Shown in pieces: positions 1 to 46,553 of a stretch of DNA of 46,553 bases (positions within the stretch are counted from its first letter, which is position 1; every line of letters begins with the position of its first letter). The position numbers and the translations under genes are program-made. Source of the stretch: Thermoflexales bacterium (GTDB lineage: Bacteria > Chloroflexota > Anaerolineae > Fen-1058); the NCBI GenBank assembly GCA_030834825.1, contig JAUQXC010000940.1, positions 1 to 46,553 of the forward strand, given 5' to 3'. Under the pieces are notes generated by a model that worked only from the letters and a program-made list of their open reading frames with translations, did not search any database and was not told the origin of the DNA.

Positions 1-549
1 AAGTTGGTTCAGACTTCGCTCGATGTCCCTTTGAAAGTCGCGCAGACCCTTGTGATAGATTTTGTTGTCCAGCACAGTATGGCCAGGCGCGCGTTGTTCC
101 ATGAACTCAGTGAAAACACCTGTCTCATAAGCGGCTTTCCATTCATCCGTCATTTCAGCAAACAGCAGCTCGCGCAGTGAGCGTCCTTGCCAGAATGGAA
201 TAATCTCGTCACGATACAAAGCGCGTGTTTCGGCGCTGACGACAAACGGAATCTTCTCGCGTGTGTTGAGAAGGTCCAGGTCCGGCAGGCTGTGGCAGCA
301 CAACTCGGGATAGGTGGGCGTGGCTTTGGGCGCGGGGCCTTTCTCGCCCACGATCAATTCATCTGCACCCATAAAGATGGTCTGGTGTTCCAGTAGGTAT
401 TGAAAGGCCAGGGCGCGTTTAACGGGCGCCGACAGCAGGCCGATCTGCTGCCCATAGGCCTGCGTCATCAATTGTGCCCGCTCGGATGAGAGGGTGGGTT
501 GAGCGTCTAGACTGCGCTGGCGCAAACGGGCGACACGTTCTGTCAGCAT
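1..549 (-). CDS. Glycyl radical enzyme (PFL2/glycerol-dehydratase type), N-terminal ~183 codons only; continues past the window start
   Basis: Absent from the ORF track because it runs off the window. A reverse-strand ATG at 549 (GGAAGG about 9 nt upstream) gives MLTERVARLRQRSLDAQPTLSSERAQLMTQAYGQQ..KRALAFQYLLEHQTIFMGADELIVGEKGP... This is a typical N-terminus for PFL2-family glycyl radical enzymes. The gene lies 48 nt downstream of a GRE activase. Confidence 0.75.
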   Translation of the reverse strand, partial: MLTERVARLRQRSLDAQPTLSSERAQLMTQAYGQQIGLLSAPVKRALAFQYLLEHQTIFMGADELIVGEKGPAPKATPTYPELCCHSLPDLDLLNTREKIPFVVSAETRALYRDEIIPFWQGRSLRELLFAEMTDEWKAAYETGVFTEFMEQRAPGHTVLDNKIYHKGLRDFQRDIERSLNQL

Positions 550-597
550 GATCTTTTACCTTCCCTTTCCGAAGATGGCCGGCCTTTCGCGAGGTTA

Positions 598-1503
598 CTA
601 TTCGCTAATCGTTACAGGCAAATCAAACTGTTGCAGCACAAGCGCGATCTCGCTCAGCCGATTTGTATCAGGCCGGCGGACCTCAAACAGCCGATAGGGC
701 TTGCCGAGTCGCAGGTATTTGTCGACGGCGATGTGATGATAGGCGAGCAGATCGATCGGATGACGCCGGGGCAGTGCGGCTATGAATTCCGCCAACTGCC
801 GGATCGCTTCGTCGTCGTCGTTGAGCCCGGGCACGATCGGGATGCGGATGACGATCGAGTGGCCGAGGGCCGAGAGGTCCTGCAGGTTGCGCAGGATGGA
901 GTGGTTGGTGACGCCGGTAAACTCGCGATGCCGCTCGTCGTCGATCAGCTTAAGATCGTAGAGAAAGAGATCGGTAAAGGGCCGAATTTGATCGAGCGTT
1001 TCCCACGAGGCGAAGCCGCACGTGTCGATTGCCGTATGCAGCTCGCGCGCGTGACAGGCCTGCAGCAGCGCGAGGAGAAAGTCGCGCTGAAGCAAAGGTT
1101 CACCGCCGGAGAACGTGACGCCACCGTGCGACTCATCGTAGAACGCCAGGTCAGGCTCAATCTCGGCCATGACCTGCTCCACGGTCATTTCGCGCCCGAC
1201 GATCTGGCGCACTTCAGCATAGCATTCGCTGACGCAGGTGCCACAGTGTTCGCACATCGCCCGATCGGTGATCGGCTCACCGTCAAGCCAGGTGATGGCC
1301 TGCTGTGGACAGGCCGCGAGGCATGCCCCGCAGCGAATGCAGCGATTCTCGTACAGGATCATTTCACGCTGCGGCGACTGACTCTCCGGGTTATGACACC
1401 ACCAACAATTAAGCGGACAGCCCTTGAAAAAGATCGTGGTCCGGAGACCCGGCCCATCATGAATCGCGTACTTTTTGATGTCGAAGATGAGTCCGTGTGT
1501 CAC
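598..1503 (-). CDS. Glycyl-radical enzyme activating protein (radical SAM, with two auxiliary 4Fe-4S ferredoxin motifs)
   Basis: Carries CPLNCWWCHNPES (CxxxCxxC), CIRCGACLAACP, CEHCGTCVSECY and GGVTFSGGEPL. I moved the start from 1632 to the GTG at 1503 (VTHGLIFDIKKYAIHDGPG), where this family normally begins. The 1632 start would cover the promoter/operator at 1605-1633. Confidence 0.85.
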   Translation of the reverse strand: MTHGLIFDIKKYAIHDGPGLRTTIFFKGCPLNCWWCHNPESQSPQREMILYENRCIRCGACLAACPQQAITWLDGEPITDRAMCEHCGTCVSECYAEVRQIVGREMTVEQVMAEIEPDLAFYDESHGGVTFSGGEPLLQRDFLLALLQACHARELHTAIDTCGFASWETLDQIRPFTDLFLYDLKLIDDERHREFTGVTNHSILRNLQDLSALGHSIVIRIPIVPGLNDDDEAIRQLAEFIAALPRRHPIDLLAYHHIAVDKYLRLGKPYRLFEVRRPDTNRLSEIALVLQQFDLPVTISE

Positions 1504-1604
1504 GGTGTTGCCCCTGCCTTCAGCGTTACGGACAAGCTTAAGCGCGGCGACGCAACATGTCAAATGACAAAGGTCACCTGTTTGAACGGTTAAACGTAGC
1601 CGGG

Positions 1605-1633
1605 TTGACAATCTGTGTACCGAATGGTACACT
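1605..1633 (+). promoter_or_regulatory. Sigma70-like promoter (TTGACA-17-TACACT) with embedded palindromic operator TGTACCGAATGGTACA (1616-1631)
   Basis: TTGACA at 1605-1610, a 17-nt spacer and TACACT at 1628-1633, 30 nt upstream of the TetR ATG. The inverted repeat TGTACC/GGTACA overlaps the spacer and the -10 element. Confidence 0.6.
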
Positions 1634-1663
1634 CGCGTCAGTTGCGAACTTTAAGGAACCGGG

Positions 1664-2230
1664 ATGGATAACCGCGCCAAAATCTTGTCATGCGCCCTGC
1701 AATTGTTTGCCACACGCGGCTATGATGCAGTGGGCGTGCAAGAGATCGTCGCGGCGGTCGGCATTGCGAAGCCCACATTGTATCATTTCTTTGGCAGCAA
1801 AGAAGGCGTCTTGCAAGCGCTGCTGACCGAGCACTTTGCGGAGCAATATGAACGTGTGAAACAAGCGGCGGTTTACCGGGGCGATCTGCCCTTGACGCTC
1901 AACCAGATCGCCACCGCCTATTTTCAATATGCCGGCGATCACCGTCAATTCTACCGGATGCAGCTGTCGATGTGGTTTGGTCCGGCCAACAGCACCGCCT
2001 ATAAAGCGGTGTCACGCTTGAATGAAAAGCAGCACCAGCTGCTGGAAGATCTGTTTGCGCGGGCCAGCAAGGACCATGGCAACCTGCGTGGCCGCCAACG
2101 GGCTTATGCCGCCACTTTTCTGGGAATGATCAACACCTATATCGGCCTGTCGCTCAACGGTTATGCTGACCTGTCGGATGAGTTGGTCCAGCAGGCCGTT
2201 CATCAATTTATGCACGGCATCTTTTCATAG
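1664..2230 (+). CDS. TetR/AcrR family transcriptional regulator
   Basis: N-terminal HTH region ILSCALQLFATRGYDAVGVQEIVAAVGIAKPTLYHFFGSKEG. It is divergent from the GRE activase. Confidence 0.9.
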   Translation: MDNRAKILSCALQLFATRGYDAVGVQEIVAAVGIAKPTLYHFFGSKEGVLQALLTEHFAEQYERVKQAAVYRGDLPLTLNQIATAYFQYAGDHRQFYRMQLSMWFGPANSTAYKAVSRLNEKQHQLLEDLFARASKDHGNLRGRQRAYAATFLGMINTYIGLSLNGYADLSDELVQQAVHQFMHGIFS

Positions 2231-2240
2231 GCGATATTTT

Positions 2241-2270
2241 TTGCGCGGACTATGTACCGATCGGTACAAA
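2241..2270 (+). promoter_or_regulatory. Candidate promoter (TTGCGC-18-TACAAA) with perfect palindrome TGTACCGATCGGTACA (2253-2268) upstream of the GH13 gene
   Basis: Same half-sites as the 1616-1631 site. The right half-site again overlaps the -10-like hexamer. Confidence 0.5.
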
Positions 2271-2300
2271 TTGATGTAGCTTTGAGAAAGGTGATTCTGC

Positions 2301-3659
2301 ATGTCACATTGGGCTTGCGATTCGATCTTCTATCATATCTATCCGTTGGGGTTGTGCGGCGCGCCGGAACGCAATGACTTTACGACAGCGAGTGTGCCAC
2401 GGCTGGAGCAGCTCTACACCTGGCCGGCGCACTTAAAGTCTCTCGGCGTCACAGCCGTCTATCTGGGGCCGGTCTTTGAATCAAGCGCGCACGGCTATGA
2501 TACTGCCGACTACTATCGCGTCGATCGCCGGTTGGGCGACAATGTCACACTGCGCGAGCTGGTGTCCGTGTTGCGGCGCGAAGGCCTGCGTGTGATTCTC
2601 GATGGCGTGTTCAACCATGTGGGCCGCGACTTTTGGGCATTTCGTGATGTGCGGGAGCGGCGTGAACAGTCGGCCTACGGCAGCTGGTTCCAGGGACTCA
2701 CGTTTGGACAGACCAGCCCCTATCACGATCCGTTTATGTATGAGGGTTGGAATGGTCACTATAGTCTGGTCAAACTCAACCTGCAACACCCAGAGGTGAA
2801 ACGCCACTTGTTGCAGGCGGTTGAAATGTGGATCCGCGAGTTTGAGATCGATGGGCTGCGGTTGGATGTGGCCGATTGCCTGGATTTGGGGTTTCAACAA
2901 GAGCTGGCGGCAGTGTGCCGCGATATCCGATCGGACTTCTGGCTTATGGGCGAGGTCATTCACGGCGATTATCGGCGCTGGGTCAATGCTGAGACGCTCG
3001 ATTCCGTCACCAACTATGAATGCTACAAGGGACTATATTCCAGCCACGTCGATCGGAATTATTTTGAGATCGCCTATGCGTTGAATCGCCAATTCGGACC
3101 GGGCGGGCTGTATCGCGGCTTGCCCCTCTACAACTTCGCCGACAATCACGATGTCAACCGCGTCGCCAGCAATCTAACGAATCCCGCCCATTTGTATCCA
3201 CTCTATTGCCTGTTGTTTACGATGCCGGGTGTGCCGTCGATCTATTACGGCAGTGAATGGGGACTGGAAGGCATCCGCACGGCTGCGAGTGATCAGATGC
3301 TGCGTCCCAGCCTTTCGCTCTCGACCTTGCCACAAACTGCTGCACAACGTGATCTCGTCAACGCCATTGCCCGGTTCGCCCAGGTGCGGCAACGCTCCGC
3401 CGCATTGCGCTATGGCGATTATCAACAGCTGTTGGTCAATCATGAACAACTGGCCTTTGCGCGGCAGTTTGAGAATGAGTGGGCCATCGTTTTGATCAAC
3501 GCCGCGGATCGGCCAGCGCCGTTTGATGTGACGCTGCCCATTGCCGGCGCACAGCAGCTGATCGATGTGTTGAATGCGGAAGAGATTTTCCAGATCGTGC
3601 GCAATCACGTGCGGGTGGAGGTGTGGCCACACTGGGCGCGCATCCTCGTGGCGCGCTGA
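2301..3659 (+). CDS. Alpha-amylase family (GH13) glycoside hydrolase
   Basis: The four GH13 conserved regions are present: DGVFNHVG, GLRLDVADCL, LMGEVIHGD and FADNHDVNRV. Confidence 0.85.
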   Translation: MSHWACDSIFYHIYPLGLCGAPERNDFTTASVPRLEQLYTWPAHLKSLGVTAVYLGPVFESSAHGYDTADYYRVDRRLGDNVTLRELVSVLRREGLRVILDGVFNHVGRDFWAFRDVRERREQSAYGSWFQGLTFGQTSPYHDPFMYEGWNGHYSLVKLNLQHPEVKRHLLQAVEMWIREFEIDGLRLDVADCLDLGFQQELAAVCRDIRSDFWLMGEVIHGDYRRWVNAETLDSVTNYECYKGLYSSHVDRNYFEIAYALNRQFGPGGLYRGLPLYNFADNHDVNRVASNLTNPAHLYPLYCLLFTMPGVPSIYYGSEWGLEGIRTAASDQMLRPSLSLSTLPQTAAQRDLVNAIARFAQVRQRSAALRYGDYQQLLVNHEQLAFARQFENEWAIVLINAADRPAPFDVTLPIAGAQQLIDVLNAEEIFQIVRNHVRVEVWPHWARILVAR

Positions 3660-3672
3660 CGAGGTAAATGAA

Positions 3673-3704
3673 AAACCGCCGAGGTCGTTCAACTTCGGCG
3701 GTTT
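3673..3704. terminator. Bidirectional hairpin terminator between convergent genes
   Basis: AAACCGCCGAGG-tcgttcaa-CTTCGGCGGTTT forms a 12-bp stem (one G-T pair). An A-run lies on one side and a T-run on the other. Confidence 0.7.
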
Positions 3705-3715
3705 GAGTTCGTGGT

Positions 3716-4738
3716 TTAGTTGATGTGCAAGATCTTGTTGCGGGTCTTGCCGTTGACGCGCTCAATTTGCCGCCAACTGCTGTTGTCATTCAGCGCAATC
3801 CAGCGCCGTTCCTCGACGCGATAGAACCAGTCCTTGTCCTGTTGGTAGTAGACTTGCTGATTGGCCGATTCCCAGATGTTCAGAATCTCATTGCTGTGCG
3901 CGTGCGTGTCGTCGAAATCCGTCGTGGCCCGCTGGCCCGTCTCGCTGTACCAGTGATTCAATTCGAGCAGCAGCGTGTTGATTTCGGGCTGCAAGTGCGC
4001 CACTTGCAACCCGATGGTTTGCGCTTCTTCGAAGAGAATGGGATAGTCGTGCGAGGGATACGTGGAATTCAGGGTGCGCGCGATCTCTTCGGATTTCGCC
4101 TGGTCCTGAATGTGATAGGCCAGCAGTTCCTGACACAGCATAATCGACAGCGATTCGGCGCGATCGACGGCCCCGATGACCAACGGATGGACGTACTGAT
4201 ACAAGGTGCCGTAAGGGTTTTCGTTTGAGTCGGCATGTTCGGCCCGCCATAAGCCGATCACCCGCGTGAGCTCGTTCAGGCTGACGCTCACACGCGAGTT
4301 GTCGCGATCGAGCGGCGACAGTTCATGGGTCAGCGAAGTATCCACCGCCGTCAGATAGGCCAGCGGTCCCATCCAGATTTCGTCGGCTCCCAGGGCGATC
4401 ATCGTTGCCGCCGAGGCACACTCCAGCGGCACCAACGCGATCAGCTGCCGGCAGTAGCGGCGCAGGAGATTGACCAGACGCAGCGAAGCCTGGCCGTTGC
4501 CGCCACTCGACTTGATGAAGAGATAGAGGGTGTCCTGTCGTCCGATCTTTTCCAGGATCTCATAGAGCGCCAGAACATCATTGTGACAGATGCCACCCTG
4601 CGGATTATTCCAATAGGTAATGAGTGGGCCGCCCACGAGTTCGGCGATGCGGGCGAGCAGGACCTGTGTCTTGTTGAATAAGACCGGCGGCTGCTTGATC
4701 CTGGGGGGAGCGGGTTGTTGCTGTTCGTTCGGTTCCAT
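3716..4738 (-). CDS. Clp-fold serine protease, SDH (serine dehydrogenase proteinase)-like N-terminal domain plus an uncharacterised C-terminal half
   Basis: LFIKSSGGNGQASLRLVNLLRRY...PLECASAATMIALGADEIWMGP resembles the ClpP/SppA-like SDH family core. I did not recognise the C-terminal ~170 aa. Confidence 0.5.
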   Translation of the reverse strand: MEPNEQQQPAPPRIKQPPVLFNKTQVLLARIAELVGGPLITYWNNPQGGICHNDVLALYEILEKIGRQDTLYLFIKSSGGNGQASLRLVNLLRRYCRQLIALVPLECASAATMIALGADEIWMGPLAYLTAVDTSLTHELSPLDRDNSRVSVSLNELTRVIGLWRAEHADSNENPYGTLYQYVHPLVIGAVDRAESLSIMLCQELLAYHIQDQAKSEEIARTLNSTYPSHDYPILFEEAQTIGLQVAHLQPEINTLLLELNHWYSETGQRATTDFDDTHAHSNEILNIWESANQQVYYQQDKDWFYRVEERRWIALNDNSSWRQIERVNGKTRNKILHIN

Positions 4739-4747
4739 GCTGACTCC

Positions 4748-5194
4748 TTAAGGGATTGAGGTTTCCACATACTGTTTCAAGGCTTGTCCCACAGCCTCGA
4801 AGCCACGTTGGATATCTTTGCGATATAAAGCCATGATCAACGGCACGAGCAGGCCGTCGAATGTTTCGTGGGTCTGATAGTGCGTGTGGTGCTCGTCCAA
4901 CGGCTCGACGATCTGCCAGCGATTTGCTTTGAGGATCAGCGGGCTGCCCATGATCGACGCCCAGGCAAAAGCGTGCTGCGGCTCAAAGACGGTCATCACT
5001 TCACGTTGGATGCGCCGCTGCCGTTCGTTCATCGTCACGTACAGAATCGCCGGTTCGCCTACCACGAAGGTGGTCTCGACACGCGGAGTGAACGGGTTCC
5101 ATTTGGGGTAGTTCTCCAGATCGGTCAGAACAGACCACACTTTTTCAAGTGGCGCATTGATACTGACGTTATCAGCCCGGATGAGGGTGGTCAT
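4748..5194 (-). CDS. SRPBCC (polyketide cyclase/START-like) family protein
   Basis: The N-terminus INAPLEKVWSVLTDLENYPKWNPF is typical of SRPBCC proteins. Length is 148 aa. Confidence 0.7.
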   Translation of the reverse strand: MTTLIRADNVSINAPLEKVWSVLTDLENYPKWNPFTPRVETTFVVGEPAILYVTMNERQRRIQREVMTVFEPQHAFAWASIMGSPLILKANRWQIVEPLDEHHTHYQTHETFDGLLVPLIMALYRKDIQRGFEAVGQALKQYVETSIP

Positions 5195-5221
5195 GCAAAA
5201 TACCTTCTAAAGCCCAATTCG

Positions 5222-5632
5222 TTAATGGTAAACCAGCGAATCAATCGGTGTGGGTGTATCGTCCCCTTCGCCGTCGTAGAGTAACATGGTTCCGGTGTCC
5301 AGATAAGGAGTTAAAGCGATGATCTCTTCATCTGTACATAGAAAGTATAGTGCTGATCCAACGTGCTGAATTGCGACGTCTGGGCAATCATCGCGATATG
5401 CCCGTGTTGTTGTCATCGTGCGACTAGCTTTGCCGTCTGGGCGCGTAATCTCAAGATAGGTATGCATAAATTCAAAATCGGTGTTGTCGCGTACAAAATC
5501 AACGCGGTATCCATAGATTTGTGCCGAGGCGCGTTTGCCTTCATACCACTGCGCAGTGTTGGCGCAGTATACAAACACGCCGGCAAGCGCGATGAGAAGA
5601 GCAGTCAATAGCATACGATGTTTCTTGATCAT
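5222..5632 (-). CDS. Small membrane-anchored protein of unknown function (paralog A)
   Basis: Has an N-terminal TM segment (KKHRMLLTALLIALAGVFVY) and GGAGAG 10 nt upstream of the ATG. It is clearly paralogous to 6699-7100; both share DGYR.DF, TRPDGK, TPYLDT.TMLLYDGEGD.TPTPIDSL.Y. Confidence 0.65.
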   Translation of the reverse strand: MIKKHRMLLTALLIALAGVFVYCANTAQWYEGKRASAQIYGYRVDFVRDNTDFEFMHTYLEITRPDGKASRTMTTTRAYRDDCPDVAIQHVGSALYFLCTDEEIIALTPYLDTGTMLLYDGEGDDTPTPIDSLVYH

Positions 5633-5689
5633 ACTTTATCGCTCTCCGAGCATATGATCACCAGATTGCTCAAGAGTCATGTTAGCCTA

Positions 5690-6559
5690 TCAATAGATTT
5701 CCGTCGCATCTTTGGGCAACTTTTTGACATGCCTCACGTAGTTGGATACTTTGATGTCATCCTGCTCCGGGTAATTGAATTCAAAGCAATTGGCCACGGA
5801 TTTGGCGCTCTGCCGAAAAAGATCATCCATGCTGAACAATGCTTCCCAGATGTGGTCCAACTGTGAATCAGAATAGGTGCCTTCGAGCAGCGCCCACAGC
5901 TCAGCGTCGATCTGACCCTTCAGGTATTTGCCCAATTTGCCGGAAGATTTTTGGAAATCTGTCTGTACGCCAAAGTACCATCTCAGCATTTTGAGCAATT
6001 GCTCTCTCAGCAGCGTGTCGAGTATGTACTTGGCGTGGATCAGCTCAGCGCGCCATAAGCTTTTGGCGACGTAGGGATTGAGCCACCAGAACTCATTGCA
6101 GCAATCGTCAAAGGCCTTGGCGCTCGGCTTTTGAGGAAGGTAGCCCGCGTCGCTCGGTGGCGGCAACTCTCCGAGCAGATTGTCCTTGTCGAGGAGCACC
6201 AGCGACAAACTATCTTTGAGGGTGACAGTGGTCTGGTGCAAGGCGTTGAAGCTCAGATCGATTCGAGTGCCGTCCATGAATTGCATCAGGTACGTGTAAT
6301 GCCCGTCACCCTCCGGGGGCGGATCGCTCATGTCTTCAGGCAACTGCAAGATCATGATCTCGCCGAAGTATTTGACGACGTCCATGTTGCGCCGGAACGG
6401 TTCGACGTCTCGGACATAGTAGACGATGTCGTAGTCCTGGAACGGATCTTTCTTTGCGTTGGGGTTGACGCGCGAACCATTCATCACCACGGCGCGTACC
6501 TCGTCGCACTCCCTGGCAAAGCTTAGAATGAGATCGAGCATTTCCTGTTCGCCGCGCAT
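5690..6559 (-). CDS. aadK: Aminoglycoside 6-nucleotidyltransferase, ANT(6)/AadK family (streptomycin adenylyltransferase-like)
   Basis: The N-terminus EMLDLILSFARECDEVRAVVMNGSRVNPNAKKDPFQDYDIVYYV closely resembles ANT(6)/AadK proteins, and the length (289 aa) fits. Confidence 0.8.
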   Translation of the reverse strand: MRGEQEMLDLILSFARECDEVRAVVMNGSRVNPNAKKDPFQDYDIVYYVRDVEPFRRNMDVVKYFGEIMILQLPEDMSDPPPEGDGHYTYLMQFMDGTRIDLSFNALHQTTVTLKDSLSLVLLDKDNLLGELPPPSDAGYLPQKPSAKAFDDCCNEFWWLNPYVAKSLWRAELIHAKYILDTLLREQLLKMLRWYFGVQTDFQKSSGKLGKYLKGQIDAELWALLEGTYSDSQLDHIWEALFSMDDLFRQSAKSVANCFEFNYPEQDDIKVSNYVRHVKKLPKDATEIY

Positions 6560-6698
6560 GATCGCTCCTTGTTACTTACACCTAATCTGTGCTGGGCGAT
6601 GGTTACCAATCCGCGTGATCCTCTCGTCGATAACGGAAAGTTCGTCGGAGTCAGTAGAATCGTGGGAAACAGATTAGTTTTAGCCCTCTTGTTTCCTG

Positions 6699-7100
6699 CT
6701 AGCGATAGTCCAGCGAATCAATCGGCGTGGGTGTAGCGTCCCCTTCACCGTCGTAGAGCAGCATGGTTTTGGTGTCTAAATACGGAGTTTCGGCTGAGAT
6801 GACATCGCCTGAGCATGCAAAATACATCTTTGTGTCGATCTGCAGAATCGCCAACTGAGAGCAATCAGGCATCTGCATTCTCCGCAAAGTCTCTGCGCTT
6901 TTTCCGTCAGGTCGTGTAACCTTCAAGACGGTCTTGAAAAACTCCATATCCCAGTCATATTTGAAATCCATGCGATACCCGTCGACCTGCGCAGAATCTT
7001 CTCGGGTGATATAGCCGTTTCCAAAGTATATACCGCAAGCAAACATACCAACAAGCAGGACGAAAAGTGCAATCAGTAGCGTGCGATGTTTCTTGAGCAT
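6699..7100 (-). CDS. Small membrane-anchored protein of unknown function (paralog B)
   Basis: Starting at the ATG at 7100 (MLKKHRTLLIALFVLLVGMF) gives a 133-aa product colinear with paralog A. The ORF-track start at 7163 would add 21 unmatched residues. Confidence 0.6.
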   Translation of the reverse strand: MLKKHRTLLIALFVLLVGMFACGIYFGNGYITREDSAQVDGYRMDFKYDWDMEFFKTVLKVTRPDGKSAETLRRMQMPDCSQLAILQIDTKMYFACSGDVISAETPYLDTKTMLLYDGEGDATPTPIDSLDYR

Positions 7101-7168
7101 GCCACATCCCGCTGCAAGGAAATAGGCAGACGGATAAGCCTCTCGACTCATCCGTTTATTCATTGCCT

Positions 7169-8422
7169 TTACTCTTTGCCCTTCCCCGTCACGATCCGGA
7201 TGCCGTCCTTGGTGTGCTTCATCTCATTCATGCCCCACGGAAAGTCGTACTGCGGCATCAAGTCCATAAAGGGATCCGGATCGAAGGCCTCCGGTCCCAA
7301 CACGCCGTGGCCCTCCCACTTGCCGGTGGCCAGCAATTCCATGGTGATTACCGGGCCGACGGCGGTCTGCCAGACCACGGCCTGCACGCCGTAATGCTTC
7401 ATGCACCACTCATTATCGGCCACCTGATACAAGTAGATTTGTTTCGCTTTGCCGCCTTGTTTGCCCGTGACCCACGTGCCCGCGCAGGTCTTCCCCGTCA
7501 TCTTGTCACCCAGATGCGATGGCTCCGGCAGGCACGCGGCCACCACATCCCGCGGCGCGACCAGCGAACCTTTAACCAGAATTTTCTCCTTGCTGTCAAG
7601 GCCCAGCATCTTCAGTGTCTTCAGCACGTTGATGAACTTGTCACCCAGACCGTACTTGAACGTCACGCGCTTGCATTTGATCCAGCGGGGCACCAGCAGC
7701 ACTTCTTCGTGCTCCACATTCACCACGTCCACCGAACCGATGCCATCGGGGAACTCGAAGGATTCCAGCTCGCTGAACGGCTCGGTGGTGTACCAGCTGC
7801 GCTTGGCTTCCCAGATGATCGGTGGATTCAGGCATTCCTCGATCGTCGTCCAAATGGAGAAATTGGGCGCGAAGGTGTAGCCGCGCACCTCGATGTTCGA
7901 TCCATCGCGCACGCCGATCTCGTCGATCTCGTCGAAGAGATGCTTCTCGGCGTAGCGGGCGAACACGTCGGCTACGCCCGGCTCGATGCCCATACCCACC
8001 AACGCCAACAGTTCCTTCTGCTCCCACTTGGCCGCCCGCTCGAATTGATAATCGCCTAACTTGACGCCGGTCTTGACGTAGGGGTCGAATTTGTGCGGCT
8101 TGGACAGCGTCATCGCCATGTCCATATAATTGACGCGCGCCTTATAAGCTGCGTCGAAGACGGTCTCGGCAAAGACGGGATCGACGGCGTTCATGATCAG
8201 ATCGACATTGTAATCGCGCGCCAGCTTCACGATCGCTTTCTTGTTGCGCGCGTCCAGCTGTTCCACGGGGAATTTCTTGGGATCGTTCAGCTTGGTGCTG
8301 ACCTCCTTCAGGCGGGGGAGGTTGTAATCAGCGAGTACCATTTTCTTCAGCCACGGCTTATCCTGTGCGATAATGGCGATGGCCTCACCCACACCGCCGG
8401 TGCCGATGAGCAATACCTTCAT
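7169..8422 (-). CDS. Saccharopine dehydrogenase family protein, carboxy(nor)spermidine dehydrogenase-like
   Basis: Rossmann start MKVLLIGTGGVG (ATG at 8422 preceded by AAGGAGAATC). KHLFDEIDEI, GKTCAGTWVTGK..GKAK and DPDPF resemble carboxynorspermidine dehydrogenase as I recall it. Confidence 0.7.
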   Translation of the reverse strand: MKVLLIGTGGVGEAIAIIAQDKPWLKKMVLADYNLPRLKEVSTKLNDPKKFPVEQLDARNKKAIVKLARDYNVDLIMNAVDPVFAETVFDAAYKARVNYMDMAMTLSKPHKFDPYVKTGVKLGDYQFERAAKWEQKELLALVGMGIEPGVADVFARYAEKHLFDEIDEIGVRDGSNIEVRGYTFAPNFSIWTTIEECLNPPIIWEAKRSWYTTEPFSELESFEFPDGIGSVDVVNVEHEEVLLVPRWIKCKRVTFKYGLGDKFINVLKTLKMLGLDSKEKILVKGSLVAPRDVVAACLPEPSHLGDKMTGKTCAGTWVTGKQGGKAKQIYLYQVADNEWCMKHYGVQAVVWQTAVGPVITMELLATGKWEGHGVLGPEAFDPDPFMDLMPQYDFPWGMNEMKHTKDGIRIVTGKGKE

Positions 8423-8632
8423 GATTCTCCTTGCTTCTTTAGTAGAGCCATTCTGCAAGGCGTCTACGCAGTTTCGTTTCAGATTCAACTGGATTCAGCG
8501 CTGGGGTTTGACGAACTTCCTGACCGGAAAGTATAGCACACGAGGATTGACGAACCAAACGCGGCGGCTGCCTGGATGCCGAGACAGCCGGGGGGGGGAG
8601 GGTTCACTCGCCGGCCAGCGTTAAATTCGTGC

Positions 8633-8752
8633 GGCTCTTCCGGGTTTAACGGGAAGAGCTCGCGGCGGATTGTCAAATCCGTCGCCAAAGCCGCTGGATT
8701 TGGCAATCCAGCGGGAGCAATCAACAATAACCCCGCGCAAGTCGGAAGAGCC
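8633..8752. mobile_element. MITE copy A (120 bp), with terminal inverted repeats GGCTCTTCCGG / TCGGAAGAGCC and 8-bp direct repeat ATTCGTGC on both flanks
   Basis: Left flank ATTCGTGC at 8625-8632 and right flank ATTCGTGC at 8753-8760. The TIRs match 10 of 11 positions. The interior is hairpin-rich (8691-8714 and 8664-8687). A second copy lies at 20530-20640. Confidence 0.75.
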
Positions 8753-8818
8753 ATTCGTGCGGATGCCATGCCGGGGTGCACTATTTGCGCGGCGTTTGAA
8801 CTGCGCCAACAATCAGCT

Positions 8819-8840
8819 GGAGTGGACCGCGATCCACTCC
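8819..8840 (-). terminator. Hairpin just downstream of the last gene of the hydrogenase-like operon
   Basis: GGAGTGGA-(6-nt loop)-TCCACTCC is an 8-bp perfect stem 25 nt after the stop at 8865. There is no strong U-run. Confidence 0.35.
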
Positions 8841-8864
8841 GGCTGTGGAATACAACCTGCTTGC

Positions 8865-9302
8865 TCAAGCCGTAACGGGATCGGGTTTGGGCATTTTTGA
8901 CTCAGCCAACTTCTTACGGTGGGTCTGGACATCTTCAGCCTTCCCGTAGTACATGTTGAACGGTTGTTTGCTTAGCGCCGCCAGTTCCCAATGTTCGTGC
9001 GACAAGCTCAGGCAGTCGAAGCGGCAGTTCTGCACGCATTGTGCACAGTAGGTGCAGCGATCGGCGTGATACTCCATGACGAAGCGCTTGGCCTTTCTGT
9101 CGATCGTAATCACCTCGATCGCGTTCGATGGACAGTCCTTACTGCACAGGTTGCAGCCCGTGCACTTTTCCGGATTCCACGCCAACTGGCCGCGTAGTCG
9201 ATCGGGGGTGGAACGCCGCTCGTACGGGTAGTTCTCGGTAATCGGCCGTTTGAACAGCGACTTCAAAATATCACTCAACATGGTTGCCACTTGGAAATTC
9301 AT
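8865..9302 (-). CDS. NuoI/HycF/MbhN-like 2x[4Fe-4S] ferredoxin subunit
   Basis: CTGCNLCSKDCP and CTYCAQCVQNC. The ATG at 9302 overlaps the upstream stop (ATGA), which suggests translational coupling. Confidence 0.85.
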   Translation of the reverse strand: MNFQVATMLSDILKSLFKRPITENYPYERRSTPDRLRGQLAWNPEKCTGCNLCSKDCPSNAIEVITIDRKAKRFVMEYHADRCTYCAQCVQNCRFDCLSLSHEHWELAALSKQPFNMYYGKAEDVQTHRKKLAESKMPKPDPVTA

Positions 9303-10222
9303 AAGGTCTTGCCTCCTAATAATGCGATGATTAACCACTGCACCAGCAACAACAGCGCGGCAAAGCGCCACCACTTGGCGGTTTGCTCGATGCGGAAGCG
9401 GGCAAACAGGGATTGCAGCCCGGCCAGCACCAGCAAGATCGCCAGCGTCTTGACGAAGAACTCGATCGGGTTGCCGATGCCGCCTAGATAGAAGGCCGCA
9501 ATCAGCGTCAAGCCCACCACCAGCTCGACCGCCTTGGCTAATTGGAACAACGCTAACCCGCGGCCGCCGTATTCCGTCAACGCGCCCTTGACGATTTCGG
9601 TTTCGGCTTCTGGCGCATCAAAAGGCGGCAGTTCCAGCTTGCCCATCAAGCCGACGAGGGCCACCACACAGCCGATCGGTTGGGTGAGAATAAGCCAGTG
9701 TTGACCGGTGAAGGCGTTGATCGTGCTGATCTGCCAGCTCCCCGCGACCAGCGCGGGTCCCAACAGTGCCAGCATGAACGGCGCTTCATAGGAAAAGAGC
9801 TGTGTCAGCGTGCGCACTGCCCCAATGAGCGAGAAGCGATTGGCGGTGTTGGCGCCGGCCAGCGCCAGGCTCATCGTTACTACGCTCAGCAGATACACTG
9901 TGACGATCAGATCGCCCTGAAAACTCCACGCGGGCTGCAATCCGACCAGCGGCACATACACAGCCGCGGTCAATGCGCAGGCCAGAGCCAGCAGCGGCAG
10001 ACCGTTGAAGAGCCAGGCCTCAATACCCGTCGGGACGATCTCTTCTTTACTGAGCAGCTTCACCACGTCGGCCAGTGGCTGGAACCAGCGCGGCCCGATG
10101 CGGTTCTGATACTGCGCCACCAGTTTGCGATCCACCCACAGATAAGCCAGCCCGTTGCCCATGACGAACAGTCCGGCGGGGAAGAATAACAGGGTGATGA
10201 TTGGTTGAATGATCTCCATCAT
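9299..10222 (-). CDS. NuoH/HycD/MbhM-like membrane subunit
   Basis: LWVDRKLVAQYQNRIGPRWFQPLADVVKLLSKEEIVP matches the NuoH signature (R.GP...G..QP.AD..K...KE). The protein has multiple TM segments. Start taken at MMEIIQ (10222). Confidence 0.85.
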   Translation of the reverse strand: MMEIIQPIITLLFFPAGLFVMGNGLAYLWVDRKLVAQYQNRIGPRWFQPLADVVKLLSKEEIVPTGIEAWLFNGLPLLALACALTAAVYVPLVGLQPAWSFQGDLIVTVYLLSVVTMSLALAGANTANRFSLIGAVRTLTQLFSYEAPFMLALLGPALVAGSWQISTINAFTGQHWLILTQPIGCVVALVGLMGKLELPPFDAPEAETEIVKGALTEYGGRGLALFQLAKAVELVVGLTLIAAFYLGGIGNPIEFFVKTLAILLVLAGLQSLFARFRIEQTAKWWRFAALLLLVQWLIIALLGGKTL

Positions 10223-10304
10223 AAAGCCTCGGAAATTTCTTGAATAGCCAGTGCTGCGTGCTGAGCAACACCACCTGAATCGCACTTCACTTCGTCACTT
10301 ATCA

Positions 10305-11396
10305 TTACCGGTCATTGCACGAAAAACAGGGATCAATGCCCGCCAGAATCATCGGCATGTCGGCCAGCTGATGGCCCGGCGCGGTGGCGATGATGGACAT
10401 GAAGTTGCACAGGCTGGGCGTGCGCACCTTGACGCGCTCCGGCTTTTCGCCGCCGTTGCTCTTAATGAAGTAAAAAGCTTCACCGCGCGGCGCCTCGATG
10501 CGGCTGATCGCCTCGCCTTCTTTGACCTTGCGCGGCATGCGCACCGTCAAGTCGCCGGGCGGCAGATTGTCCACCATCTCGCGGATCAGGCGGTAACTTT
10601 CAAGCAACTCCTTCAAGCGCACCACAAAGCGCGCTTCCAGATCGCCGGCCGTTTCAACCACCACGTTGACTGGGAACAGATTGTAGGCTGCGTAGGGTGC
10701 GTCCACGCGGACGTCGCGCGCAATCCCCGAGGCGCGCGCCATGGGACCGATGACACCCACGTGCTCGGCTTGTGCGGTCGTGAGTGTGCCCACCCCGCGC
10801 GTCCGGCGGATGAAGGTGCTATCGGTGGTGACGACTTTGTAATAGTGGTGGGTGCGTTCTTCCAAGTAATCGACGCCACGCTGGATGGCAGCGCGTTGTT
10901 TCTCGTCCACATCGAATTTCACGCCGCCAAGTACGTTAGCCGAATAATTCACCCGGTTACCGGTCAATCCTTCCAGTACGTCCATGATCGTTTCGCGGTC
11001 GCGCCAACTGTACATGAACAACGTATCAAAGCCGCCTTCATGTGCGGCCACGCCCAGCCACAAGAAATGGCTGTGCACGCGTTCCAGCTCGGCGACCAGC
11101 GATCGAATCACCTGTGCACGGGGTGGCGCGGTCACTTCGGCCAGGGCTTCCACCCCCAGCGAATAACAGAGTGCATGCGTGTGCGAGCAGATGCCGCAGA
11201 TGCGCTCAAGCAGATACAGATTCTGGGCCCAGTTGCGATCTTCGGTCGCTTTCTCGATGCCGCGATGCACGTAGCCCAGGCGCACATTGACCGAAGTCAC
11301 GGTCTCGCCGTCGACGGCAAATTCAAAATGGCCCGGCTCTTTCAGGGCAGGGTGTTGCGGGCCGATCGGAACGATGAACTTTTCAAGAGCTAGCAT
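10305..11396 (-). CDS. Group 4 [NiFe]-hydrogenase large subunit (NuoD/EchE/MbhL-like) with intact Ni-Fe ligand motifs
   Basis: N-terminal RICGICSHTH (Cys67, Cys70) and C-terminal DPCFSCNDR (Cys357, Cys360, the last residues). Length of 363 aa is typical of EchE/MbhL. Confidence 0.85.
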   Translation of the reverse strand: MLALEKFIVPIGPQHPALKEPGHFEFAVDGETVTSVNVRLGYVHRGIEKATEDRNWAQNLYLLERICGICSHTHALCYSLGVEALAEVTAPPRAQVIRSLVAELERVHSHFLWLGVAAHEGGFDTLFMYSWRDRETIMDVLEGLTGNRVNYSANVLGGVKFDVDEKQRAAIQRGVDYLEERTHHYYKVVTTDSTFIRRTRGVGTLTTAQAEHVGVIGPMARASGIARDVRVDAPYAAYNLFPVNVVVETAGDLEARFVVRLKELLESYRLIREMVDNLPPGDLTVRMPRKVKEGEAISRIEAPRGEAFYFIKSNGGEKPERVKVRTPSLCNFMSIIATAPGHQLADMPMILAGIDPCFSCNDR

Positions 11397-11461
11397 AGGT
11401 TACCTTCTATAGGTGTGCTGAGTAAAGAGTCATGCGTAATCCTGGTTTAACCGCTTCCTGT

Positions 11462-12346
11462 CTACTGCAGTTGTGGCATTACAAAATCCTTGCGCAATGG
11501 CGGCGCATCCGTGGGCCACTCGTCAGGCAGGAACAAGCGATCGGGATTCGGCGTGTTCATGACTTCGATGCCGAACATCTCGCCCAACTCGCGCTCGAAG
11601 AACGTCGCTGCCGGAATGACGCCGCACACGCTGGGAATCGCCGCACTATCGCGCGGAATGCGCACGCGCAGGTTTACGTTGGCTGTGCCATTGACGAAGT
11701 GGTAGAGCACCTCAAACTCGTTTGCCTTCAAATCGTCAAGCCCCGTGATCGCGGTCAAGAATCCCCAGCGGGCTTCGTGCAGCGACTTGACCGCAGGCAG
11801 CAAGCGCCCGGCGTCCAAGTAGGCATCGGCGCGGTGCGCCGCCGACTCGACGATCTTCAGCGCGCGCGGTTCCAACAGACCCATCGCTTGATGCAGCGCA
11901 CGGTGCGCCTGCCCCAGTAGATGATTCCGCACGATTTCCCAATCGACTTCGCACTCTTTCAAGATGATGCTCTTACAGCCCAGCTCGAGGTGTAGGTTAT
12001 TGTCTTTCCAGTGCGTGCCCAGACCGGCTTCAAACTGGAACTCCTGACGCAGCCCTGGGGCCAACGCCAGTCGATCGGCCAGGGTCAGCCCGCTGTAAAC
12101 CGGTCCCTGCGGAAAATTCATGGCGTTAAGCCATTCTTCCGTGGCGGCCTGCGCAGTCTCGGGGCGTGCGGTGAGATAGACCAGTTTGTAGCGCTGCGCT
12201 AATTCCTTCAAGCAGCGCACGCTATCCGGCGTCGGCGCATCTTTCAGCAGGACTTCGCGCTTGAAAAAGTCCGGCGCGCCACTCAAGTGCTGTCGCTGGC
12301 GGTAATCGCAAATGATGCCATCGATGAAAACGAGAACTGCTCTCAT
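11462..12346 (-). CDS. Fusion protein with an N-terminal HAD-like (apparently nucleophile-less) domain and a NuoC/EchD/MbhK-like domain
   Basis: The C-terminal ~140 aa (FLTAITGLDD...EVLYHF...NLRVRIP...IPSVCGVIPAATFFERELGEMFGIEV) is NuoC-like. The N-terminal ~140 aa (VLVFIDGIICD, KLVYLTARPE..TEEWL, THWKDN) looks like a HAD phosphatase fold. It is a single ORF, with GAGGAG 6 nt before the ATG at 12346. Confidence 0.7.
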   Translation of the reverse strand: MRAVLVFIDGIICDYRQRQHLSGAPDFFKREVLLKDAPTPDSVRCLKELAQRYKLVYLTARPETAQAATEEWLNAMNFPQGPVYSGLTLADRLALAPGLRQEFQFEAGLGTHWKDNNLHLELGCKSIILKECEVDWEIVRNHLLGQAHRALHQAMGLLEPRALKIVESAAHRADAYLDAGRLLPAVKSLHEARWGFLTAITGLDDLKANEFEVLYHFVNGTANVNLRVRIPRDSAAIPSVCGVIPAATFFERELGEMFGIEVMNTPNPDRLFLPDEWPTDAPPLRKDFVMPQLQ

Positions 12347-12425
12347 GTGTGCTCCTCTGGAGATGGAGGTTGGAAAAACAGCGCGCCGCCTTGGGCGCCG
12401 ACCACCACTCTCCCACTTCCAATTT

Positions 12426-12905
12426 CTAACTGACCATTACTTCTGGCTGGGGTTGCAAGCTCTGCAACAGCTTCACCATACCGTCGATGATGGCTTCCGG
12501 CCGGGGCGGGCAGCCGGGAATATACGCATTGACCGGAATCACTTCATCGATGTGGCCGACGACGTTGTAGCAGACCTGGAACGCGCCGCCCGAGATCGCG
12601 CAAGCGCCAACGGCCACCACGAACTTCGGTTCCGGCATCTGCTCGTAGATGCGTTTCAACCGATCGCGCGATTGTAGCGTCACCGGCCCGGTGCAGATCA
12701 ACACATCCGCATGGCGCGGGCTGCCTTGCAGCTTCACGCCAAAGCGCTCCAGATCGTAGCGCGGTGTCAGCGTTGCCAGAATCTCGATGTCGCAGCCGTT
12801 GCACGATCCGCTGTTGTAGTGGATGGCCCATGGCGAATTGATGCGCGCCCAGGTGCGCAGCGCGTCGAGGGTGTGTTCCCAGGTTTCAGTCAAATTGAGT
12901 GACAT
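12426..12905 (-). CDS. NuoB/EchC/MbhJ-like hydrogenase small subunit (single [4Fe-4S])
   Basis: CNGCDIE, GACAISGG and IPGCPPRPEAI together supply four Cys ligands. The ATG at 12905 is preceded by GGAGGAATATCAC. Confidence 0.85.
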   Translation of the reverse strand: MSLNLTETWEHTLDALRTWARINSPWAIHYNSGSCNGCDIEILATLTPRYDLERFGVKLQGSPRHADVLICTGPVTLQSRDRLKRIYEQMPEPKFVVAVGACAISGGAFQVCYNVVGHIDEVIPVNAYIPGCPPRPEAIIDGMVKLLQSLQPQPEVMVS

Positions 12906-12962
12906 GTGATATTCCTCCAAGACCCAGAGGTGATGAGCCATTCACTCATCACGCGTCAGGCT

Positions 12963-13274
12963 TTAGCCAATGATCAACACGACCAGGGCCAGCATCAACC
13001 CGATCAAATACACGATCGAAATGGGCGAGTTGCCGCCGCTGCCCAGGATCAACACGCCCAGGTGCAACATGGCGAAGAACAGGGCGATGACGAAGAAGCC
13101 GCGATAACCCGGCAGCGAGCGAGTGAGCGGTGAAGCCTCGCCGCTGGCATAGATGCTGGACTTCTCTTTTGAAGGATTGCTCCTGCCTGCCAGCAGTCGT
13201 CCCACGCCAAATAAGCTCGCGGCCAACACCAAATACAGAATGAAGGCCACGGGTGGAGTAAGTATGATTTGCAT
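12963..13274 (-). CDS. NuoA-like small membrane subunit
   Basis: A 103-aa product from the ATG at 13274 with three predicted TM segments. IYASGE ... FFVIALFFAMLHLGVL parallels NuoA Y(E/A)xG ... FYLVAxxFxxFDVE. Confidence 0.55.
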   Translation of the reverse strand: MQIILTPPVAFILYLVLAASLFGVGRLLAGRSNPSKEKSSIYASGEASPLTRSLPGYRGFFVIALFFAMLHLGVLILGSGGNSPISIVYLIGLMLALVVLIIG

Positions 13275-13285
13275 GTTGAAATCCT

Positions 13286-14794
13286 TTATCCGCCAAAGGC
13301 TTTGACTAGCGCCGTACCGGCTGGCCCTGTCAGCCAGGCCAACAAACTCGGCCAGAGGCCCAGGATCACGATCGCGACAGCCAGTAGAATCAAGGGCAGG
13401 CTCATCGTCCACGACAGCGCCTGCCCGCGCGTCACCGCTTCACTTGGCTCTTGCCGATAGACGGCGTTCACGATCGGCGCGTAATAAGCCAATGACAGCA
13501 CGCTGTTCAACGCGGCGAAAATCACCAGCAGATCGATCACGATGTTCTGCGTCTCGAAGCCGGCCACGAAGATTTGCCACTTGGACATGAACCCGGCAAA
13601 CGGTGGCAGCCCACCCAGCCCTAAGGCAGCGATGCTCAACGTCAAGGCCACGATCGGGTATTTGCGTGCCGCACCACCCAGATCGCTGATCGTCAGCGGC
13701 GAGTGATGATCGCCGGTCTTGATGAACAGCACGTATAACAACGCGCCCGCTGCCAGGAAGGCGAGTCCCTTCATCAAACCATGATTAATCAAGTGGAAGA
13801 AACTACCAGCGGCCGCTGCGCTCTGGCCCACATAAACGGCGATGCCCAGCCCCAGCAGCATATAACCCATATGGCTCAAACTGGAGAACGCCAGCATGCG
13901 CTTCACATGCTTTTGGCGCAGCGCCAGCAAATTTCCCGCCAGCATATTCAACGCGCCGAAGCCCATCAGCAGCACACCCCACGACAACGTCACACCGGCC
14001 AACGAAGCGACCGCGCGCAACAAGGCGATCAACCCTGCTTCGATCACCACGCCCGACAGCATGGCGCTGATCCCACTGGGCGCCTGGGAGTGCGCGTCGG
14101 GCAGCCACGTGTGCATCGGCACCAGCGCGGCCTTCACGCCAAACCCAATGACGAACAAGGCGCCCGCCGCAAGTAGCGGCAAACCGGGGGTTGCCGGCTG
14201 TCCCGCCACGGCGCGAATCTCGGCCAGATTCATCGTCCCCGTCAGCGCCAGCACCAGTGCCATCCCCAACAGCACCAACACCGATCCGACCGCGCTCTGC
14301 ACCAGATACTTCAAGCCGGCCTCCAGTGACGCCGGTTGATCGCGATAGAACGCGACGAGCAGATACGATGAGATCGCCATTGCTTCGAACCACACCCACA
14401 GATTGAATAGATCCGTCGCGCAACCCAAACCGGTGATCACACCGATCAGTGCCACCAGCATGGGATAGTATTTGTCTTCGTTCTCTTCATGCGCAACATA
14501 TCGATTGGAGTACACCACCACCAGCGTGCCCAGGCTCAACGCAATGGCCGCCAGCACCAGGCTGATCCCGTCCATGCGCAGCGTCATCCCTTCGACAACC
14601 AGGCTGATCGATCCGGTGCCTACTTGTTGTGCGGCAATCACGAACGGGATCCACGTCAACCCGATCACGCCAAGTGCGGCCCAGCGCCCAAGGTTGAACA
14701 AGCGGCCCGCGAAATAGACTAGTGGGGCAGCCACCAGGGGTAGTCCGATCAACCACAACAGTACATTGTCCAGTGCGAATTGTTCCGTGCTCAT
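13286..14794 (-). CDS. NuoM/NuoN/MrpD-like antiporter-type membrane subunit
   Basis: Polytopic protein with WLPDAHSQAPSGISAMLSGV and SSLSHMGYMLLG motifs of the proton-conducting transporter family. Start at MSTEQF (14794), 2 nt after the upstream stop. Confidence 0.8.
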   Translation of the reverse strand: MSTEQFALDNVLLWLIGLPLVAAPLVYFAGRLFNLGRWAALGVIGLTWIPFVIAAQQVGTGSISLVVEGMTLRMDGISLVLAAIALSLGTLVVVYSNRYVAHEENEDKYYPMLVALIGVITGLGCATDLFNLWVWFEAMAISSYLLVAFYRDQPASLEAGLKYLVQSAVGSVLVLLGMALVLALTGTMNLAEIRAVAGQPATPGLPLLAAGALFVIGFGVKAALVPMHTWLPDAHSQAPSGISAMLSGVVIEAGLIALLRAVASLAGVTLSWGVLLMGFGALNMLAGNLLALRQKHVKRMLAFSSLSHMGYMLLGLGIAVYVGQSAAAAGSFFHLINHGLMKGLAFLAAGALLYVLFIKTGDHHSPLTISDLGGAARKYPIVALTLSIAALGLGGLPPFAGFMSKWQIFVAGFETQNIVIDLLVIFAALNSVLSLAYYAPIVNAVYRQEPSEAVTRGQALSWTMSLPLILLAVAIVILGLWPSLLAWLTGPAGTALVKAFGG

Positions 14795-14796
14795 GG

Positions 14797-16545
14797 CTAC
14801 TTCCCCCAGGCCAGTAGGATTAGCACCACGATCAAGCCGATCGCGATCCCGGCTACGTTCCAACTGAGCAGCCCCGTCTGTGTCACCCGCAGCGCTTCTG
14901 CGGTGCTTTGCGTTACGCGGATCACGCCGCGATTGATCGCCTCGAAGCCGAAGCTGTTCGTCGCCATCCGCGCAAGACCCTGCAGCATCCTGGTGAGGCC
15001 TGTCAATCGCTGGCGTTGCCACCACAACAGCCCACCAGCGACAATCACGGCCAGAGCGGCGAGCGTCGCGGGCTGGGTAATGACTTCCTGGATCATTCCC
15101 CCAGTGCGGAGCTCGTGAAACTCATGGAAGGGCAGCGTGCTCTTCAGTAGCTCACTCAACGGTCCGGCTAACAACCACGTCGTCACGGAGCCGAGGGCCA
15201 ACAACCCCAGCGAAACTTTCATCGCCGGCTGTGCATCGTGCGCGTGGAGGTGACTGCGCGGCTTACCGAAGAACACCAGATAAACCATGCGCAGGGTGTA
15301 CAGCGCTGTCAGGCCTGCGCAGAAAAACGCCACACCGTAAGCCCACAGCGAACCTTCATGCAGGCCGGCTTCCAAAATCAATTCCTTACTCCAGAAGCCA
15401 TTGAAGATGGGAATACCGGCCAGGGCCAGCGCCCCGATCACGAACACCGTGCGCGTGAAAGGCATCCGCGAGCCGAGTCCACCCATCTGGCGCATATCGC
15501 GTGTGCCCACGCCATGAATCACGGCGCCGGCGGCCAGGAAGAGCAATGCCTTGAAGACAGCGTGACTTAGCAGGTGGAACTGACTGGCATACACCCCACC
15601 CGCGCCGATGGCATACACCATGTACCCTAATTGGCTTACGGTCGAATAAGCCAGCGCACGCTTGAGGTCGGTCGCCACCAATGCCATCAGTCCCGCCAGC
15701 AACGCAGAGAGTAACCCCACGATCATCACGGCGGTTGTCCAGCCGGCCACTCCCTCAAATGCGGGGAAGAAACGCGCCAACAGATACACGCCAGCGTTGA
15801 CCATCGTCGCCGCGTGGATCAAAGCGCTGACTGGCGTGGGTGCCTCCATTGCATCGGGCAACCATGTCTGGAACGGAAACTGTGCCGATTTGGCCGCCGC
15901 CGCAATGAGGAATCCAAACGCGACCAGCGCCAGGACCTCTTTCGGCAGTGTTTCGGCCCTTTCGAGAAAAGCGGCGATCTGATAGCTGCCCGTCTGGGCA
16001 TAGATGATCAAGGCCCCGCTGAGCAACCCCACCCCACCGAGCGAGGTGATAATCAGGGCCTTGATCCCCCCCGCCACTGCCTTGGGATCATCGTTATTGA
16101 AGGCAATCAGCGCGAACGAGCAGAAGGCCGTGACTTCCCAGAACACAAACAGAAACAACAGGCTGCCGGTCAACGCCAAACCCGCCATTGCGCCGATGAA
16201 CAACAACACCAGCTCATAATAGCGCCCCAGCTGTTTATCGCCGTGCATATAATTTACCGAGAAGATAACGGCCAGTGAGCCGACCACGGTCGCGATGATT
16301 GCGAGGAACACGCTCAGGCCGTCGGGCGTGAAAGTGAGATCACCGAAAAGGCCGCCCAAGGGGATCACAATCGCCGGAGTGGCAGAGGCATATGGCAGCA
16401 GCAACAACGCAGCGCTACCGGTGGCTACAGCAAACACGACAGCCAGTGTGTGTTGTGCCCGCGGGTGTTTGTTTGTCGTCAACCACACGGCCAGTCCACC
16501 CAGCCAGGGCAAACCCATTGTGAGGAGAATCAATGCTTGAATCAT
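14797..16545 (-). CDS. NuoL/MrpA/MbhH-like antiporter-type membrane subunit with C-terminal lateral-helix-like extension
   Basis: WLPDAMEAPTPVSALIHAATMV and STVSQLGYM motifs. The C-terminal SFGFEAINRGV...QTGLLSWNVAGIAIGLIVVLILLA resembles the NuoL HL helix plus its final TM segment. Confidence 0.8.
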   Translation of the reverse strand: MIQALILLTMGLPWLGGLAVWLTTNKHPRAQHTLAVVFAVATGSAALLLLPYASATPAIVIPLGGLFGDLTFTPDGLSVFLAIIATVVGSLAVIFSVNYMHGDKQLGRYYELVLLFIGAMAGLALTGSLLFLFVFWEVTAFCSFALIAFNNDDPKAVAGGIKALIITSLGGVGLLSGALIIYAQTGSYQIAAFLERAETLPKEVLALVAFGFLIAAAAKSAQFPFQTWLPDAMEAPTPVSALIHAATMVNAGVYLLARFFPAFEGVAGWTTAVMIVGLLSALLAGLMALVATDLKRALAYSTVSQLGYMVYAIGAGGVYASQFHLLSHAVFKALLFLAAGAVIHGVGTRDMRQMGGLGSRMPFTRTVFVIGALALAGIPIFNGFWSKELILEAGLHEGSLWAYGVAFFCAGLTALYTLRMVYLVFFGKPRSHLHAHDAQPAMKVSLGLLALGSVTTWLLAGPLSELLKSTLPFHEFHELRTGGMIQEVITQPATLAALAVIVAGGLLWWQRQRLTGLTRMLQGLARMATNSFGFEAINRGVIRVTQSTAEALRVTQTGLLSWNVAGIAIGLIVVLILLAWGK

Positions 16546-16561
16546 GTGAGCCTCGTGAGGC

Positions 16562-16598
16562 GTAAAACGTAATAAGCCGCTTACGCATTACGTTTTAC
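16562..16598. repeat. Perfect 12-bp inverted repeat (GTAAAACGTAAT ... ATTACGTTTTAC) in the spacer between the nuoK-like and nuoL-like genes
   Basis: Read directly from the sequence. It has a 13-nt loop and lies within the 63-nt intra-operon gap. Confidence 0.7.
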
Positions 16599-16608
16599 AC
16601 AGTACGTA

Positions 16609-16914
16609 TCACTTCTTCAACGTCGACAAATCCTTGATATCGAGCGTTCCCATGCGCCGCTTCACCTGAAGCGCCAGCGCCAATCCAATAACGGCGACGA
16701 CGGTATCGACCACGATCACCATCACGGCCAGGCTCTGTCCCAGATTGAGCTTGCCACTGGCCAGGCCGGCCGCCACCAATGCCAGCAGCGCGCCTTTCAC
16801 CAGCACTTGCAACGCTACGATGACCTTAATCAGATTGCGAGCGATCAACAGGCCATACAACCCAATCCCGATCAATCCCAACACCCCTATCACGGCGATT
16901 TGAAGTGTAGTCAT
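16609..16914 (-). CDS. NuoK/MnhC-like small membrane subunit
   Basis: 101 aa with three TM segments. ARNLIKVIVALQVLVKGALLALVAAG and VIGLALALQVKRR parallel NuoK. The ATG overlaps the upstream stop (ATGA). Confidence 0.75.
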   Translation of the reverse strand: MTTLQIAVIGVLGLIGIGLYGLLIARNLIKVIVALQVLVKGALLALVAAGLASGKLNLGQSLAVMVIVVDTVVAVIGLALALQVKRRMGTLDIKDLSTLKK

Positions 16915-17474
16915 GCTTTCGCCTCGCGAGCTGCGGCGGTTGCAGGTTTCACTACAGGGCGGCCCGCCTGTAACTCCTTCGCAGGCGCGGTCTTCTTCTC
17001 TTCCACCGGAACCTTGGCTTCAGAGAGCAACCCCAGTATGCCGACGACCGCGGCGAACAGTAGGCCGCTTTGCACCAGCATGTCCAGACCGCGCTGTTGC
17101 CAGAGTACTTCGGAGAAAGTCGCTTCAGTTGCCGGCGGAAGCGCAATCAGTGAGGAGATAGTCATGAAGCCGAGTAGGATGATCGAGACAAGGGAAATGA
17201 TCAAGGCGATCGGGCGGGGAATGCTCGATCTGAACTCGGCCGATTCATCGCCGGCAATGCTGATCGCGAACACGAACAGCACCGTCACCAACCCGGCACC
17301 CACACTGAGTTCAATCACAGCGATCCAGTAGGCGCCCAGCAGATACATCAAAATCGAAAGGATCGCGCTGCACCCTGCCAGCCACAACGCCGAAACGATT
17401 AAGTGCCTTGCCCGAAATGCCAGGAAGGCACAGAGCAACATGGCGACGGTCAGGGCCGCAAACAAGAAACTCAT
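16911..17474 (-). CDS. NuoJ-like membrane subunit
   Basis: LGAYWIAVIELSVGAGLVTVLFVFAI parallels NuoJ GA.F.A..EI.VYAGAI.VLF.F. The ATG at 17474 has GGAGGT 7 nt upstream; the track's TTG start at 17489 is that RBS. Confidence 0.75.
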   Translation of the reverse strand: MSFLFAALTVAMLLCAFLAFRARHLIVSALWLAGCSAILSILMYLLGAYWIAVIELSVGAGLVTVLFVFAISIAGDESAEFRSSIPRPIALIISLVSIILLGFMTISSLIALPPATEATFSEVLWQQRGLDMLVQSGLLFAAVVGILGLLSEAKVPVEEKKTAPAKELQAGRPVVKPATAAAREAKA

Positions 17475-17705
17475 ACTTTCTACCTCCAAGTTGTTAACAC
17501 CTCAAACCAAAGAAGATTACCGCTAATTGGGAAAAACCGGTTCTGAAAAATGTCATGCTTTGTCTACGCTATTCAGCACGTTTGTGATTTTCAGCACAAA
17601 AATCCGGCTGTCAGTGGGTAAGCACGAGACCAATAATCTTTAAATCGCTCAGATTCTAAAAAAAGCACCCAAAAGCCCAACTTTCTGCAAACCAAAAATT
17701 ACCTC

Positions 17706-17750
17706 TTGACAAAGTTGCTCATACGCTTATAATATGAACGAACGTTCATA
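17706..17750 (+). promoter_or_regulatory. Near-consensus sigma70 promoter (TTGACA-16-TATAAT) overlapped by palindrome TATGAACGAACGTTCATA (17733-17750)
   Basis: TTGACA at 17706-17711 and TATAAT at 17728-17733. An 8-bp inverted repeat with a 2-nt spacer starts at the last base of the -10, 21 nt before the TetR ATG. Confidence 0.65.
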
Positions 17751-17770
17751 CTTTTTCATGTGGGGTACCC

Positions 17771-18430
17771 ATGCCAGCCAAACGTTCCCTCTCAAAGCAA
17801 AAAACATCCCTGACAATGGCCATAACTCCGCCCGCTGAGCCGACCACCAAGGGCGAGCGCACACGTGCGGTACTGCTCGATGCGGCTAAACGCTTATTTG
17901 TCAGCCAAGGGTTTCATGGCACGTCCATGCGGGCGATTGCGGATGAAGCCGGGCTGGCCTTGGGCGGCATCTACAACCATTTTGGCAGCAAAGAAGACAT
18001 CTTTGTCGCCATCTTGGCGGAACGGCATCCGTTCCTCATTGTGCTGCCCGCCATACAATCTGCGCAGGGCGCCACGGTCGAGGTGTTGGTGCGGGATGCG
18101 GCAGGACGCATGATTGCTGAACTCAGTCAAAATCAGGAGTTCCTGAATTTGCTGCTCATCGAGCTGGTGGAGTTTGAAGCCAAACACATCCCCATGATGT
18201 TCGACACCCTCTTTCCGCCCTTGATGGAGTTTGCCCAACGCTTTCAAGCGGTGCACGGTCCACTGCGCGAGATTCCCCTGCCGATTATTTTGCGCTCCTT
18301 TATCGGCTTGTTCTTTTCCTACTTCATCACCGATCTGCTCATCGGCAACCTGTTGCCGGCAGAAATGAAGAGCGGTGCCTTCGACTATTTCATCGACATC
18401 TACCTGCACGGGATTCTGGCCGGCGAATGA
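17771..18430 (+). CDS. TetR/AcrR family transcriptional regulator
   Basis: HTH region RTRAVLLDAAKRLFVSQGFHGTSMRAIADEAGLALGGIYNHFGSKEDIF. Confidence 0.9.
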   Translation: MPAKRSLSKQKTSLTMAITPPAEPTTKGERTRAVLLDAAKRLFVSQGFHGTSMRAIADEAGLALGGIYNHFGSKEDIFVAILAERHPFLIVLPAIQSAQGATVEVLVRDAAGRMIAELSQNQEFLNLLLIELVEFEAKHIPMMFDTLFPPLMEFAQRFQAVHGPLREIPLPIILRSFIGLFFSYFITDLLIGNLLPAEMKSGAFDYFIDIYLHGILAGE

Positions 18431-19575
18431 AAGTGGTCAGCATGATCAATTCACGCTTGCGTTCCATCATCTACAAAGAGTTCATTCAAATCATCCGCGA
18501 TCCGCGCACCTTGGTGATCATGTTTATCATGCCCATCCTCATGTTGTTCCTGCTGGGGTATGCGGCCACCAACGATGTGCGCAACATCCCGGCGGCGATT
18601 TTTGATCAGGATCGTTCTGTGGCTGCCCGCGAGTTGATCGACGCCTACCGCGCCGCCGATTACTTCCGGTTTGATTTTGACGTGAGCTCACCTGAAGAAC
18701 TGCAGTGGCTCATCGACAGCGGGCAGGCGCGCGCCGGGTTGATCATCCCGCCGGATTACGGGCAACGCCTGGCACGCCACGAACAGGCGCAGGTGGCCTT
18801 TATCCTGGATGGTTCCGATCCCACCATCGCGGCCACGGCACTGTCGGCGGCCACCTTGATCGGGCAGGCCAAGGCCACGGCGGTGCTGCGCGCCACGCTG
18901 GAGACGCGCGGCCAGGGCGGCTCGATCGAAGCGCCGGTCGAAGTCCGCACCCAGGTCTGGTACAACCCCGATCTCGTCAGCGCCTATTTCATGATTCCGG
19001 CGCTCATCGGCACGATTCTGCAGTATATGGCGGTGCTGTTAACTTCCACTTCGATCGTGCGTGAGCGGGAGCGCGGCACGATCGAGCAGCTCATCATCAC
19101 GCCCATTCGTTCCTGGGAACTGGTGGTCGGCAAGCTCACACCTTACACCTTGATCGCGTTCTTCAATTTGCTGGAAGTATTGATCATCGGCACGTTGTGG
19201 TTCAAAGTTCCCATCACGGGCGACCTCGGTTTATTGCTGGTTTTGTCGGCGTTGTTTTTGGTCAGTACGCTGGGTATCGGTTTGCTCATCTCGACGATCG
19301 CGCGGACGCAGTTTGAGGCGATGCTGCTGGCCTTTCTCATTCAATTGCCGGCGATCTTCCTGTCAGGCTTCTTCTTCCCGCTGGCCGCCATGCCGCCCTT
19401 CCTGCAAGCGTTGAGCTATCTGGTGCCGCTGCGCTACTTCTTGATTATTGTGCGTTCGATTGTCATCAAAGGCGTCGGGTTGGCGGCTGTGTTTCCGGAA
19501 GTAATAGCATTGGCGATCTTTGGATTGCTGGTGATGGGCATCGCGGCGCGGCGCTTCCATAAGCGGTTGGATTAA
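18427..19575 (+). CDS. ABC-2 type transporter permease (YbhR/YhhJ-like)
   Basis: IIYKEFIQIIRDPRTLVIMFIMPILMLFLLGYA, a large periplasmic loop, then five C-terminal TM segments. There is an ATGA overlap with the TetR stop. Confidence 0.85.
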   Translation: MKVVSMINSRLRSIIYKEFIQIIRDPRTLVIMFIMPILMLFLLGYAATNDVRNIPAAIFDQDRSVAARELIDAYRAADYFRFDFDVSSPEELQWLIDSGQARAGLIIPPDYGQRLARHEQAQVAFILDGSDPTIAATALSAATLIGQAKATAVLRATLETRGQGGSIEAPVEVRTQVWYNPDLVSAYFMIPALIGTILQYMAVLLTSTSIVRERERGTIEQLIITPIRSWELVVGKLTPYTLIAFFNLLEVLIIGTLWFKVPITGDLGLLLVLSALFLVSTLGIGLLISTIARTQFEAMLLAFLIQLPAIFLSGFFFPLAAMPPFLQALSYLVPLRYFLIIVRSIVIKGVGLAAVFPEVIALAIFGLLVMGIAARRFHKRLD

Positions 19576-19606
19576 TTTACGCGGGCGCGAGTGAGGGCAA
19601 GAGCGT

Positions 19607-20521
19607 ATGACACAAAAGCATTGGGATGTGGTCGTAGTCGGCAATGTGGGCATCGATACGAATGTGTACTTTCAGGCCGACGAGCCTGACTTCAGCCGCG
19701 AGTCGAACTTCACGGAAGACCTGGACTATATCGGGCAGGCGGGCGGGTATGCCAGCCGTGGATACGCGCAGCTGGGTTGGCGCACGGCCTTCATCGGCTA
19801 CGTGGGCGATGACTTCAGCGGGCGCTTCATTCGCGAGGAGTTCACGCGAGACGGCATCGATTTAGCGGCAATGTTCGTCGATCCGGCGGGGACGAGCCGC
19901 AGCGTCAACTTCATGTATCGCGACGGGCGGCGCAAGAATTTCTACGACGGCAAGAGCCACATGCAGCTGCAACCCGATCGGGCCGTGTGCCGATCGGTGT
20001 TGGCCGCAAGCCGCCTGGCGCATTTCAACATCCCCAACTGGGCGCGCATGCTGCTCCCGATCGCGAAAGAGCAGGGCGTCACCCTCGCGTGCGATCTGCA
20101 AGATGTGCTGCAGCTGCGCGATGGTTATCGTGATGACTTCATCGCAGCGGCCGACATCGTTTTTTTCTCAGCCGTCAATCAGGCAGACCCGGCGCCATTG
20201 ATTGATGAGTTGCTGAAGTGGAAGCCGGAGTTAATCGTCGTGTCAGGGATGGGGGCGCGGGGCTGTGCGTTGGGCACGCGTGCGGGCATTTGCTATTTCG
20301 ATCCGATCCACATGGACCAGCCCGTGATCGACACCAACGGCGCGGGCGACGGGCTGGCCGTAGGCTTCTTGAGCAGCTACGTGCTGGACGGCTATTCCTT
20401 GGAAGATTCGATCCGGCGCGGGCAAATCGCCGCACGCTATACGTGCACCCAGAAAGCCAGCTCAGCGCACTTGATTACGCCGGAGGTATTGGCGCTCCAT
20501 GATCAGCAGCGATCGTTCTAA
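19607..20521 (+). CDS. PfkB family carbohydrate/nucleoside kinase (ribokinase-like)
   Basis: N-terminal VVVVGNVGIDTNV and C-terminal DTNGAGDGLAVGF signature. Confidence 0.8.
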   Translation: MTQKHWDVVVVGNVGIDTNVYFQADEPDFSRESNFTEDLDYIGQAGGYASRGYAQLGWRTAFIGYVGDDFSGRFIREEFTRDGIDLAAMFVDPAGTSRSVNFMYRDGRRKNFYDGKSHMQLQPDRAVCRSVLAASRLAHFNIPNWARMLLPIAKEQGVTLACDLQDVLQLRDGYRDDFIAAADIVFFSAVNQADPAPLIDELLKWKPELIVVSGMGARGCALGTRAGICYFDPIHMDQPVIDTNGAGDGLAVGFLSSYVLDGYSLEDSIRRGQIAARYTCTQKASSAHLITPEVLALHDQQRSF

Positions 20522-20529
20522 GGAAGTCC

Positions 20530-20640
20530 GGCTCTTCCGGGTTGAACGGGATCTTCCGGCATGGGGCTGCCGGAACCACGGGTTGTAGTGCCGCAGCGCT
20601 AGCAGCCTTATGCCATCGCCCTGTCGAAGCCGGAAGAGCC
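20530..20640. mobile_element. MITE copy B (111 bp), with perfect 11-bp TIRs GGCTCTTCCGG / CCGGAAGAGCC and 8-bp direct repeat GGAAGTCC on both flanks
   Basis: GGAAGTCC at 20522-20529 and again at 20641-20648. The first ~25 nt (GGCTCTTCCGGGTTgAACGGGA) match copy A (GGCTCTTCCGGGTTtAACGGGA). It is inserted directly after the pfkB-like stop codon. Confidence 0.75.
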
Positions 20641-20660
20641 GGAAGTCCAAAAGGAGTCCC

Positions 20661-21107
20661 ATGAAACGCAAACAACTTCGTCCGCCGGATGTTCGTTTGA
20701 TAAAGACGTTTTACGCCCTTGGCTTAGGCCCGTTGATTGGCCGGTTGATTCTGCTGCTCACCACCACCGGCCGCAAATCGGGCTTGCCCAGAGTGACGGC
20801 GCTTCAATACGAAGAGGTGGATGGGGCGATCTATGTCGGCTCTTCCAAAGGCACGCGCGCCGATTGGTTTCAGAACCTTTTAGCAAGCCCGCGCGTTACC
20901 GTCCGCGTGAAGTCCCGCCAATTTTCTGGAATGGCTCAACCCGTGACCGATCCCGTGCTCATCGCCGACTTTCTCGAACTGCGACTCCAGCGCCATCCGC
21001 GGATGATTGGCATGATGCTGAAGTCCGAAGGGCTACCGGCAGCACCCAGTCGGGCCGAACTGGAAACCTATGCAGGCAGATTGGCACTGGCTATTATCCG
21101 ACCGTGA
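20661..21107 (+). CDS. Deazaflavin (F420)-dependent nitroreductase/quinone reductase family protein (Ddn-like)
   Basis: GRLILLLTTTGRKSGLPRVTALQYEEVDGAIYVGSSKGTRADWFQNLLASPRVTV is typical of the PF04075-type family. The ATG at 20661 is preceded by AAGGAG. Confidence 0.7.
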   Translation: MKRKQLRPPDVRLIKTFYALGLGPLIGRLILLLTTTGRKSGLPRVTALQYEEVDGAIYVGSSKGTRADWFQNLLASPRVTVRVKSRQFSGMAQPVTDPVLIADFLELRLQRHPRMIGMMLKSEGLPAAPSRAELETYAGRLALAIIRP

Positions 21108-21132
21108 TAGGCCAGTGCTTCAGGAGGTTCAC

Positions 21133-22419
21133 ATGAAGACTCGTTTACGCTTTATCCCCATCATCTTGATTGTCGTGGTAGCGGTGTTGGGCGTGTACTG
21201 GTTCACCCAGCGCGCTGCCGCACAGGAGCTGGGCCTGAAGGCCTCCGGCACGATCGAGGTCACGGACGTCGTCGTTGCGCCGGAAATCGGTGGCCGGGTG
21301 GTTGAGGTACTGGCGGCCGAGGGTGAGCTGGTGCAACAAGATCAACCCCTGGTGCAGCTGGATGACACTTTGTTGCAAGCGCAGCTGAGACAATCTCAGG
21401 CTAACATTCAGGCGGCACAAGCACAACAGCGCGTCATTCAAGCGCAGCGGCAGGCGGCGCAGGCGAACTATGATTTGCTAAAGTCCGGGCCGCTGGAAGA
21501 ACAGATTGCAGCGTCAGAGCAAGTGGTAAGAACAGCCGAGGCCAACGTCGCCGCGGCGCAGGCCCAGCTGGCTCAATTGAAAGCGGGTGCACGCGGTGGT
21601 GATATTGCGACCGTGGAAGCGGCTGTCGCACAAGCCGCTGCGCAGCTTAAGGTGGCGACCGATCTGCATGACAAGACCATGCAATGCGTTACGGTGCCCG
21701 GCCGCGGCGAAGTATGTCCCGCTTTGGGCGAGCGCGAAGAACAGGCTCGTGCGGCGCAGCTGGCGGCGCAAGGAGCCTATGATGCGGCGGTGGCGCGCTT
21801 GAATCAAATCAAGTCCGGCGCCACGAAGAACGAAGTCAGCGCCGCGCAGGCGCGTATTGAAGCCGCTCGAGCGCAGCAGGATATGTCGCAGGCGCAGCTG
21901 GATCTGCTCAAAAGTGGCACGCGCACCGAGCAGCTGGCCGCGGCGCAGGCGCAAATCGATGCGGCTGCCGCGCAGTTCGACGGAGCAGGAGCGCAGATTG
22001 AGGCCGCTCAGGCCCAGGCCGCTGCGTTACAAGCCCAGATCGATAAGCTGACGTTGCGCGCACCTCGGGCTGGCGTGGTGCTGCGTCGCGCGATCGAGCC
22101 GGGTGAGATGGCGTTGCCCAGTGCGGCGCTCTTGACTATCGGAGAGACCAGTCAGCTCTATATGACGGTCTACATCCCGGAAAATCGCTATGGCGAAATC
22201 ACTCTGGGGCAGGCGGTCCGCGTGAGGGTCGATTCATTTCCCGATCAGGCCTTTACGGCTAAAGTAACGCGCATTGCCGATCGAGCGGAGTTCACCCCGC
22301 GCAACGTACAAACCGCTGAAAGCCGCGCGACGACGGTGTTCGCGGTGAAATTAGCGGTGGATAATGCGGGCGGCAAGTTGAAACCGGGCATGCCGGCGGA
22401 TGTGTTCTTCAGTGAGTAA
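21133..22419 (+). CDS. HlyD/YbhG-family membrane fusion (periplasmic adaptor) protein
   Basis: N-terminal TM segment, a long Ala/Gln coiled coil, and a C-terminal beta-barrel segment ending KLKPGMPADVFF. The ATG at 21133 follows AGGAGG. Confidence 0.85.
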   Translation: MKTRLRFIPIILIVVVAVLGVYWFTQRAAAQELGLKASGTIEVTDVVVAPEIGGRVVEVLAAEGELVQQDQPLVQLDDTLLQAQLRQSQANIQAAQAQQRVIQAQRQAAQANYDLLKSGPLEEQIAASEQVVRTAEANVAAAQAQLAQLKAGARGGDIATVEAAVAQAAAQLKVATDLHDKTMQCVTVPGRGEVCPALGEREEQARAAQLAAQGAYDAAVARLNQIKSGATKNEVSAAQARIEAARAQQDMSQAQLDLLKSGTRTEQLAAAQAQIDAAAAQFDGAGAQIEAAQAQAAALQAQIDKLTLRAPRAGVVLRRAIEPGEMALPSAALLTIGETSQLYMTVYIPENRYGEITLGQAVRVRVDSFPDQAFTAKVTRIADRAEFTPRNVQTAESRATTVFAVKLAVDNAGGKLKPGMPADVFFSE

Positions 22420-22494
22420 CGAGCAGTGCGTAAGCGAGGAACGAACGGTGTTGATTTGCACATCGCTCGTTGGCTTCCACTGGATCAGGTGGCT

Positions 22495-23421
22495 ATGATG
22501 ACTGCCATCACGGTTGAGAACTTACACAAATCTTTCGGGAGCAGCCAGGCCGTCGCTGGGTTGAATCTGACCGTGCAGGAAGGTGAGATCTACGGGTTGG
22601 TGGGGCCGGATGGCGCCGGTAAGACGACGACGATGCGCCTGATCTGCGGCGGATTTCAAGCCGATCAGGGCAGCGTGTCAATCCGAGGTTGTGATGTGGC
22701 CAAGTATCCCGAAGAGGCCCGCGCGCAGATCGGTTATCTGGCGCAGCGCTTCAGCCTGTACGGCGATCTGACGGTGATGGAAAATCTGCGCTTCTTCGCC
22801 GAGATGCACGACAGGCAGACGACTGCGTGGAAATCCCGCACGCAAGAGGTGCTGGCATTTGTGGGGCTGGCCGAGTTTGCCGATCGGCTGGCCGACCACC
22901 TCTCGGGCGGCATGAAGCAGAAACTGGGCCTGGCGACGGCGTTGGTGCATCGACCGCGGGTGCTGCTGTTGGATGAACCCACGGGCGGCGTCGATCCGGT
23001 GACACGGCAGGATTTCTGGCAATTGATCATCCGCATCGTCAGTCAGGAAGGCGTGGCGGTATTGATCAGTACGCCGTATATGGACGAAGCAGCACGCTGC
23101 ACGCGCGTGGGCTTCATCCATCGCGGCCGGATGATCGTCGAAGATACACCAGGGCAAGTGGCCGCCCGCTTGAATGGGCGCATCCTGGAGTTGGCGGGTG
23201 AGCCGCGCGAGGCGTTACGGCGTGTGGCCACCTCAGCCACCGACGTGGAAGATGTGCAGGTGTTTGGCGATCGGCTGCATTTGCGTGTGAAGGTCGGTAA
23301 AGCCGATCGGGTGCTGGCGCAGCTGCCACAGACTTTGCAGACACAAGGCGTTACGGTGCAGCGCATCCGATCGATCCCGGCGACTCTTGAAGATGTGTTC
23401 ATCGAATTGTTGGAATCGTAG
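22495..23421 (+). CDS. ABC transporter ATP-binding protein
   Basis: Walker A GPDGAGKTT, signature LSGGMKQKL and Walker B LLLLDEPTGGVD. Confidence 0.9.
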   Translation: MMTAITVENLHKSFGSSQAVAGLNLTVQEGEIYGLVGPDGAGKTTTMRLICGGFQADQGSVSIRGCDVAKYPEEARAQIGYLAQRFSLYGDLTVMENLRFFAEMHDRQTTAWKSRTQEVLAFVGLAEFADRLADHLSGGMKQKLGLATALVHRPRVLLLDEPTGGVDPVTRQDFWQLIIRIVSQEGVAVLISTPYMDEAARCTRVGFIHRGRMIVEDTPGQVAARLNGRILELAGEPREALRRVATSATDVEDVQVFGDRLHLRVKVGKADRVLAQLPQTLQTQGVTVQRIRSIPATLEDVFIELLES

Positions 23422-23462
23422 CCTGCGCAGCCCCATACCGGGTGAGTGACGAGTGACGAGCG

Positions 23463-24443
23463 ATGAGTGACAAGGTCATTGAGGTTTTGAATCTAACTAA
23501 GAAGTTCGGTGAGTTCACCGCGGTCAATCACGTCTCGTTTGACGTGCAGGCGGGTGAGGTGCTGGGCTATCTCGGCCCGAACGGTTCCGGCAAGACGACG
23601 ACGATCCGCATGCTGCTGGGCTTGTTGCAGCCGAGCGCTGGCAGCGCGCGTGTGCTGGGCTTCGACATTCGTACGCAGGCCGAAGCGATCCGTCCGTTGG
23701 TCGGTTACATGTCGCAGAAATTCGCCCTGTATGATGAACTGACGATGCGTGAGAATCTGGATTTTTACGCAGGCATCTATGGCGTGCCGCGCCGCGCGCG
23801 GGCCGATCGGGTGCGCGAGGTGATCGAGTTGCTGCATTTGCAGGAACGCGAGAGAGAATTGGCCGGCGATTTATCCGGCGGTTGGCGGCAGCGGCTGGCG
23901 CTGGGTACGGCACTGGTGCATCAACCGCAGCTGCTGTTCCTGGATGAACCGACGAGCGGCGTCGATCCATCGGCACGGCGCGCCTTCTGGGATTTAATTT
24001 ACGATCTGGCACAGCGCGGCGTGACGATCTTCGTGACGACGCATTACATGGATGAAGCCGAACACTGCCATCGGGTGGGCATCATGTTTCGCGGCCAGCT
24101 GCTGGCGTTGGATACACCGAGCGGGTTGAAGGCCAGCGCGCTACCGGGCGCGGCCTGGGATGTGACACCCGATCACGGCGCAGCGTCACTGGTGGCGGCT
24201 TTGTCGGCGCTGCACCAGGTGCCGGGCGTGGTGCGCGCGGGACTGGCCAGCGATCGACTGCGGGCGATCACCGCGCCGGACGCGCACACGGCAGAAGCGC
24301 TGCGTACGGCAATGGTGAGCGGGGGATTTGCGAATGCACAGGTGGAGCAGGTGGAGCCGACGCTGGAGGATGTGTTCATCGCGCTGGCGGGACATGGGGC
24401 GGAGGAGCGGTCTTCAACGGATAAACAACCGATGAGTGAATAA
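23463..24443 (+). CDS. ABC transporter ATP-binding protein (second ATPase)
   Basis: Walker A GPNGSGKTT, signature LSGGWRQRL and Walker B LLFLDEPTSGVD. Confidence 0.9.
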   Translation: MSDKVIEVLNLTKKFGEFTAVNHVSFDVQAGEVLGYLGPNGSGKTTTIRMLLGLLQPSAGSARVLGFDIRTQAEAIRPLVGYMSQKFALYDELTMRENLDFYAGIYGVPRRARADRVREVIELLHLQERERELAGDLSGGWRQRLALGTALVHQPQLLFLDEPTSGVDPSARRAFWDLIYDLAQRGVTIFVTTHYMDEAEHCHRVGIMFRGQLLALDTPSGLKASALPGAAWDVTPDHGAASLVAALSALHQVPGVVRAGLASDRLRAITAPDAHTAEALRTAMVSGGFANAQVEQVEPTLEDVFIALAGHGAEERSSTDKQPMSE

Positions 24444-24470
24444 GTACGAATTACGACTAGTGTGCTGACG

Positions 24471-24535
24471 AACCACGGAGTCACCGGGACACGGAGAAAT
24501 AAAAATCTCTGCGCCTCGGTGTCTCCGTGGTTTTT
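24471..24535 (+). terminator. Long hairpin followed by a T-run after the ABC operon (also a repeat-like element)
   Basis: AACCACGGAGTCACCG ... CGGTGTCTCCGTGGTT forms a 16-bp stem with one mismatch, followed by TTTTT. Confidence 0.65.
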
Positions 24536-24600
24536 CTTGCCATTTCACAAAATCGACGCTACGGGGTTATATTTGATAGAGACGCACAACAGGCGGGGTC

Positions 24601-25101
24601 ATGGTGAAACCAGATTTCGAAAACTTGGTAGAACGACACAGCGCGGAGATTTTCGCGTACGTGTGGCGCATGCTGCGGGATGCAGTCGATGCCGAGGATT
24701 GTCTGCAGGAGACGTTCCTGCGCGCGTTCCGCTCGTATGGGCGCGTGCGGGCCGGGACGAATTATCGGGCGTGGTTGTACAAGATCGCGACGAATGCCGC
24801 GCGTAGCCAATGGAAGCGCAGAACGCGCCGTGAAGCCCACACGACTGAGCTCGATCCCGATCGGCAGGCCAACGAGGTGTCGACAGCCGATCGGGTTGAG
24901 CAGCAGGTGCTGCTGGCGGCTGTGGCGCGTGCGGTGGAGGAGCTGCCTGCACAACAACGAGCGGCGTTGATCATGCGAAAGTATCAGGAACTGAGCTACG
25001 CCGACATCGCCACAGCACTGGACTGTACGGAGGCCGCTGCGCGGGCGAACGTCTATCAGGCGGTGAAAAAATTGCAGGCGCGGTTGGGTGTCAACGAATG
25101 A
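24601..25101 (+). CDS. ECF-type RNA polymerase sigma-70 family factor
   Basis: Region 2 AEDCLQETFLRAFRSY...YRAWLYKIATNAA and region 4 RAALIMRKYQELSYADIATALDCTEAAARANVYQAVKKL. Confidence 0.9.
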   Translation: MVKPDFENLVERHSAEIFAYVWRMLRDAVDAEDCLQETFLRAFRSYGRVRAGTNYRAWLYKIATNAARSQWKRRTRREAHTTELDPDRQANEVSTADRVEQQVLLAAVARAVEELPAQQRAALIMRKYQELSYADIATALDCTEAAARANVYQAVKKLQARLGVNE

Positions 25102-25198
25102 GAGCGAGTCTACGAATCAACGGATGCCTGCGGCGAAGCGGATAAACGGATAACACTGGGTTCAAAACGGATTCAAACGGATGAAGGAGGCGAGCGAG

Positions 25199-25852
25199 AT
25201 GACGCCCGAATTTGAGTGGGATAAAAAAGTACTGAAGGCGCTCGATGCTGTGTATGCTGCGCCGAGTGCGCTAGCGACGAAGCAGGCACAGGCCAAATTG
25301 CGCAGGGCATTGATGGCGGCCAAGGGAAAGATCGTCTATTACGGTTACGCGCCCCGGACGCGAGTGGGATCGTTGTTCGTGGCCGTAAACGATCGAGGGT
25401 TGGTGGCGCTGGACTTTGGGTTGAGCGAGCAGGAGTTTGTGGCGCGTGTCTCGCACCGAATGCGGGCGACGTTGATCCGATCGGACGATGCGGTGGCGGA
25501 AGCGATGAAGCAGGTAAAGGAGTACTTGGAAGGGCAACGGACGAAGTTCGATCTGCCGTTGGATTTTAGCACGATGAGCGAGTTTCAACGACGGGTGTTG
25601 ACGATCGCATTGAAGATTCCGCGCGGCAAATATCTGACCTATGGAGAGGTCGCCAAAGCGATTGGGAAACCGCAGGCCTCGCGGGCCGTGGGGCAGGCGC
25701 TGGGGCATAACCCCGTCCCAATTGTGATCCCGTGCCATCGCGTGCTTGGCTCCGATGGTTCGCTGCATGGCTATTCGGGTGGCGGTGGCCTGCAAACTAA
25801 GGCGTGGCTGCTTCAACTGGAAGGCGCTTCCATTCCAGTATCCACCGAATAA
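25199..25852 (+). CDS. ogt: Methylated-DNA-protein-cysteine methyltransferase (Ogt/MGMT) with a ~50-aa N-terminal extension
   Basis: Active site IPCHRVLGSDGSLHGYSGG. The ATG at 25199 lies 8 nt after AAGGAGG; the track start at 25181 contains that RBS. Confidence 0.85.
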   Translation: MTPEFEWDKKVLKALDAVYAAPSALATKQAQAKLRRALMAAKGKIVYYGYAPRTRVGSLFVAVNDRGLVALDFGLSEQEFVARVSHRMRATLIRSDDAVAEAMKQVKEYLEGQRTKFDLPLDFSTMSEFQRRVLTIALKIPRGKYLTYGEVAKAIGKPQASRAVGQALGHNPVPIVIPCHRVLGSDGSLHGYSGGGGLQTKAWLLQLEGASIPVSTE

Positions 25853-25886
25853 GATTAGAGAAATTGTTAATTATACCTAATTTGTA

Positions 25887-25914
25887 TTGACAAATTTGAA
25901 ATTCGCCTTACAAT
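25887..25914 (+). promoter_or_regulatory. Sigma70-like promoter TTGACA-16-TACAAT
   Basis: TTGACA at 25887-25892 and TACAAT at 25909-25914, in an AT-rich gap about 40 nt upstream of the 25953 gene. Confidence 0.55.
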
Positions 25915-25952
25915 AGTCGGTATATAGCATAAAGGACCAAAGGAGGTTAGAC

Positions 25953-26246
25953 ATGGATTCCCAAATGTCGAGTGCGAAAACCCAGCTGCGGGTGATGTTG
26001 ATGAGAGGCGAAGTTCAGAGCGTGAAATCGAACTATCGGGGGCTGCGAGTTCGATCGGGACGGGCCTGGGTCACCCTGAATGGGCGTGACTTGGTGTTAA
26101 AGCGGGGCGAGGAAGTCGCGCTTGAAATGCGACAGGCTGCGGCCGTGGTGTCACCTTTGGGATACACGCCGTTGGTCATTGAATTACTAGGCGAGACACC
26201 CCGCCAACCAACAGCCGATCCACACCTGGCAATAAGTACACTATGA
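25953..26246 (+). CDS. Small protein, DUF2917-like
   Basis: RSGRAWVTLNGRDLVLKRGEEVAL resembles the DUF2917 core. AAGGAGG lies before the ATG, and the stop overlaps the downstream Lrp start. Confidence 0.45.
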   Translation: MDSQMSSAKTQLRVMLMRGEVQSVKSNYRGLRVRSGRAWVTLNGRDLVLKRGEEVALEMRQAAAVVSPLGYTPLVIELLGETPRQPTADPHLAISTL

Positions 26247-26752
26247 TGACGGCTCAACTAGACGACATCGATCGTCAGATACTCGATCTATTGCAACGCG
26301 ACGCGCGCATGACGAATGCGGCCATCGCCACCGAGGTGGGCCTCACGGCGCCTTCGGTGTTTGAGCGCATTCGGAAGCTGGAGCAGCGCGGCGTGATCTG
26401 CGGTTATACAATCAAGATCGATCCAGCCGCGCTGGGCAAGACGATGACGGCTTTCATCCGGGTGACGGCCGCGTTTGACGAGAAGTACGATGCCGGACTA
26501 GCTGCCATCAGCCAGGACGCCGATATCTTGGAATGTTACGGTGTCGCCGGCGAAGACTGTCTGATCATCAAGACGGTCGTCTGCGATCCTGGCGAGTTGA
26601 ATGCACTACTCAATCGTATTCGGGGACATGTGTCGGTGCAGCACAGCGTAACGATGATCGCGTTGCGGGCGCTGAAAGAAAATGCGCCGCTCAATGTATT
26701 GCCCAAAGCCGAACAACCGGCAGCCGCCAAGCGTGCGCGCACCAAGCAGTGA
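26243..26752 (+). CDS. Lrp/AsnC family transcriptional regulator
   Basis: LDDIDRQILDLLQRDARMTNAAIATEVGLTAPSVFERIRKLEQRGVI. Confidence 0.9.
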   Translation: MMTAQLDDIDRQILDLLQRDARMTNAAIATEVGLTAPSVFERIRKLEQRGVICGYTIKIDPAALGKTMTAFIRVTAAFDEKYDAGLAAISQDADILECYGVAGEDCLIIKTVVCDPGELNALLNRIRGHVSVQHSVTMIALRALKENAPLNVLPKAEQPAAAKRARTKQ

Positions 26753-26772
26753 ATTGAGCGAAGGGGGAAAGC

Positions 26773-27705
26773 GTGAAGCTGAAAGAATGGGTTGCCTTTA
26801 TCCTGTTGGGATTGATCTGGGGTTCGTCGTTTTTGTGGATCAAAATCGGCGTGGACGGCGCGGCCAGCATCACACCGTTCGTGCTGGTGACGTTTCGGGT
26901 GTCGTTCGGTTTGCTGGGCCTGCTGGTCGTGATGTACCTGCAACGCCAACACTTTCCACGCGATCGTGCCACGATCCTGAAGTTTGTGTTCATGGGCGTC
27001 TTCAACACGGTCGTGCCGTTTCTGTTGATCACCTGGGGCGAAACCAGGATCGATTCCGGCCTGGCTTCGATCCTCAACGCGGCCACGCCGTTGTTTGTGA
27101 TCGTGATTGCGCACTTCTGGTTGCACGATGAAAAGATCACACTTCCACGACTGGCAGGTCTGATCACCGGGTTTGTGGGCGTGGTCGTGCTGGTGCTGCA
27201 AAACCTCCAACCGAGTAGCGGGCAGAACGATATTTTAGGCGAGCTGGCTGTACTGCTGGCGACGGTGAGTTATGCAGTCGCTCTGATCTTTTCACGCCGG
27301 TATCTGCGTGGCGCAAAGCCCGTGGTGCAATCGACCATGATCCTGGTCGTAGCGACCGGGCTGATGTGGGTCGTCACGCCCGTCGTCGATCAGCCGCTGG
27401 TGCTCCCCTCGACGCCGTTGACGTGGATCGCCGTGATCTGGCTGGGCTTGTTAGGTCTGTGCGTGGCCTATCTGCTGTTCTTCTACCTCAACAACGCCGT
27501 AGGACCGACGCGCGCCTCCCTGGTGACCTACGTGTTCCCGGTGGTCGGCATGGTGCTGGGGCTGATCTTCCTGAATGAACCATTGACGTGGAACATGATC
27601 GTGGGCGCGGCTTTGGTGGTGGGCGGCATCGTCGTAGTGAATCGCAAACCGCGCGTGAAAACGGAAGTGAAAGTGGAAGCGGCCCTGGCGCCTGCCGGAA
27701 AGTGA
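26773..27705 (+). CDS. DMT superfamily (EamA-type) transporter
   Basis: Ten predicted TM segments in two EamA-like halves (WGSSFLWIKIG...). GTG start preceded by AAGGGGGA. Confidence 0.8.
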   Translation: MKLKEWVAFILLGLIWGSSFLWIKIGVDGAASITPFVLVTFRVSFGLLGLLVVMYLQRQHFPRDRATILKFVFMGVFNTVVPFLLITWGETRIDSGLASILNAATPLFVIVIAHFWLHDEKITLPRLAGLITGFVGVVVLVLQNLQPSSGQNDILGELAVLLATVSYAVALIFSRRYLRGAKPVVQSTMILVVATGLMWVVTPVVDQPLVLPSTPLTWIAVIWLGLLGLCVAYLLFFYLNNAVGPTRASLVTYVFPVVGMVLGLIFLNEPLTWNMIVGAALVVGGIVVVNRKPRVKTEVKVEAALAPAGK

Positions 27706-27773
27706 TGATCATGAGCGATCAGGCCTGGAGTGAGGAAAGTTCGCAAGGTGGCCGAAAAGCAGGGTAACAGGCG

Positions 27774-28103
27774 ATGGATGCTTTTGAAGTGACAGCGCTT
27801 TTGCAGGAACATGCTCGAACGGATAAACTGTATCTCGAGTTCCTGCGCAAGTCAGCATTGTCGCTGGGACTCTATCGCCTGCCTGCGGGCGGGGCCGATC
27901 CGCAGAGTCCACATACCGAGGATGAAGTATACTACGTGGTCGAGGGCCGGGCGCAGATTCGCGTGGGTGATGAAGATCGATCAGTCGGCCCCGGCTCGAT
28001 CGTATTTGTAGCGGCCCGGGTCGAGCATCGCTTTCATTCGATAGAAGCCGATCTTACGATACTGGTCTTCTTCGCCCCGGCAGAGTATTCACGCGCATCC
28101 TGA
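27774..28103 (+). CDS. Cupin domain protein
   Basis: HTEDEVYYVVEGRAQIRVGDE....GPGSIVFVAARVEHRF is the two-motif cupin signature. Confidence 0.75.
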   Translation: MDAFEVTALLQEHARTDKLYLEFLRKSALSLGLYRLPAGGADPQSPHTEDEVYYVVEGRAQIRVGDEDRSVGPGSIVFVAARVEHRFHSIEADLTILVFFAPAEYSRAS

Positions 28104-28156
28104 GCGGAGCCGCTTGCTACGAAGTCGAAGGATGCTGCGTATATTAGATCCGCATT

Positions 28157-28181
28157 CTTCGACTCACCGCACTTGCGCTGC
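28157..28181. repeat. 25-nt repeat CTTCGAcTCACCGCACTTGCGCTGC (copy 1), embedded in a hairpin-rich spacer
   Basis: Matches 37587-37611 at 24 of 25 positions. Both copies lie 57-67 nt upstream of a plus-strand ATG. Confidence 0.7.
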
Positions 28182-28237
28182 ACGCAGCGCGGTGCAAGTG
28201 TCACTGCGTTCCACTCAGAACGCTTCTCTAGTTTCTT

Positions 28238-28984
28238 ATGCCCTCTTCTCGCACAGAGTTCTTCAACGGGTGCAAGGCCGAGCTGCCGATCCTGCTCGGC
28301 GTTTTGCCGTTTGGCATGATTTACGGCGTGTTGGCGCTGCAGGCGGGCTTGTCGCCTGCCCTGGCGATGTCGATGTCGTTGATCGTGTTTGCCGGTTCGG
28401 CACAGTTTATCGGCACGCAGTTGATCGCTCAGGGTGCGGGCGGCCTGGTCATCGTGGCGACGACGTTCGTGGTCAATTTACGGCATGCGTTGTACAGCGC
28501 GTCGGTGGCGCCGTTCATCAAACAGGTGCCGCTGAGATGGCAGGTGCTGCTGGCCTATGTGCTGACCGATGAGGCCTACGCCGTCACGATTACGCGCTTC
28601 ACTCAACCCGATAGTTCGGCTGCCCTCAACAAGCATTGGTATTACTTCGGTGCAGGCTTCACGTTGTGGGCGTCGTGGCAGATCAGTACGGCGATCGGCA
28701 TCGTCGTGGGACAACTCATTCCTGAAAGCTGGAGCCTGGATTTTACGCTGGCGCTGACGTTCATTGCTCTGGTGGTGCCGAATCTGAAGGATCGCGCTAG
28801 TGTGGCAGCCGCCGTTTCGGCCGGCATCATGGCGGCGTTCAGTTATGCGTGGCCGTACAAGCTGGGTTTGTTTGCAGCGGCAATCACGGGGATCGTGGTT
28901 GGCATGATTATGGAGCAACGTCAGCCTCACCCCCTGACCCCCTCTCCTGAAACGAAACAGCGCCTTTCAGGAGAGGGGGAATGA
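28238..28984 (+). CDS. azlC: AzlC family branched-chain amino acid exporter subunit
   Basis: LGVLPFGMIYGVLALQAGLSP..MSLIVFAGSAQF, followed by an azlD-like gene. Confidence 0.85.
   Translation: MPSSRTEFFNGCKAELPILLGVLPFGMIYGVLALQAGLSPALAMSMSLIVFAGSAQFIGTQLIAQGAGGLVIVATTFVVNLRHALYSASVAPFIKQVPLRWQVLLAYVLTDEAYAVTITRFTQPDSSAALNKHWYYFGAGFTLWASWQISTAIGIVVGQLIPESWSLDFTLALTFIALVVPNLKDRASVAAAVSAGIMAAFSYAWPYKLGLFAAAITGIVVGMIMEQRQPHPLTPSPETKQRLSGEGE
28939..28977. repeat. Hairpin repeat CCCTCTCCTGAAA-(loop)-TTTCAGGAGAGGG (family copy 1), inside the azlC 3' end
   Basis: 13-bp perfect stem. It shares the CCCTCTCCyGAAA..ACGAAACA core with 33120-33157. Confidence 0.7.
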
Positions 28985-29038
28985 GCGATCGCAAATGGTC
29001 ATCTTTCCTGATTACTGATCCCTGATTAACTGATCCCT

Positions 29039-29362
29039 ATGAACCTCTGGCCAATCATCATCGGTATGGGCCTTGTTACCTTCGGGATTCGCCTTGTCCC
29101 GATCGTGCTGTTGGGCCGCATTGAGATTCCTCTCGTCATGCAGCGGGCACTGCGCTTTGTGCCGCCGGCAGTGTTGACGGCCATCATCGTGCCGGAGATG
29201 CTGTATCGCAATAGCCAGATCGATGTATCGCTGAATAATGTACGCTTGCTGGCCGGGTTGATCGCGATGGTGGTCGCGTGGCGGACGAAGAATGCGTTGA
29301 TCACGATCGGCGTCGGAATGATCGCGTTATGGGTATTGCAATATTTAATGGGACCTGGCTAA
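29039..29362 (+). CDS. azlD: AzlD family branched-chain amino acid exporter subunit
   Basis: 107 aa. MNLWPIIIGMGLVTFGIRLVPIVLL is a typical AzlD N-terminus. Confidence 0.8.
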   Translation: MNLWPIIIGMGLVTFGIRLVPIVLLGRIEIPLVMQRALRFVPPAVLTAIIVPEMLYRNSQIDVSLNNVRLLAGLIAMVVAWRTKNALITIGVGMIALWVLQYLMGPG

Positions 29363-29427
29363 ACCTGGGTAGTACGGAGTTTTCTTCCTGGCGGTGAAAT
29401 CTATGCAAATTCGTACCCCGTTTTGAT

Positions 29428-30039
29428 ATGCTCTCCGCTTTTCTTCACGGTTACCTCCTCTCTTTTGGTTTGATACTGCCGCTGGGGCCACAGAACGTGT
29501 TTGTCTTCTCGCAAGGGGCCACGCAGCCAAAATTGCGCCGCGCCTTGCCCGTGGTGTTAACCGCGGCCCTGGCCGATACCACTTTGATCCTCGTCGCGGT
29601 GCTAGGCGTCTCCGCCGTGGTCTTGACCCTGCCCTGGGTGAAGCTGGTCCTCGGCGTGTTCGGCGTGTGCTTCCTGATCTACATCGGTTGGGTGACGTGG
29701 CGCACAGAAATGCACGAAGACGATGCGACGAAATTGTCACAGCAGTGGCCGGCGCGGCGGCAAATCATCTTTACGCTGTCGGTGTCGCTGTTGAACCCGC
29801 ATGCGATATTGGACACGATCGGCGTCATTGGCACGAGCTCGCTGGCCTATCCGGGGACGGATCGCGTGGCGTTCACGCTGGCCTGCATCCTCAATTCATG
29901 GGCGTGGTTCTGGTTGCTGGCGGTGGCCGGAAAATCCCTCGGATCGATGGGGGCAGTGCGAAAGTGGCTCAACCGGGTCTCGGCGGTGATCATCTGGATC
30001 AGCGCCGTGTATCTGGTGTACAATTTGATGCGGATGTAA
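29428..30039 (+). CDS. LysE/ArgO family amino acid exporter
   Basis: FLHGYLLSFGLILPLGPQNVFVFSQG. 203 aa with six TM segments. Confidence 0.8.
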   Translation: MLSAFLHGYLLSFGLILPLGPQNVFVFSQGATQPKLRRALPVVLTAALADTTLILVAVLGVSAVVLTLPWVKLVLGVFGVCFLIYIGWVTWRTEMHEDDATKLSQQWPARRQIIFTLSVSLLNPHAILDTIGVIGTSSLAYPGTDRVAFTLACILNSWAWFWLLAVAGKSLGSMGAVRKWLNRVSAVIIWISAVYLVYNLMRM

Positions 30040-30071
30040 CGAGCAACGAGTGCTGAGTAAATGGAGGAAAC

Positions 30072-30635
30072 ATGAAGCGTTGTGCCTGGGGTGGCAGCAA
30101 TCCTTTGATGATTGAGTATCACGATACCGAATGGGGCGTGCCGCTGCATGACGAGCAGAAGTTGTTCGAGTTTCTGATCCTGGAGGGCATGCAGGCCGGG
30201 CTTTCGTGGAGTACGATCTTGAACAAGCGCGAAAATTTCCGCCGGGCCTTTGCGGAGTTTGATGTTGAGAAAGTGGCGCACTTCGGGAAGCGGGAGATCA
30301 ATCGGTTGTTGCAGGACGCCGGCATCATCCGCAACCGCTTGAAGATTGAGGCCGCGATCAACAATGCCCGGCGGTTCAGCGAGGTCCAAAAAGAATTTGG
30401 ATCATTCGATGCCTACATCTGGGGCTTCGTCGACGGTAAGCCGATCAAGCATGGCTTTAAGTCAGTGAAGGAGATTCCCGCCAAGACGCCGCTCTCCGAT
30501 GCGATCAGCAAGGACTTGAAAGCGCGCGGCTTCAAATTTGTCGGGTCCACGATCGTGTATGCCCACATGCAGGCGACGGGCATGGTAAATGATCATACGG
30601 TTGACTGCTTCCGTTACAAAGAAGTAAGCAAATAG
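30072..30635 (+). CDS. tag: DNA-3-methyladenine glycosylase I
   Basis: RCAWGGSNPLMIEYHDTEWGVPLHDEQKLFEFLILEGMQAGLSWSTIL. Confidence 0.9.
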   Translation: MKRCAWGGSNPLMIEYHDTEWGVPLHDEQKLFEFLILEGMQAGLSWSTILNKRENFRRAFAEFDVEKVAHFGKREINRLLQDAGIIRNRLKIEAAINNARRFSEVQKEFGSFDAYIWGFVDGKPIKHGFKSVKEIPAKTPLSDAISKDLKARGFKFVGSTIVYAHMQATGMVNDHTVDCFRYKEVSK

Positions 30636-30674
30636 GCCAGAAGATCGGCAAGATCCATCTCAGCGAGGACGAGC

Positions 30675-33107
30675 ATGCCAAAAATTACGGAACGAGTCGG
30701 AGAATTGATGAAGCAGTTGACGTTGCAGGATCAGCGGGTGGAGGCGTTGGTGAGCCAGCTGACGCTGAAAGAGAAAGTGGCGTTGTTGTCGGGGTTGGAT
30801 ATCTGGCGCACGGTGCCGATCGAACGGCTGGGCATCCCGTCGATCACGATGACGGATGGTCCGCACGGCGTGCGCGCCAGCCGGCACGAGGCCGGGCGTC
30901 CCGTCGGTCCGACGACGGCTTTTCCGACCGGGGTGTCGATGGCCTCGACGTGGAATCCCGATCTCATTGAAAAGGCAGCGGCCGCCCTGGCGGAAGAAAC
31001 ACACGCCATGGGTTGCGAGGTTTTGCTAGGCCCGTGCGTCAACATCGTGCGGCATCCGCTGGCGGGGCGCAACTTTGAAGCGTACGCGGAAGATCCCTAT
31101 CTGGCGGGCCGCATCGGTACGGCGTGGGTCAAGGGTCTGCAAAGCCAGGGCGTGGCCGCGTCACTCAAGCACTTTGCGTGCAATAATCAGGAGTTCGAGC
31201 GCTTCCGGGGCAATTCCGTGGTGGATGAACGCACACTGCGCGAGATTTACCTGCCGCAGTTTGAGATGGTGGTGAAAGAGGCCAAGCCGTGGACGGTGAT
31301 GTGCTCGTACAATCGCATCAATGGCGTCTATGCCAGCCAACACAACTATTTATTGAACGACATCCTGCGCGGTGAGTGGGGGTTCGATGGGTTGGTGATG
31401 TCCGACTGGGCAGCCAACCACACGATCGTTGAATCCGTGCAGGGTGGCCTCGATCTGGAAATGCCCGGCCCGGCGAAGTATTATGGCCAATTACTGGAAG
31501 AGGCGGTAGCGAATTGGCAGATCGAAGAACCCGTGATCGATGCGGCCGTGCGCCGCGTGTTGAAGTTGATCGTCCGTACCGGCCGGTTGGATGGAAAACC
31601 GGCGGCGGGGTCGGTGAACACGATCGAGCATCAGCAGCTCGCGCGTGAGGTAGCCGCCGAAGCGATGGTGCTGTTGAAGAATGACCAGGCCCTGCTGCCG
31701 CTTGACCTCAACGCGATCAAGTCGATCGCCGCGATCGGGCCGGGCGCGATCGAATGGCAGATCAGCGGTGGGGGCAGTGCGCGCGTCGATCCGTTATACG
31801 TGGTCGAACCGCTGACTGCGTTGAAGGCCAAGTTGGGTGATCGCGTTACGGTTGAGTATGCTGCAGGCTGCGATAACTACGTGGAACTTCCGACGATGCG
31901 CGGGGAGTTCAAGGCCGAATTTTTCAATAACCCGAGATTGGAAGGCGCACCGGCCGCGACGCGCTTTGAAAAAGCCTTGAATGCCGGGTGGTGGTTTGCC
32001 ACACCTGATCCCGCAGTCACTTCACGGCAGTACTCGGCGCGGTGGTCGGCCAAGCTCAACGTGCCACGCACGGGTCGCTATGCTTTTGGCGTGGGCAGCA
32101 CCTGGGACGCGCAAGTCTATCTGGATGGGCGCGTGATCGTGTCCAGTGGTCAGCCGGATATCGTGATCGATTTGGAAGCCGGAAGAGATTACGATTTCAA
32201 AGCGGAGATGAAGAAAGCCAATGATGTGCTCGCGGCCCATGTGCGCGTGGGGATGGCTTATCAGCCCGATCCTGACGATCGCATTCAGCAAGCGGCCGAG
32301 TTGGCCGCCCGATCGGATGTGGCGATTGTGTACGCCGGTTTCCCGGAGAATTTTGAGACCGAGGGGGTCGATCGGCCACATCTGGATTTGACGGGCCGAC
32401 AAAACGAATTGATCGCGGCGGTGGCCGCAGCGAATCCCCGGACCATTGTGGTATTGAATGTCGGATCGCCCGTGACGATGCCGTGGGTCAACGAGGTCGC
32501 CGCTATCGTGCTGGCCTACTATCCCGGCATGGAGGGCGCGATCCCGCTGACGAACATTTTGTGCGGCGAAGTCAATCCTTCGGGCAAGCTGACGGTCTCA
32601 TATCCGCAAGCGTTGAAGGATACGCCGGCATTCAACAACTATCCGGGCCAACGCAGCGTGGTTTACGGCGAAGGTATCTTTGTGGGCTATCGCCATTACG
32701 AGCTGCGCCAGATCGAGCCGCTCTTCCCGTTTGGGCACGGCCTGTCATACACGACCTTTGAGTATAGCGAATGGACGATGCCAGAAGTGGTGAAGCGCGG
32801 CGAGAACGTGAAGGTGTATGTGAAGGTGAAGAACACCGGGAAGGTAGCGGGCAAGGAAGTGGCGCAGTTGTATGTGAGCGACAAGCAGGCGTCGCTCCAA
32901 CGTCCCACGAAAGAGTTGAAGGGGTTCGCGAAGGTGGCGCTGCAACCCGGTGAAGAGAAGATGATCTCCTTTGAACTGAACGAACGCGCGCTGGCTTACT
33001 ATAACCCTGATCGCAAGGCGTGGGTGGCCGAGCCGGGCGAGTTCGAAGTGTTGATTGGTTCATCGTCGCAGGATATTCGTTTGAAGGCGAAGTTTGAATT
33101 GAGGTAA
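30675..33107 (+). CDS. GH3 beta-glucosidase (BglX-like) with an inserted PA14 domain
   Basis: KHFACNNQE, the GLVMSDW nucleophile region, a PA14-like insert (YSARWSAKLNVPRTGRYAFGVGSTWDAQVYLDG) and a C-terminal Fn3-like domain. Confidence 0.85.
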   Translation: MPKITERVGELMKQLTLQDQRVEALVSQLTLKEKVALLSGLDIWRTVPIERLGIPSITMTDGPHGVRASRHEAGRPVGPTTAFPTGVSMASTWNPDLIEKAAAALAEETHAMGCEVLLGPCVNIVRHPLAGRNFEAYAEDPYLAGRIGTAWVKGLQSQGVAASLKHFACNNQEFERFRGNSVVDERTLREIYLPQFEMVVKEAKPWTVMCSYNRINGVYASQHNYLLNDILRGEWGFDGLVMSDWAANHTIVESVQGGLDLEMPGPAKYYGQLLEEAVANWQIEEPVIDAAVRRVLKLIVRTGRLDGKPAAGSVNTIEHQQLAREVAAEAMVLLKNDQALLPLDLNAIKSIAAIGPGAIEWQISGGGSARVDPLYVVEPLTALKAKLGDRVTVEYAAGCDNYVELPTMRGEFKAEFFNNPRLEGAPAATRFEKALNAGWWFATPDPAVTSRQYSARWSAKLNVPRTGRYAFGVGSTWDAQVYLDGRVIVSSGQPDIVIDLEAGRDYDFKAEMKKANDVLAAHVRVGMAYQPDPDDRIQQAAELAARSDVAIVYAGFPENFETEGVDRPHLDLTGRQNELIAAVAAANPRTIVVLNVGSPVTMPWVNEVAAIVLAYYPGMEGAIPLTNILCGEVNPSGKLTVSYPQALKDTPAFNNYPGQRSVVYGEGIFVGYRHYELRQIEPLFPFGHGLSYTTFEYSEWTMPEVVKRGENVKVYVKVKNTGKVAGKEVAQLYVSDKQASLQRPTKELKGFAKVALQPGEEKMISFELNERALAYYNPDRKAWVAEPGEFEVLIGSSSQDIRLKAKFELR

Positions 33108-33119
33108 TTCTTATCCCGG

Positions 33120-33157
33120 CCCTCTCCCGAAAAGACGAAACACTTTTCGGGAGAGGG
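33120..33157 (+). terminator. Hairpin repeat CCCTCTCCCGAAAAG-(loop)-CTTTTCGGGAGAGGG (family copy 2), 12 nt after the GH3 stop
   Basis: 15-bp perfect stem with an 8-nt loop. There is no clear T-run, so its role as a terminator is inferred from position. Confidence 0.5.
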
Positions 33158-33171
33158 AGAGAGACTGAGCT

Positions 33172-34143
33172 ATGAAGACCATTCAACTGGGCAGCACGTC
33201 ACTGGAAGTGTCGCGTATCGCGTATGGGTGCATGGGCCTGGGCGGAAGTTGGGAACGAACAGTGCCGGTGAGCGAGGAGACGAAGCGCGAGGCCGTGCAG
33301 GCGATCCGCACCGCGTTGGATCAAGGCATCAACTTCTTCGATCACGCCGATATTTATCGCTGGGGCAAGTCGGAAGAGGCGTTCGCCGCTATCTGGTCAG
33401 AGGTGCCCAAGCTACGTGAGAAGATCATGGTGCAGTCGAAGTGCGGCATCGTGATGCCGGGCGCACGACCAGGCAGCACCGTGGGACAGTTCGATTTCAG
33501 TTACGAGTATATCACGCGATCGGTGGAAGGCAGCCTCAAGCGGTTGCAGACCAACTACCTCGATGTGTTATTGCTGCATCGGCCCGATCCGCTCGTCGAG
33601 CCGGAAGAAGTGGCGCGGGCGTTCGACGTTCTGCACGCGAGTGGCAAGGTGCGCTACTTCGGCGTGAGTAATCACACGGCGGGGCAATTAAGGTTGTTGA
33701 AGAAGCACCTCCAGCAGCCGTTGGTGGCGAATCAACTCGAGCTGAGTCTGCTGCACTTGCACCTGTTTGACGAAGGCGTGGTCTTCAATCAAGAAGCGAT
33801 GCATGGGGAAGGCACGCTGGAATACTGCCGCCAGCATCAGATCACGATTCAAGCGTGGGGGCCGCTAAAGAGTGGCGCAGTGATTACGGGTGAAGAAGAT
33901 CCACCGTCACCAGCGGCGCAGAATGTGGCGCACCTTATCGCCGAACTGGCGCAGGCGAAGGGGGTGAGCGCCGAGGCGATTGCCCTCGCGTGGCTGCTGC
34001 GGCATCCGGCAAAAATACAACCCATCACCGGCACGACTAAGCCTGAGCGCATCAGGGCAGCCTGCGAAGCCGATCAAGTGGAGTTGACGCGTGATGAGTG
34101 GTATCGCCTGTTTATTGCCGGGCGGGGAAATCGGATGCCGTGA
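33172..34143 (+). CDS. Aldo/keto reductase family oxidoreductase
   Basis: GCMGLGG, FFDHADIY, LLLHRPD and YFGVSNH motifs. Confidence 0.85.
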   Translation: MKTIQLGSTSLEVSRIAYGCMGLGGSWERTVPVSEETKREAVQAIRTALDQGINFFDHADIYRWGKSEEAFAAIWSEVPKLREKIMVQSKCGIVMPGARPGSTVGQFDFSYEYITRSVEGSLKRLQTNYLDVLLLHRPDPLVEPEEVARAFDVLHASGKVRYFGVSNHTAGQLRLLKKHLQQPLVANQLELSLLHLHLFDEGVVFNQEAMHGEGTLEYCRQHQITIQAWGPLKSGAVITGEEDPPSPAAQNVAHLIAELAQAKGVSAEAIALAWLLRHPAKIQPITGTTKPERIRAACEADQVELTRDEWYRLFIAGRGNRMP

Positions 34144-34335
34144 AGGAATAAGGCACGGTAAGGTGGTAATTCGCAGTCAAAAGTATGGATAACGGCTTAG
34201 CCATCATTCTCAGATGTTGTTATCGGGTCCCTAGCGCGACCAGTGGCGATCAGCCTTGACAAGGCAATTGAATTCCCACCAACTACCTGCGGGAATGACG
34301 AGTTACAAGGCTTTAAAAACGCTTTCTTACCGCTC

Positions 34336-34887
34336 TCACGGCAAAGATTCATCGAACCAATCCATCAAATAGTTAATTCTCTCGTGATGCAATTGATCCG
34401 ACGTATCTGGAAGAACATGCTGACAAACGTCCAAGGTGAAATGGATACATTCCAGGAACCATTCACTGATGCGCGGATCATCTAAACGGTTAAGGGCGTC
34501 CTGCAACCAATCCTCAGCATCCACGAAGTCGATAAACTTTTCGAGGCAATTGTATCTTGCGCCAGACGGATCTTCGATCCAAGGCTTGTAGGAACTGGTT
34601 GCTCCATAAGAAAAAGGCTTCTTTGAACGTTCCTCGCGAATGACGACCTTGCCATACGGCGACTCAGACACGTAGGTGGTAGTTTCTTGTTCAAGCCACT
34701 CGAAGGAGTATTTTTTGGTTGAGCGCGGCGGATTCGTCAAAAGCTCACTGTCATGGACATGACGACTGATGACCCATTCGCGAATATACGCAAGACGCTG
34801 TTTGTGCGAGGGGGGGGTCTGCAGGCGAGTGGGACTGGCAAAGGTCGAGGGTCTCCAGTATTTGGGCTTGTGTGGGTTCGATGTCAT
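34336..34887 (-). CDS. Hypothetical protein (orphan gene in a low-GC patch)
   Basis: The only long ORF in 34144-35014. I recognised no motif. The RBS is weak, and a C8 tract lies in the 5' part of the coding strand (34810-34817). Confidence 0.4.
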   Translation of the reverse strand: MTSNPHKPKYWRPSTFASPTRLQTPPSHKQRLAYIREWVISRHVHDSELLTNPPRSTKKYSFEWLEQETTTYVSESPYGKVVIREERSKKPFSYGATSSYKPWIEDPSGARYNCLEKFIDFVDAEDWLQDALNRLDDPRISEWFLECIHFTLDVCQHVLPDTSDQLHHERINYLMDWFDESLP

Positions 34888-35014
34888 CTGTCATTCCGAA
34901 TCGCTTATAAGAAGTTGTCGTCAAGCATCAACAGCGCTTTCAGTTGAAGTATAATCGACTCGTGACGCGAGTCAAGCCGATATATTGGCAAGATCCCTTT
35001 CATAAGGAGACCTC

Positions 35015-36238
35015 ATGCTCGACCTCAACCTCATCCGTTCACAATTCCCGGCCCTCTCATCCGGCGCGATCTTCCTCGACAACCCTGGCGGAACGCAGGT
35101 GGCGCAGCACACGCTCACGCGTATGACCAATTACCTGGTGCACACGAATGCCAATCACGAGGGCGCCTTCAAGACCAGCCGTGAATCGGATGCCGTGGTG
35201 GATGCCGCGCGAGCGGCGGTGGCCGATTTTCTGAATGCGGCGCGGCCCCAGGAAATCGTCTTTGGGCAGAATATGACATCCCTGACGCTGCACCTCAGCC
35301 GCAGCCTGGCGCGGACGTTGAAAGCGGGTGATGAGATCGTGGTCACGCGGCTCGATCACGATGCCAACATCGCACCCTGGTTGTTGATTGCCGAAGATCG
35401 CGGCTGCCCGGTGCGCTGGGTCGAGTTCGACCCGGAAGATTGTACGTGGAGTATCGAAGCCTTGCGGCGACAGATCACCGATCAGACGAAGCTGGTCGCC
35501 ATCGGGTATGCGTCCAACGCGGTGGGCACGATCAATCCGGTGGCGGACGCAGTGCAGATCGCGCACGAGGCCGGCGCGTTGGTGTACGTGGATGCGGTGC
35601 AGTATGCACCCCACGGCCCCATCGACGTGCAGTCGCTCGATTGCGATTTCCTGTCCTGCTCGGCTTATAAGTTCTTTGGACCGCACACCGGCATCCTGTA
35701 CGGTAAGTATCACCTCTTGGACGGCTTGAAGGCGTACAAGGTGCGTCCCGCGCATAACGAGCCGCCACACAAGTTCGAGACGGGCACGCAGAGCTTTGAA
35801 TCGATCGCCGGCGTACATGGGGCGCTGGAGTATTTCGAGTGGCTGGGTGAACAGGCCGGTGGAGACTCGACGCGGCGGCAGCGCCTGGTAGCAGCACTGT
35901 CGATGCTGAAGGACTATGAAAAGATTTTGAGCCGCGCGTTGATCGAAGGCCTATCGTCGATCAAGGGGTTGCATATCTGGGGCATCACCGATCTCGCTCA
36001 ACTCGATCGGCGGGTGCCGACCGTTTCGTTCACACTGGACGGCTGGCATCCGCGCGATGTGGCGGCGGCGCTCGACAAGCACAACCTCTACGTGTGGGAT
36101 GGAAACTATTACGCTTTAGCGGTGACTGAGCGCCTGGGGCTGGAGGATAAAGGCGGCATGGTCCGCGTCGGCGCGGCCCATTACAATACACTGGCAGAAG
36201 TGAACAAGTTGGTGGAGGCAGTGCGGGCGTTGGTGTGA
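35015..36238 (+). CDS. Class V aminotransferase, cysteine desulfurase-like protein
   Basis: IRSQFPAL...IFLDNPGGTQV, DAVQYAPH and SAYKFFGPH (PLP Lys). AAGGAG lies before the ATG. Confidence 0.75.
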   Translation: MLDLNLIRSQFPALSSGAIFLDNPGGTQVAQHTLTRMTNYLVHTNANHEGAFKTSRESDAVVDAARAAVADFLNAARPQEIVFGQNMTSLTLHLSRSLARTLKAGDEIVVTRLDHDANIAPWLLIAEDRGCPVRWVEFDPEDCTWSIEALRRQITDQTKLVAIGYASNAVGTINPVADAVQIAHEAGALVYVDAVQYAPHGPIDVQSLDCDFLSCSAYKFFGPHTGILYGKYHLLDGLKAYKVRPAHNEPPHKFETGTQSFESIAGVHGALEYFEWLGEQAGGDSTRRQRLVAALSMLKDYEKILSRALIEGLSSIKGLHIWGITDLAQLDRRVPTVSFTLDGWHPRDVAAALDKHNLYVWDGNYYALAVTERLGLEDKGGMVRVGAAHYNTLAEVNKLVEAVRALV

Positions 36239-36330
36239 GTGTTCGCCGTTTGAGTCGCTGGATGTGGCCATCCAGCAGGAGCACAGCCGTAGACTAAACT
36301 GGGATTCGTTCTAAAACGTAAAGGAACGAC

Positions 36331-36732
36331 ATGGCACGTCAAAATATCTCCAGCGGCACGCCCTGGGAACCCATCGTCGGTTATTCGCGCGCGGTGCGGA
36401 TGGGGCAACACATCTTCGTGTCAGGCACGACAGCGACGGATGCCGAGGGCAAGATCGTCGGGCAGGGCGATGCCTACACACAGACCGTGCAAGCGTTGAA
36501 GAATATCGAGGCGGCGTTGCAGCGCGCGGGCGCGAGCTTGCAGGATGTGGTGCGCACCCGGATGTACGTGATCAACATCGACGATTGGGAAGCGATCGGC
36601 CGGGCGCATGGCGAGTTTTTCAGGGACATTCGTCCAGCGGCGACGATGGTGGAAGTGAAACGGCTGATTGATCCAGAGATGCTGGTGGAGATCGAAGTAG
36701 ATGCGCTGTTGGCCGAACAGGAGGAGCGATGA
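36331..36732 (+). CDS. RidA/YjgF family protein
   Basis: [46 protein letters not shown]...VVRTRMYV. Confidence 0.8.
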
Positions 36733-37091
36733 TTGAGAAGGTTAACCTGGCGCAAAAATTCGATCTGTTTGACGAATACTGGAGTCCACACATCGCAGGT
36801 GAGTTGAATGATTCGTATGTGAAACTGGCGAAACTCAAGGGCGAGTTTGTCTGGCATCAGCATGACAATGAAGATGAACTGTTCCTCGTCGTCAAAGGGC
36901 ATCTGACGATCAGGTTGCGCGATCGCGACATCGAGTTGGACCCCGGCGAGTTCGTCATCGTCCCGCGTGGAGTTGAGCATTTGCCGGTGGCGGCTGAGGA
37001 CGCGCATGTGCTGCTGCTCGAACCGAAATCGACCTTGAATACCGGCAACGTGCAAAGCGAACGCACCGTAACCGATTTGAAACGAGTATAG
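36729..37091 (+). CDS. Cupin domain protein
   Basis: [22 protein letters not shown]...[14 protein letters not shown]. There is an ATGA overlap with the RidA stop. Confidence 0.75.
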
Positions 37092-37472
37092 ATGCTGACG
37101 CTGACGATTCTGCCTGAGGTTTTGGCCATTTGCCGCCTGAGCACGGATGAAGTCGTTCCCGCCTGGACCATGCTGGGCGAGTTCGTTTCGATCACGCATA
37201 CGCGTGACGAACTGTCGATCGTGTGTGCGACCGAGAATGTGCCGCCGGATGTGCAGGCCGATCGGGGTTGGCGTGGCCTTAAGGTGGAAGGTCCGCTCGA
37301 TCTGGGGTTGACCGGTATTCTCGCTTCGTTGGCGAATCCGCTGGCCGCAGCGCAGATCAACCTCTTTGCCGTCGCAACGTTCGATACAGACTATTTGCTC
37401 GTTAAGGAGTACAATCTGGCCCGCGCGTGTGAAACGCTGCGTCAGGCGGGGCACGTGGTGCACCAGGACTGA
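37092..37472 (+). CDS. ACT domain protein (ACT_7/CASTOR-like)
   Basis: LTILPEVLAICRL...ELSIVC...WRGLKVEGPLDLGLTGILASLANPLAAAQINLFAVATFDTDYLLV. The gene starts immediately after the cupin stop. Confidence 0.65.
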   Translation: MLTLTILPEVLAICRLSTDEVVPAWTMLGEFVSITHTRDELSIVCATENVPPDVQADRGWRGLKVEGPLDLGLTGILASLANPLAAAQINLFAVATFDTDYLLVKEYNLARACETLRQAGHVVHQD

Positions 37473-37586
37473 TCTGATCATCTGCCCAACCACGCCCTGG
37501 TGGGGCCCGGAGGAGCGAAGCCACATTTACTCTGCACGCAAGTGCCGGATTCTCGTGCCCAAGCGTGGGGGTGCTTCGCTGCTGCC

Positions 37587-37611
37587 CTTCGAATCACCGC
37601 ACTTGCGCTGC
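37587..37611. repeat. 25-nt repeat CTTCGAaTCACCGCACTTGCGCTGC (copy 2)
   Basis: Matches 28157-28181 at 24 of 25 positions. It lies 67 nt upstream of the glgX-like ATG. Confidence 0.7.
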
Positions 37612-37677
37612 GCACTGCGCCGGGTACGACGAGGCGGGATGCGTTTCTTGCACTAAGGTTATTCGCTAAGGAAGACC

Positions 37678-39735
37678 ATGTACGTTAAAGGCGGCAATCT
37701 CCGTTCCATTGATGCGTGGGAAGAACGCTACGGCGCGCCGTCGCCGCTAGGCGCCACGCGCGTCGAGGATTTTTGGGCCTACAACTTTGCGCTGTATTCG
37801 CGCGACGCCACCGACGTGACACTGCTGCTCTACGACGAGCACGACTTCGTCAATCCGGTCTATGAATACCGCTTCGATTATCGCGTCAACAAGACGGGCC
37901 GCGTGTGGCACTGCTGGGTGCCGTTCGATTTGGCCGGCGCTGCCTGCTACTACGCCTATCGCATCGACGGGCCGCACGCGCCGGAGCACGGTCTGCGCTT
38001 CGACCCCACCAAAATCCTGCTCGATCCGTTTGCGCGCGAAGTCTTCTTCCCGCCCGATTACGATCGCGACGCCTGTACGCAACCCGGCTCTACGGCTGGC
38101 CGCGCACCGCTCGGTGTTTTACCGTCGGACCAGGCACCGTTCGATTGGGGCGGCGATCCACGCCCGCGCCACACGCACGATGCCATCGTGTACGAACTGC
38201 ACGTCAAGGGCTTCACCGCCCGATCGAATTCCGGCGTCTCACCGGACAAGCGCGGCACCTTTGCCGGACTCGTCGAGAAGATTCCGTATCTTCAGGAATT
38301 GGGCGTGACCGTGGTCGAGTTGATGCCCATCCAGCAGTTCGATCCGCAGGAGGGCAACTACTGGGGCTACATGACGCTTAACTTCTTCGCCCCGCATCAC
38401 GCCTACGCCGGCGGCAACGCGCACGACGAATTTTGCGCGATGGTGCGCGCCTTCCACGAGGTCAATATCGAAGTGTGGCTGGACGTGGTCTACAACCATA
38501 CCAGCGAAGGCGACCAGCACGGCCCCACTTATTCTTACCGGGGTATCGACAATGCCAGCTATTATCTGCTAACGCCCGATCGCCAGCACTACCTTAACGA
38601 CACCGGCTGCGGCAATACGCTGCGTTGCGCCAGTTCTGCCGCGCGTTTGCTGGTCTTGAACAGCCTGGAATATTACGCCGACGAGATGCACGTGGACGGC
38701 TTCCGTTTCGATCTGGCGTCGATCTTCACGCGCAACCCCGACGGTTCGATCAACCACGACGATCCGCCCATCATCGCCGAGATCAGCCTGCTGGCGCACG
38801 CGCGCGATGTGAGCGTGACGGCGGAAGCGTGGGACATCGGCACGTACCAACTGGGACGCGCTTTCCCCGGCCTGACGTGGCATCAATGGAACGGCCAATA
38901 TCGCGACGATCTCCGTTCGTTCGTCAAGAGCAATGCGGGCCAGGTTCCGGCGCTGATGCGCCGTCTGTACGGCAGCGACGATCTTTTCCCCAACACGCTG
39001 CTTGATGCCTGCCATCCGTATCAGACGGTGAACTTCATCGACTGCCACGACGGTTTCAACCTGTACGATCTGGTCAGCCATAACCGCAAGCACAACGAGG
39101 CCAACGGTCAGGGCAACGCCGACGGCGCCGACGCGAATCTCAGTTGGAACTGTGGGCATGAAGGCGATGTGAATGTGCCACCGGAAGTGATGGCGCTGCG
39201 CAAACAGCAGATCAAGAATTTCTGCGCGCTGCTCATGCTGAGCAACGGCACCCCTATGTTTGTGGCCGGCGATGAATTCCTGCACACTCAGCGCGGCAAC
39301 AACAACCCGTACAATCAGGACAACGAGATCACCTGGCTGGATTGGGACCGGCTCGCCAGCCACCGTGACATCTTCCGCTTCTTCAAACTGATGATCGCCT
39401 TCCGCAAGGCCCATCGCTCGATTCACCGCCCCACCTTCTGGCGCGAGGACATCCACTGGTACGGGCCGACGGGGAAGGTCGATCTGTCGCCCGAAGCGCG
39501 CACGCTGGCTTACTGCCTGCGCGGGGACTCGGAGTACGATAACGATCTCTACGTGCTGATCAACGCCTGCTGGGAGGACCTGGACTTTGCGATTCAGGAA
39601 GGCCGCGGCTGGAAGCGCGTGATCGATACGAGCCTGCCCAGCCCGCAGGACATCCTCGCGTCGGGGAACGAAGAACCGATCGGGGCGGTGCGCTATCGCG
39701 TGAAGGCCCGATCGGTGGTGGTGCTGATCAAGTGA
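37678..39735 (+). CDS. glgX: Glycogen debranching enzyme (isoamylase-type GH13)
   Basis: DVVYNHTSEG, GFRFDLASI, AEAWD and FIDCHDGFNLYD, plus an N-terminal CBM48-like region. 685 aa. Confidence 0.85.
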   Translation: MYVKGGNLRSIDAWEERYGAPSPLGATRVEDFWAYNFALYSRDATDVTLLLYDEHDFVNPVYEYRFDYRVNKTGRVWHCWVPFDLAGAACYYAYRIDGPHAPEHGLRFDPTKILLDPFAREVFFPPDYDRDACTQPGSTAGRAPLGVLPSDQAPFDWGGDPRPRHTHDAIVYELHVKGFTARSNSGVSPDKRGTFAGLVEKIPYLQELGVTVVELMPIQQFDPQEGNYWGYMTLNFFAPHHAYAGGNAHDEFCAMVRAFHEVNIEVWLDVVYNHTSEGDQHGPTYSYRGIDNASYYLLTPDRQHYLNDTGCGNTLRCASSAARLLVLNSLEYYADEMHVDGFRFDLASIFTRNPDGSINHDDPPIIAEISLLAHARDVSVTAEAWDIGTYQLGRAFPGLTWHQWNGQYRDDLRSFVKSNAGQVPALMRRLYGSDDLFPNTLLDACHPYQTVNFIDCHDGFNLYDLVSHNRKHNEANGQGNADGADANLSWNCGHEGDVNVPPEVMALRKQQIKNFCALLMLSNGTPMFVAGDEFLHTQRGNNNPYNQDNEITWLDWDRLASHRDIFRFFKLMIAFRKAHRSIHRPTFWREDIHWYGPTGKVDLSPEARTLAYCLRGDSEYDNDLYVLINACWEDLDFAIQEGRGWKRVIDTSLPSPQDILASGNEEPIGAVRYRVKARSVVVLIK

Positions 39736-39738
39736 CGT

Positions 39739-39845
39739 CGTCATTGCGAGGAGCATTGTGTGCGACGAAGCAATCCCCAGCATGAGTGACAACATTCGCC
39801 AATTAGCAAGGAGATTGCTTCGCCGCTACGCGGCTCGCAATGACG
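39739..39845. repeat. 107-bp nested inverted repeat between convergent genes (outer CGTCATTGCGAG/CTCGCAATGACG, inner CGAAGCAATC/GATTGCTTCG); probable bidirectional terminator or REP-like element
   Basis: The outer 12-bp arms are perfect (39739-39750 and 39834-39845). The CTCGCAATGACG arm recurs at 42429-42440. Confidence 0.7.
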
Positions 39846-39850
39846 TGTAA

Positions 39851-41275
<1,425 letters not shown>

Positions 41276-41341
41276 TCAAGAGTGGTGGGTTTCAATAACG
41301 CGTACTGAATAACCAGTCAATTACCCGGTACGCATTGCTGG

Positions 41342-42379
41342 TTACTTCTTTCGCTTGCGGTGGATGGCTAACAGATCGCCTACGATCGCATATCCCGTTT
41401 CGATGCGGCCTGCACCCGGTCCGACCAGGGTCACATCACCCAGTAGATCGGTGGAGAAAGTGATCGCATTAGTTGCGCCGCTGACGGAGGCCAGCGGATG
41501 GCTGCTGGGCAGCCGGGTGGGCTTCACGCTGGCGGTGAGCTGCTCCCCGATCGTCTCTACGCGCCCGATCAGCTTCCAGCGTTCGCCGGCCGCTTTCGCT
41601 TCCGCCATATCCGCGGGCGTCAGTTGCGTGATACCCTGGCGATCGACATCTGCCAGGGTCAGGGCCTGGCCCATCAATAGATTCGCCATGATCACAACCT
41701 TGCCCGCCGCGTCGAAGCCTTCCACATCGCCGGTGGGGTCGGCCTCCGCATAGCCTTTGACCTGTGCGTCTTGCAAAGCGTCGGCATAGGGTACACCGGC
41801 TTCCATTTGCGCGAGGATGTAATTGGTCGTGCCATTCACGATGCCTTGAATTTTGCGAATGCGCGCGGCACTGAGTAATTCCTGCGCCAGGCGTAATGAG
41901 GGCGTGCCGCTCATCACAGTGCCTTCGGCGCCGATTTCCACGCCGTGCTTTTCGGCCAGGGCCTTCAGTTCGGGGTACTTCAACGCGATGGGGCCTTTGT
42001 TCGTCGTCACGACGTGCCTGCCCAATTCCAGCGCGCGGCGCAGATGCGTGATGGCCGGTTCGCCCGTTTTGAGATCGGTGTAACTCAGTTCGATCACGAT
42101 GTCGGCCCGGCTGCGCTCAATCGTCTCGAGGGCATTCCACGCCCGATCGGGCGCGGTAACGCGATCGAGTCGGGTGGTGGCCGCGATCGAATCGAGCAGC
42201 GCCGCCGGATCGATTCCTTTTGGATCGTGCACGCTGCCTTTCAGTAAATCGGACACGGCGACGATCTGAAACCGCACGCCGGATTGCTGTGCCAGATCGG
42301 CGCCTTCATCGCGCAGAATCTGCGTGAAGCCCTGCCCCACATTGCCAAAGCCAATGATCGCCAGTCGATACGTCTGCAT
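41342..42379 (-). CDS. Homoserine dehydrogenase family protein (no C-terminal ACT domain)
   Basis: RLAIIGFGNVGQG, VVTTNKGPIAL, GIVNGTTNYIL and GYAEADPTGDVEGFDAAGKVVI. The ATG at 42379 follows GGGAGGAACC. Confidence 0.8.
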   Translation of the reverse strand: MQTYRLAIIGFGNVGQGFTQILRDEGADLAQQSGVRFQIVAVSDLLKGSVHDPKGIDPAALLDSIAATTRLDRVTAPDRAWNALETIERSRADIVIELSYTDLKTGEPAITHLRRALELGRHVVTTNKGPIALKYPELKALAEKHGVEIGAEGTVMSGTPSLRLAQELLSAARIRKIQGIVNGTTNYILAQMEAGVPYADALQDAQVKGYAEADPTGDVEGFDAAGKVVIMANLLMGQALTLADVDRQGITQLTPADMAEAKAAGERWKLIGRVETIGEQLTASVKPTRLPSSHPLASVSGATNAITFSTDLLGDVTLVGPGAGRIETGYAIVGDLLAIHRKRKK

Positions 42380-42428
42380 GGTTCCTCCCACGAATGTTTC
42401 CGTCATGGCGCGCTTGGCGACAGCGTTC

Positions 42429-42440
42429 CTCGCAATGACG
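42429..42440. repeat. Solo copy of the CTCGCAATGACG arm
   Basis: 12 of 12 identity to 39834-39845. It lies in the 73-nt gap between the lrp-like and hom-like genes. Confidence 0.5.
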
Positions 42441-42452
42441 CTTGGCTCAATT

Positions 42453-42926
42453 CTACTTCAACGGCAGCGCGGCGGTGACCTTGATTTCGCTCAGCACCAG
42501 GCTGGTGTGAATGCGCGCCACACCCGGAATGGGTGTCAATTGCTTGACGACGAAACGCTCCAAATCTTTGCGGTTGCGCAACGCCACCTTGAGCAGATAG
42601 TCATACTCGCCGGTGATGTGGTGGCACTCCAGCACCTCCGGCATTTGCCGCACCAGCAGGCGGAACTTTTCCACTTGCTGCGGCTGATGCAGCTGAATGG
42701 TGATCTGAATGAAACACAACAGATCGAAGCCGGCCTTCTCGCGATCGAGGGTCGCGCCGTACTGGCGAATCAGTCCTTCCTTTTCCAGCCGCTTCACGCG
42801 CGCGTGAGTGGCCGGCGGCGAGAGATGCACGCGGCGGGCCAGCTCCACGTTGCTGATACGTCCGTCGCTTTGCAGCTCGCGCAGAATCGCCAGATCCAGC
42901 GCCTGCAACTGAGACTCTTGTATCAT
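42453..42926 (-). CDS. Lrp/AsnC family transcriptional regulator
   Basis: LDLAILRELQSDGRISNVELARRVHLSPPATHARVKRLEKEGLI. Confidence 0.9.
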   Translation of the reverse strand: MIQESQLQALDLAILRELQSDGRISNVELARRVHLSPPATHARVKRLEKEGLIRQYGATLDREKAGFDLLCFIQITIQLHQPQQVEKFRLLVRQMPEVLECHHITGEYDYLLKVALRNRKDLERFVVKQLTPIPGVARIHTSLVLSEIKVTAALPLK

Positions 42927-43101
42927 GCTTTGCCTCCGCGCGTCAATGAATGTTCGGCATTCTAGTGAAAATGCGGAATAAATGCAATAGCGAAAGGGCT
43001 TGGGTTGGCGATGGTTCGGAAAAGAGGGTCGGGCCGGGCCGGGAACCGAAGAAATGAAAGCCTCACGTTGCGCGTATAATCACCTTACCAAGGAGATTAC
43101 C

Positions 43102-43677
43102 ATGCCCAAAGACTACTCCCTCGCTGTGACACCCGCCAACCAGCAACGCCGTCCCAAGAATGCCATGAGCGATGAATGGGTGAAAGACTTCCTGCGCCGT
43201 GCGGCAATCGGTCACGTCGCCACACGCTGGGACGATTGGCCCTTCATCACGCCGACGAGTTTCTGGTATGACTCGTCACGCCAGGTGATCTATTTTCACT
43301 CGAACATGGTTGGGCGGGTTCGCGCTAACATTGAGCGTCATCCGCAGGCGTGTTTTGAAGCCAGCGAATATGGCAAGTTTTTGCCGTCGAATGTGGCGCT
43401 GGAATTCACGGTGCAGTATCAGAGCGTCATTGTGTTCGGCAGGGTTCGGGTGATTGAAGATGACGAAGAGAAACGCCGGGCGTTGTACGGGCTAATCGGG
43501 AAGTATTACCCGGCGCTGACGGCAGGCAAGGAATATCGCCCCATCACCGAACAGGAACTCAAACGCACCAGCGTGTACGCTATCGCCATCGAGAGTTGGA
43601 GTGGCAAGCGTAACTGGCCGGACGAAGCTGTGCAGAGCGACGAGTGGCCGAAGCTGGGCCAAACGCTTTCACGCTAG
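43102..43677 (+). CDS. Pyridoxamine 5'-phosphate oxidase family (NimA/Pyridox_ox_2-like) flavoprotein
   Basis: FLRRAAIGHVATRWDDWPFITPTSFWYD...IYFHS...VIVFGRVRVIEDDEEK. The ATG at 43102 follows AAGGAG. Confidence 0.65.
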   Translation: MPKDYSLAVTPANQQRRPKNAMSDEWVKDFLRRAAIGHVATRWDDWPFITPTSFWYDSSRQVIYFHSNMVGRVRANIERHPQACFEASEYGKFLPSNVALEFTVQYQSVIVFGRVRVIEDDEEKRRALYGLIGKYYPALTAGKEYRPITEQELKRTSVYAIAIESWSGKRNWPDEAVQSDEWPKLGQTLSR

Positions 43678-43720
43678 TCAGCCGGCACCAGCGCCACTTG
43701 CTCACGCACACTCGATCGAT

Positions 43721-43749
43721 TTGCACAGCGCGCGCTGCGAAGTTACAAT
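43721..43749 (+). promoter_or_regulatory. Candidate promoter TTGCAC-17-TACAAT, implying a ~150-nt leader for the beta-helix gene
   Basis: TTGCAC at 43721-43726 and TACAAT at 43744-43749. Confidence 0.4.
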
Positions 43750-43902
43750 CGTGAAGCAAGGGCGATCGATTTATCCTTAACTGAAGTGTTGCGCGTGCGA
43801 GGCAGGTCACGCGCTGTTCCTTTCCATGCCAGGGCCGCAACGAACCTGCTCGTCGGTGAAACTGCACTTTCGCCATGAAACGGTCTGCTCAGGAGGAATG
43901 AC

Positions 43903-46553
43903 ATGCGAATCCGACACTTAGTGGGTGCGATTGTGTTAGGCAGCACGCTAACCTTGAGCTTGCTAGGCGCGCTCACCGTGACCTCTGCTACAGTCCGGGC
44001 CGCCCCGGGCATCGTCTATGCCGCCCAAGATTGCACGGGTGTTTCCACACCGTGCTATACCCTCATCCAGGATGCGGTCGCTGCGGCCCTGCCGGGCGAT
44101 ACGATCCGCGTCTTACAGGGCACTTATCTCGAAACGGTATTGATCACCAAAAGCCTCACGTTGGAAGGCGGTTGGAGCGCGAACGCCCTCTATCGCGACT
44201 GGAACGTCTACACCACAACGATCGATGCGCAACGGGCCGGGGCGGTCATTCAGGCCGACGGCCAAATTTCGCCCACCATCGAGGGCTTCATTCTCACCGG
44301 CGGTGATGCGAGCACACCTCTGGGTTGGGGCGGCGGCATTCTGATCCACGGCGATTGGGGCGGACCGGGTCTGGCCATCATCCGGCACAACGTGATCACA
44401 AACAATGTGGCCTGTTCTCTTCCTGCTTCGTGCCAGGGTTATGGCGGCGGCATCATGGTCTACAGCAGTCAATCGATCATTGAGCACAACACCGTGATCA
44501 GCAACCTGGCCAGCGTGAACGGAAATCTGGGCGGTCAAGGCGGTGGCATTGCGATCTGGGGCAATCCCGGCGATTCAACCATCGCGCACAACATCATCGT
44601 CAGCAACACGGCGCTGTTGTCCACAACCTCGGCCCTGGTGGATGGACAAGGCGGTGGTATCTGGAGTGATCAAACTGATGTGATAATCGTGGATAACGAG
44701 ATTCGCGGAAATATCGCGGCGGTCAGGGGCGAGGGTCGTGGCGGCGGCGTCTATGCTGGTGGCAAGTTGTACGACAATCGCATTCTCAGCAACACGGCCA
44801 GCATCACCAACGGTACCGGTTATGGTGGCGGCGTGTATGCTCACTATGTCACCGATTTCGGCAACAACCGCGTGCAGGGCAATCTCGCCAGTTCGCAGGG
44901 AAATGGCAGTGGCGGCGGGATTTATGCGCTCTATCTCCACCCAGCGCAGCACAATGAAATTGTGGAGAACATGGCGAGACGCGGCGGCGGTGTGTATTTT
45001 CGGACCTACCCCCACGTTCAGTTGTTTAGCGACAACCTGGTCACTGGTAATCGAGCCACTGGCACGACGTTCGGCACCTGGGATGGCGGCAGCGGGATCG
45101 CCAGCGAAGCCGATCGGGTGGAAATCCGCCGTAACAACATCTTCAGCAACACAGGCGCTTACATGGGTGGGGGTATATTGCTTACAGGGGGCAGTCGTTA
45201 TCAACTGGAAGATAATCACATCGCCGGGAATGGAGCCTGGTTTGGGGGCGGCATCTTTGTCTACTCTTCAACCGGTTCGATCGCCCACAATCTGATCCTC
45301 AGTAATGCCAGCAGCAATGCCGGCGGCGGCCTTTACCTCTACACCGATGCCGGGCCGACGCTGGACAGCAACCTGGTGCAGAGCAATACCAGCCCATGGG
45401 GCGGAGGAATGTATATTTACACCCAGGGAGCTACGCCGGTAACGCTGACCAATCACCTCATTGCCTGGAATAGCGTCACTTCAGGGGGAGGTGGAATATA
45501 CGTCGGCAACAGCAGCGGTGTGCGCCTGTTCAATAACACACTGGTTGACAACAATCGAGGCAGCCGAAAAGAAGGGGTGTTATTGGGCAGCGCTCGAGTC
45601 ACTATGACGAACAACGTGATTGTCGGCCACAATGTGGCCATCAGCGTGGCTGTCGGCTCGACGGCGGTGCTGACGCGCAACGCTTACTGGGATAACACGA
45701 TCGGCGTCTTGGGGCAGCTCAGCGGCACGACGGATCTGACGCTCGATCCCTGGTTCGAAGATCGCGCGGCGGGTGACTATCACCTGTCACTCAATTCACC
45801 CGTGATCGATCAGGGCGACAACAGTGTGAACGTGCCCTACGACTTCGAAGACGATCCACGTCCGCGCGGCAGCGCGATCGACGTTGGAGCGGACGAAGCC
45901 TATCGGAGCGAGAGCTACGTTAGTCAGATCACAGGCAGCGATCTGACTGGCGACGGCTCGTCGGGCAGTCCCTTCGCCACGGTGACACGCGGCATCACCG
46001 AAACGCGCACAGGCGGCACAGTCTACGTTGGGCGCGGCAGCTATACCGAGCGCATCACGATCACACGTGGCGTCAACTTGCTGGGCGGTTATCGTGAGAC
46101 CGATTGGGGCCGTGACATTGACGCGTATGATACGACCCTCGACGCCGGGCGAACGGGCACGGTCGTGATCATTGCGGGCGAAAACGTGCAGGCCACCGTG
46201 GAAGGCTTCATCATCACCGGCGGCGAGGCCAGCGTGTATGGCTTGGGTGGTGGCTTCGCGATCTTCGAGGGCGCTGAGGCGATTGTGCGAGCCAATACGA
46301 TCATGGGCAATCATGCCTCCAACGGCGGCGGCGGGATCATGTTCTGGGGAGACGAGAACACGGCCAGCGTGGTGGATTCCAACCGGATTTACAACAACGT
46401 GGCCGATGGCGTGTCTGCGCCCAGACCAGCAGCGCTATCACCGCAAAGCCCGCAACAGGGACCGGAGCCGGGCGGCGGGCTGTTGGTCGTCGGCGCGGCG
46501 CAGGTGATAAACAACTGGGTTTACAGCAATACTTCTGGTCTGGCAGGCGATGG
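43903..46553 (+). CDS. Secreted right-handed parallel beta-helix repeat protein, 5' partial (more than 883 codons; continues past the window end)
   Basis: Absent from the ORF track because no stop lies in the window. The ATG at 43903 follows AGGAGGA. Signal peptide MRIRHLVGAIVLGSTLTLSLLGALTVTSATVRA. Dozens of GGGI(Y/W)/N.I..N beta-helix rungs. The DPRPRGSAIDVGADE motif closes the first module. Confidence 0.8.
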   Translation, partial: MRIRHLVGAIVLGSTLTLSLLGALTVTSATVRAAPGIVYAAQDCTGVSTPCYTLIQDAVAAALPGDTIRVLQGTYLETVLITKSLTLEGGWSANALYRDWNVYTTTIDAQRAGAVIQADGQISPTIEGFILTGGDASTPLGWGGGILIHGDWGGPGLAIIRHNVITNNVACSLPASCQGYGGGIMVYSSQSIIEHNTVISNLASVNGNLGGQGGGIAIWGNPGDSTIAHNIIVSNTALLSTTSALVDGQGGGIWSDQTDVIIVDNEIRGNIAAVRGEGRGGGVYAGGKLYDNRILSNTASITNGTGYGGGVYAHYVTDFGNNRVQGNLASSQGNGSGGGIYALYLHPAQHNEIVENMARRGGGVYFRTYPHVQLFSDNLVTGNRATGTTFGTWDGGSGIASEADRVEIRRNNIFSNTGAYMGGGILLTGGSRYQLEDNHIAGNGAWFGGGIFVYSSTGSIAHNLILSNASSNAGGGLYLYTDAGPTLDSNLVQSNTSPWGGGMYIYTQGATPVTLTNHLIAWNSVTSGGGGIYVGNSSGVRLFNNTLVDNNRGSRKEGVLLGSARVTMTNNVIVGHNVAISVAVGSTAVLTRNAYWDNTIGVLGQLSGTTDLTLDPWFEDRAAGDYHLSLNSPVIDQGDNSVNVPYDFEDDPRPRGSAIDVGADEAYRSESYVSQITGSDLTGDGSSGSPFATVTRGITETRTGGTVYVGRGSYTERITITRGVNLLGGYRETDWGRDIDAYDTTLDAGRTGTVVIIAGENVQATVEGFIITGGEASVYGLGGGFAIFEGAEAIVRANTIMGNHASNGGGGIMFWGDENTASVVDSNRIYNNVADGVSAPRPAALSPQSPQQGPEPGGGLLVVGAAQVINNWVYSNTSGLAGD

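Follow-up and report, generated by a model that had tools for sequence, protein, structure and literature searches.

A ten-gene operon on a contig of a Thermoflexales bacterium is best explained, as a whole, as encoding a ten-subunit membrane-bound energy-converting group 4 [NiFe]-hydrogenase, which would be driven by ferredoxin and export ions; we put the probability of this reading at about 0.78. The whole stretch analysed (46,553 nucleotides) is called the window below. Judged by its motifs, the NuoD homologue of the operon is the large subunit of a [NiFe]-hydrogenase and not a quinone-site NuoD. The subfamily is uncharacterised but abundant in Anaerolineae, and no paper describing this Anaerolineae operon family was found.

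Operon Layout and Gene Calls

The original prediction of ten co-directional genes at positions 8865-17474 was borne out, all ten open reading frames being present there on the minus strand. Their products follow the order NuoJ-, K-, L-, N/MrpD-, A-, B-, C-, D-, H-, and I-like, and each of the ten proteins matches the expected Pfam or NCBIfam family. Both proposed ATGA overlaps, deduced from the ends and starts of the reading frames, are present: at 16911-16914 the start of the K gene overlaps the stop of J, and at 9299-9302 the start of the I gene overlaps the stop of H. The Cys motifs that had been quoted for the D, B, and I proteins are likewise all found in the translations. The operon and its upstream region comprise the following features.

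17706-17733, plus strand: perfect promoter consensus for the TetR gene (pattern match only)
17475-17770, no strand: intergenic region separating the operon from a divergent TetR-family gene (pattern matches only)
17614-17587, minus strand: weak promoter-like site (pattern match only)
16911-17474, minus strand: NuoJ-like membrane subunit, 187 aa (Pfam Oxidored_q3, 44.8 bits, and MbhD, 26.2 bits)
16609-16914, minus strand: NuoK/MrpC-like subunit, 101 aa (Pfam Oxidored_q2; NCBIfam NuoK models)
14797-16545, minus strand: NuoL/MrpA-type antiporter-like subunit, 582 aa (Pfam Proton_antipo_N and M; best NCBIfam model NuoL)
13286-14794, minus strand: MbhH/MrpD-type antiporter-like subunit, 502 aa (Pfam Proton_antipo_M)
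12963-13274, minus strand: small three-helix NuoA/ND3-like subunit, 103 aa (weak Pfam Oxidored_q4, E = 0.001, below the cutoff)
12426-12905, minus strand: NuoB/MbhJ-like small subunit, 159 aa (Pfam Oxidored_q6, 119.8 bits)
11462-12346, minus strand: NuoC/MbhK-like subunit, 294 aa (Pfam Complex1_30kDa and LNS2_PITM1-3)
10305-11396, minus strand: NuoD/MbhL-like large subunit (Pfam Complex1_49kDa and NiFeSe_Hases)
10299-10307, minus strand: three successive stop codons, TAA TGA TAA, immediately 3′ of ...DPCFSCNDR
9299-10222, minus strand: NuoH/MbhM-like membrane anchor, 307 aa (Pfam NADHdh, 226 bits)
8865-9302, minus strand: NuoI/MbhN-like ferredoxin-type subunit with two [4Fe-4S] clusters, 145 aa (Pfam Fer4 families)

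The J gene starts at ATG 17474 behind a GGAGG ribosome-binding site, and the true start of the N gene is ATG 14794 rather than that of a long GTG reading frame. For the B gene, position 12905, which has a GGAGG ribosome-binding site, is a better start than the alternative at 12941. Relative to a 91%-identical relative, frameshifts are absent and dN/dS is 0.06-0.19 across all ten genes, which are thus under strong purifying selection.

It had also been claimed that several accessory genes are missing from the 46 kb. Pfam scans of every other sizeable reading frame turned up neither NuoEFG nor formate dehydrogenase, CODH, hyp, or hycI genes, tblastn with E. coli HypA-F queries found no HypA-F in the window, and the operon has no linked gene for ferredoxin or pyruvate:ferredoxin oxidoreductase.

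Peripheral Subunits and Maturation

The large subunit bears the motifs RICGICSHTH and, at its terminus, DPCFSCNDR, with the Ni-Fe ligands at C67, C70, C357, and C360. Among solved structures, it is closest to MbhL of Pyrococcus furiosus MBH (HydDB group 4d; PDB 6CFW), which scores 268 bits against 250 for HycE and 216 for Nqo4. E20 and the four Ni-Fe Cys are invariant in 11 aligned large-subunit sequences. Neither CxxC pair varies among relatives, nor does the Glu of the KEPGHF loop, which upholds the view of the NuoD homologue as a genuine hydrogenase subunit. When the window protein, three references, and the nearest library representatives are aligned (138 sequences), the first motif reads CGICS in 59 and another CxxC variant in most others, while the second keeps CxxC in at least 99. 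In E. coli NuoD, the two Cys positions read EYLGG and FVMS instead. The dN/dS of the large subunit against the 91%-identical relative is 0.06.

Where the window has its stop codon, relatives have a large-subunit extension of 26-54 residues. In 61 of 61 loci with the extension, hycI follows the operon; it is absent from all five testable loci without the extension, which come from several lineages of the family, and from the window. The loss of hycI and of its substrate peptide is thus a perfectly correlated co-loss. The missing endopeptidase is thereby explained and not anomalous: the large subunit of the window's clade terminates exactly at the protease cleavage site. In this clade, the large subunit would be synthesised already "processed", so that the HycI protease would be unneeded. 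EchE-type enzymes also have no C-terminal peptide. hypA-F adjoin the operon in six relatives (L007, L009, L013, L055, L069, and L078).

The best solved match of the small subunit is MbhJ of the same MBH (183 bits, against 137 for NdhK and 130 for HycG). Its four Cys (in SCNGC, GACA, and PGCP), namely C35, C38, C102, and C132, align to C63, C64, C129, and C158 of NuoB and form one [4Fe-4S] site, with a hydrogenase-type CxxC pair where complex I has a tandem CC. The I subunit matches two Fer4 domains in Pfam and NuoI and HycF-type models in NCBIfam, its two CxxCxxCxxxC motifs being CTGCNLCSKDC and CTYCAQCVQNC.

The NuoC-like protein has an extra N-terminal domain of ~145 residues that the original prediction did not mention, a degenerate HAD/LNS2-like domain encoded at about 11909-12346, while the NuoC domain spans residues 177-291. 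This extension (dN/dS 0.14) is confined to the window's clade, with stand-alone homologues elsewhere, and the domain gained in this way is probably non-catalytic.

Membrane Arm

Helices 1-3 of the J subunit are MbhD/DUF4040-like and fused as in NuoJ; its best PDB matches are 6cfw_D (MbhD, for the first half) and 6u8y_D, followed by ND6, and the motif AVIELSVGAGL is conserved across the family. The K subunit lacks the NuoK glutamates E36 and E72, having Q36 and V73 in their place and D69 close by. The A subunit aligns to ND3 (7zm7_3) at E = 0.028, its loop EKSSIYASGE lying against EKLSAFECGF; the Y-x-SGE motif of the loop is conserved in 54 family members, and the protein occupies an identical operon position in all relatives. 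The PDB matches of the H subunit are NdhA (114 bits), Nqo8 (98), and MbhM (96), and the E-channel acidic residues of NuoH are all conserved in it.

The L subunit matches Nqo12 (289 bits) ahead of MrpA (252) and MbhH (188), and residues E137, K219, H324, H328, K332, K387, and E388 correspond to NuoL channel residues. The lateral helix and terminal TM segment that had been supposed for it receive support from two sides: the C-terminus can be aligned with T. thermophilus Nqo12, collinearly and on into the start of helix HL, and the AlphaFold2 model (pLDDT 83) places TM15 at 492-509, helices at 511-531 and 535-555, and a terminal helix at 560-579. The top Foldseek matches of the model are NuoL/ND5/NdhF and MrpA. 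The other large membrane subunit, in which E137, K221, and K405 are conserved, was correctly recognised as antiporter-like, but its "M/N-like" identity has to be corrected, since it is closest to MbhH/MrpD (6cfw_H, 218 bits). The L, N, and H subunits retain their proton-channel residues, whereas the NuoK-type and NuoA-type carboxylates of complex I are not conserved, and therefore part of the complex I E-channel differs. With fused NuoJ-, NuoK-, and NuoA-like subunits and two antiporter-like ones, one of them with the lateral helix, the membrane arm does go beyond that of Ech.

Distribution and Synteny

Large-subunit matches were confirmed in 591 genomes, and the best 80 of the 591, at 67-91% identity, are almost all from Anaerolineae. 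At least several hundred matching genomes are species-level, nearly all Anaerolineae, cultured Longilinea and Leptolinea included; these two are reportedly H2-producing fermenters. Since the family occurs in hundreds of Anaerolineae genomes, the operon is a typical member and no rarity. The J-K-L-N-A-B-C-D-H-I order recurs in 58 of the 61 complete loci, with hycI added in most and hyp genes alongside in some. What had looked like an unplaced oddity thus largely falls within a populated subgroup of the same synteny. The deep phylogenetic placement is poorly supported, with bootstrap values of at most 9 beyond the family node; many members carry the JGI label "ech hydrogenase subunit E".

Among ~80 loci, there are no conserved flanking neighbours besides hycI and hyp (the commonest cluster, in 8, is unrelated to the operon), and none of the neighbours is FdhF, CooS, or NuoEFG. 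A cytosolic group-3-type hydrogenase gene set lies near the operon in six relatives.

Relation to Known Complexes

The gene order is that of Mbh rather than a scrambled nuo order: D/E-G-H-I-J-K-L-M-N of MBH equals J-K-(L)-N-A-B-C-D-H-I of the operon. In contrast to MBH, the operon is bacterial and mesophilic, lacks MbhA-C/F (the MrpEFG-type Na+ module), has an additional NuoL/MrpA-type subunit bearing the lateral helix and a short NuoA/ND3-like subunit instead of the helix-bearing MbhI, and fuses the MbhD and MbhE equivalents into one NuoJ-like protein.

With complex I/NDH-1 (Nuo, Nqo), the operon shares homologues of A, B, C, D, H, I, J, K, L, and one of M/N, as well as the Nqo12-like subunit with HL and TM16, the NuoH acidic residues, and the ND3-type loop motif. 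Unlike complex I, it has a Ni-Fe site in place of the quinone site, two antiporter-like subunits instead of three, and no NuoEFG. The pairing of an MrpA/MbsH′-type subunit (HL, TM15-16) with an MrpD/MbsH-type one, and the MrpC/NuoK-like and DUF4040-like small subunits, recall MBS/Mbx and Mrp (review PMC8165549). However, MBS, which reduces polysulfide, no longer has the Ni-Fe Cys, Mrp lacks any redox module, and both MBS/Mbx and Mrp have MrpEFG-type subunits, which the operon lacks.

Ech (group 4e) and E. coli Hyc/Hyf (group 4a; PDB 7Z0S) share with the operon the B, D, H, and I homologues that make up the core. Ech, though, consists of six subunits: equivalents of NuoA, J, K, and C are missing, EchA is its single antiporter-like subunit, and EchD is unique to it. 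The operon has neither the FdhF/HycB input modules of Hyc and Hyf nor their fusion of NuoC and NuoD into HycE. Most Anaerolineae family members resemble Hyc and Hyf in the HycE-like C-terminal peptide and the HycI protease.

In Asgard archaea, a group 4 [NiFe]-hydrogenase termed "complex I-like" has been described that contains a lateral helix and a pair of antiporter-like subunits, with ferredoxin oxidation and a link of hydrogenases to complex I being proposed (Valentin-Alvarado et al. 2024, PMC11291895). Likened by architecture, it embodies the idea of the original prediction, so the hydrogenase/complex I intermediate presented there as unplaced had already been published (PMC11291895). [quoted passage not shown]

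Proposed Function and Alternatives

No dedicated electron-input gene is conserved nearby, and Mbh/Ech-type ferredoxin-driven, ion-translocating H2 evolution is therefore the best reading; given the same absence in MBH, a ferredoxin-dependent mechanism is the natural inference. The ferredoxin partner, reaction direction, pumped ion, and subunit arrangement we infer are as follows. The NuoI-like subunit would serve as the docking point for reduced ferredoxin from fermentation, and electrons would pass through its two [4Fe-4S] clusters and the single MbhJ-like cluster to the Ni-Fe site of the MbhL-like subunit, where protons would be reduced to H2. The free energy may be relayed through the NuoH/A/J/K-like "E-channel" subunits to the MbhH/MrpD-type and NuoL/MrpA-type antiporter-like subunits, a pair clamped by the short lateral helix and exporting H+ (Na+ being less likely). 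The overall reaction is probably reversible.

Group 4 enzymes are reversible, and nothing in the sequence fixes the direction. The same enzyme could work mainly in reverse: it would take up H2 and, drawing on the membrane potential, supply biosynthesis or CO2 fixation with reduced ferredoxin, which is the role of Ech, Eha, and Ehb in methanogens. The group-3-type sets near six relatives' operons suggest internal H2 cycling. This is nevertheless unlikely, as the cultured Anaerolineae that carry the operon live by fermentation and grow better alongside H2 consumers, and Pfam scans of the reading frames found no linked carbon-fixation genes in the window. It is less probable still that the operon supplies the hydrogenase half for a complex of formate hydrogenlyase type, with a formate dehydrogenase encoded elsewhere and formate supplied by a PFL-like enzyme 7 kb off. 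A PFL-like glycyl-radical enzyme and its activase do lie at 1-1632 and also adjoin the operon in locus L002, most family members have the HycE-style extension with a HycI-family protease, and HycE is the second-best solved match. However, this PFL neighbourhood is confined to the window's clade, no FdhF/HycB-like gene is in the operon or conserved within 6 kb (~80 loci), NuoC and NuoD are separate, and both the large and the small subunit are closer to MbhL and MbhJ.

Compared with ferredoxin-driven H2 evolution, an oxidoreductase resembling complex I that has ceased to produce H2 (like Mbx/MBS, Ehr, or Fpo), or an operon decaying in this lineage, is very improbable and already disfavoured. 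In its favour, the top NCBIfam models for the D protein are NuoD and FpoD, although both score below cutoff, and hycI and the hyp maturation genes are absent from the 46 kb. Against this, the four Ni-Fe Cys and the catalytic-loop Glu, none of which NuoD has, are all kept, the quinone-site Tyr is missing, the B subunit has CxxC and not CC, selection is strong with zero frameshifts, and the loss of hycI is exactly matched by the loss of its substrate peptide, also in the five other loci.

Gene Organization of the Operon

The ten co-directional open reading frames at 8865-17474 were confirmed on the minus strand, with gene starts picked by the ribosome-binding site and homology. The ATGA overlaps claimed in the original prediction for the J/K and H/I junctions are both present, and all the Cys motifs it quoted are found in the translations, the two CxxCxxCxxxC motifs of I among them.

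Genes of the operon (coordinates, strand, product)
17474-16911 (-), J, 187 aa
16914-16609 (-), K, 101 aa
16545-14797 (-), L, 582 aa
14794-13286 (-), N, 502 aa
13274-12963 (-), A, 103 aa, three helices
12905-12426 (-), B, 159 aa
12346-11462 (-), C, 294 aa
11396-10305 (-), D, 363 aa
10222-9299 (-), H, 307 aa
9302-8865 (-), I, 145 aa

All ten proteins fall in the expected complex-I/hydrogenase families of Pfam and NCBIfam (e.g., H matches NADHdh with 226 bits in Pfam), A alone being weak (Oxidored_q4, E = 0.001, Pfam). A comparison with the 91%-identical relative L002 gives dN/dS of 0.06-0.19 for all ten genes. Between B and the HAD-NuoC gene lie 79 nt (12347-12425, minus strand) with a GC-rich hairpin and, after it, a T-run (12398-12383). 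Since a terminator/promoter scan of the operon gave counts not above the shuffled expectation, this hairpin may have arisen by chance.

Catalytic Module

Protein D carries the group 4 Ni-Fe ligand motifs, RICGICSHTH at the N-terminal side and DPCFSCNDR at the C-terminal side. Across 11 aligned sequences, with relatives at 73-91% identity, C67, C70, C357, C360, and the Glu of KEPGHF do not vary. Of 138 aligned sequences (the window protein, three references, and the nearest library representatives), most have CxxC at each of the two ligand sites. At the two Cys positions, E. coli NuoD reads EYLGG and FVMS. D is thus a genuine [NiFe]-hydrogenase large subunit, as had been proposed, with both Cys pairs kept, unlike in NuoD. 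In the small subunit B, C35-x2-C38, C102, and C132 form a single proximal [4Fe-4S] cluster site with a hydrogenase-type CxxC, not a tandem CC. The composition of a group 4 enzyme, i.e., a single-cluster small subunit, a 2x[4Fe-4S] subunit, and a NuoH-like anchor, is present, and we assign the operon to the group 4 [NiFe]-hydrogenases with a probability of about 0.8.

Among solved structures, D is closest to MbhL (268 bits), followed by HycE (250) and Nqo4 (216), and B is closest to MbhJ (183 bits), followed by NdhK (137) and HycG (130). These bit scores place the catalytic module nearest to the membrane-bound hydrogenase (MBH) of Pyrococcus furiosus.

C-Terminal Peptide and Maturation Genes

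The large subunit ends with ...DPCFSCNDR, followed by TAA TGA TAA (10299-10307, minus strand), so that the coding sequence terminates right at the HycI cleavage site, leaving nothing to be cleaved off the window protein. In Longilinea, a HycI-family protease gene follows the operon, and the large subunit has a 30-residue C-terminal peptide. All 61 loci with a peptide of 26-54 residues carry the maturation endopeptidase gene hycI, positioned after the operon, and none of the five peptide-less loci (L002, L004, L009, L040, and L051, from several lineages of the family) does; the window likewise lacks both. The missing endopeptidase, whose absence had been noted from the sequence, is therefore accounted for by a D gene that ends at the cleavage site and by a perfect peptide/hycI correlation. 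It was also considered that the missing peptide might mark a truncated pseudogene, and this was rejected because of hycI co-loss in five other loci from several lineages and a dN/dS of 0.06. Such a perfectly correlated loss of the peptide and hycI represents a clean natural experiment on the protease dependence of [NiFe] maturation.

In six relatives, hyp genes (hypF, A, B, C, D, or E) lie next to the operon; HypA-F of E. coli used as tblastn queries gave no match in the 46-kb window. Pfam scans of the remaining window ORFs bear out that NuoEFG, formate dehydrogenase, CODH, hyp, and hycI genes are absent from these 46 kb.

Membrane Arm

Of the membrane subunits, L is closest among solved structures to Nqo12 (NuoL, 289 bits), ahead of MrpA (252) and MbhH (188), N matches MbhH (218 bits), and H matches NdhA (114 bits), Nqo8 (98), and MbhM (96). 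The first half of J is MbhD/MbsD-like, and J is NuoJ/ND6-like over its full length. For A, ND3 is the sole solved match (E = 0.03); its EKSSIYASGE aligns to the characteristic ND3 loop EKLSAFECGF, and this ND3-type loop is conserved across 54 family members. Judged by such matches, the subunits make up a mosaic.

Channel residues are intact in L (E137, K219, H324, H328, K332, K387, and E388) and N (E137, K221, and K405), and H keeps all the NuoH acidic residues. The carboxylates of NuoK (E36 and E72) and NuoA (D79 and E81) are not conserved; in K, an invariant D69 lies close to the missing NuoK positions.

There are two antiporter-like subunits, with the lateral helix (HL) on the NuoL-type one. 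L is collinear with Nqo12 into the start of HL, and its AlphaFold2 model, for which 39 sequences were aligned (pLDDT 83), places TM15 at 492-509, two helices at 511-531 and 535-555, and a terminal helix at 560-579. The lateral helix and terminal TM segment predicted for L are thereby borne out, with confidence being low over the last 50 residues of the model, in line with a helix that depends on partner subunits. Foldseek matches for the model are NuoL/ND5/NdhF and MrpA. The modelled HL of about 45 residues would be long enough to span one neighbouring subunit, which fits the rule, given in a review (PMC8165549), by which a longer HL goes with more antiporter-like subunits.

In three relatives' loci (L038, L055, and L062), the L and N queries match the same region. 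These loci appear to have a single antiporter-like gene of the MbhH/MrpD type between K and A and would represent a nine-subunit form devoid of the NuoL-type lateral-helix subunit.

HAD-Like Domain of C

Protein C has an N-terminal domain of about 145 residues that is LNS2/HAD-like in Pfam. Among the loci, this extension is found only in the closest relatives of the window, L002 and L086, and in L086 the domain is annotated as a gene of its own, placed after B. A few stand-alone homologues of 146-167 residues occur in unrelated gene contexts.

Sites of the HAD/LNS2-like domain
11909-12346 (-), window, N-terminal part of C
9069-9950, relative's locus L002
8001-8408, relative's locus L086
L087 and L088, two further loci

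All homologues have Phe at the position of the motif I nucleophile, and the acidic motif (GDxxDD; GDRWDDN) is missing as well from the window copy. An active phosphatase was rejected on these grounds, the nucleophilic Asp position being Phe and the acidic motif missing, and the same two features suggest that the domain is probably a non-catalytic accessory one. Its dN/dS of 0.14 indicates purifying selection.

Distribution of the Family

Close homologues of the large subunit number in the thousands in the database, and a scan of one genome per species gave at least 591 confirmed matches. The best 80 of these at least 591 matches are 67-91% identical and, according to record titles, almost all come from Anaerolineae (Anaerolineales, Ardenticatenaceae, Promineifilaceae, Caldilineaceae, and Thermoflexus); among them are Longilinea arvoryzae and Leptolinea tardivitalis, both cultured. 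In 58 of the 61 loci with all ten genes, J-K-L-N-A-B-C-D-H-I run in this order on a single strand, while the remaining three have a single antiporter-like gene. With so many relatives and so stable an order, the operon is not the unplaced oddity it had seemed but a typical representative of a subfamily that is abundant and uncharacterised and belongs to a known enzyme class.

Relation to Known Hydrogenases and Complex I

A tree of 134 sequences, computed by neighbour joining with 100 bootstraps, gives the family node, which includes P0130, a support of 96%. Nodes deeper than the family have bootstraps of 9 or less, and the tree was built without EchE and group 4f, 4h, and 4i references, so no subgroup is claimed. 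Corrected distances from the window D are 1.08 to MbhL, 1.15 to CooH-like, 1.22 to HycE, and 1.60 to NuoD. At 50% clustering, the Anaerolineae family comes down to a few representatives, and the next ones, at 46-53% identity, include proteins of Methanoregula (labelled "membrane-bound hydrogenase subunit alpha" or "mbhL"), Bathyarchaeota, and Oscillospiraceae and a Pelolinea paralogue. The CooH-labelled representative (38% identity) lies in a separate clade with a bootstrap of 91. The JGI label "ech hydrogenase subunit E" on family members is automatic annotation. HydDB group 4g has been described as "loosely clustered" and polyphyletic (PMC5037454; PMC13582414), and the Bathyarchaeota BA1 enzyme has been called 4g (PMC5037454). 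With Bathyarchaeota among the neighbours at 46-53% identity, 4g, a polyphyletic and putatively ferredoxin-coupled catch-all, would be a plausible label, in a suggestive sense only.

MBH (4d), whose MbhL is the closest solved sequence to the large subunit, has 14 subunits, including a sodium module of MrpEFG-like MbhA-C and MbhF, whereas the operon has ten genes and no such module: the ten proteins bear no MrpE/F/G similarity (Pfam, NCBIfam), and the flanking genes are unrelated. In MBH, MbhH is the sole antiporter-like subunit and MbhI provides the lateral helix, whereas the operon has two such subunits and the helix is on the NuoL-type one. The gene order is thus that of MBH plus an extra NuoL-type gene and minus the Na+ module. 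Ech (4e) consists of six subunits (EchABCDEF) with a single EchA and a unique EchD; as had been noted from the sequence, the membrane arm is unlike it, with NuoA/C/J/K homologues and two antiporter-like proteins in a ten-gene set. Formate hydrogenlyase (4a/4b) has a linked formate dehydrogenase, a HycB-type ferredoxin, and HycE as a NuoC-NuoD fusion. Formate dehydrogenase and HycB-type genes are neither found in the window nor conserved in about 80 loci, and C and D are separate genes. The CO-induced hydrogenase (4c) is linked to CooS/CooF and has a large subunit of the CooH clade, unlike the operon; CODH is likewise absent from the window and not conserved in about 80 loci. Complex I has a quinone-binding NuoD (Tyr/His, no Ni-Fe Cys), a tandem-Cys NuoB, and NuoEFG, and the operon has none of these.

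An Asgard "complex I-like" group 4 hydrogenase has been described by Valentin-Alvarado et al. 2024 (PMC11291895). An HL-bearing L-like subunit and two antiporter-like subunits on a [NiFe] module are common to it and the operon, a likeness of architecture. The architecture between hydrogenase and complex I, for which the original prediction was rated highly, had thus already been published for Asgard archaea, and the present findings would not surprise specialists. As for the Anaerolineae complex itself, no papers were found, the literature searches turning up only generic statements on other taxa.

Proposed Function

Most likely, the operon encodes a reversible, ferredoxin-oxidising, H2-evolving, H+-translocating group 4 hydrogenase, where the donor, direction, and ion are assigned with lower confidence than the enzyme class. 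Electrons would pass from I via B to the Ni-Fe site in D, and the energy would be coupled through H/A/J/K to N and L. When 555 flanking ORFs from about 80 loci were clustered, no electron-input partner, nor anything else beyond hycI, was conserved, a result that favours a soluble donor, for instance ferredoxin, over an input module dedicated to formate, CO, or NADH. Three other readings rank lower: operation of the same enzyme in the uptake direction, an FHL-type complex whose partner is encoded elsewhere in the genome, and a non-hydrogenase or decaying operon, which the gaps in the local maturation set might bring to mind and which has to be set against the intact Ni-Fe ligands and low dN/dS.

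It seems less likely than not that the subunits are assembled in a complex-I arrangement (H, A/J/K, N, L, with HL running back over N) instead of the inverted MBH arrangement. Such an assembly is allowed by the separate NuoA/ND3-like subunit with its loop motif, the fused NuoJ, and the HL-bearing NuoL-type subunit closest to Nqo12. If true, this would be the closest bacterial hydrogenase to the complex I ancestor, and since Longilinea and Leptolinea are cultured, the transition from hydrogenase to quinone reductase could be studied experimentally. The family offers a compact ten-subunit bacterial enzyme in culturable species, and its pairing of complex-I-like membrane subunits with a catalytic module of the MBH type makes it a good cryo-EM target for the origin of complex I from hydrogenases.

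Among fermenters, Anaerolineae belong to the most abundant groups in anaerobic digesters, sediments, and activated sludge. The operon is probably their main route for passing ferredoxin electrons to H2 with energy conservation, and such disposal matters for models of syntrophy.

Neighbouring Genes

In about six of the loci L004-L083, a cytosolic [NiFe]-hydrogenase-like gene set lies within 6 kb of the operon (e.g., L056, 15742-17043), consisting of a large subunit with RICGICSVSH and iron-sulfur and flavoprotein-like subunits; related subunit-like genes occur in L010, L038, and L040. These genes are judged by their sequences to be group-3-like, and no such set is present in the window.

Other genes of the window
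1-1632 (-), PFL-like glycyl-radical enzyme, cut at the window edge, and radical-SAM activase
5690-6559 (-), streptomycin (ANT(6))-type adenylyltransferase family gene (Pfam, E = 2.6e-106)
17706-17733 (+), perfect sigma-70 consensus, TTGACA-16 nt-TATAAT, a predicted promoter before the TetR-family gene
17771-19575 (+), TetR-family gene, divergent from the operon, then ABC-2 permease
20610-21107 (+), F420H2-dependent quinone-reductase-like gene

The PFL-like/activase pair is also found near the operon in L002, and the enzyme might supply formate or a different product of radical chemistry. The TetR/ABC-2 permease arrangement is kept in L002 and L086, and the TetR-family protein probably regulates the transporter, not the hydrogenase. 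Finally, the F420H2-dependent quinone-reductase-like gene fits a Chloroflexota-type cofactor repertoire.

Follow-up and report, generated by a model that had tools for sequence, protein, structure and literature searches.

The window, a 46,553-nucleotide stretch of DNA from an uncultured Thermoflexales bacterium of the Chloroflexota, carries an operon for a membrane-bound, complex-I-like group 4 [NiFe]-hydrogenase in the order nuoJ-K-L-L-A-B-[HAD-C]-D-H-I, encoded throughout on the minus strand. The membrane arm (12963-17489) includes NuoJ/MbhD-like (16911-17489), NuoK-like (16609-16914), two antiporter-like (14797-16545 and 13286-15025) and NuoA-like (12963-13412) subunits, in a gene order common to loci L001-L005 and L044. 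Downstream are a NuoB-like small subunit (PF01058; 12426-12941), a fused HAD-NuoC gene (11462-12346), the 363-aa hydrogenase large subunit (10305-11396), and NuoH-like (PF00146; 9299-10285) and NuoI-like 2x[4Fe-4S] (Pfam; 8865-9374) subunits that together span 8865-10285. The large subunit has no C-terminal extension and presents RICGICSHTH together with a C-terminal DPCFSCNDR, which match the RxCGxCxxxH and DPCxxCxxH/R motifs of group 4 enzymes. With its NuoB-, NuoH- and NuoI-like partners, this subunit places the locus among the energy-converting hydrogenase operons, as had been read earlier from the sequence. Its best solved relatives are MbhL (6cfw_L, E 1e-78) and HycE (7z0s_E, E 3e-73). 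A 127-aa ORF beyond nuoI (8485-8868) has no family match and no counterpart in L044, and is probably not a gene.

The fused gene encodes 294 aa plus a stop codon, with an N-terminal HAD/LNS2-like pseudo-phosphatase domain (residues 1-145; 11912-12346, minus strand) and a C-terminal NuoC/Nqo5/MbhK-like domain (residues 146-294 plus stop; 11462-11911, minus strand). The ATG (12344-12346) is preceded by a Shine-Dalgarno-like GAGGAG (12352-12357, minus strand); the earlier note had recognized this element but counted a spacing of 6 nt, while the spacing is 5 nt. The restriction of the NuoC-like domain to the C-terminal half, noted previously, is confirmed by PF00329 (Complex1_30kDa), which matches residues 177-291 only (E 4e-27; 95.7 bits vs a threshold of 22.5). 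Stand-alone NuoC homologs of 160-175 aa open with the helix that begins near residue 146, and the ERE..G stability motif (FFERELGEMFG) is near-invariant among homologs. Foldseek matches this half to 7z0s_E, 6cfw_K, 6u8y_K and 3i9v_5. Residues 146-294 are thus a complete and full member of the fold shared by NuoC, Nqo5, NDUFS3, NdhJ, HycE's N-terminal domain, MbhK and MbsK. The NCBIfam NuoC equivalogs and TIGR01961 fall under their cut-offs (70 vs 122 bits); thus, the domain is a hydrogenase-type NuoC-like subunit rather than a bona fide complex I NuoC. Domains of the NuoC type are free of cofactors and have roles in how formate hydrogenlyase (FHL) and complex I are assembled and kept stable (PMC7050243).

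The N-terminal half is a complete Rossmannoid domain, lipin/LNS2-like in type, and has a small cap made of helices (residues ~16-33). An AlphaFold model of residues 1-148 has a pLDDT of 96.5 and a pTM of 0.91. With this model as the Foldseek query, the best 50 matches are all HAD-fold, the top ones at probability 1.00. The best of these are lipin/Pah2, the Nir2 LNS2 domain and the T4 PNKP phosphatase (E 1e-6 to 1e-5, TMq 0.63-0.73), and PDB entries 9d14/6tzy, 9jtz and 5uj0 are among the matches. The separate model is used because Foldseek with the full-length model is dominated by NuoC matches; the full-length model has a pLDDT of 92 but a pTM of 0.67 and, thus, does not define the inter-domain geometry. 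At the level of sequence, PF24694 (LNS2_PITM1-3) scores 30.3 bits against a gathering threshold of 27.7, in a match that covers residues 51-85 and only ~35 of the 124 profile positions, and many family members score under that threshold. A phmmer search with the N-domain alone is marginal against the PDB (Nir2 at E 0.059), and significance comes from the family profile (Nir2 LNS2 structure at E 7e-13, lipin/Pah2 at E 2e-10). No NCBIfam model for the N-domain was found. By three independent lines, namely the predicted model, the PF24694 match and the family profile, residues 1-145 are assigned to the HAD superfamily at fold level, in agreement with the HAD fold that the earlier note had proposed for the N-terminal ~140 aa and with the Foldseek check that it suggested.

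The fusion is genuine and not an artefact. The suspicion to be met is that an error of sequencing or assembly joined a separate HAD-like gene to nuoC, or that the product starts at an internal Met155 (MGLLEPR...). Both halves are indeed known as free-standing proteins in other genomes, and splits or truncations occur in a small number of database entries (e.g., P0079, and P0081 with P0048, which share a 1988-nt contig). Yet the ORF has no internal stop, and the survey of homologs for the N-terminal extension, also proposed earlier, recovers ~43 full-length fused proteins with 54-100% identity. The frame is uninterrupted in 43 independent clusters and in five Chloroflexota genome bins, all of which carry the fusion in the same operon, as does L044; in L004, the open frame runs on through nuoD as a 706-aa ORF. 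The Met155 column is M, L, I or T among homologs and Met155 is not preceded by a Shine-Dalgarno sequence. Purifying selection is equal on both halves, with dN/dS of 0.12-0.24 in the HAD half and 0.12-0.28 in the NuoC half. Given the conserved frame, the unconserved Met155 without a ribosome-binding site and the equal selection, the artefact reading is essentially refuted, and the in-frame fusion claimed earlier holds. The junction has no linker, as the free domain proteins stop at ...HLLG where the free NuoC proteins open with the next helix. Current annotation pipelines label the fused members 'NADH-quinone oxidoreductase subunit C' and leave free-standing members of the N-domain family unnamed or as 'hypothetical protein'.

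The catalytic motifs of the domain were compared by column counts across 18 canonical relatives, 32 free-standing members and 43 fused members. The canonical D-x-D relatives derive from N-domain matches in a profile search of 1.84 billion proteins; the profile spans 325 positions including the C-terminal columns, so many of its matches are plain NuoC. Aligned column for column, the canonical relatives read D-[IV]-D-G-T, Y-[LV]-[ST]-[AS]-R and G-[IV]-G-[DN]-R-x-x-D, and against these the FIDGIICD, VYLTARP and HWKDN strings singled out in the earlier note prove to be true HAD motifs I, II and IV. In motif I (residues 5-14, LVFIDGIICD; 12305-12334, minus strand), Phe7 occupies the nucleophile column, Asp9 persists and the Thr of DxDxT has become Ile11; F7-I-D9-G-I11 therefore departs from D-x-D-x-[TV], in which the nucleophile Asp closes strand 1. 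Position 7 is Asp in 18/18 canonical relatives, Phe in all 32 free members, and F, A, S or H in fused members, which bears out the reported absence of the DxD nucleophile. Position 11 is Thr in free members and mostly Ile or Val in fused ones. Motif II lies in residues 55-62 (LVYLTARP; 12161-12184, minus strand), where Arg61 is invariant; its Ser/Thr column (position 59) is Thr in the window protein, Gly in all 32 free members, and T (25), A (11), G (6) or S (1) in the fused clade and, thus, is apparently not under selection there. The motif III Lys column is filled by Arg92 (12071-12073, minus strand), being K in 18/18 canonical, R in 32/32 free and R in 39/43 fused proteins; some HAD families use Arg, so this change alone is not decisive. 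In motif IV (residues 108-116, GLGTHWKDN; 11999-12025, minus strand), Thr111 stands in place of the first Asp, which is a Mg ligand, and the second, D115, is invariant, so that G-D-x-x-x-D is not preserved; position 111 is Asp in 32/32 free and 0/43 fused members. Missing the DxD nucleophile, the domain cannot be a canonical HAD phosphatase. A candidate metal site at Cys13, Cys45 and Cys124 was considered and set aside: the residues are conserved in most members, yet each is substituted in several fused ones.

The loss of the nucleophile is older than the fusion. A previously undescribed family of nucleophile-less HAD proteins, which the earlier reading overlooked, has the consensus FIDGTICD...GIGDRWDDN; its members, either free-standing or part of other fusions, come from Chloroflexota, Clostridia, Hydrogenedentota and Asgard archaea. 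Its free members have an invariant pocket (F7, D9, T11, G59, R92, D111, D115). In a neighbor-joining tree, the fused clade is monophyletic (43/43) and nested within this family, with free proteins of 149-157 aa from Chloroflexota and Hydrogenedentota as its sisters. Neither a consistent functional theme nor hydrogenase genes were found in the gene neighborhoods of free-standing members; the sole recurrent neighbors are class I SAM methyltransferases. On the hydrogenase side, the sister operon L043 has the same gene order with a plain 164-aa NuoC; since that operon works without the HAD domain, the domain is an add-on. A tblastn search against plasmids returned only ordinary NuoC/HycE matches to the C-terminal half.

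Fusion is accompanied by a shift in the positions under constraint, as measured by column entropy on the neighbor-joining tree. Positions 7, 8, 11, 59, 60, 109, 111, 112 and 114 are exactly those that are invariant in the free family and variable in the fused clade. Positions 21, 23, 25, 30, 44, 46, 48, 73, 121, 140, 143 and 144 are invariant in the fused clade and variable in the free family. Because the fused clade has less depth than the free family (mean column entropy of 0.76 vs 1.26), the newly invariant positions are weaker evidence than the newly variable ones. D9, G10, D14, R16, R18, R61, D115 and N116 are still conserved in the fused clade and some of them line the old pocket, which leaves room for a residual small-ligand or metal site.

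That the domain is still an enzyme, with a non-canonical mechanism in which D9 or the family-specific Cys13 serves as the nucleophile, is compatible with the strictly invariant pocket of the free family, where some chemistry may persist and where Cys13 accompanies Phe7 in 32/32 members (A, S, V or T in canonical relatives). The fused clade, however, has lost T11 and D111, varies at position 7 and has A or G in place of Cys13 in 7/43 members; as an active site would not tolerate such changes, catalysis by the fused domain is very improbable. A register in which Asp9 is the nucleophile of a DGT motif, in the style of P-type ATPases, was rejected, as D-I-D-G-T-I-A-D of the canonical relatives aligns gap-free to F-I-D-G-T-I-C-D. 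An unlikely reading, though less so, is that of a sensor in which the dead HAD domain binds phosphatidic acid (PA), another anionic lipid or a phosphorylated metabolite at its former catalytic site and thereby regulates or localizes the hydrogenase. The closest solved relative by profile, Nir2 LNS2, is a non-catalytic PA sensor, and D9, D14, R18, R61, D115 and N116 are conserved in the fused clade. The LNS2 domains of Nir1, Nir2 and Nir3 (PITPNM1-3; PDB 9jtz, 9jz1, 9jzp; PF24694) have a non-catalytic, lipin-type HAD fold and share both losses, with the nucleophile replaced (FIDGI here against SIDGS in Nir1) and motif IV without its first Asp (PMC10925316, PMC12582312). Unlike the HAD-NuoC domain, which is bacterial, 145 aa, net negative and fused to a hydrogenase subunit, the Nir LNS2 domains bind the PA phosphate on a basic concave surface and carry an Ig-like domain and an amphipathic helix. 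The Nir2 phosphate ligands S1025, T1065, K1103 and K1126 (PMC12582312) map to position 7 (F/A/S/H), position 59 (T/A/G), Arg92 and position 114, which is mostly Glu or Asp (the Lys of the window protein is not among the common residues). Three of the four ligand positions are thus not maintained, as the residues at 7, 59 and 114 differ or vary. The mean net charge of about -3 is opposed to a basic membrane-binding face, there is neither the Ig-like domain nor the amphipathic helix that lipins and Nir proteins have, and the pocket positions are among the most variable of the fused clade. By profile alignment and column counts, the domain does not have the signature of a Nir-type PA sensor, and the regulatory or ligand-sensing role suggested in the earlier note is not sustained.

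A contribution to partner docking, in which the domain would build, next to the NuoI-like subunit, a site for ferredoxin or another redox protein that serves as electron donor or acceptor, is doubtful as a specific proposal. It draws on the fixation of positions outside the old pocket after fusion and on an operon without a dedicated donor module (formate dehydrogenase, CO dehydrogenase and NuoEFG were not found there). In photosynthetic NDH-1, small subunits are added around NdhI/NdhJ, an analogy that would favor such a site. By contrast, the sister operon with the same subunit set works without the domain, and no partner gene that co-varies with it was found among the loci examined. A further pair of proposals, unlikely when taken jointly, is that the dead domain is a regulatory input that gates electron flow or coupling and that, separately, the free family is a new HAD class. 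Judged by residue conservation, such an input may act through a small phosphorylated or metal ligand at D9, D14, R16, R18, R61, D115 and N116, or through recruitment of a partner, and the FIDGTICD...GDRWDDN family may be a new HAD-fold class with non-aspartyl chemistry or a specific ligand. The preferred reading, with a probability of about 0.6, is that the HAD domain on NuoC is a catalytically dead pseudo-enzyme, exapted as a non-catalytic structural, assembly or docking module. This structural or docking reading is favored over a sensor as the old pocket positions became variable while other positions became fixed. The donor would have been a complete and separate gene, whose lipin/LNS2-type HAD product was already without its nucleophile (Asp to Phe). 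In one event in an Anaerolineae/Thermoflexales lineage, this gene would have joined, head to tail and without a linker, the N-terminus of the NuoC-like subunit. Selection on the pocket is then proposed to have relaxed, with T11 and D111 lost and positions 7, 59, 112 and 114 drifting, as strict selection moved to the helices of the cap (residues 21-30), to helix 42-50 and to the C-terminal helix bordering the NuoC half. The dead domain would have been retained in the peripheral arm as an accessory module of structural kind, where its likeliest role is to stabilize or guide the assembly of the NuoB/C/D/I module or to offer a docking surface for a partner.

The HAD-NuoC protein combines familiar parts in an unfamiliar arrangement. 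Its N-terminal domain is similar in fold and motif layout to the phosphatidate phosphatases lipin, Pah and App1 and to bacterial HAD proteins that resemble lipins or class B acid phosphatases (PF08235, PF09949, PF03767; 6tzy, 9d14); Foldseek aligns it to lipin-type phosphatases at E 1e-6 and TMq 0.67-0.73, and the canonical bacterial relatives align over the whole domain. All these proteins, however, are Mg-dependent phosphatases with D-x-D-G-T, S/T, K and G-D/N-R-x-x-D motifs, and the nucleophile, Thr, Lys and first motif IV Asp are all altered in HAD-NuoC. In its known fusions, NuoC is joined at its C-terminus, either to NuoD (E. coli NuoCD, HycE) or in B/C/D, and an N-terminal HAD domain was not found in any solved or surveyed NuoC homolog outside the fused clade. 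A literature search found no description of such an appendage on a subunit of complex I or a group 4 hydrogenase, in line with the earlier claim of novelty. Parallels are found in mitochondria, where complex I includes the pseudo-enzyme parts NDUFA10 (deoxynucleoside-kinase fold), NDUFA9 (SDR fold) and gamma-carbonic-anhydrase subunits, and where Tim50 is an FCP1-type HAD pseudo-phosphatase of the TIM23 translocase. These proteins are alike in that a membrane complex has taken on an enzyme fold for a non-catalytic role, either structural or as a receptor. They differ from HAD-NuoC in that they belong to unrelated families, are eukaryotic and are separate polypeptides rather than fusions to a core subunit.

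The ancestor of respiratory complex I has its closest living relatives in the energy-converting hydrogenases, and the acquisition of accessory parts by such machines is known mostly from the eukaryotic complex. HAD-NuoC offers a clean bacterial case in which the steps may be read from sequence, from a nucleophile-less HAD protein through a single fusion to relaxation of the pocket and the fixation of other positions. The analysis also brings to notice an uncharacterized and widely scattered family of nucleophile-less HAD proteins. For the hydrogenase itself, HAD-NuoC is a concrete target for probing the role of NuoC-type subunits, which is still called enigmatic (PMC7050243).

The 294-residue HAD-NuoC ORF (11462-12346, minus strand) translates with zero stops, has a GAGGAG 5 nt upstream of its ATG, and lies in a co-directional minus-strand row of complex-I-like genes. 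Upstream of it are NuoJ/MbhD-like (16911-17489), NuoK-like (16609-16914), two antiporter-like (14797-16545 and 13286-15025), NuoA-like (12963-13412) and NuoB-like (12426-12941) genes; downstream are NuoD-like (10305-11396), NuoH-like (9299-10285) and NuoI-like 2x[4Fe-4S] (8865-9374) genes. The NuoD-like protein retains both nickel-iron ligand motifs (RICGICSHTH and the C-terminal DPCFSCNDR), and among solved structures it is closest to MbhL from the Pyrococcus membrane-bound hydrogenase (E 1e-78) and to Escherichia coli HycE (E 3e-73). Because of these motifs and relatives, the operon is predicted to encode a complex-I-like group 4 [NiFe] hydrogenase, in agreement with the earlier note, which had placed the fusion in an energy-converting hydrogenase operon. 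As listed, the antiporter-like ORFs share 229 nt; the downstream one (13286-15025) probably starts at an internal codon, and the two genes abut with zero overlap in L044, a further locus with the fused form.

A sister hydrogenase operon (L043) has the same gene order and a plain 164-aa NuoC; the HAD domain is, therefore, an add-on to an enzyme able to exist without it. At L043 10492-13490 the large subunit is 401 aa and is followed by a HycI protease gene, whereas the large subunit of the window (363 aa) stops right at DPCFSCNDR, with nothing appended at the C-terminus, and its hydrogenase operon lacks a HycI-type protease gene. Thus, besides the NuoC appendage, maturation seems to distinguish the HAD-NuoC lineage from the one with plain NuoC. 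A saccharopine-dehydrogenase-like gene (7169-8488, minus strand), the annotated TTG start of which is probably too far upstream, comes after nuoI and is kept in L003 (93% identity) and L044, not in L001. The 127-aa ORF between them (8485-8868, minus strand) is probably spurious, as it has no family match and no L044 counterpart. A TetR-family regulator and an ABC-2 transporter permease (17771-19575, plus strand) are divergent from the operon.

The two halves of the fusion are complete proteins joined head to tail with essentially no linker. In Pfam, residues 177-291 match the complex I 30 kDa (NuoC) domain (E 4e-27), and one other match exceeds its threshold, LNS2_PITM1-3 at residues 51-85 (30.3 bits; cut-off 27.7). 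The first helix of stand-alone NuoC homologs (160-175 aa) corresponds to the one starting near residue 146, and stand-alone N-domain proteins (143-157 aa) end with the helix ...VR.HLLG at residues 139-145. An AlphaFold model of residues 1-148 alone (pLDDT 96.5, pTM 0.91) finds as its best Foldseek matches Tetrahymena lipin/Pah2 (9d14, TMq 0.73; 6tzy, TMq 0.67; E 1e-6), Nir2 LNS2 (9jtz, 9jz1) and the phosphatase domains of T4 and Clostridium PNKP, followed by many more HAD proteins. The family profile likewise detects Nir2 LNS2 (E 7e-13), Pah2 (E 2e-10) and class B acid phosphatase (E 2e-6) among solved-structure sequences. These matches assign the N-terminal half to the HAD fold, as had been read from the sequence, and within it to the lipin/LNS2 type. 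Both halves are modelled confidently in the full-length prediction (pLDDT 92.2), which matches only NuoC-type chains in Foldseek (e.g., HycE, MbhK, MbsK and Nqo5); its pTM of 0.67 leaves the relative orientation of the domains uncertain.

Canonical motifs (D-[IV]-D-G-T-I-A-D, Y-[LV]-[ST]-[AS]-R, Lys and G-[IV]-G-[DN]-R-x-x-D) are present in distant relatives recovered by exhaustive profile searching; these proteins match LNS2, APP1, acid phosphatase B and PNKP models. Their motif I aligns without gaps to FIDGIICD of the window protein, and the remaining motifs align to VYLTARP, R92 and GLGTHWKDN. Columns were counted over three sets: 18 relatives with canonical motifs, 32 members of the nucleophile-less family that are free or fused to other domains, and 43 that are fused to NuoC. 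The nucleophile, position 7, is Asp in 18/18 canonical relatives, Phe in all 32 free members and Phe (33), Ala (4), Ser (3) or His (2) in the fused clade; the earlier reading of F-I-D-G where D-x-D-G is expected was exactly right. The second Asp of DxD (position 9) is Asp in canonical and free proteins and Asp (41) or Glu (2) in fused ones, while the Thr of DxDxT (position 11) is Thr in 16 canonical and 32 free proteins and Ile (24), Val (11), Thr (5) or Leu (2) after fusion. Motif II (position 59) is Thr (10) or Ser (8), then Gly (32), then Thr (25), Ala (11), Gly (6) or Ser (1), in the same order of groups; motif III (position 92) is Lys (18), Arg (32) and Arg (39). The first motif IV Asp (position 111) is Asp (12) or Asn (5) in canonical relatives, Asp in all 32 free members and never Asp in the fused clade (Thr 18, Ala 15, Val 3, Met 2); the second (position 115) is Asp (17) or Glu (1), Asp (32) and Asp (43). 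Judged from these residues, the window protein cannot form the aspartyl-phosphate intermediate of HAD phosphatases.

The fusion is real and conserved. An internal start at Met155 has no ribosome-binding site, and homologs have M, L, I or T at this position. A search of 5.8 billion proteins returned about 47 full-length fused clusters (54-100% identity). Those that have a name go by 'NADH:ubiquinone oxidoreductase subunit C' or 'hydrogenase III component G' alone, which ignores the extra domain; the closest plain NuoC proteins in the same search have no N-terminal extension. Five GTDB bins (L001-L005; Chloroflexia, Anaerolineae and Thermoflexales) encode the fused form, in the same operon every time, and L044 shares this context. 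In pairwise comparisons of the fused gene of the window with those of L001-L005, dN/dS ranges over 0.12-0.24 in the HAD half and 0.12-0.28 in the NuoC half; the HAD domain is constrained as much as the core subunit. In one Thermoflexales bin (L004, 1189-3306) the frame continues through nuoD to give a 706-aa HAD-NuoC-NuoD triple fusion, with every tblastn segment in one frame.

Relatives of the HAD domain are encoded at 42 genomic loci, and no hydrogenase genes lie near those other than the five hydrogenase loci. The non-hydrogenase members share M-K-A-I-L-V-F-I-D-G-T-I-C-D and A-G-I-G-D-R-W-D-D-N-E-L-H. They include: (i) free-standing domains (143-157 aa) of Clostridia (Lutispora, Sedimentibacter, Anaerocolumna and Clostridium sp.), Anaerolineaceae and Hydrogenedentota, (ii) ~322-aa proteins of Chloroflexia and Asgard (Promethearchaeota) bins in which it is fused to a PF14196 'ATC hydrolase'-like domain, and (iii) fusions to a methyltransferase (P0092) or a PF04439 nucleotidyltransferase (P0101, 429 aa). 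The Cys/His-rich PF14196 form (L015-L023, L026, L027, L029, L032, L034-L037; P0062, P0068) is 45-53% identical to the window domain, and its presence in both Chloroflexia and Promethearchaeota suggests transfer between bacteria and archaea. Class I SAM methyltransferase genes repeatedly adjoin free-standing or PF14196-fused members, at seven loci across Bacillota and Asgard archaea (L013, L014 10992-11564, L020-L022, L034, L035) and at L006 (8829-9737); this adjacency and the direct P0092 fusion provide a lead for the function of the free family. A gene of the PF04439 'streptomycin adenylyltransferase' type (5690-6559, minus strand; E 3e-106) lies ~5 kb downstream of HAD-NuoC on the same strand, is syntenic in L044 (15569-16447) and is absent near L001-L005; together with P0101, it may reflect a functional link or coincidence.

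A neighbor-joining tree with the canonical relatives as its root recovers the nucleophile-less family as monophyletic (75/75) and, within it, a monophyletic NuoC-fused clade (43/43), the sisters of which are free 149-157 aa proteins of Chloroflexota and Hydrogenedentota. The simplest history would be one fusion event, with a pre-existing donor gene that had already lost its nucleophile. The shift in constraint that followed fusion is the most informative result of the analysis. Positions 7, 8, 11, 59, 60, 109, 111, 112 and 114, each invariant in the free family, have become variable in NuoC-fused proteins. They coincide precisely with motifs I, II and IV, which make up the old pocket, and they vary despite the lower overall diversity of the fused clade (mean column entropy 0.76 vs 1.26). 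Conversely, positions 21, 23, 25 and 30 (cap helices), 44, 46 and 48 (helix 42-50), 73, 121, and 140, 143 and 144 (the final helix ahead of the NuoC half) are invariant only after fusion. Selection has moved off the pocket onto another set of positions.

A full-text literature search for HAD or accessory domains on NuoC or group 4 hydrogenase subunits gave nothing relevant, consistent with the view that no subunit with such an appendage had been described. Pseudo-enzyme accessory parts of complex-I-type machines are already known, as are nucleophile-less LNS2 domains. The same residues have been lost in the Nir LNS2 domain, the closest precedent, in which SIDGS replaces DxDxT and phosphatidic acid (PA) is sensed, not hydrolysed (PMC10925316; PMC12582312). 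A similar phosphate or PA sensor, akin to the ligand-sensing pseudo-enzyme raised in the earlier note, is less likely here, since the four phosphate ligands of Nir2 map to F/A/S/H, T/A/G, R and mostly E/D in the fused clade, and the domain is acidic overall and has neither the Ig-like domain nor the amphipathic helix found in lipins and Nir proteins. Leftover ligand binding may occur via D9, D14, R18, R61, D115 and N116.

The sequence comparisons thus describe a HAD/LNS2-type domain, predicted to be catalytically dead, that is a permanent part of the NuoC protein, evolves under strong purifying selection, has a relaxed old pocket and is confined to a narrow clade of uncultured Chloroflexota. 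We infer that it was exapted as a structural accessory module of the peripheral arm, for assembly/stability or as a docking surface, which fits the known role of cofactor-free NuoC-type domains in assembly (PMC7050243).
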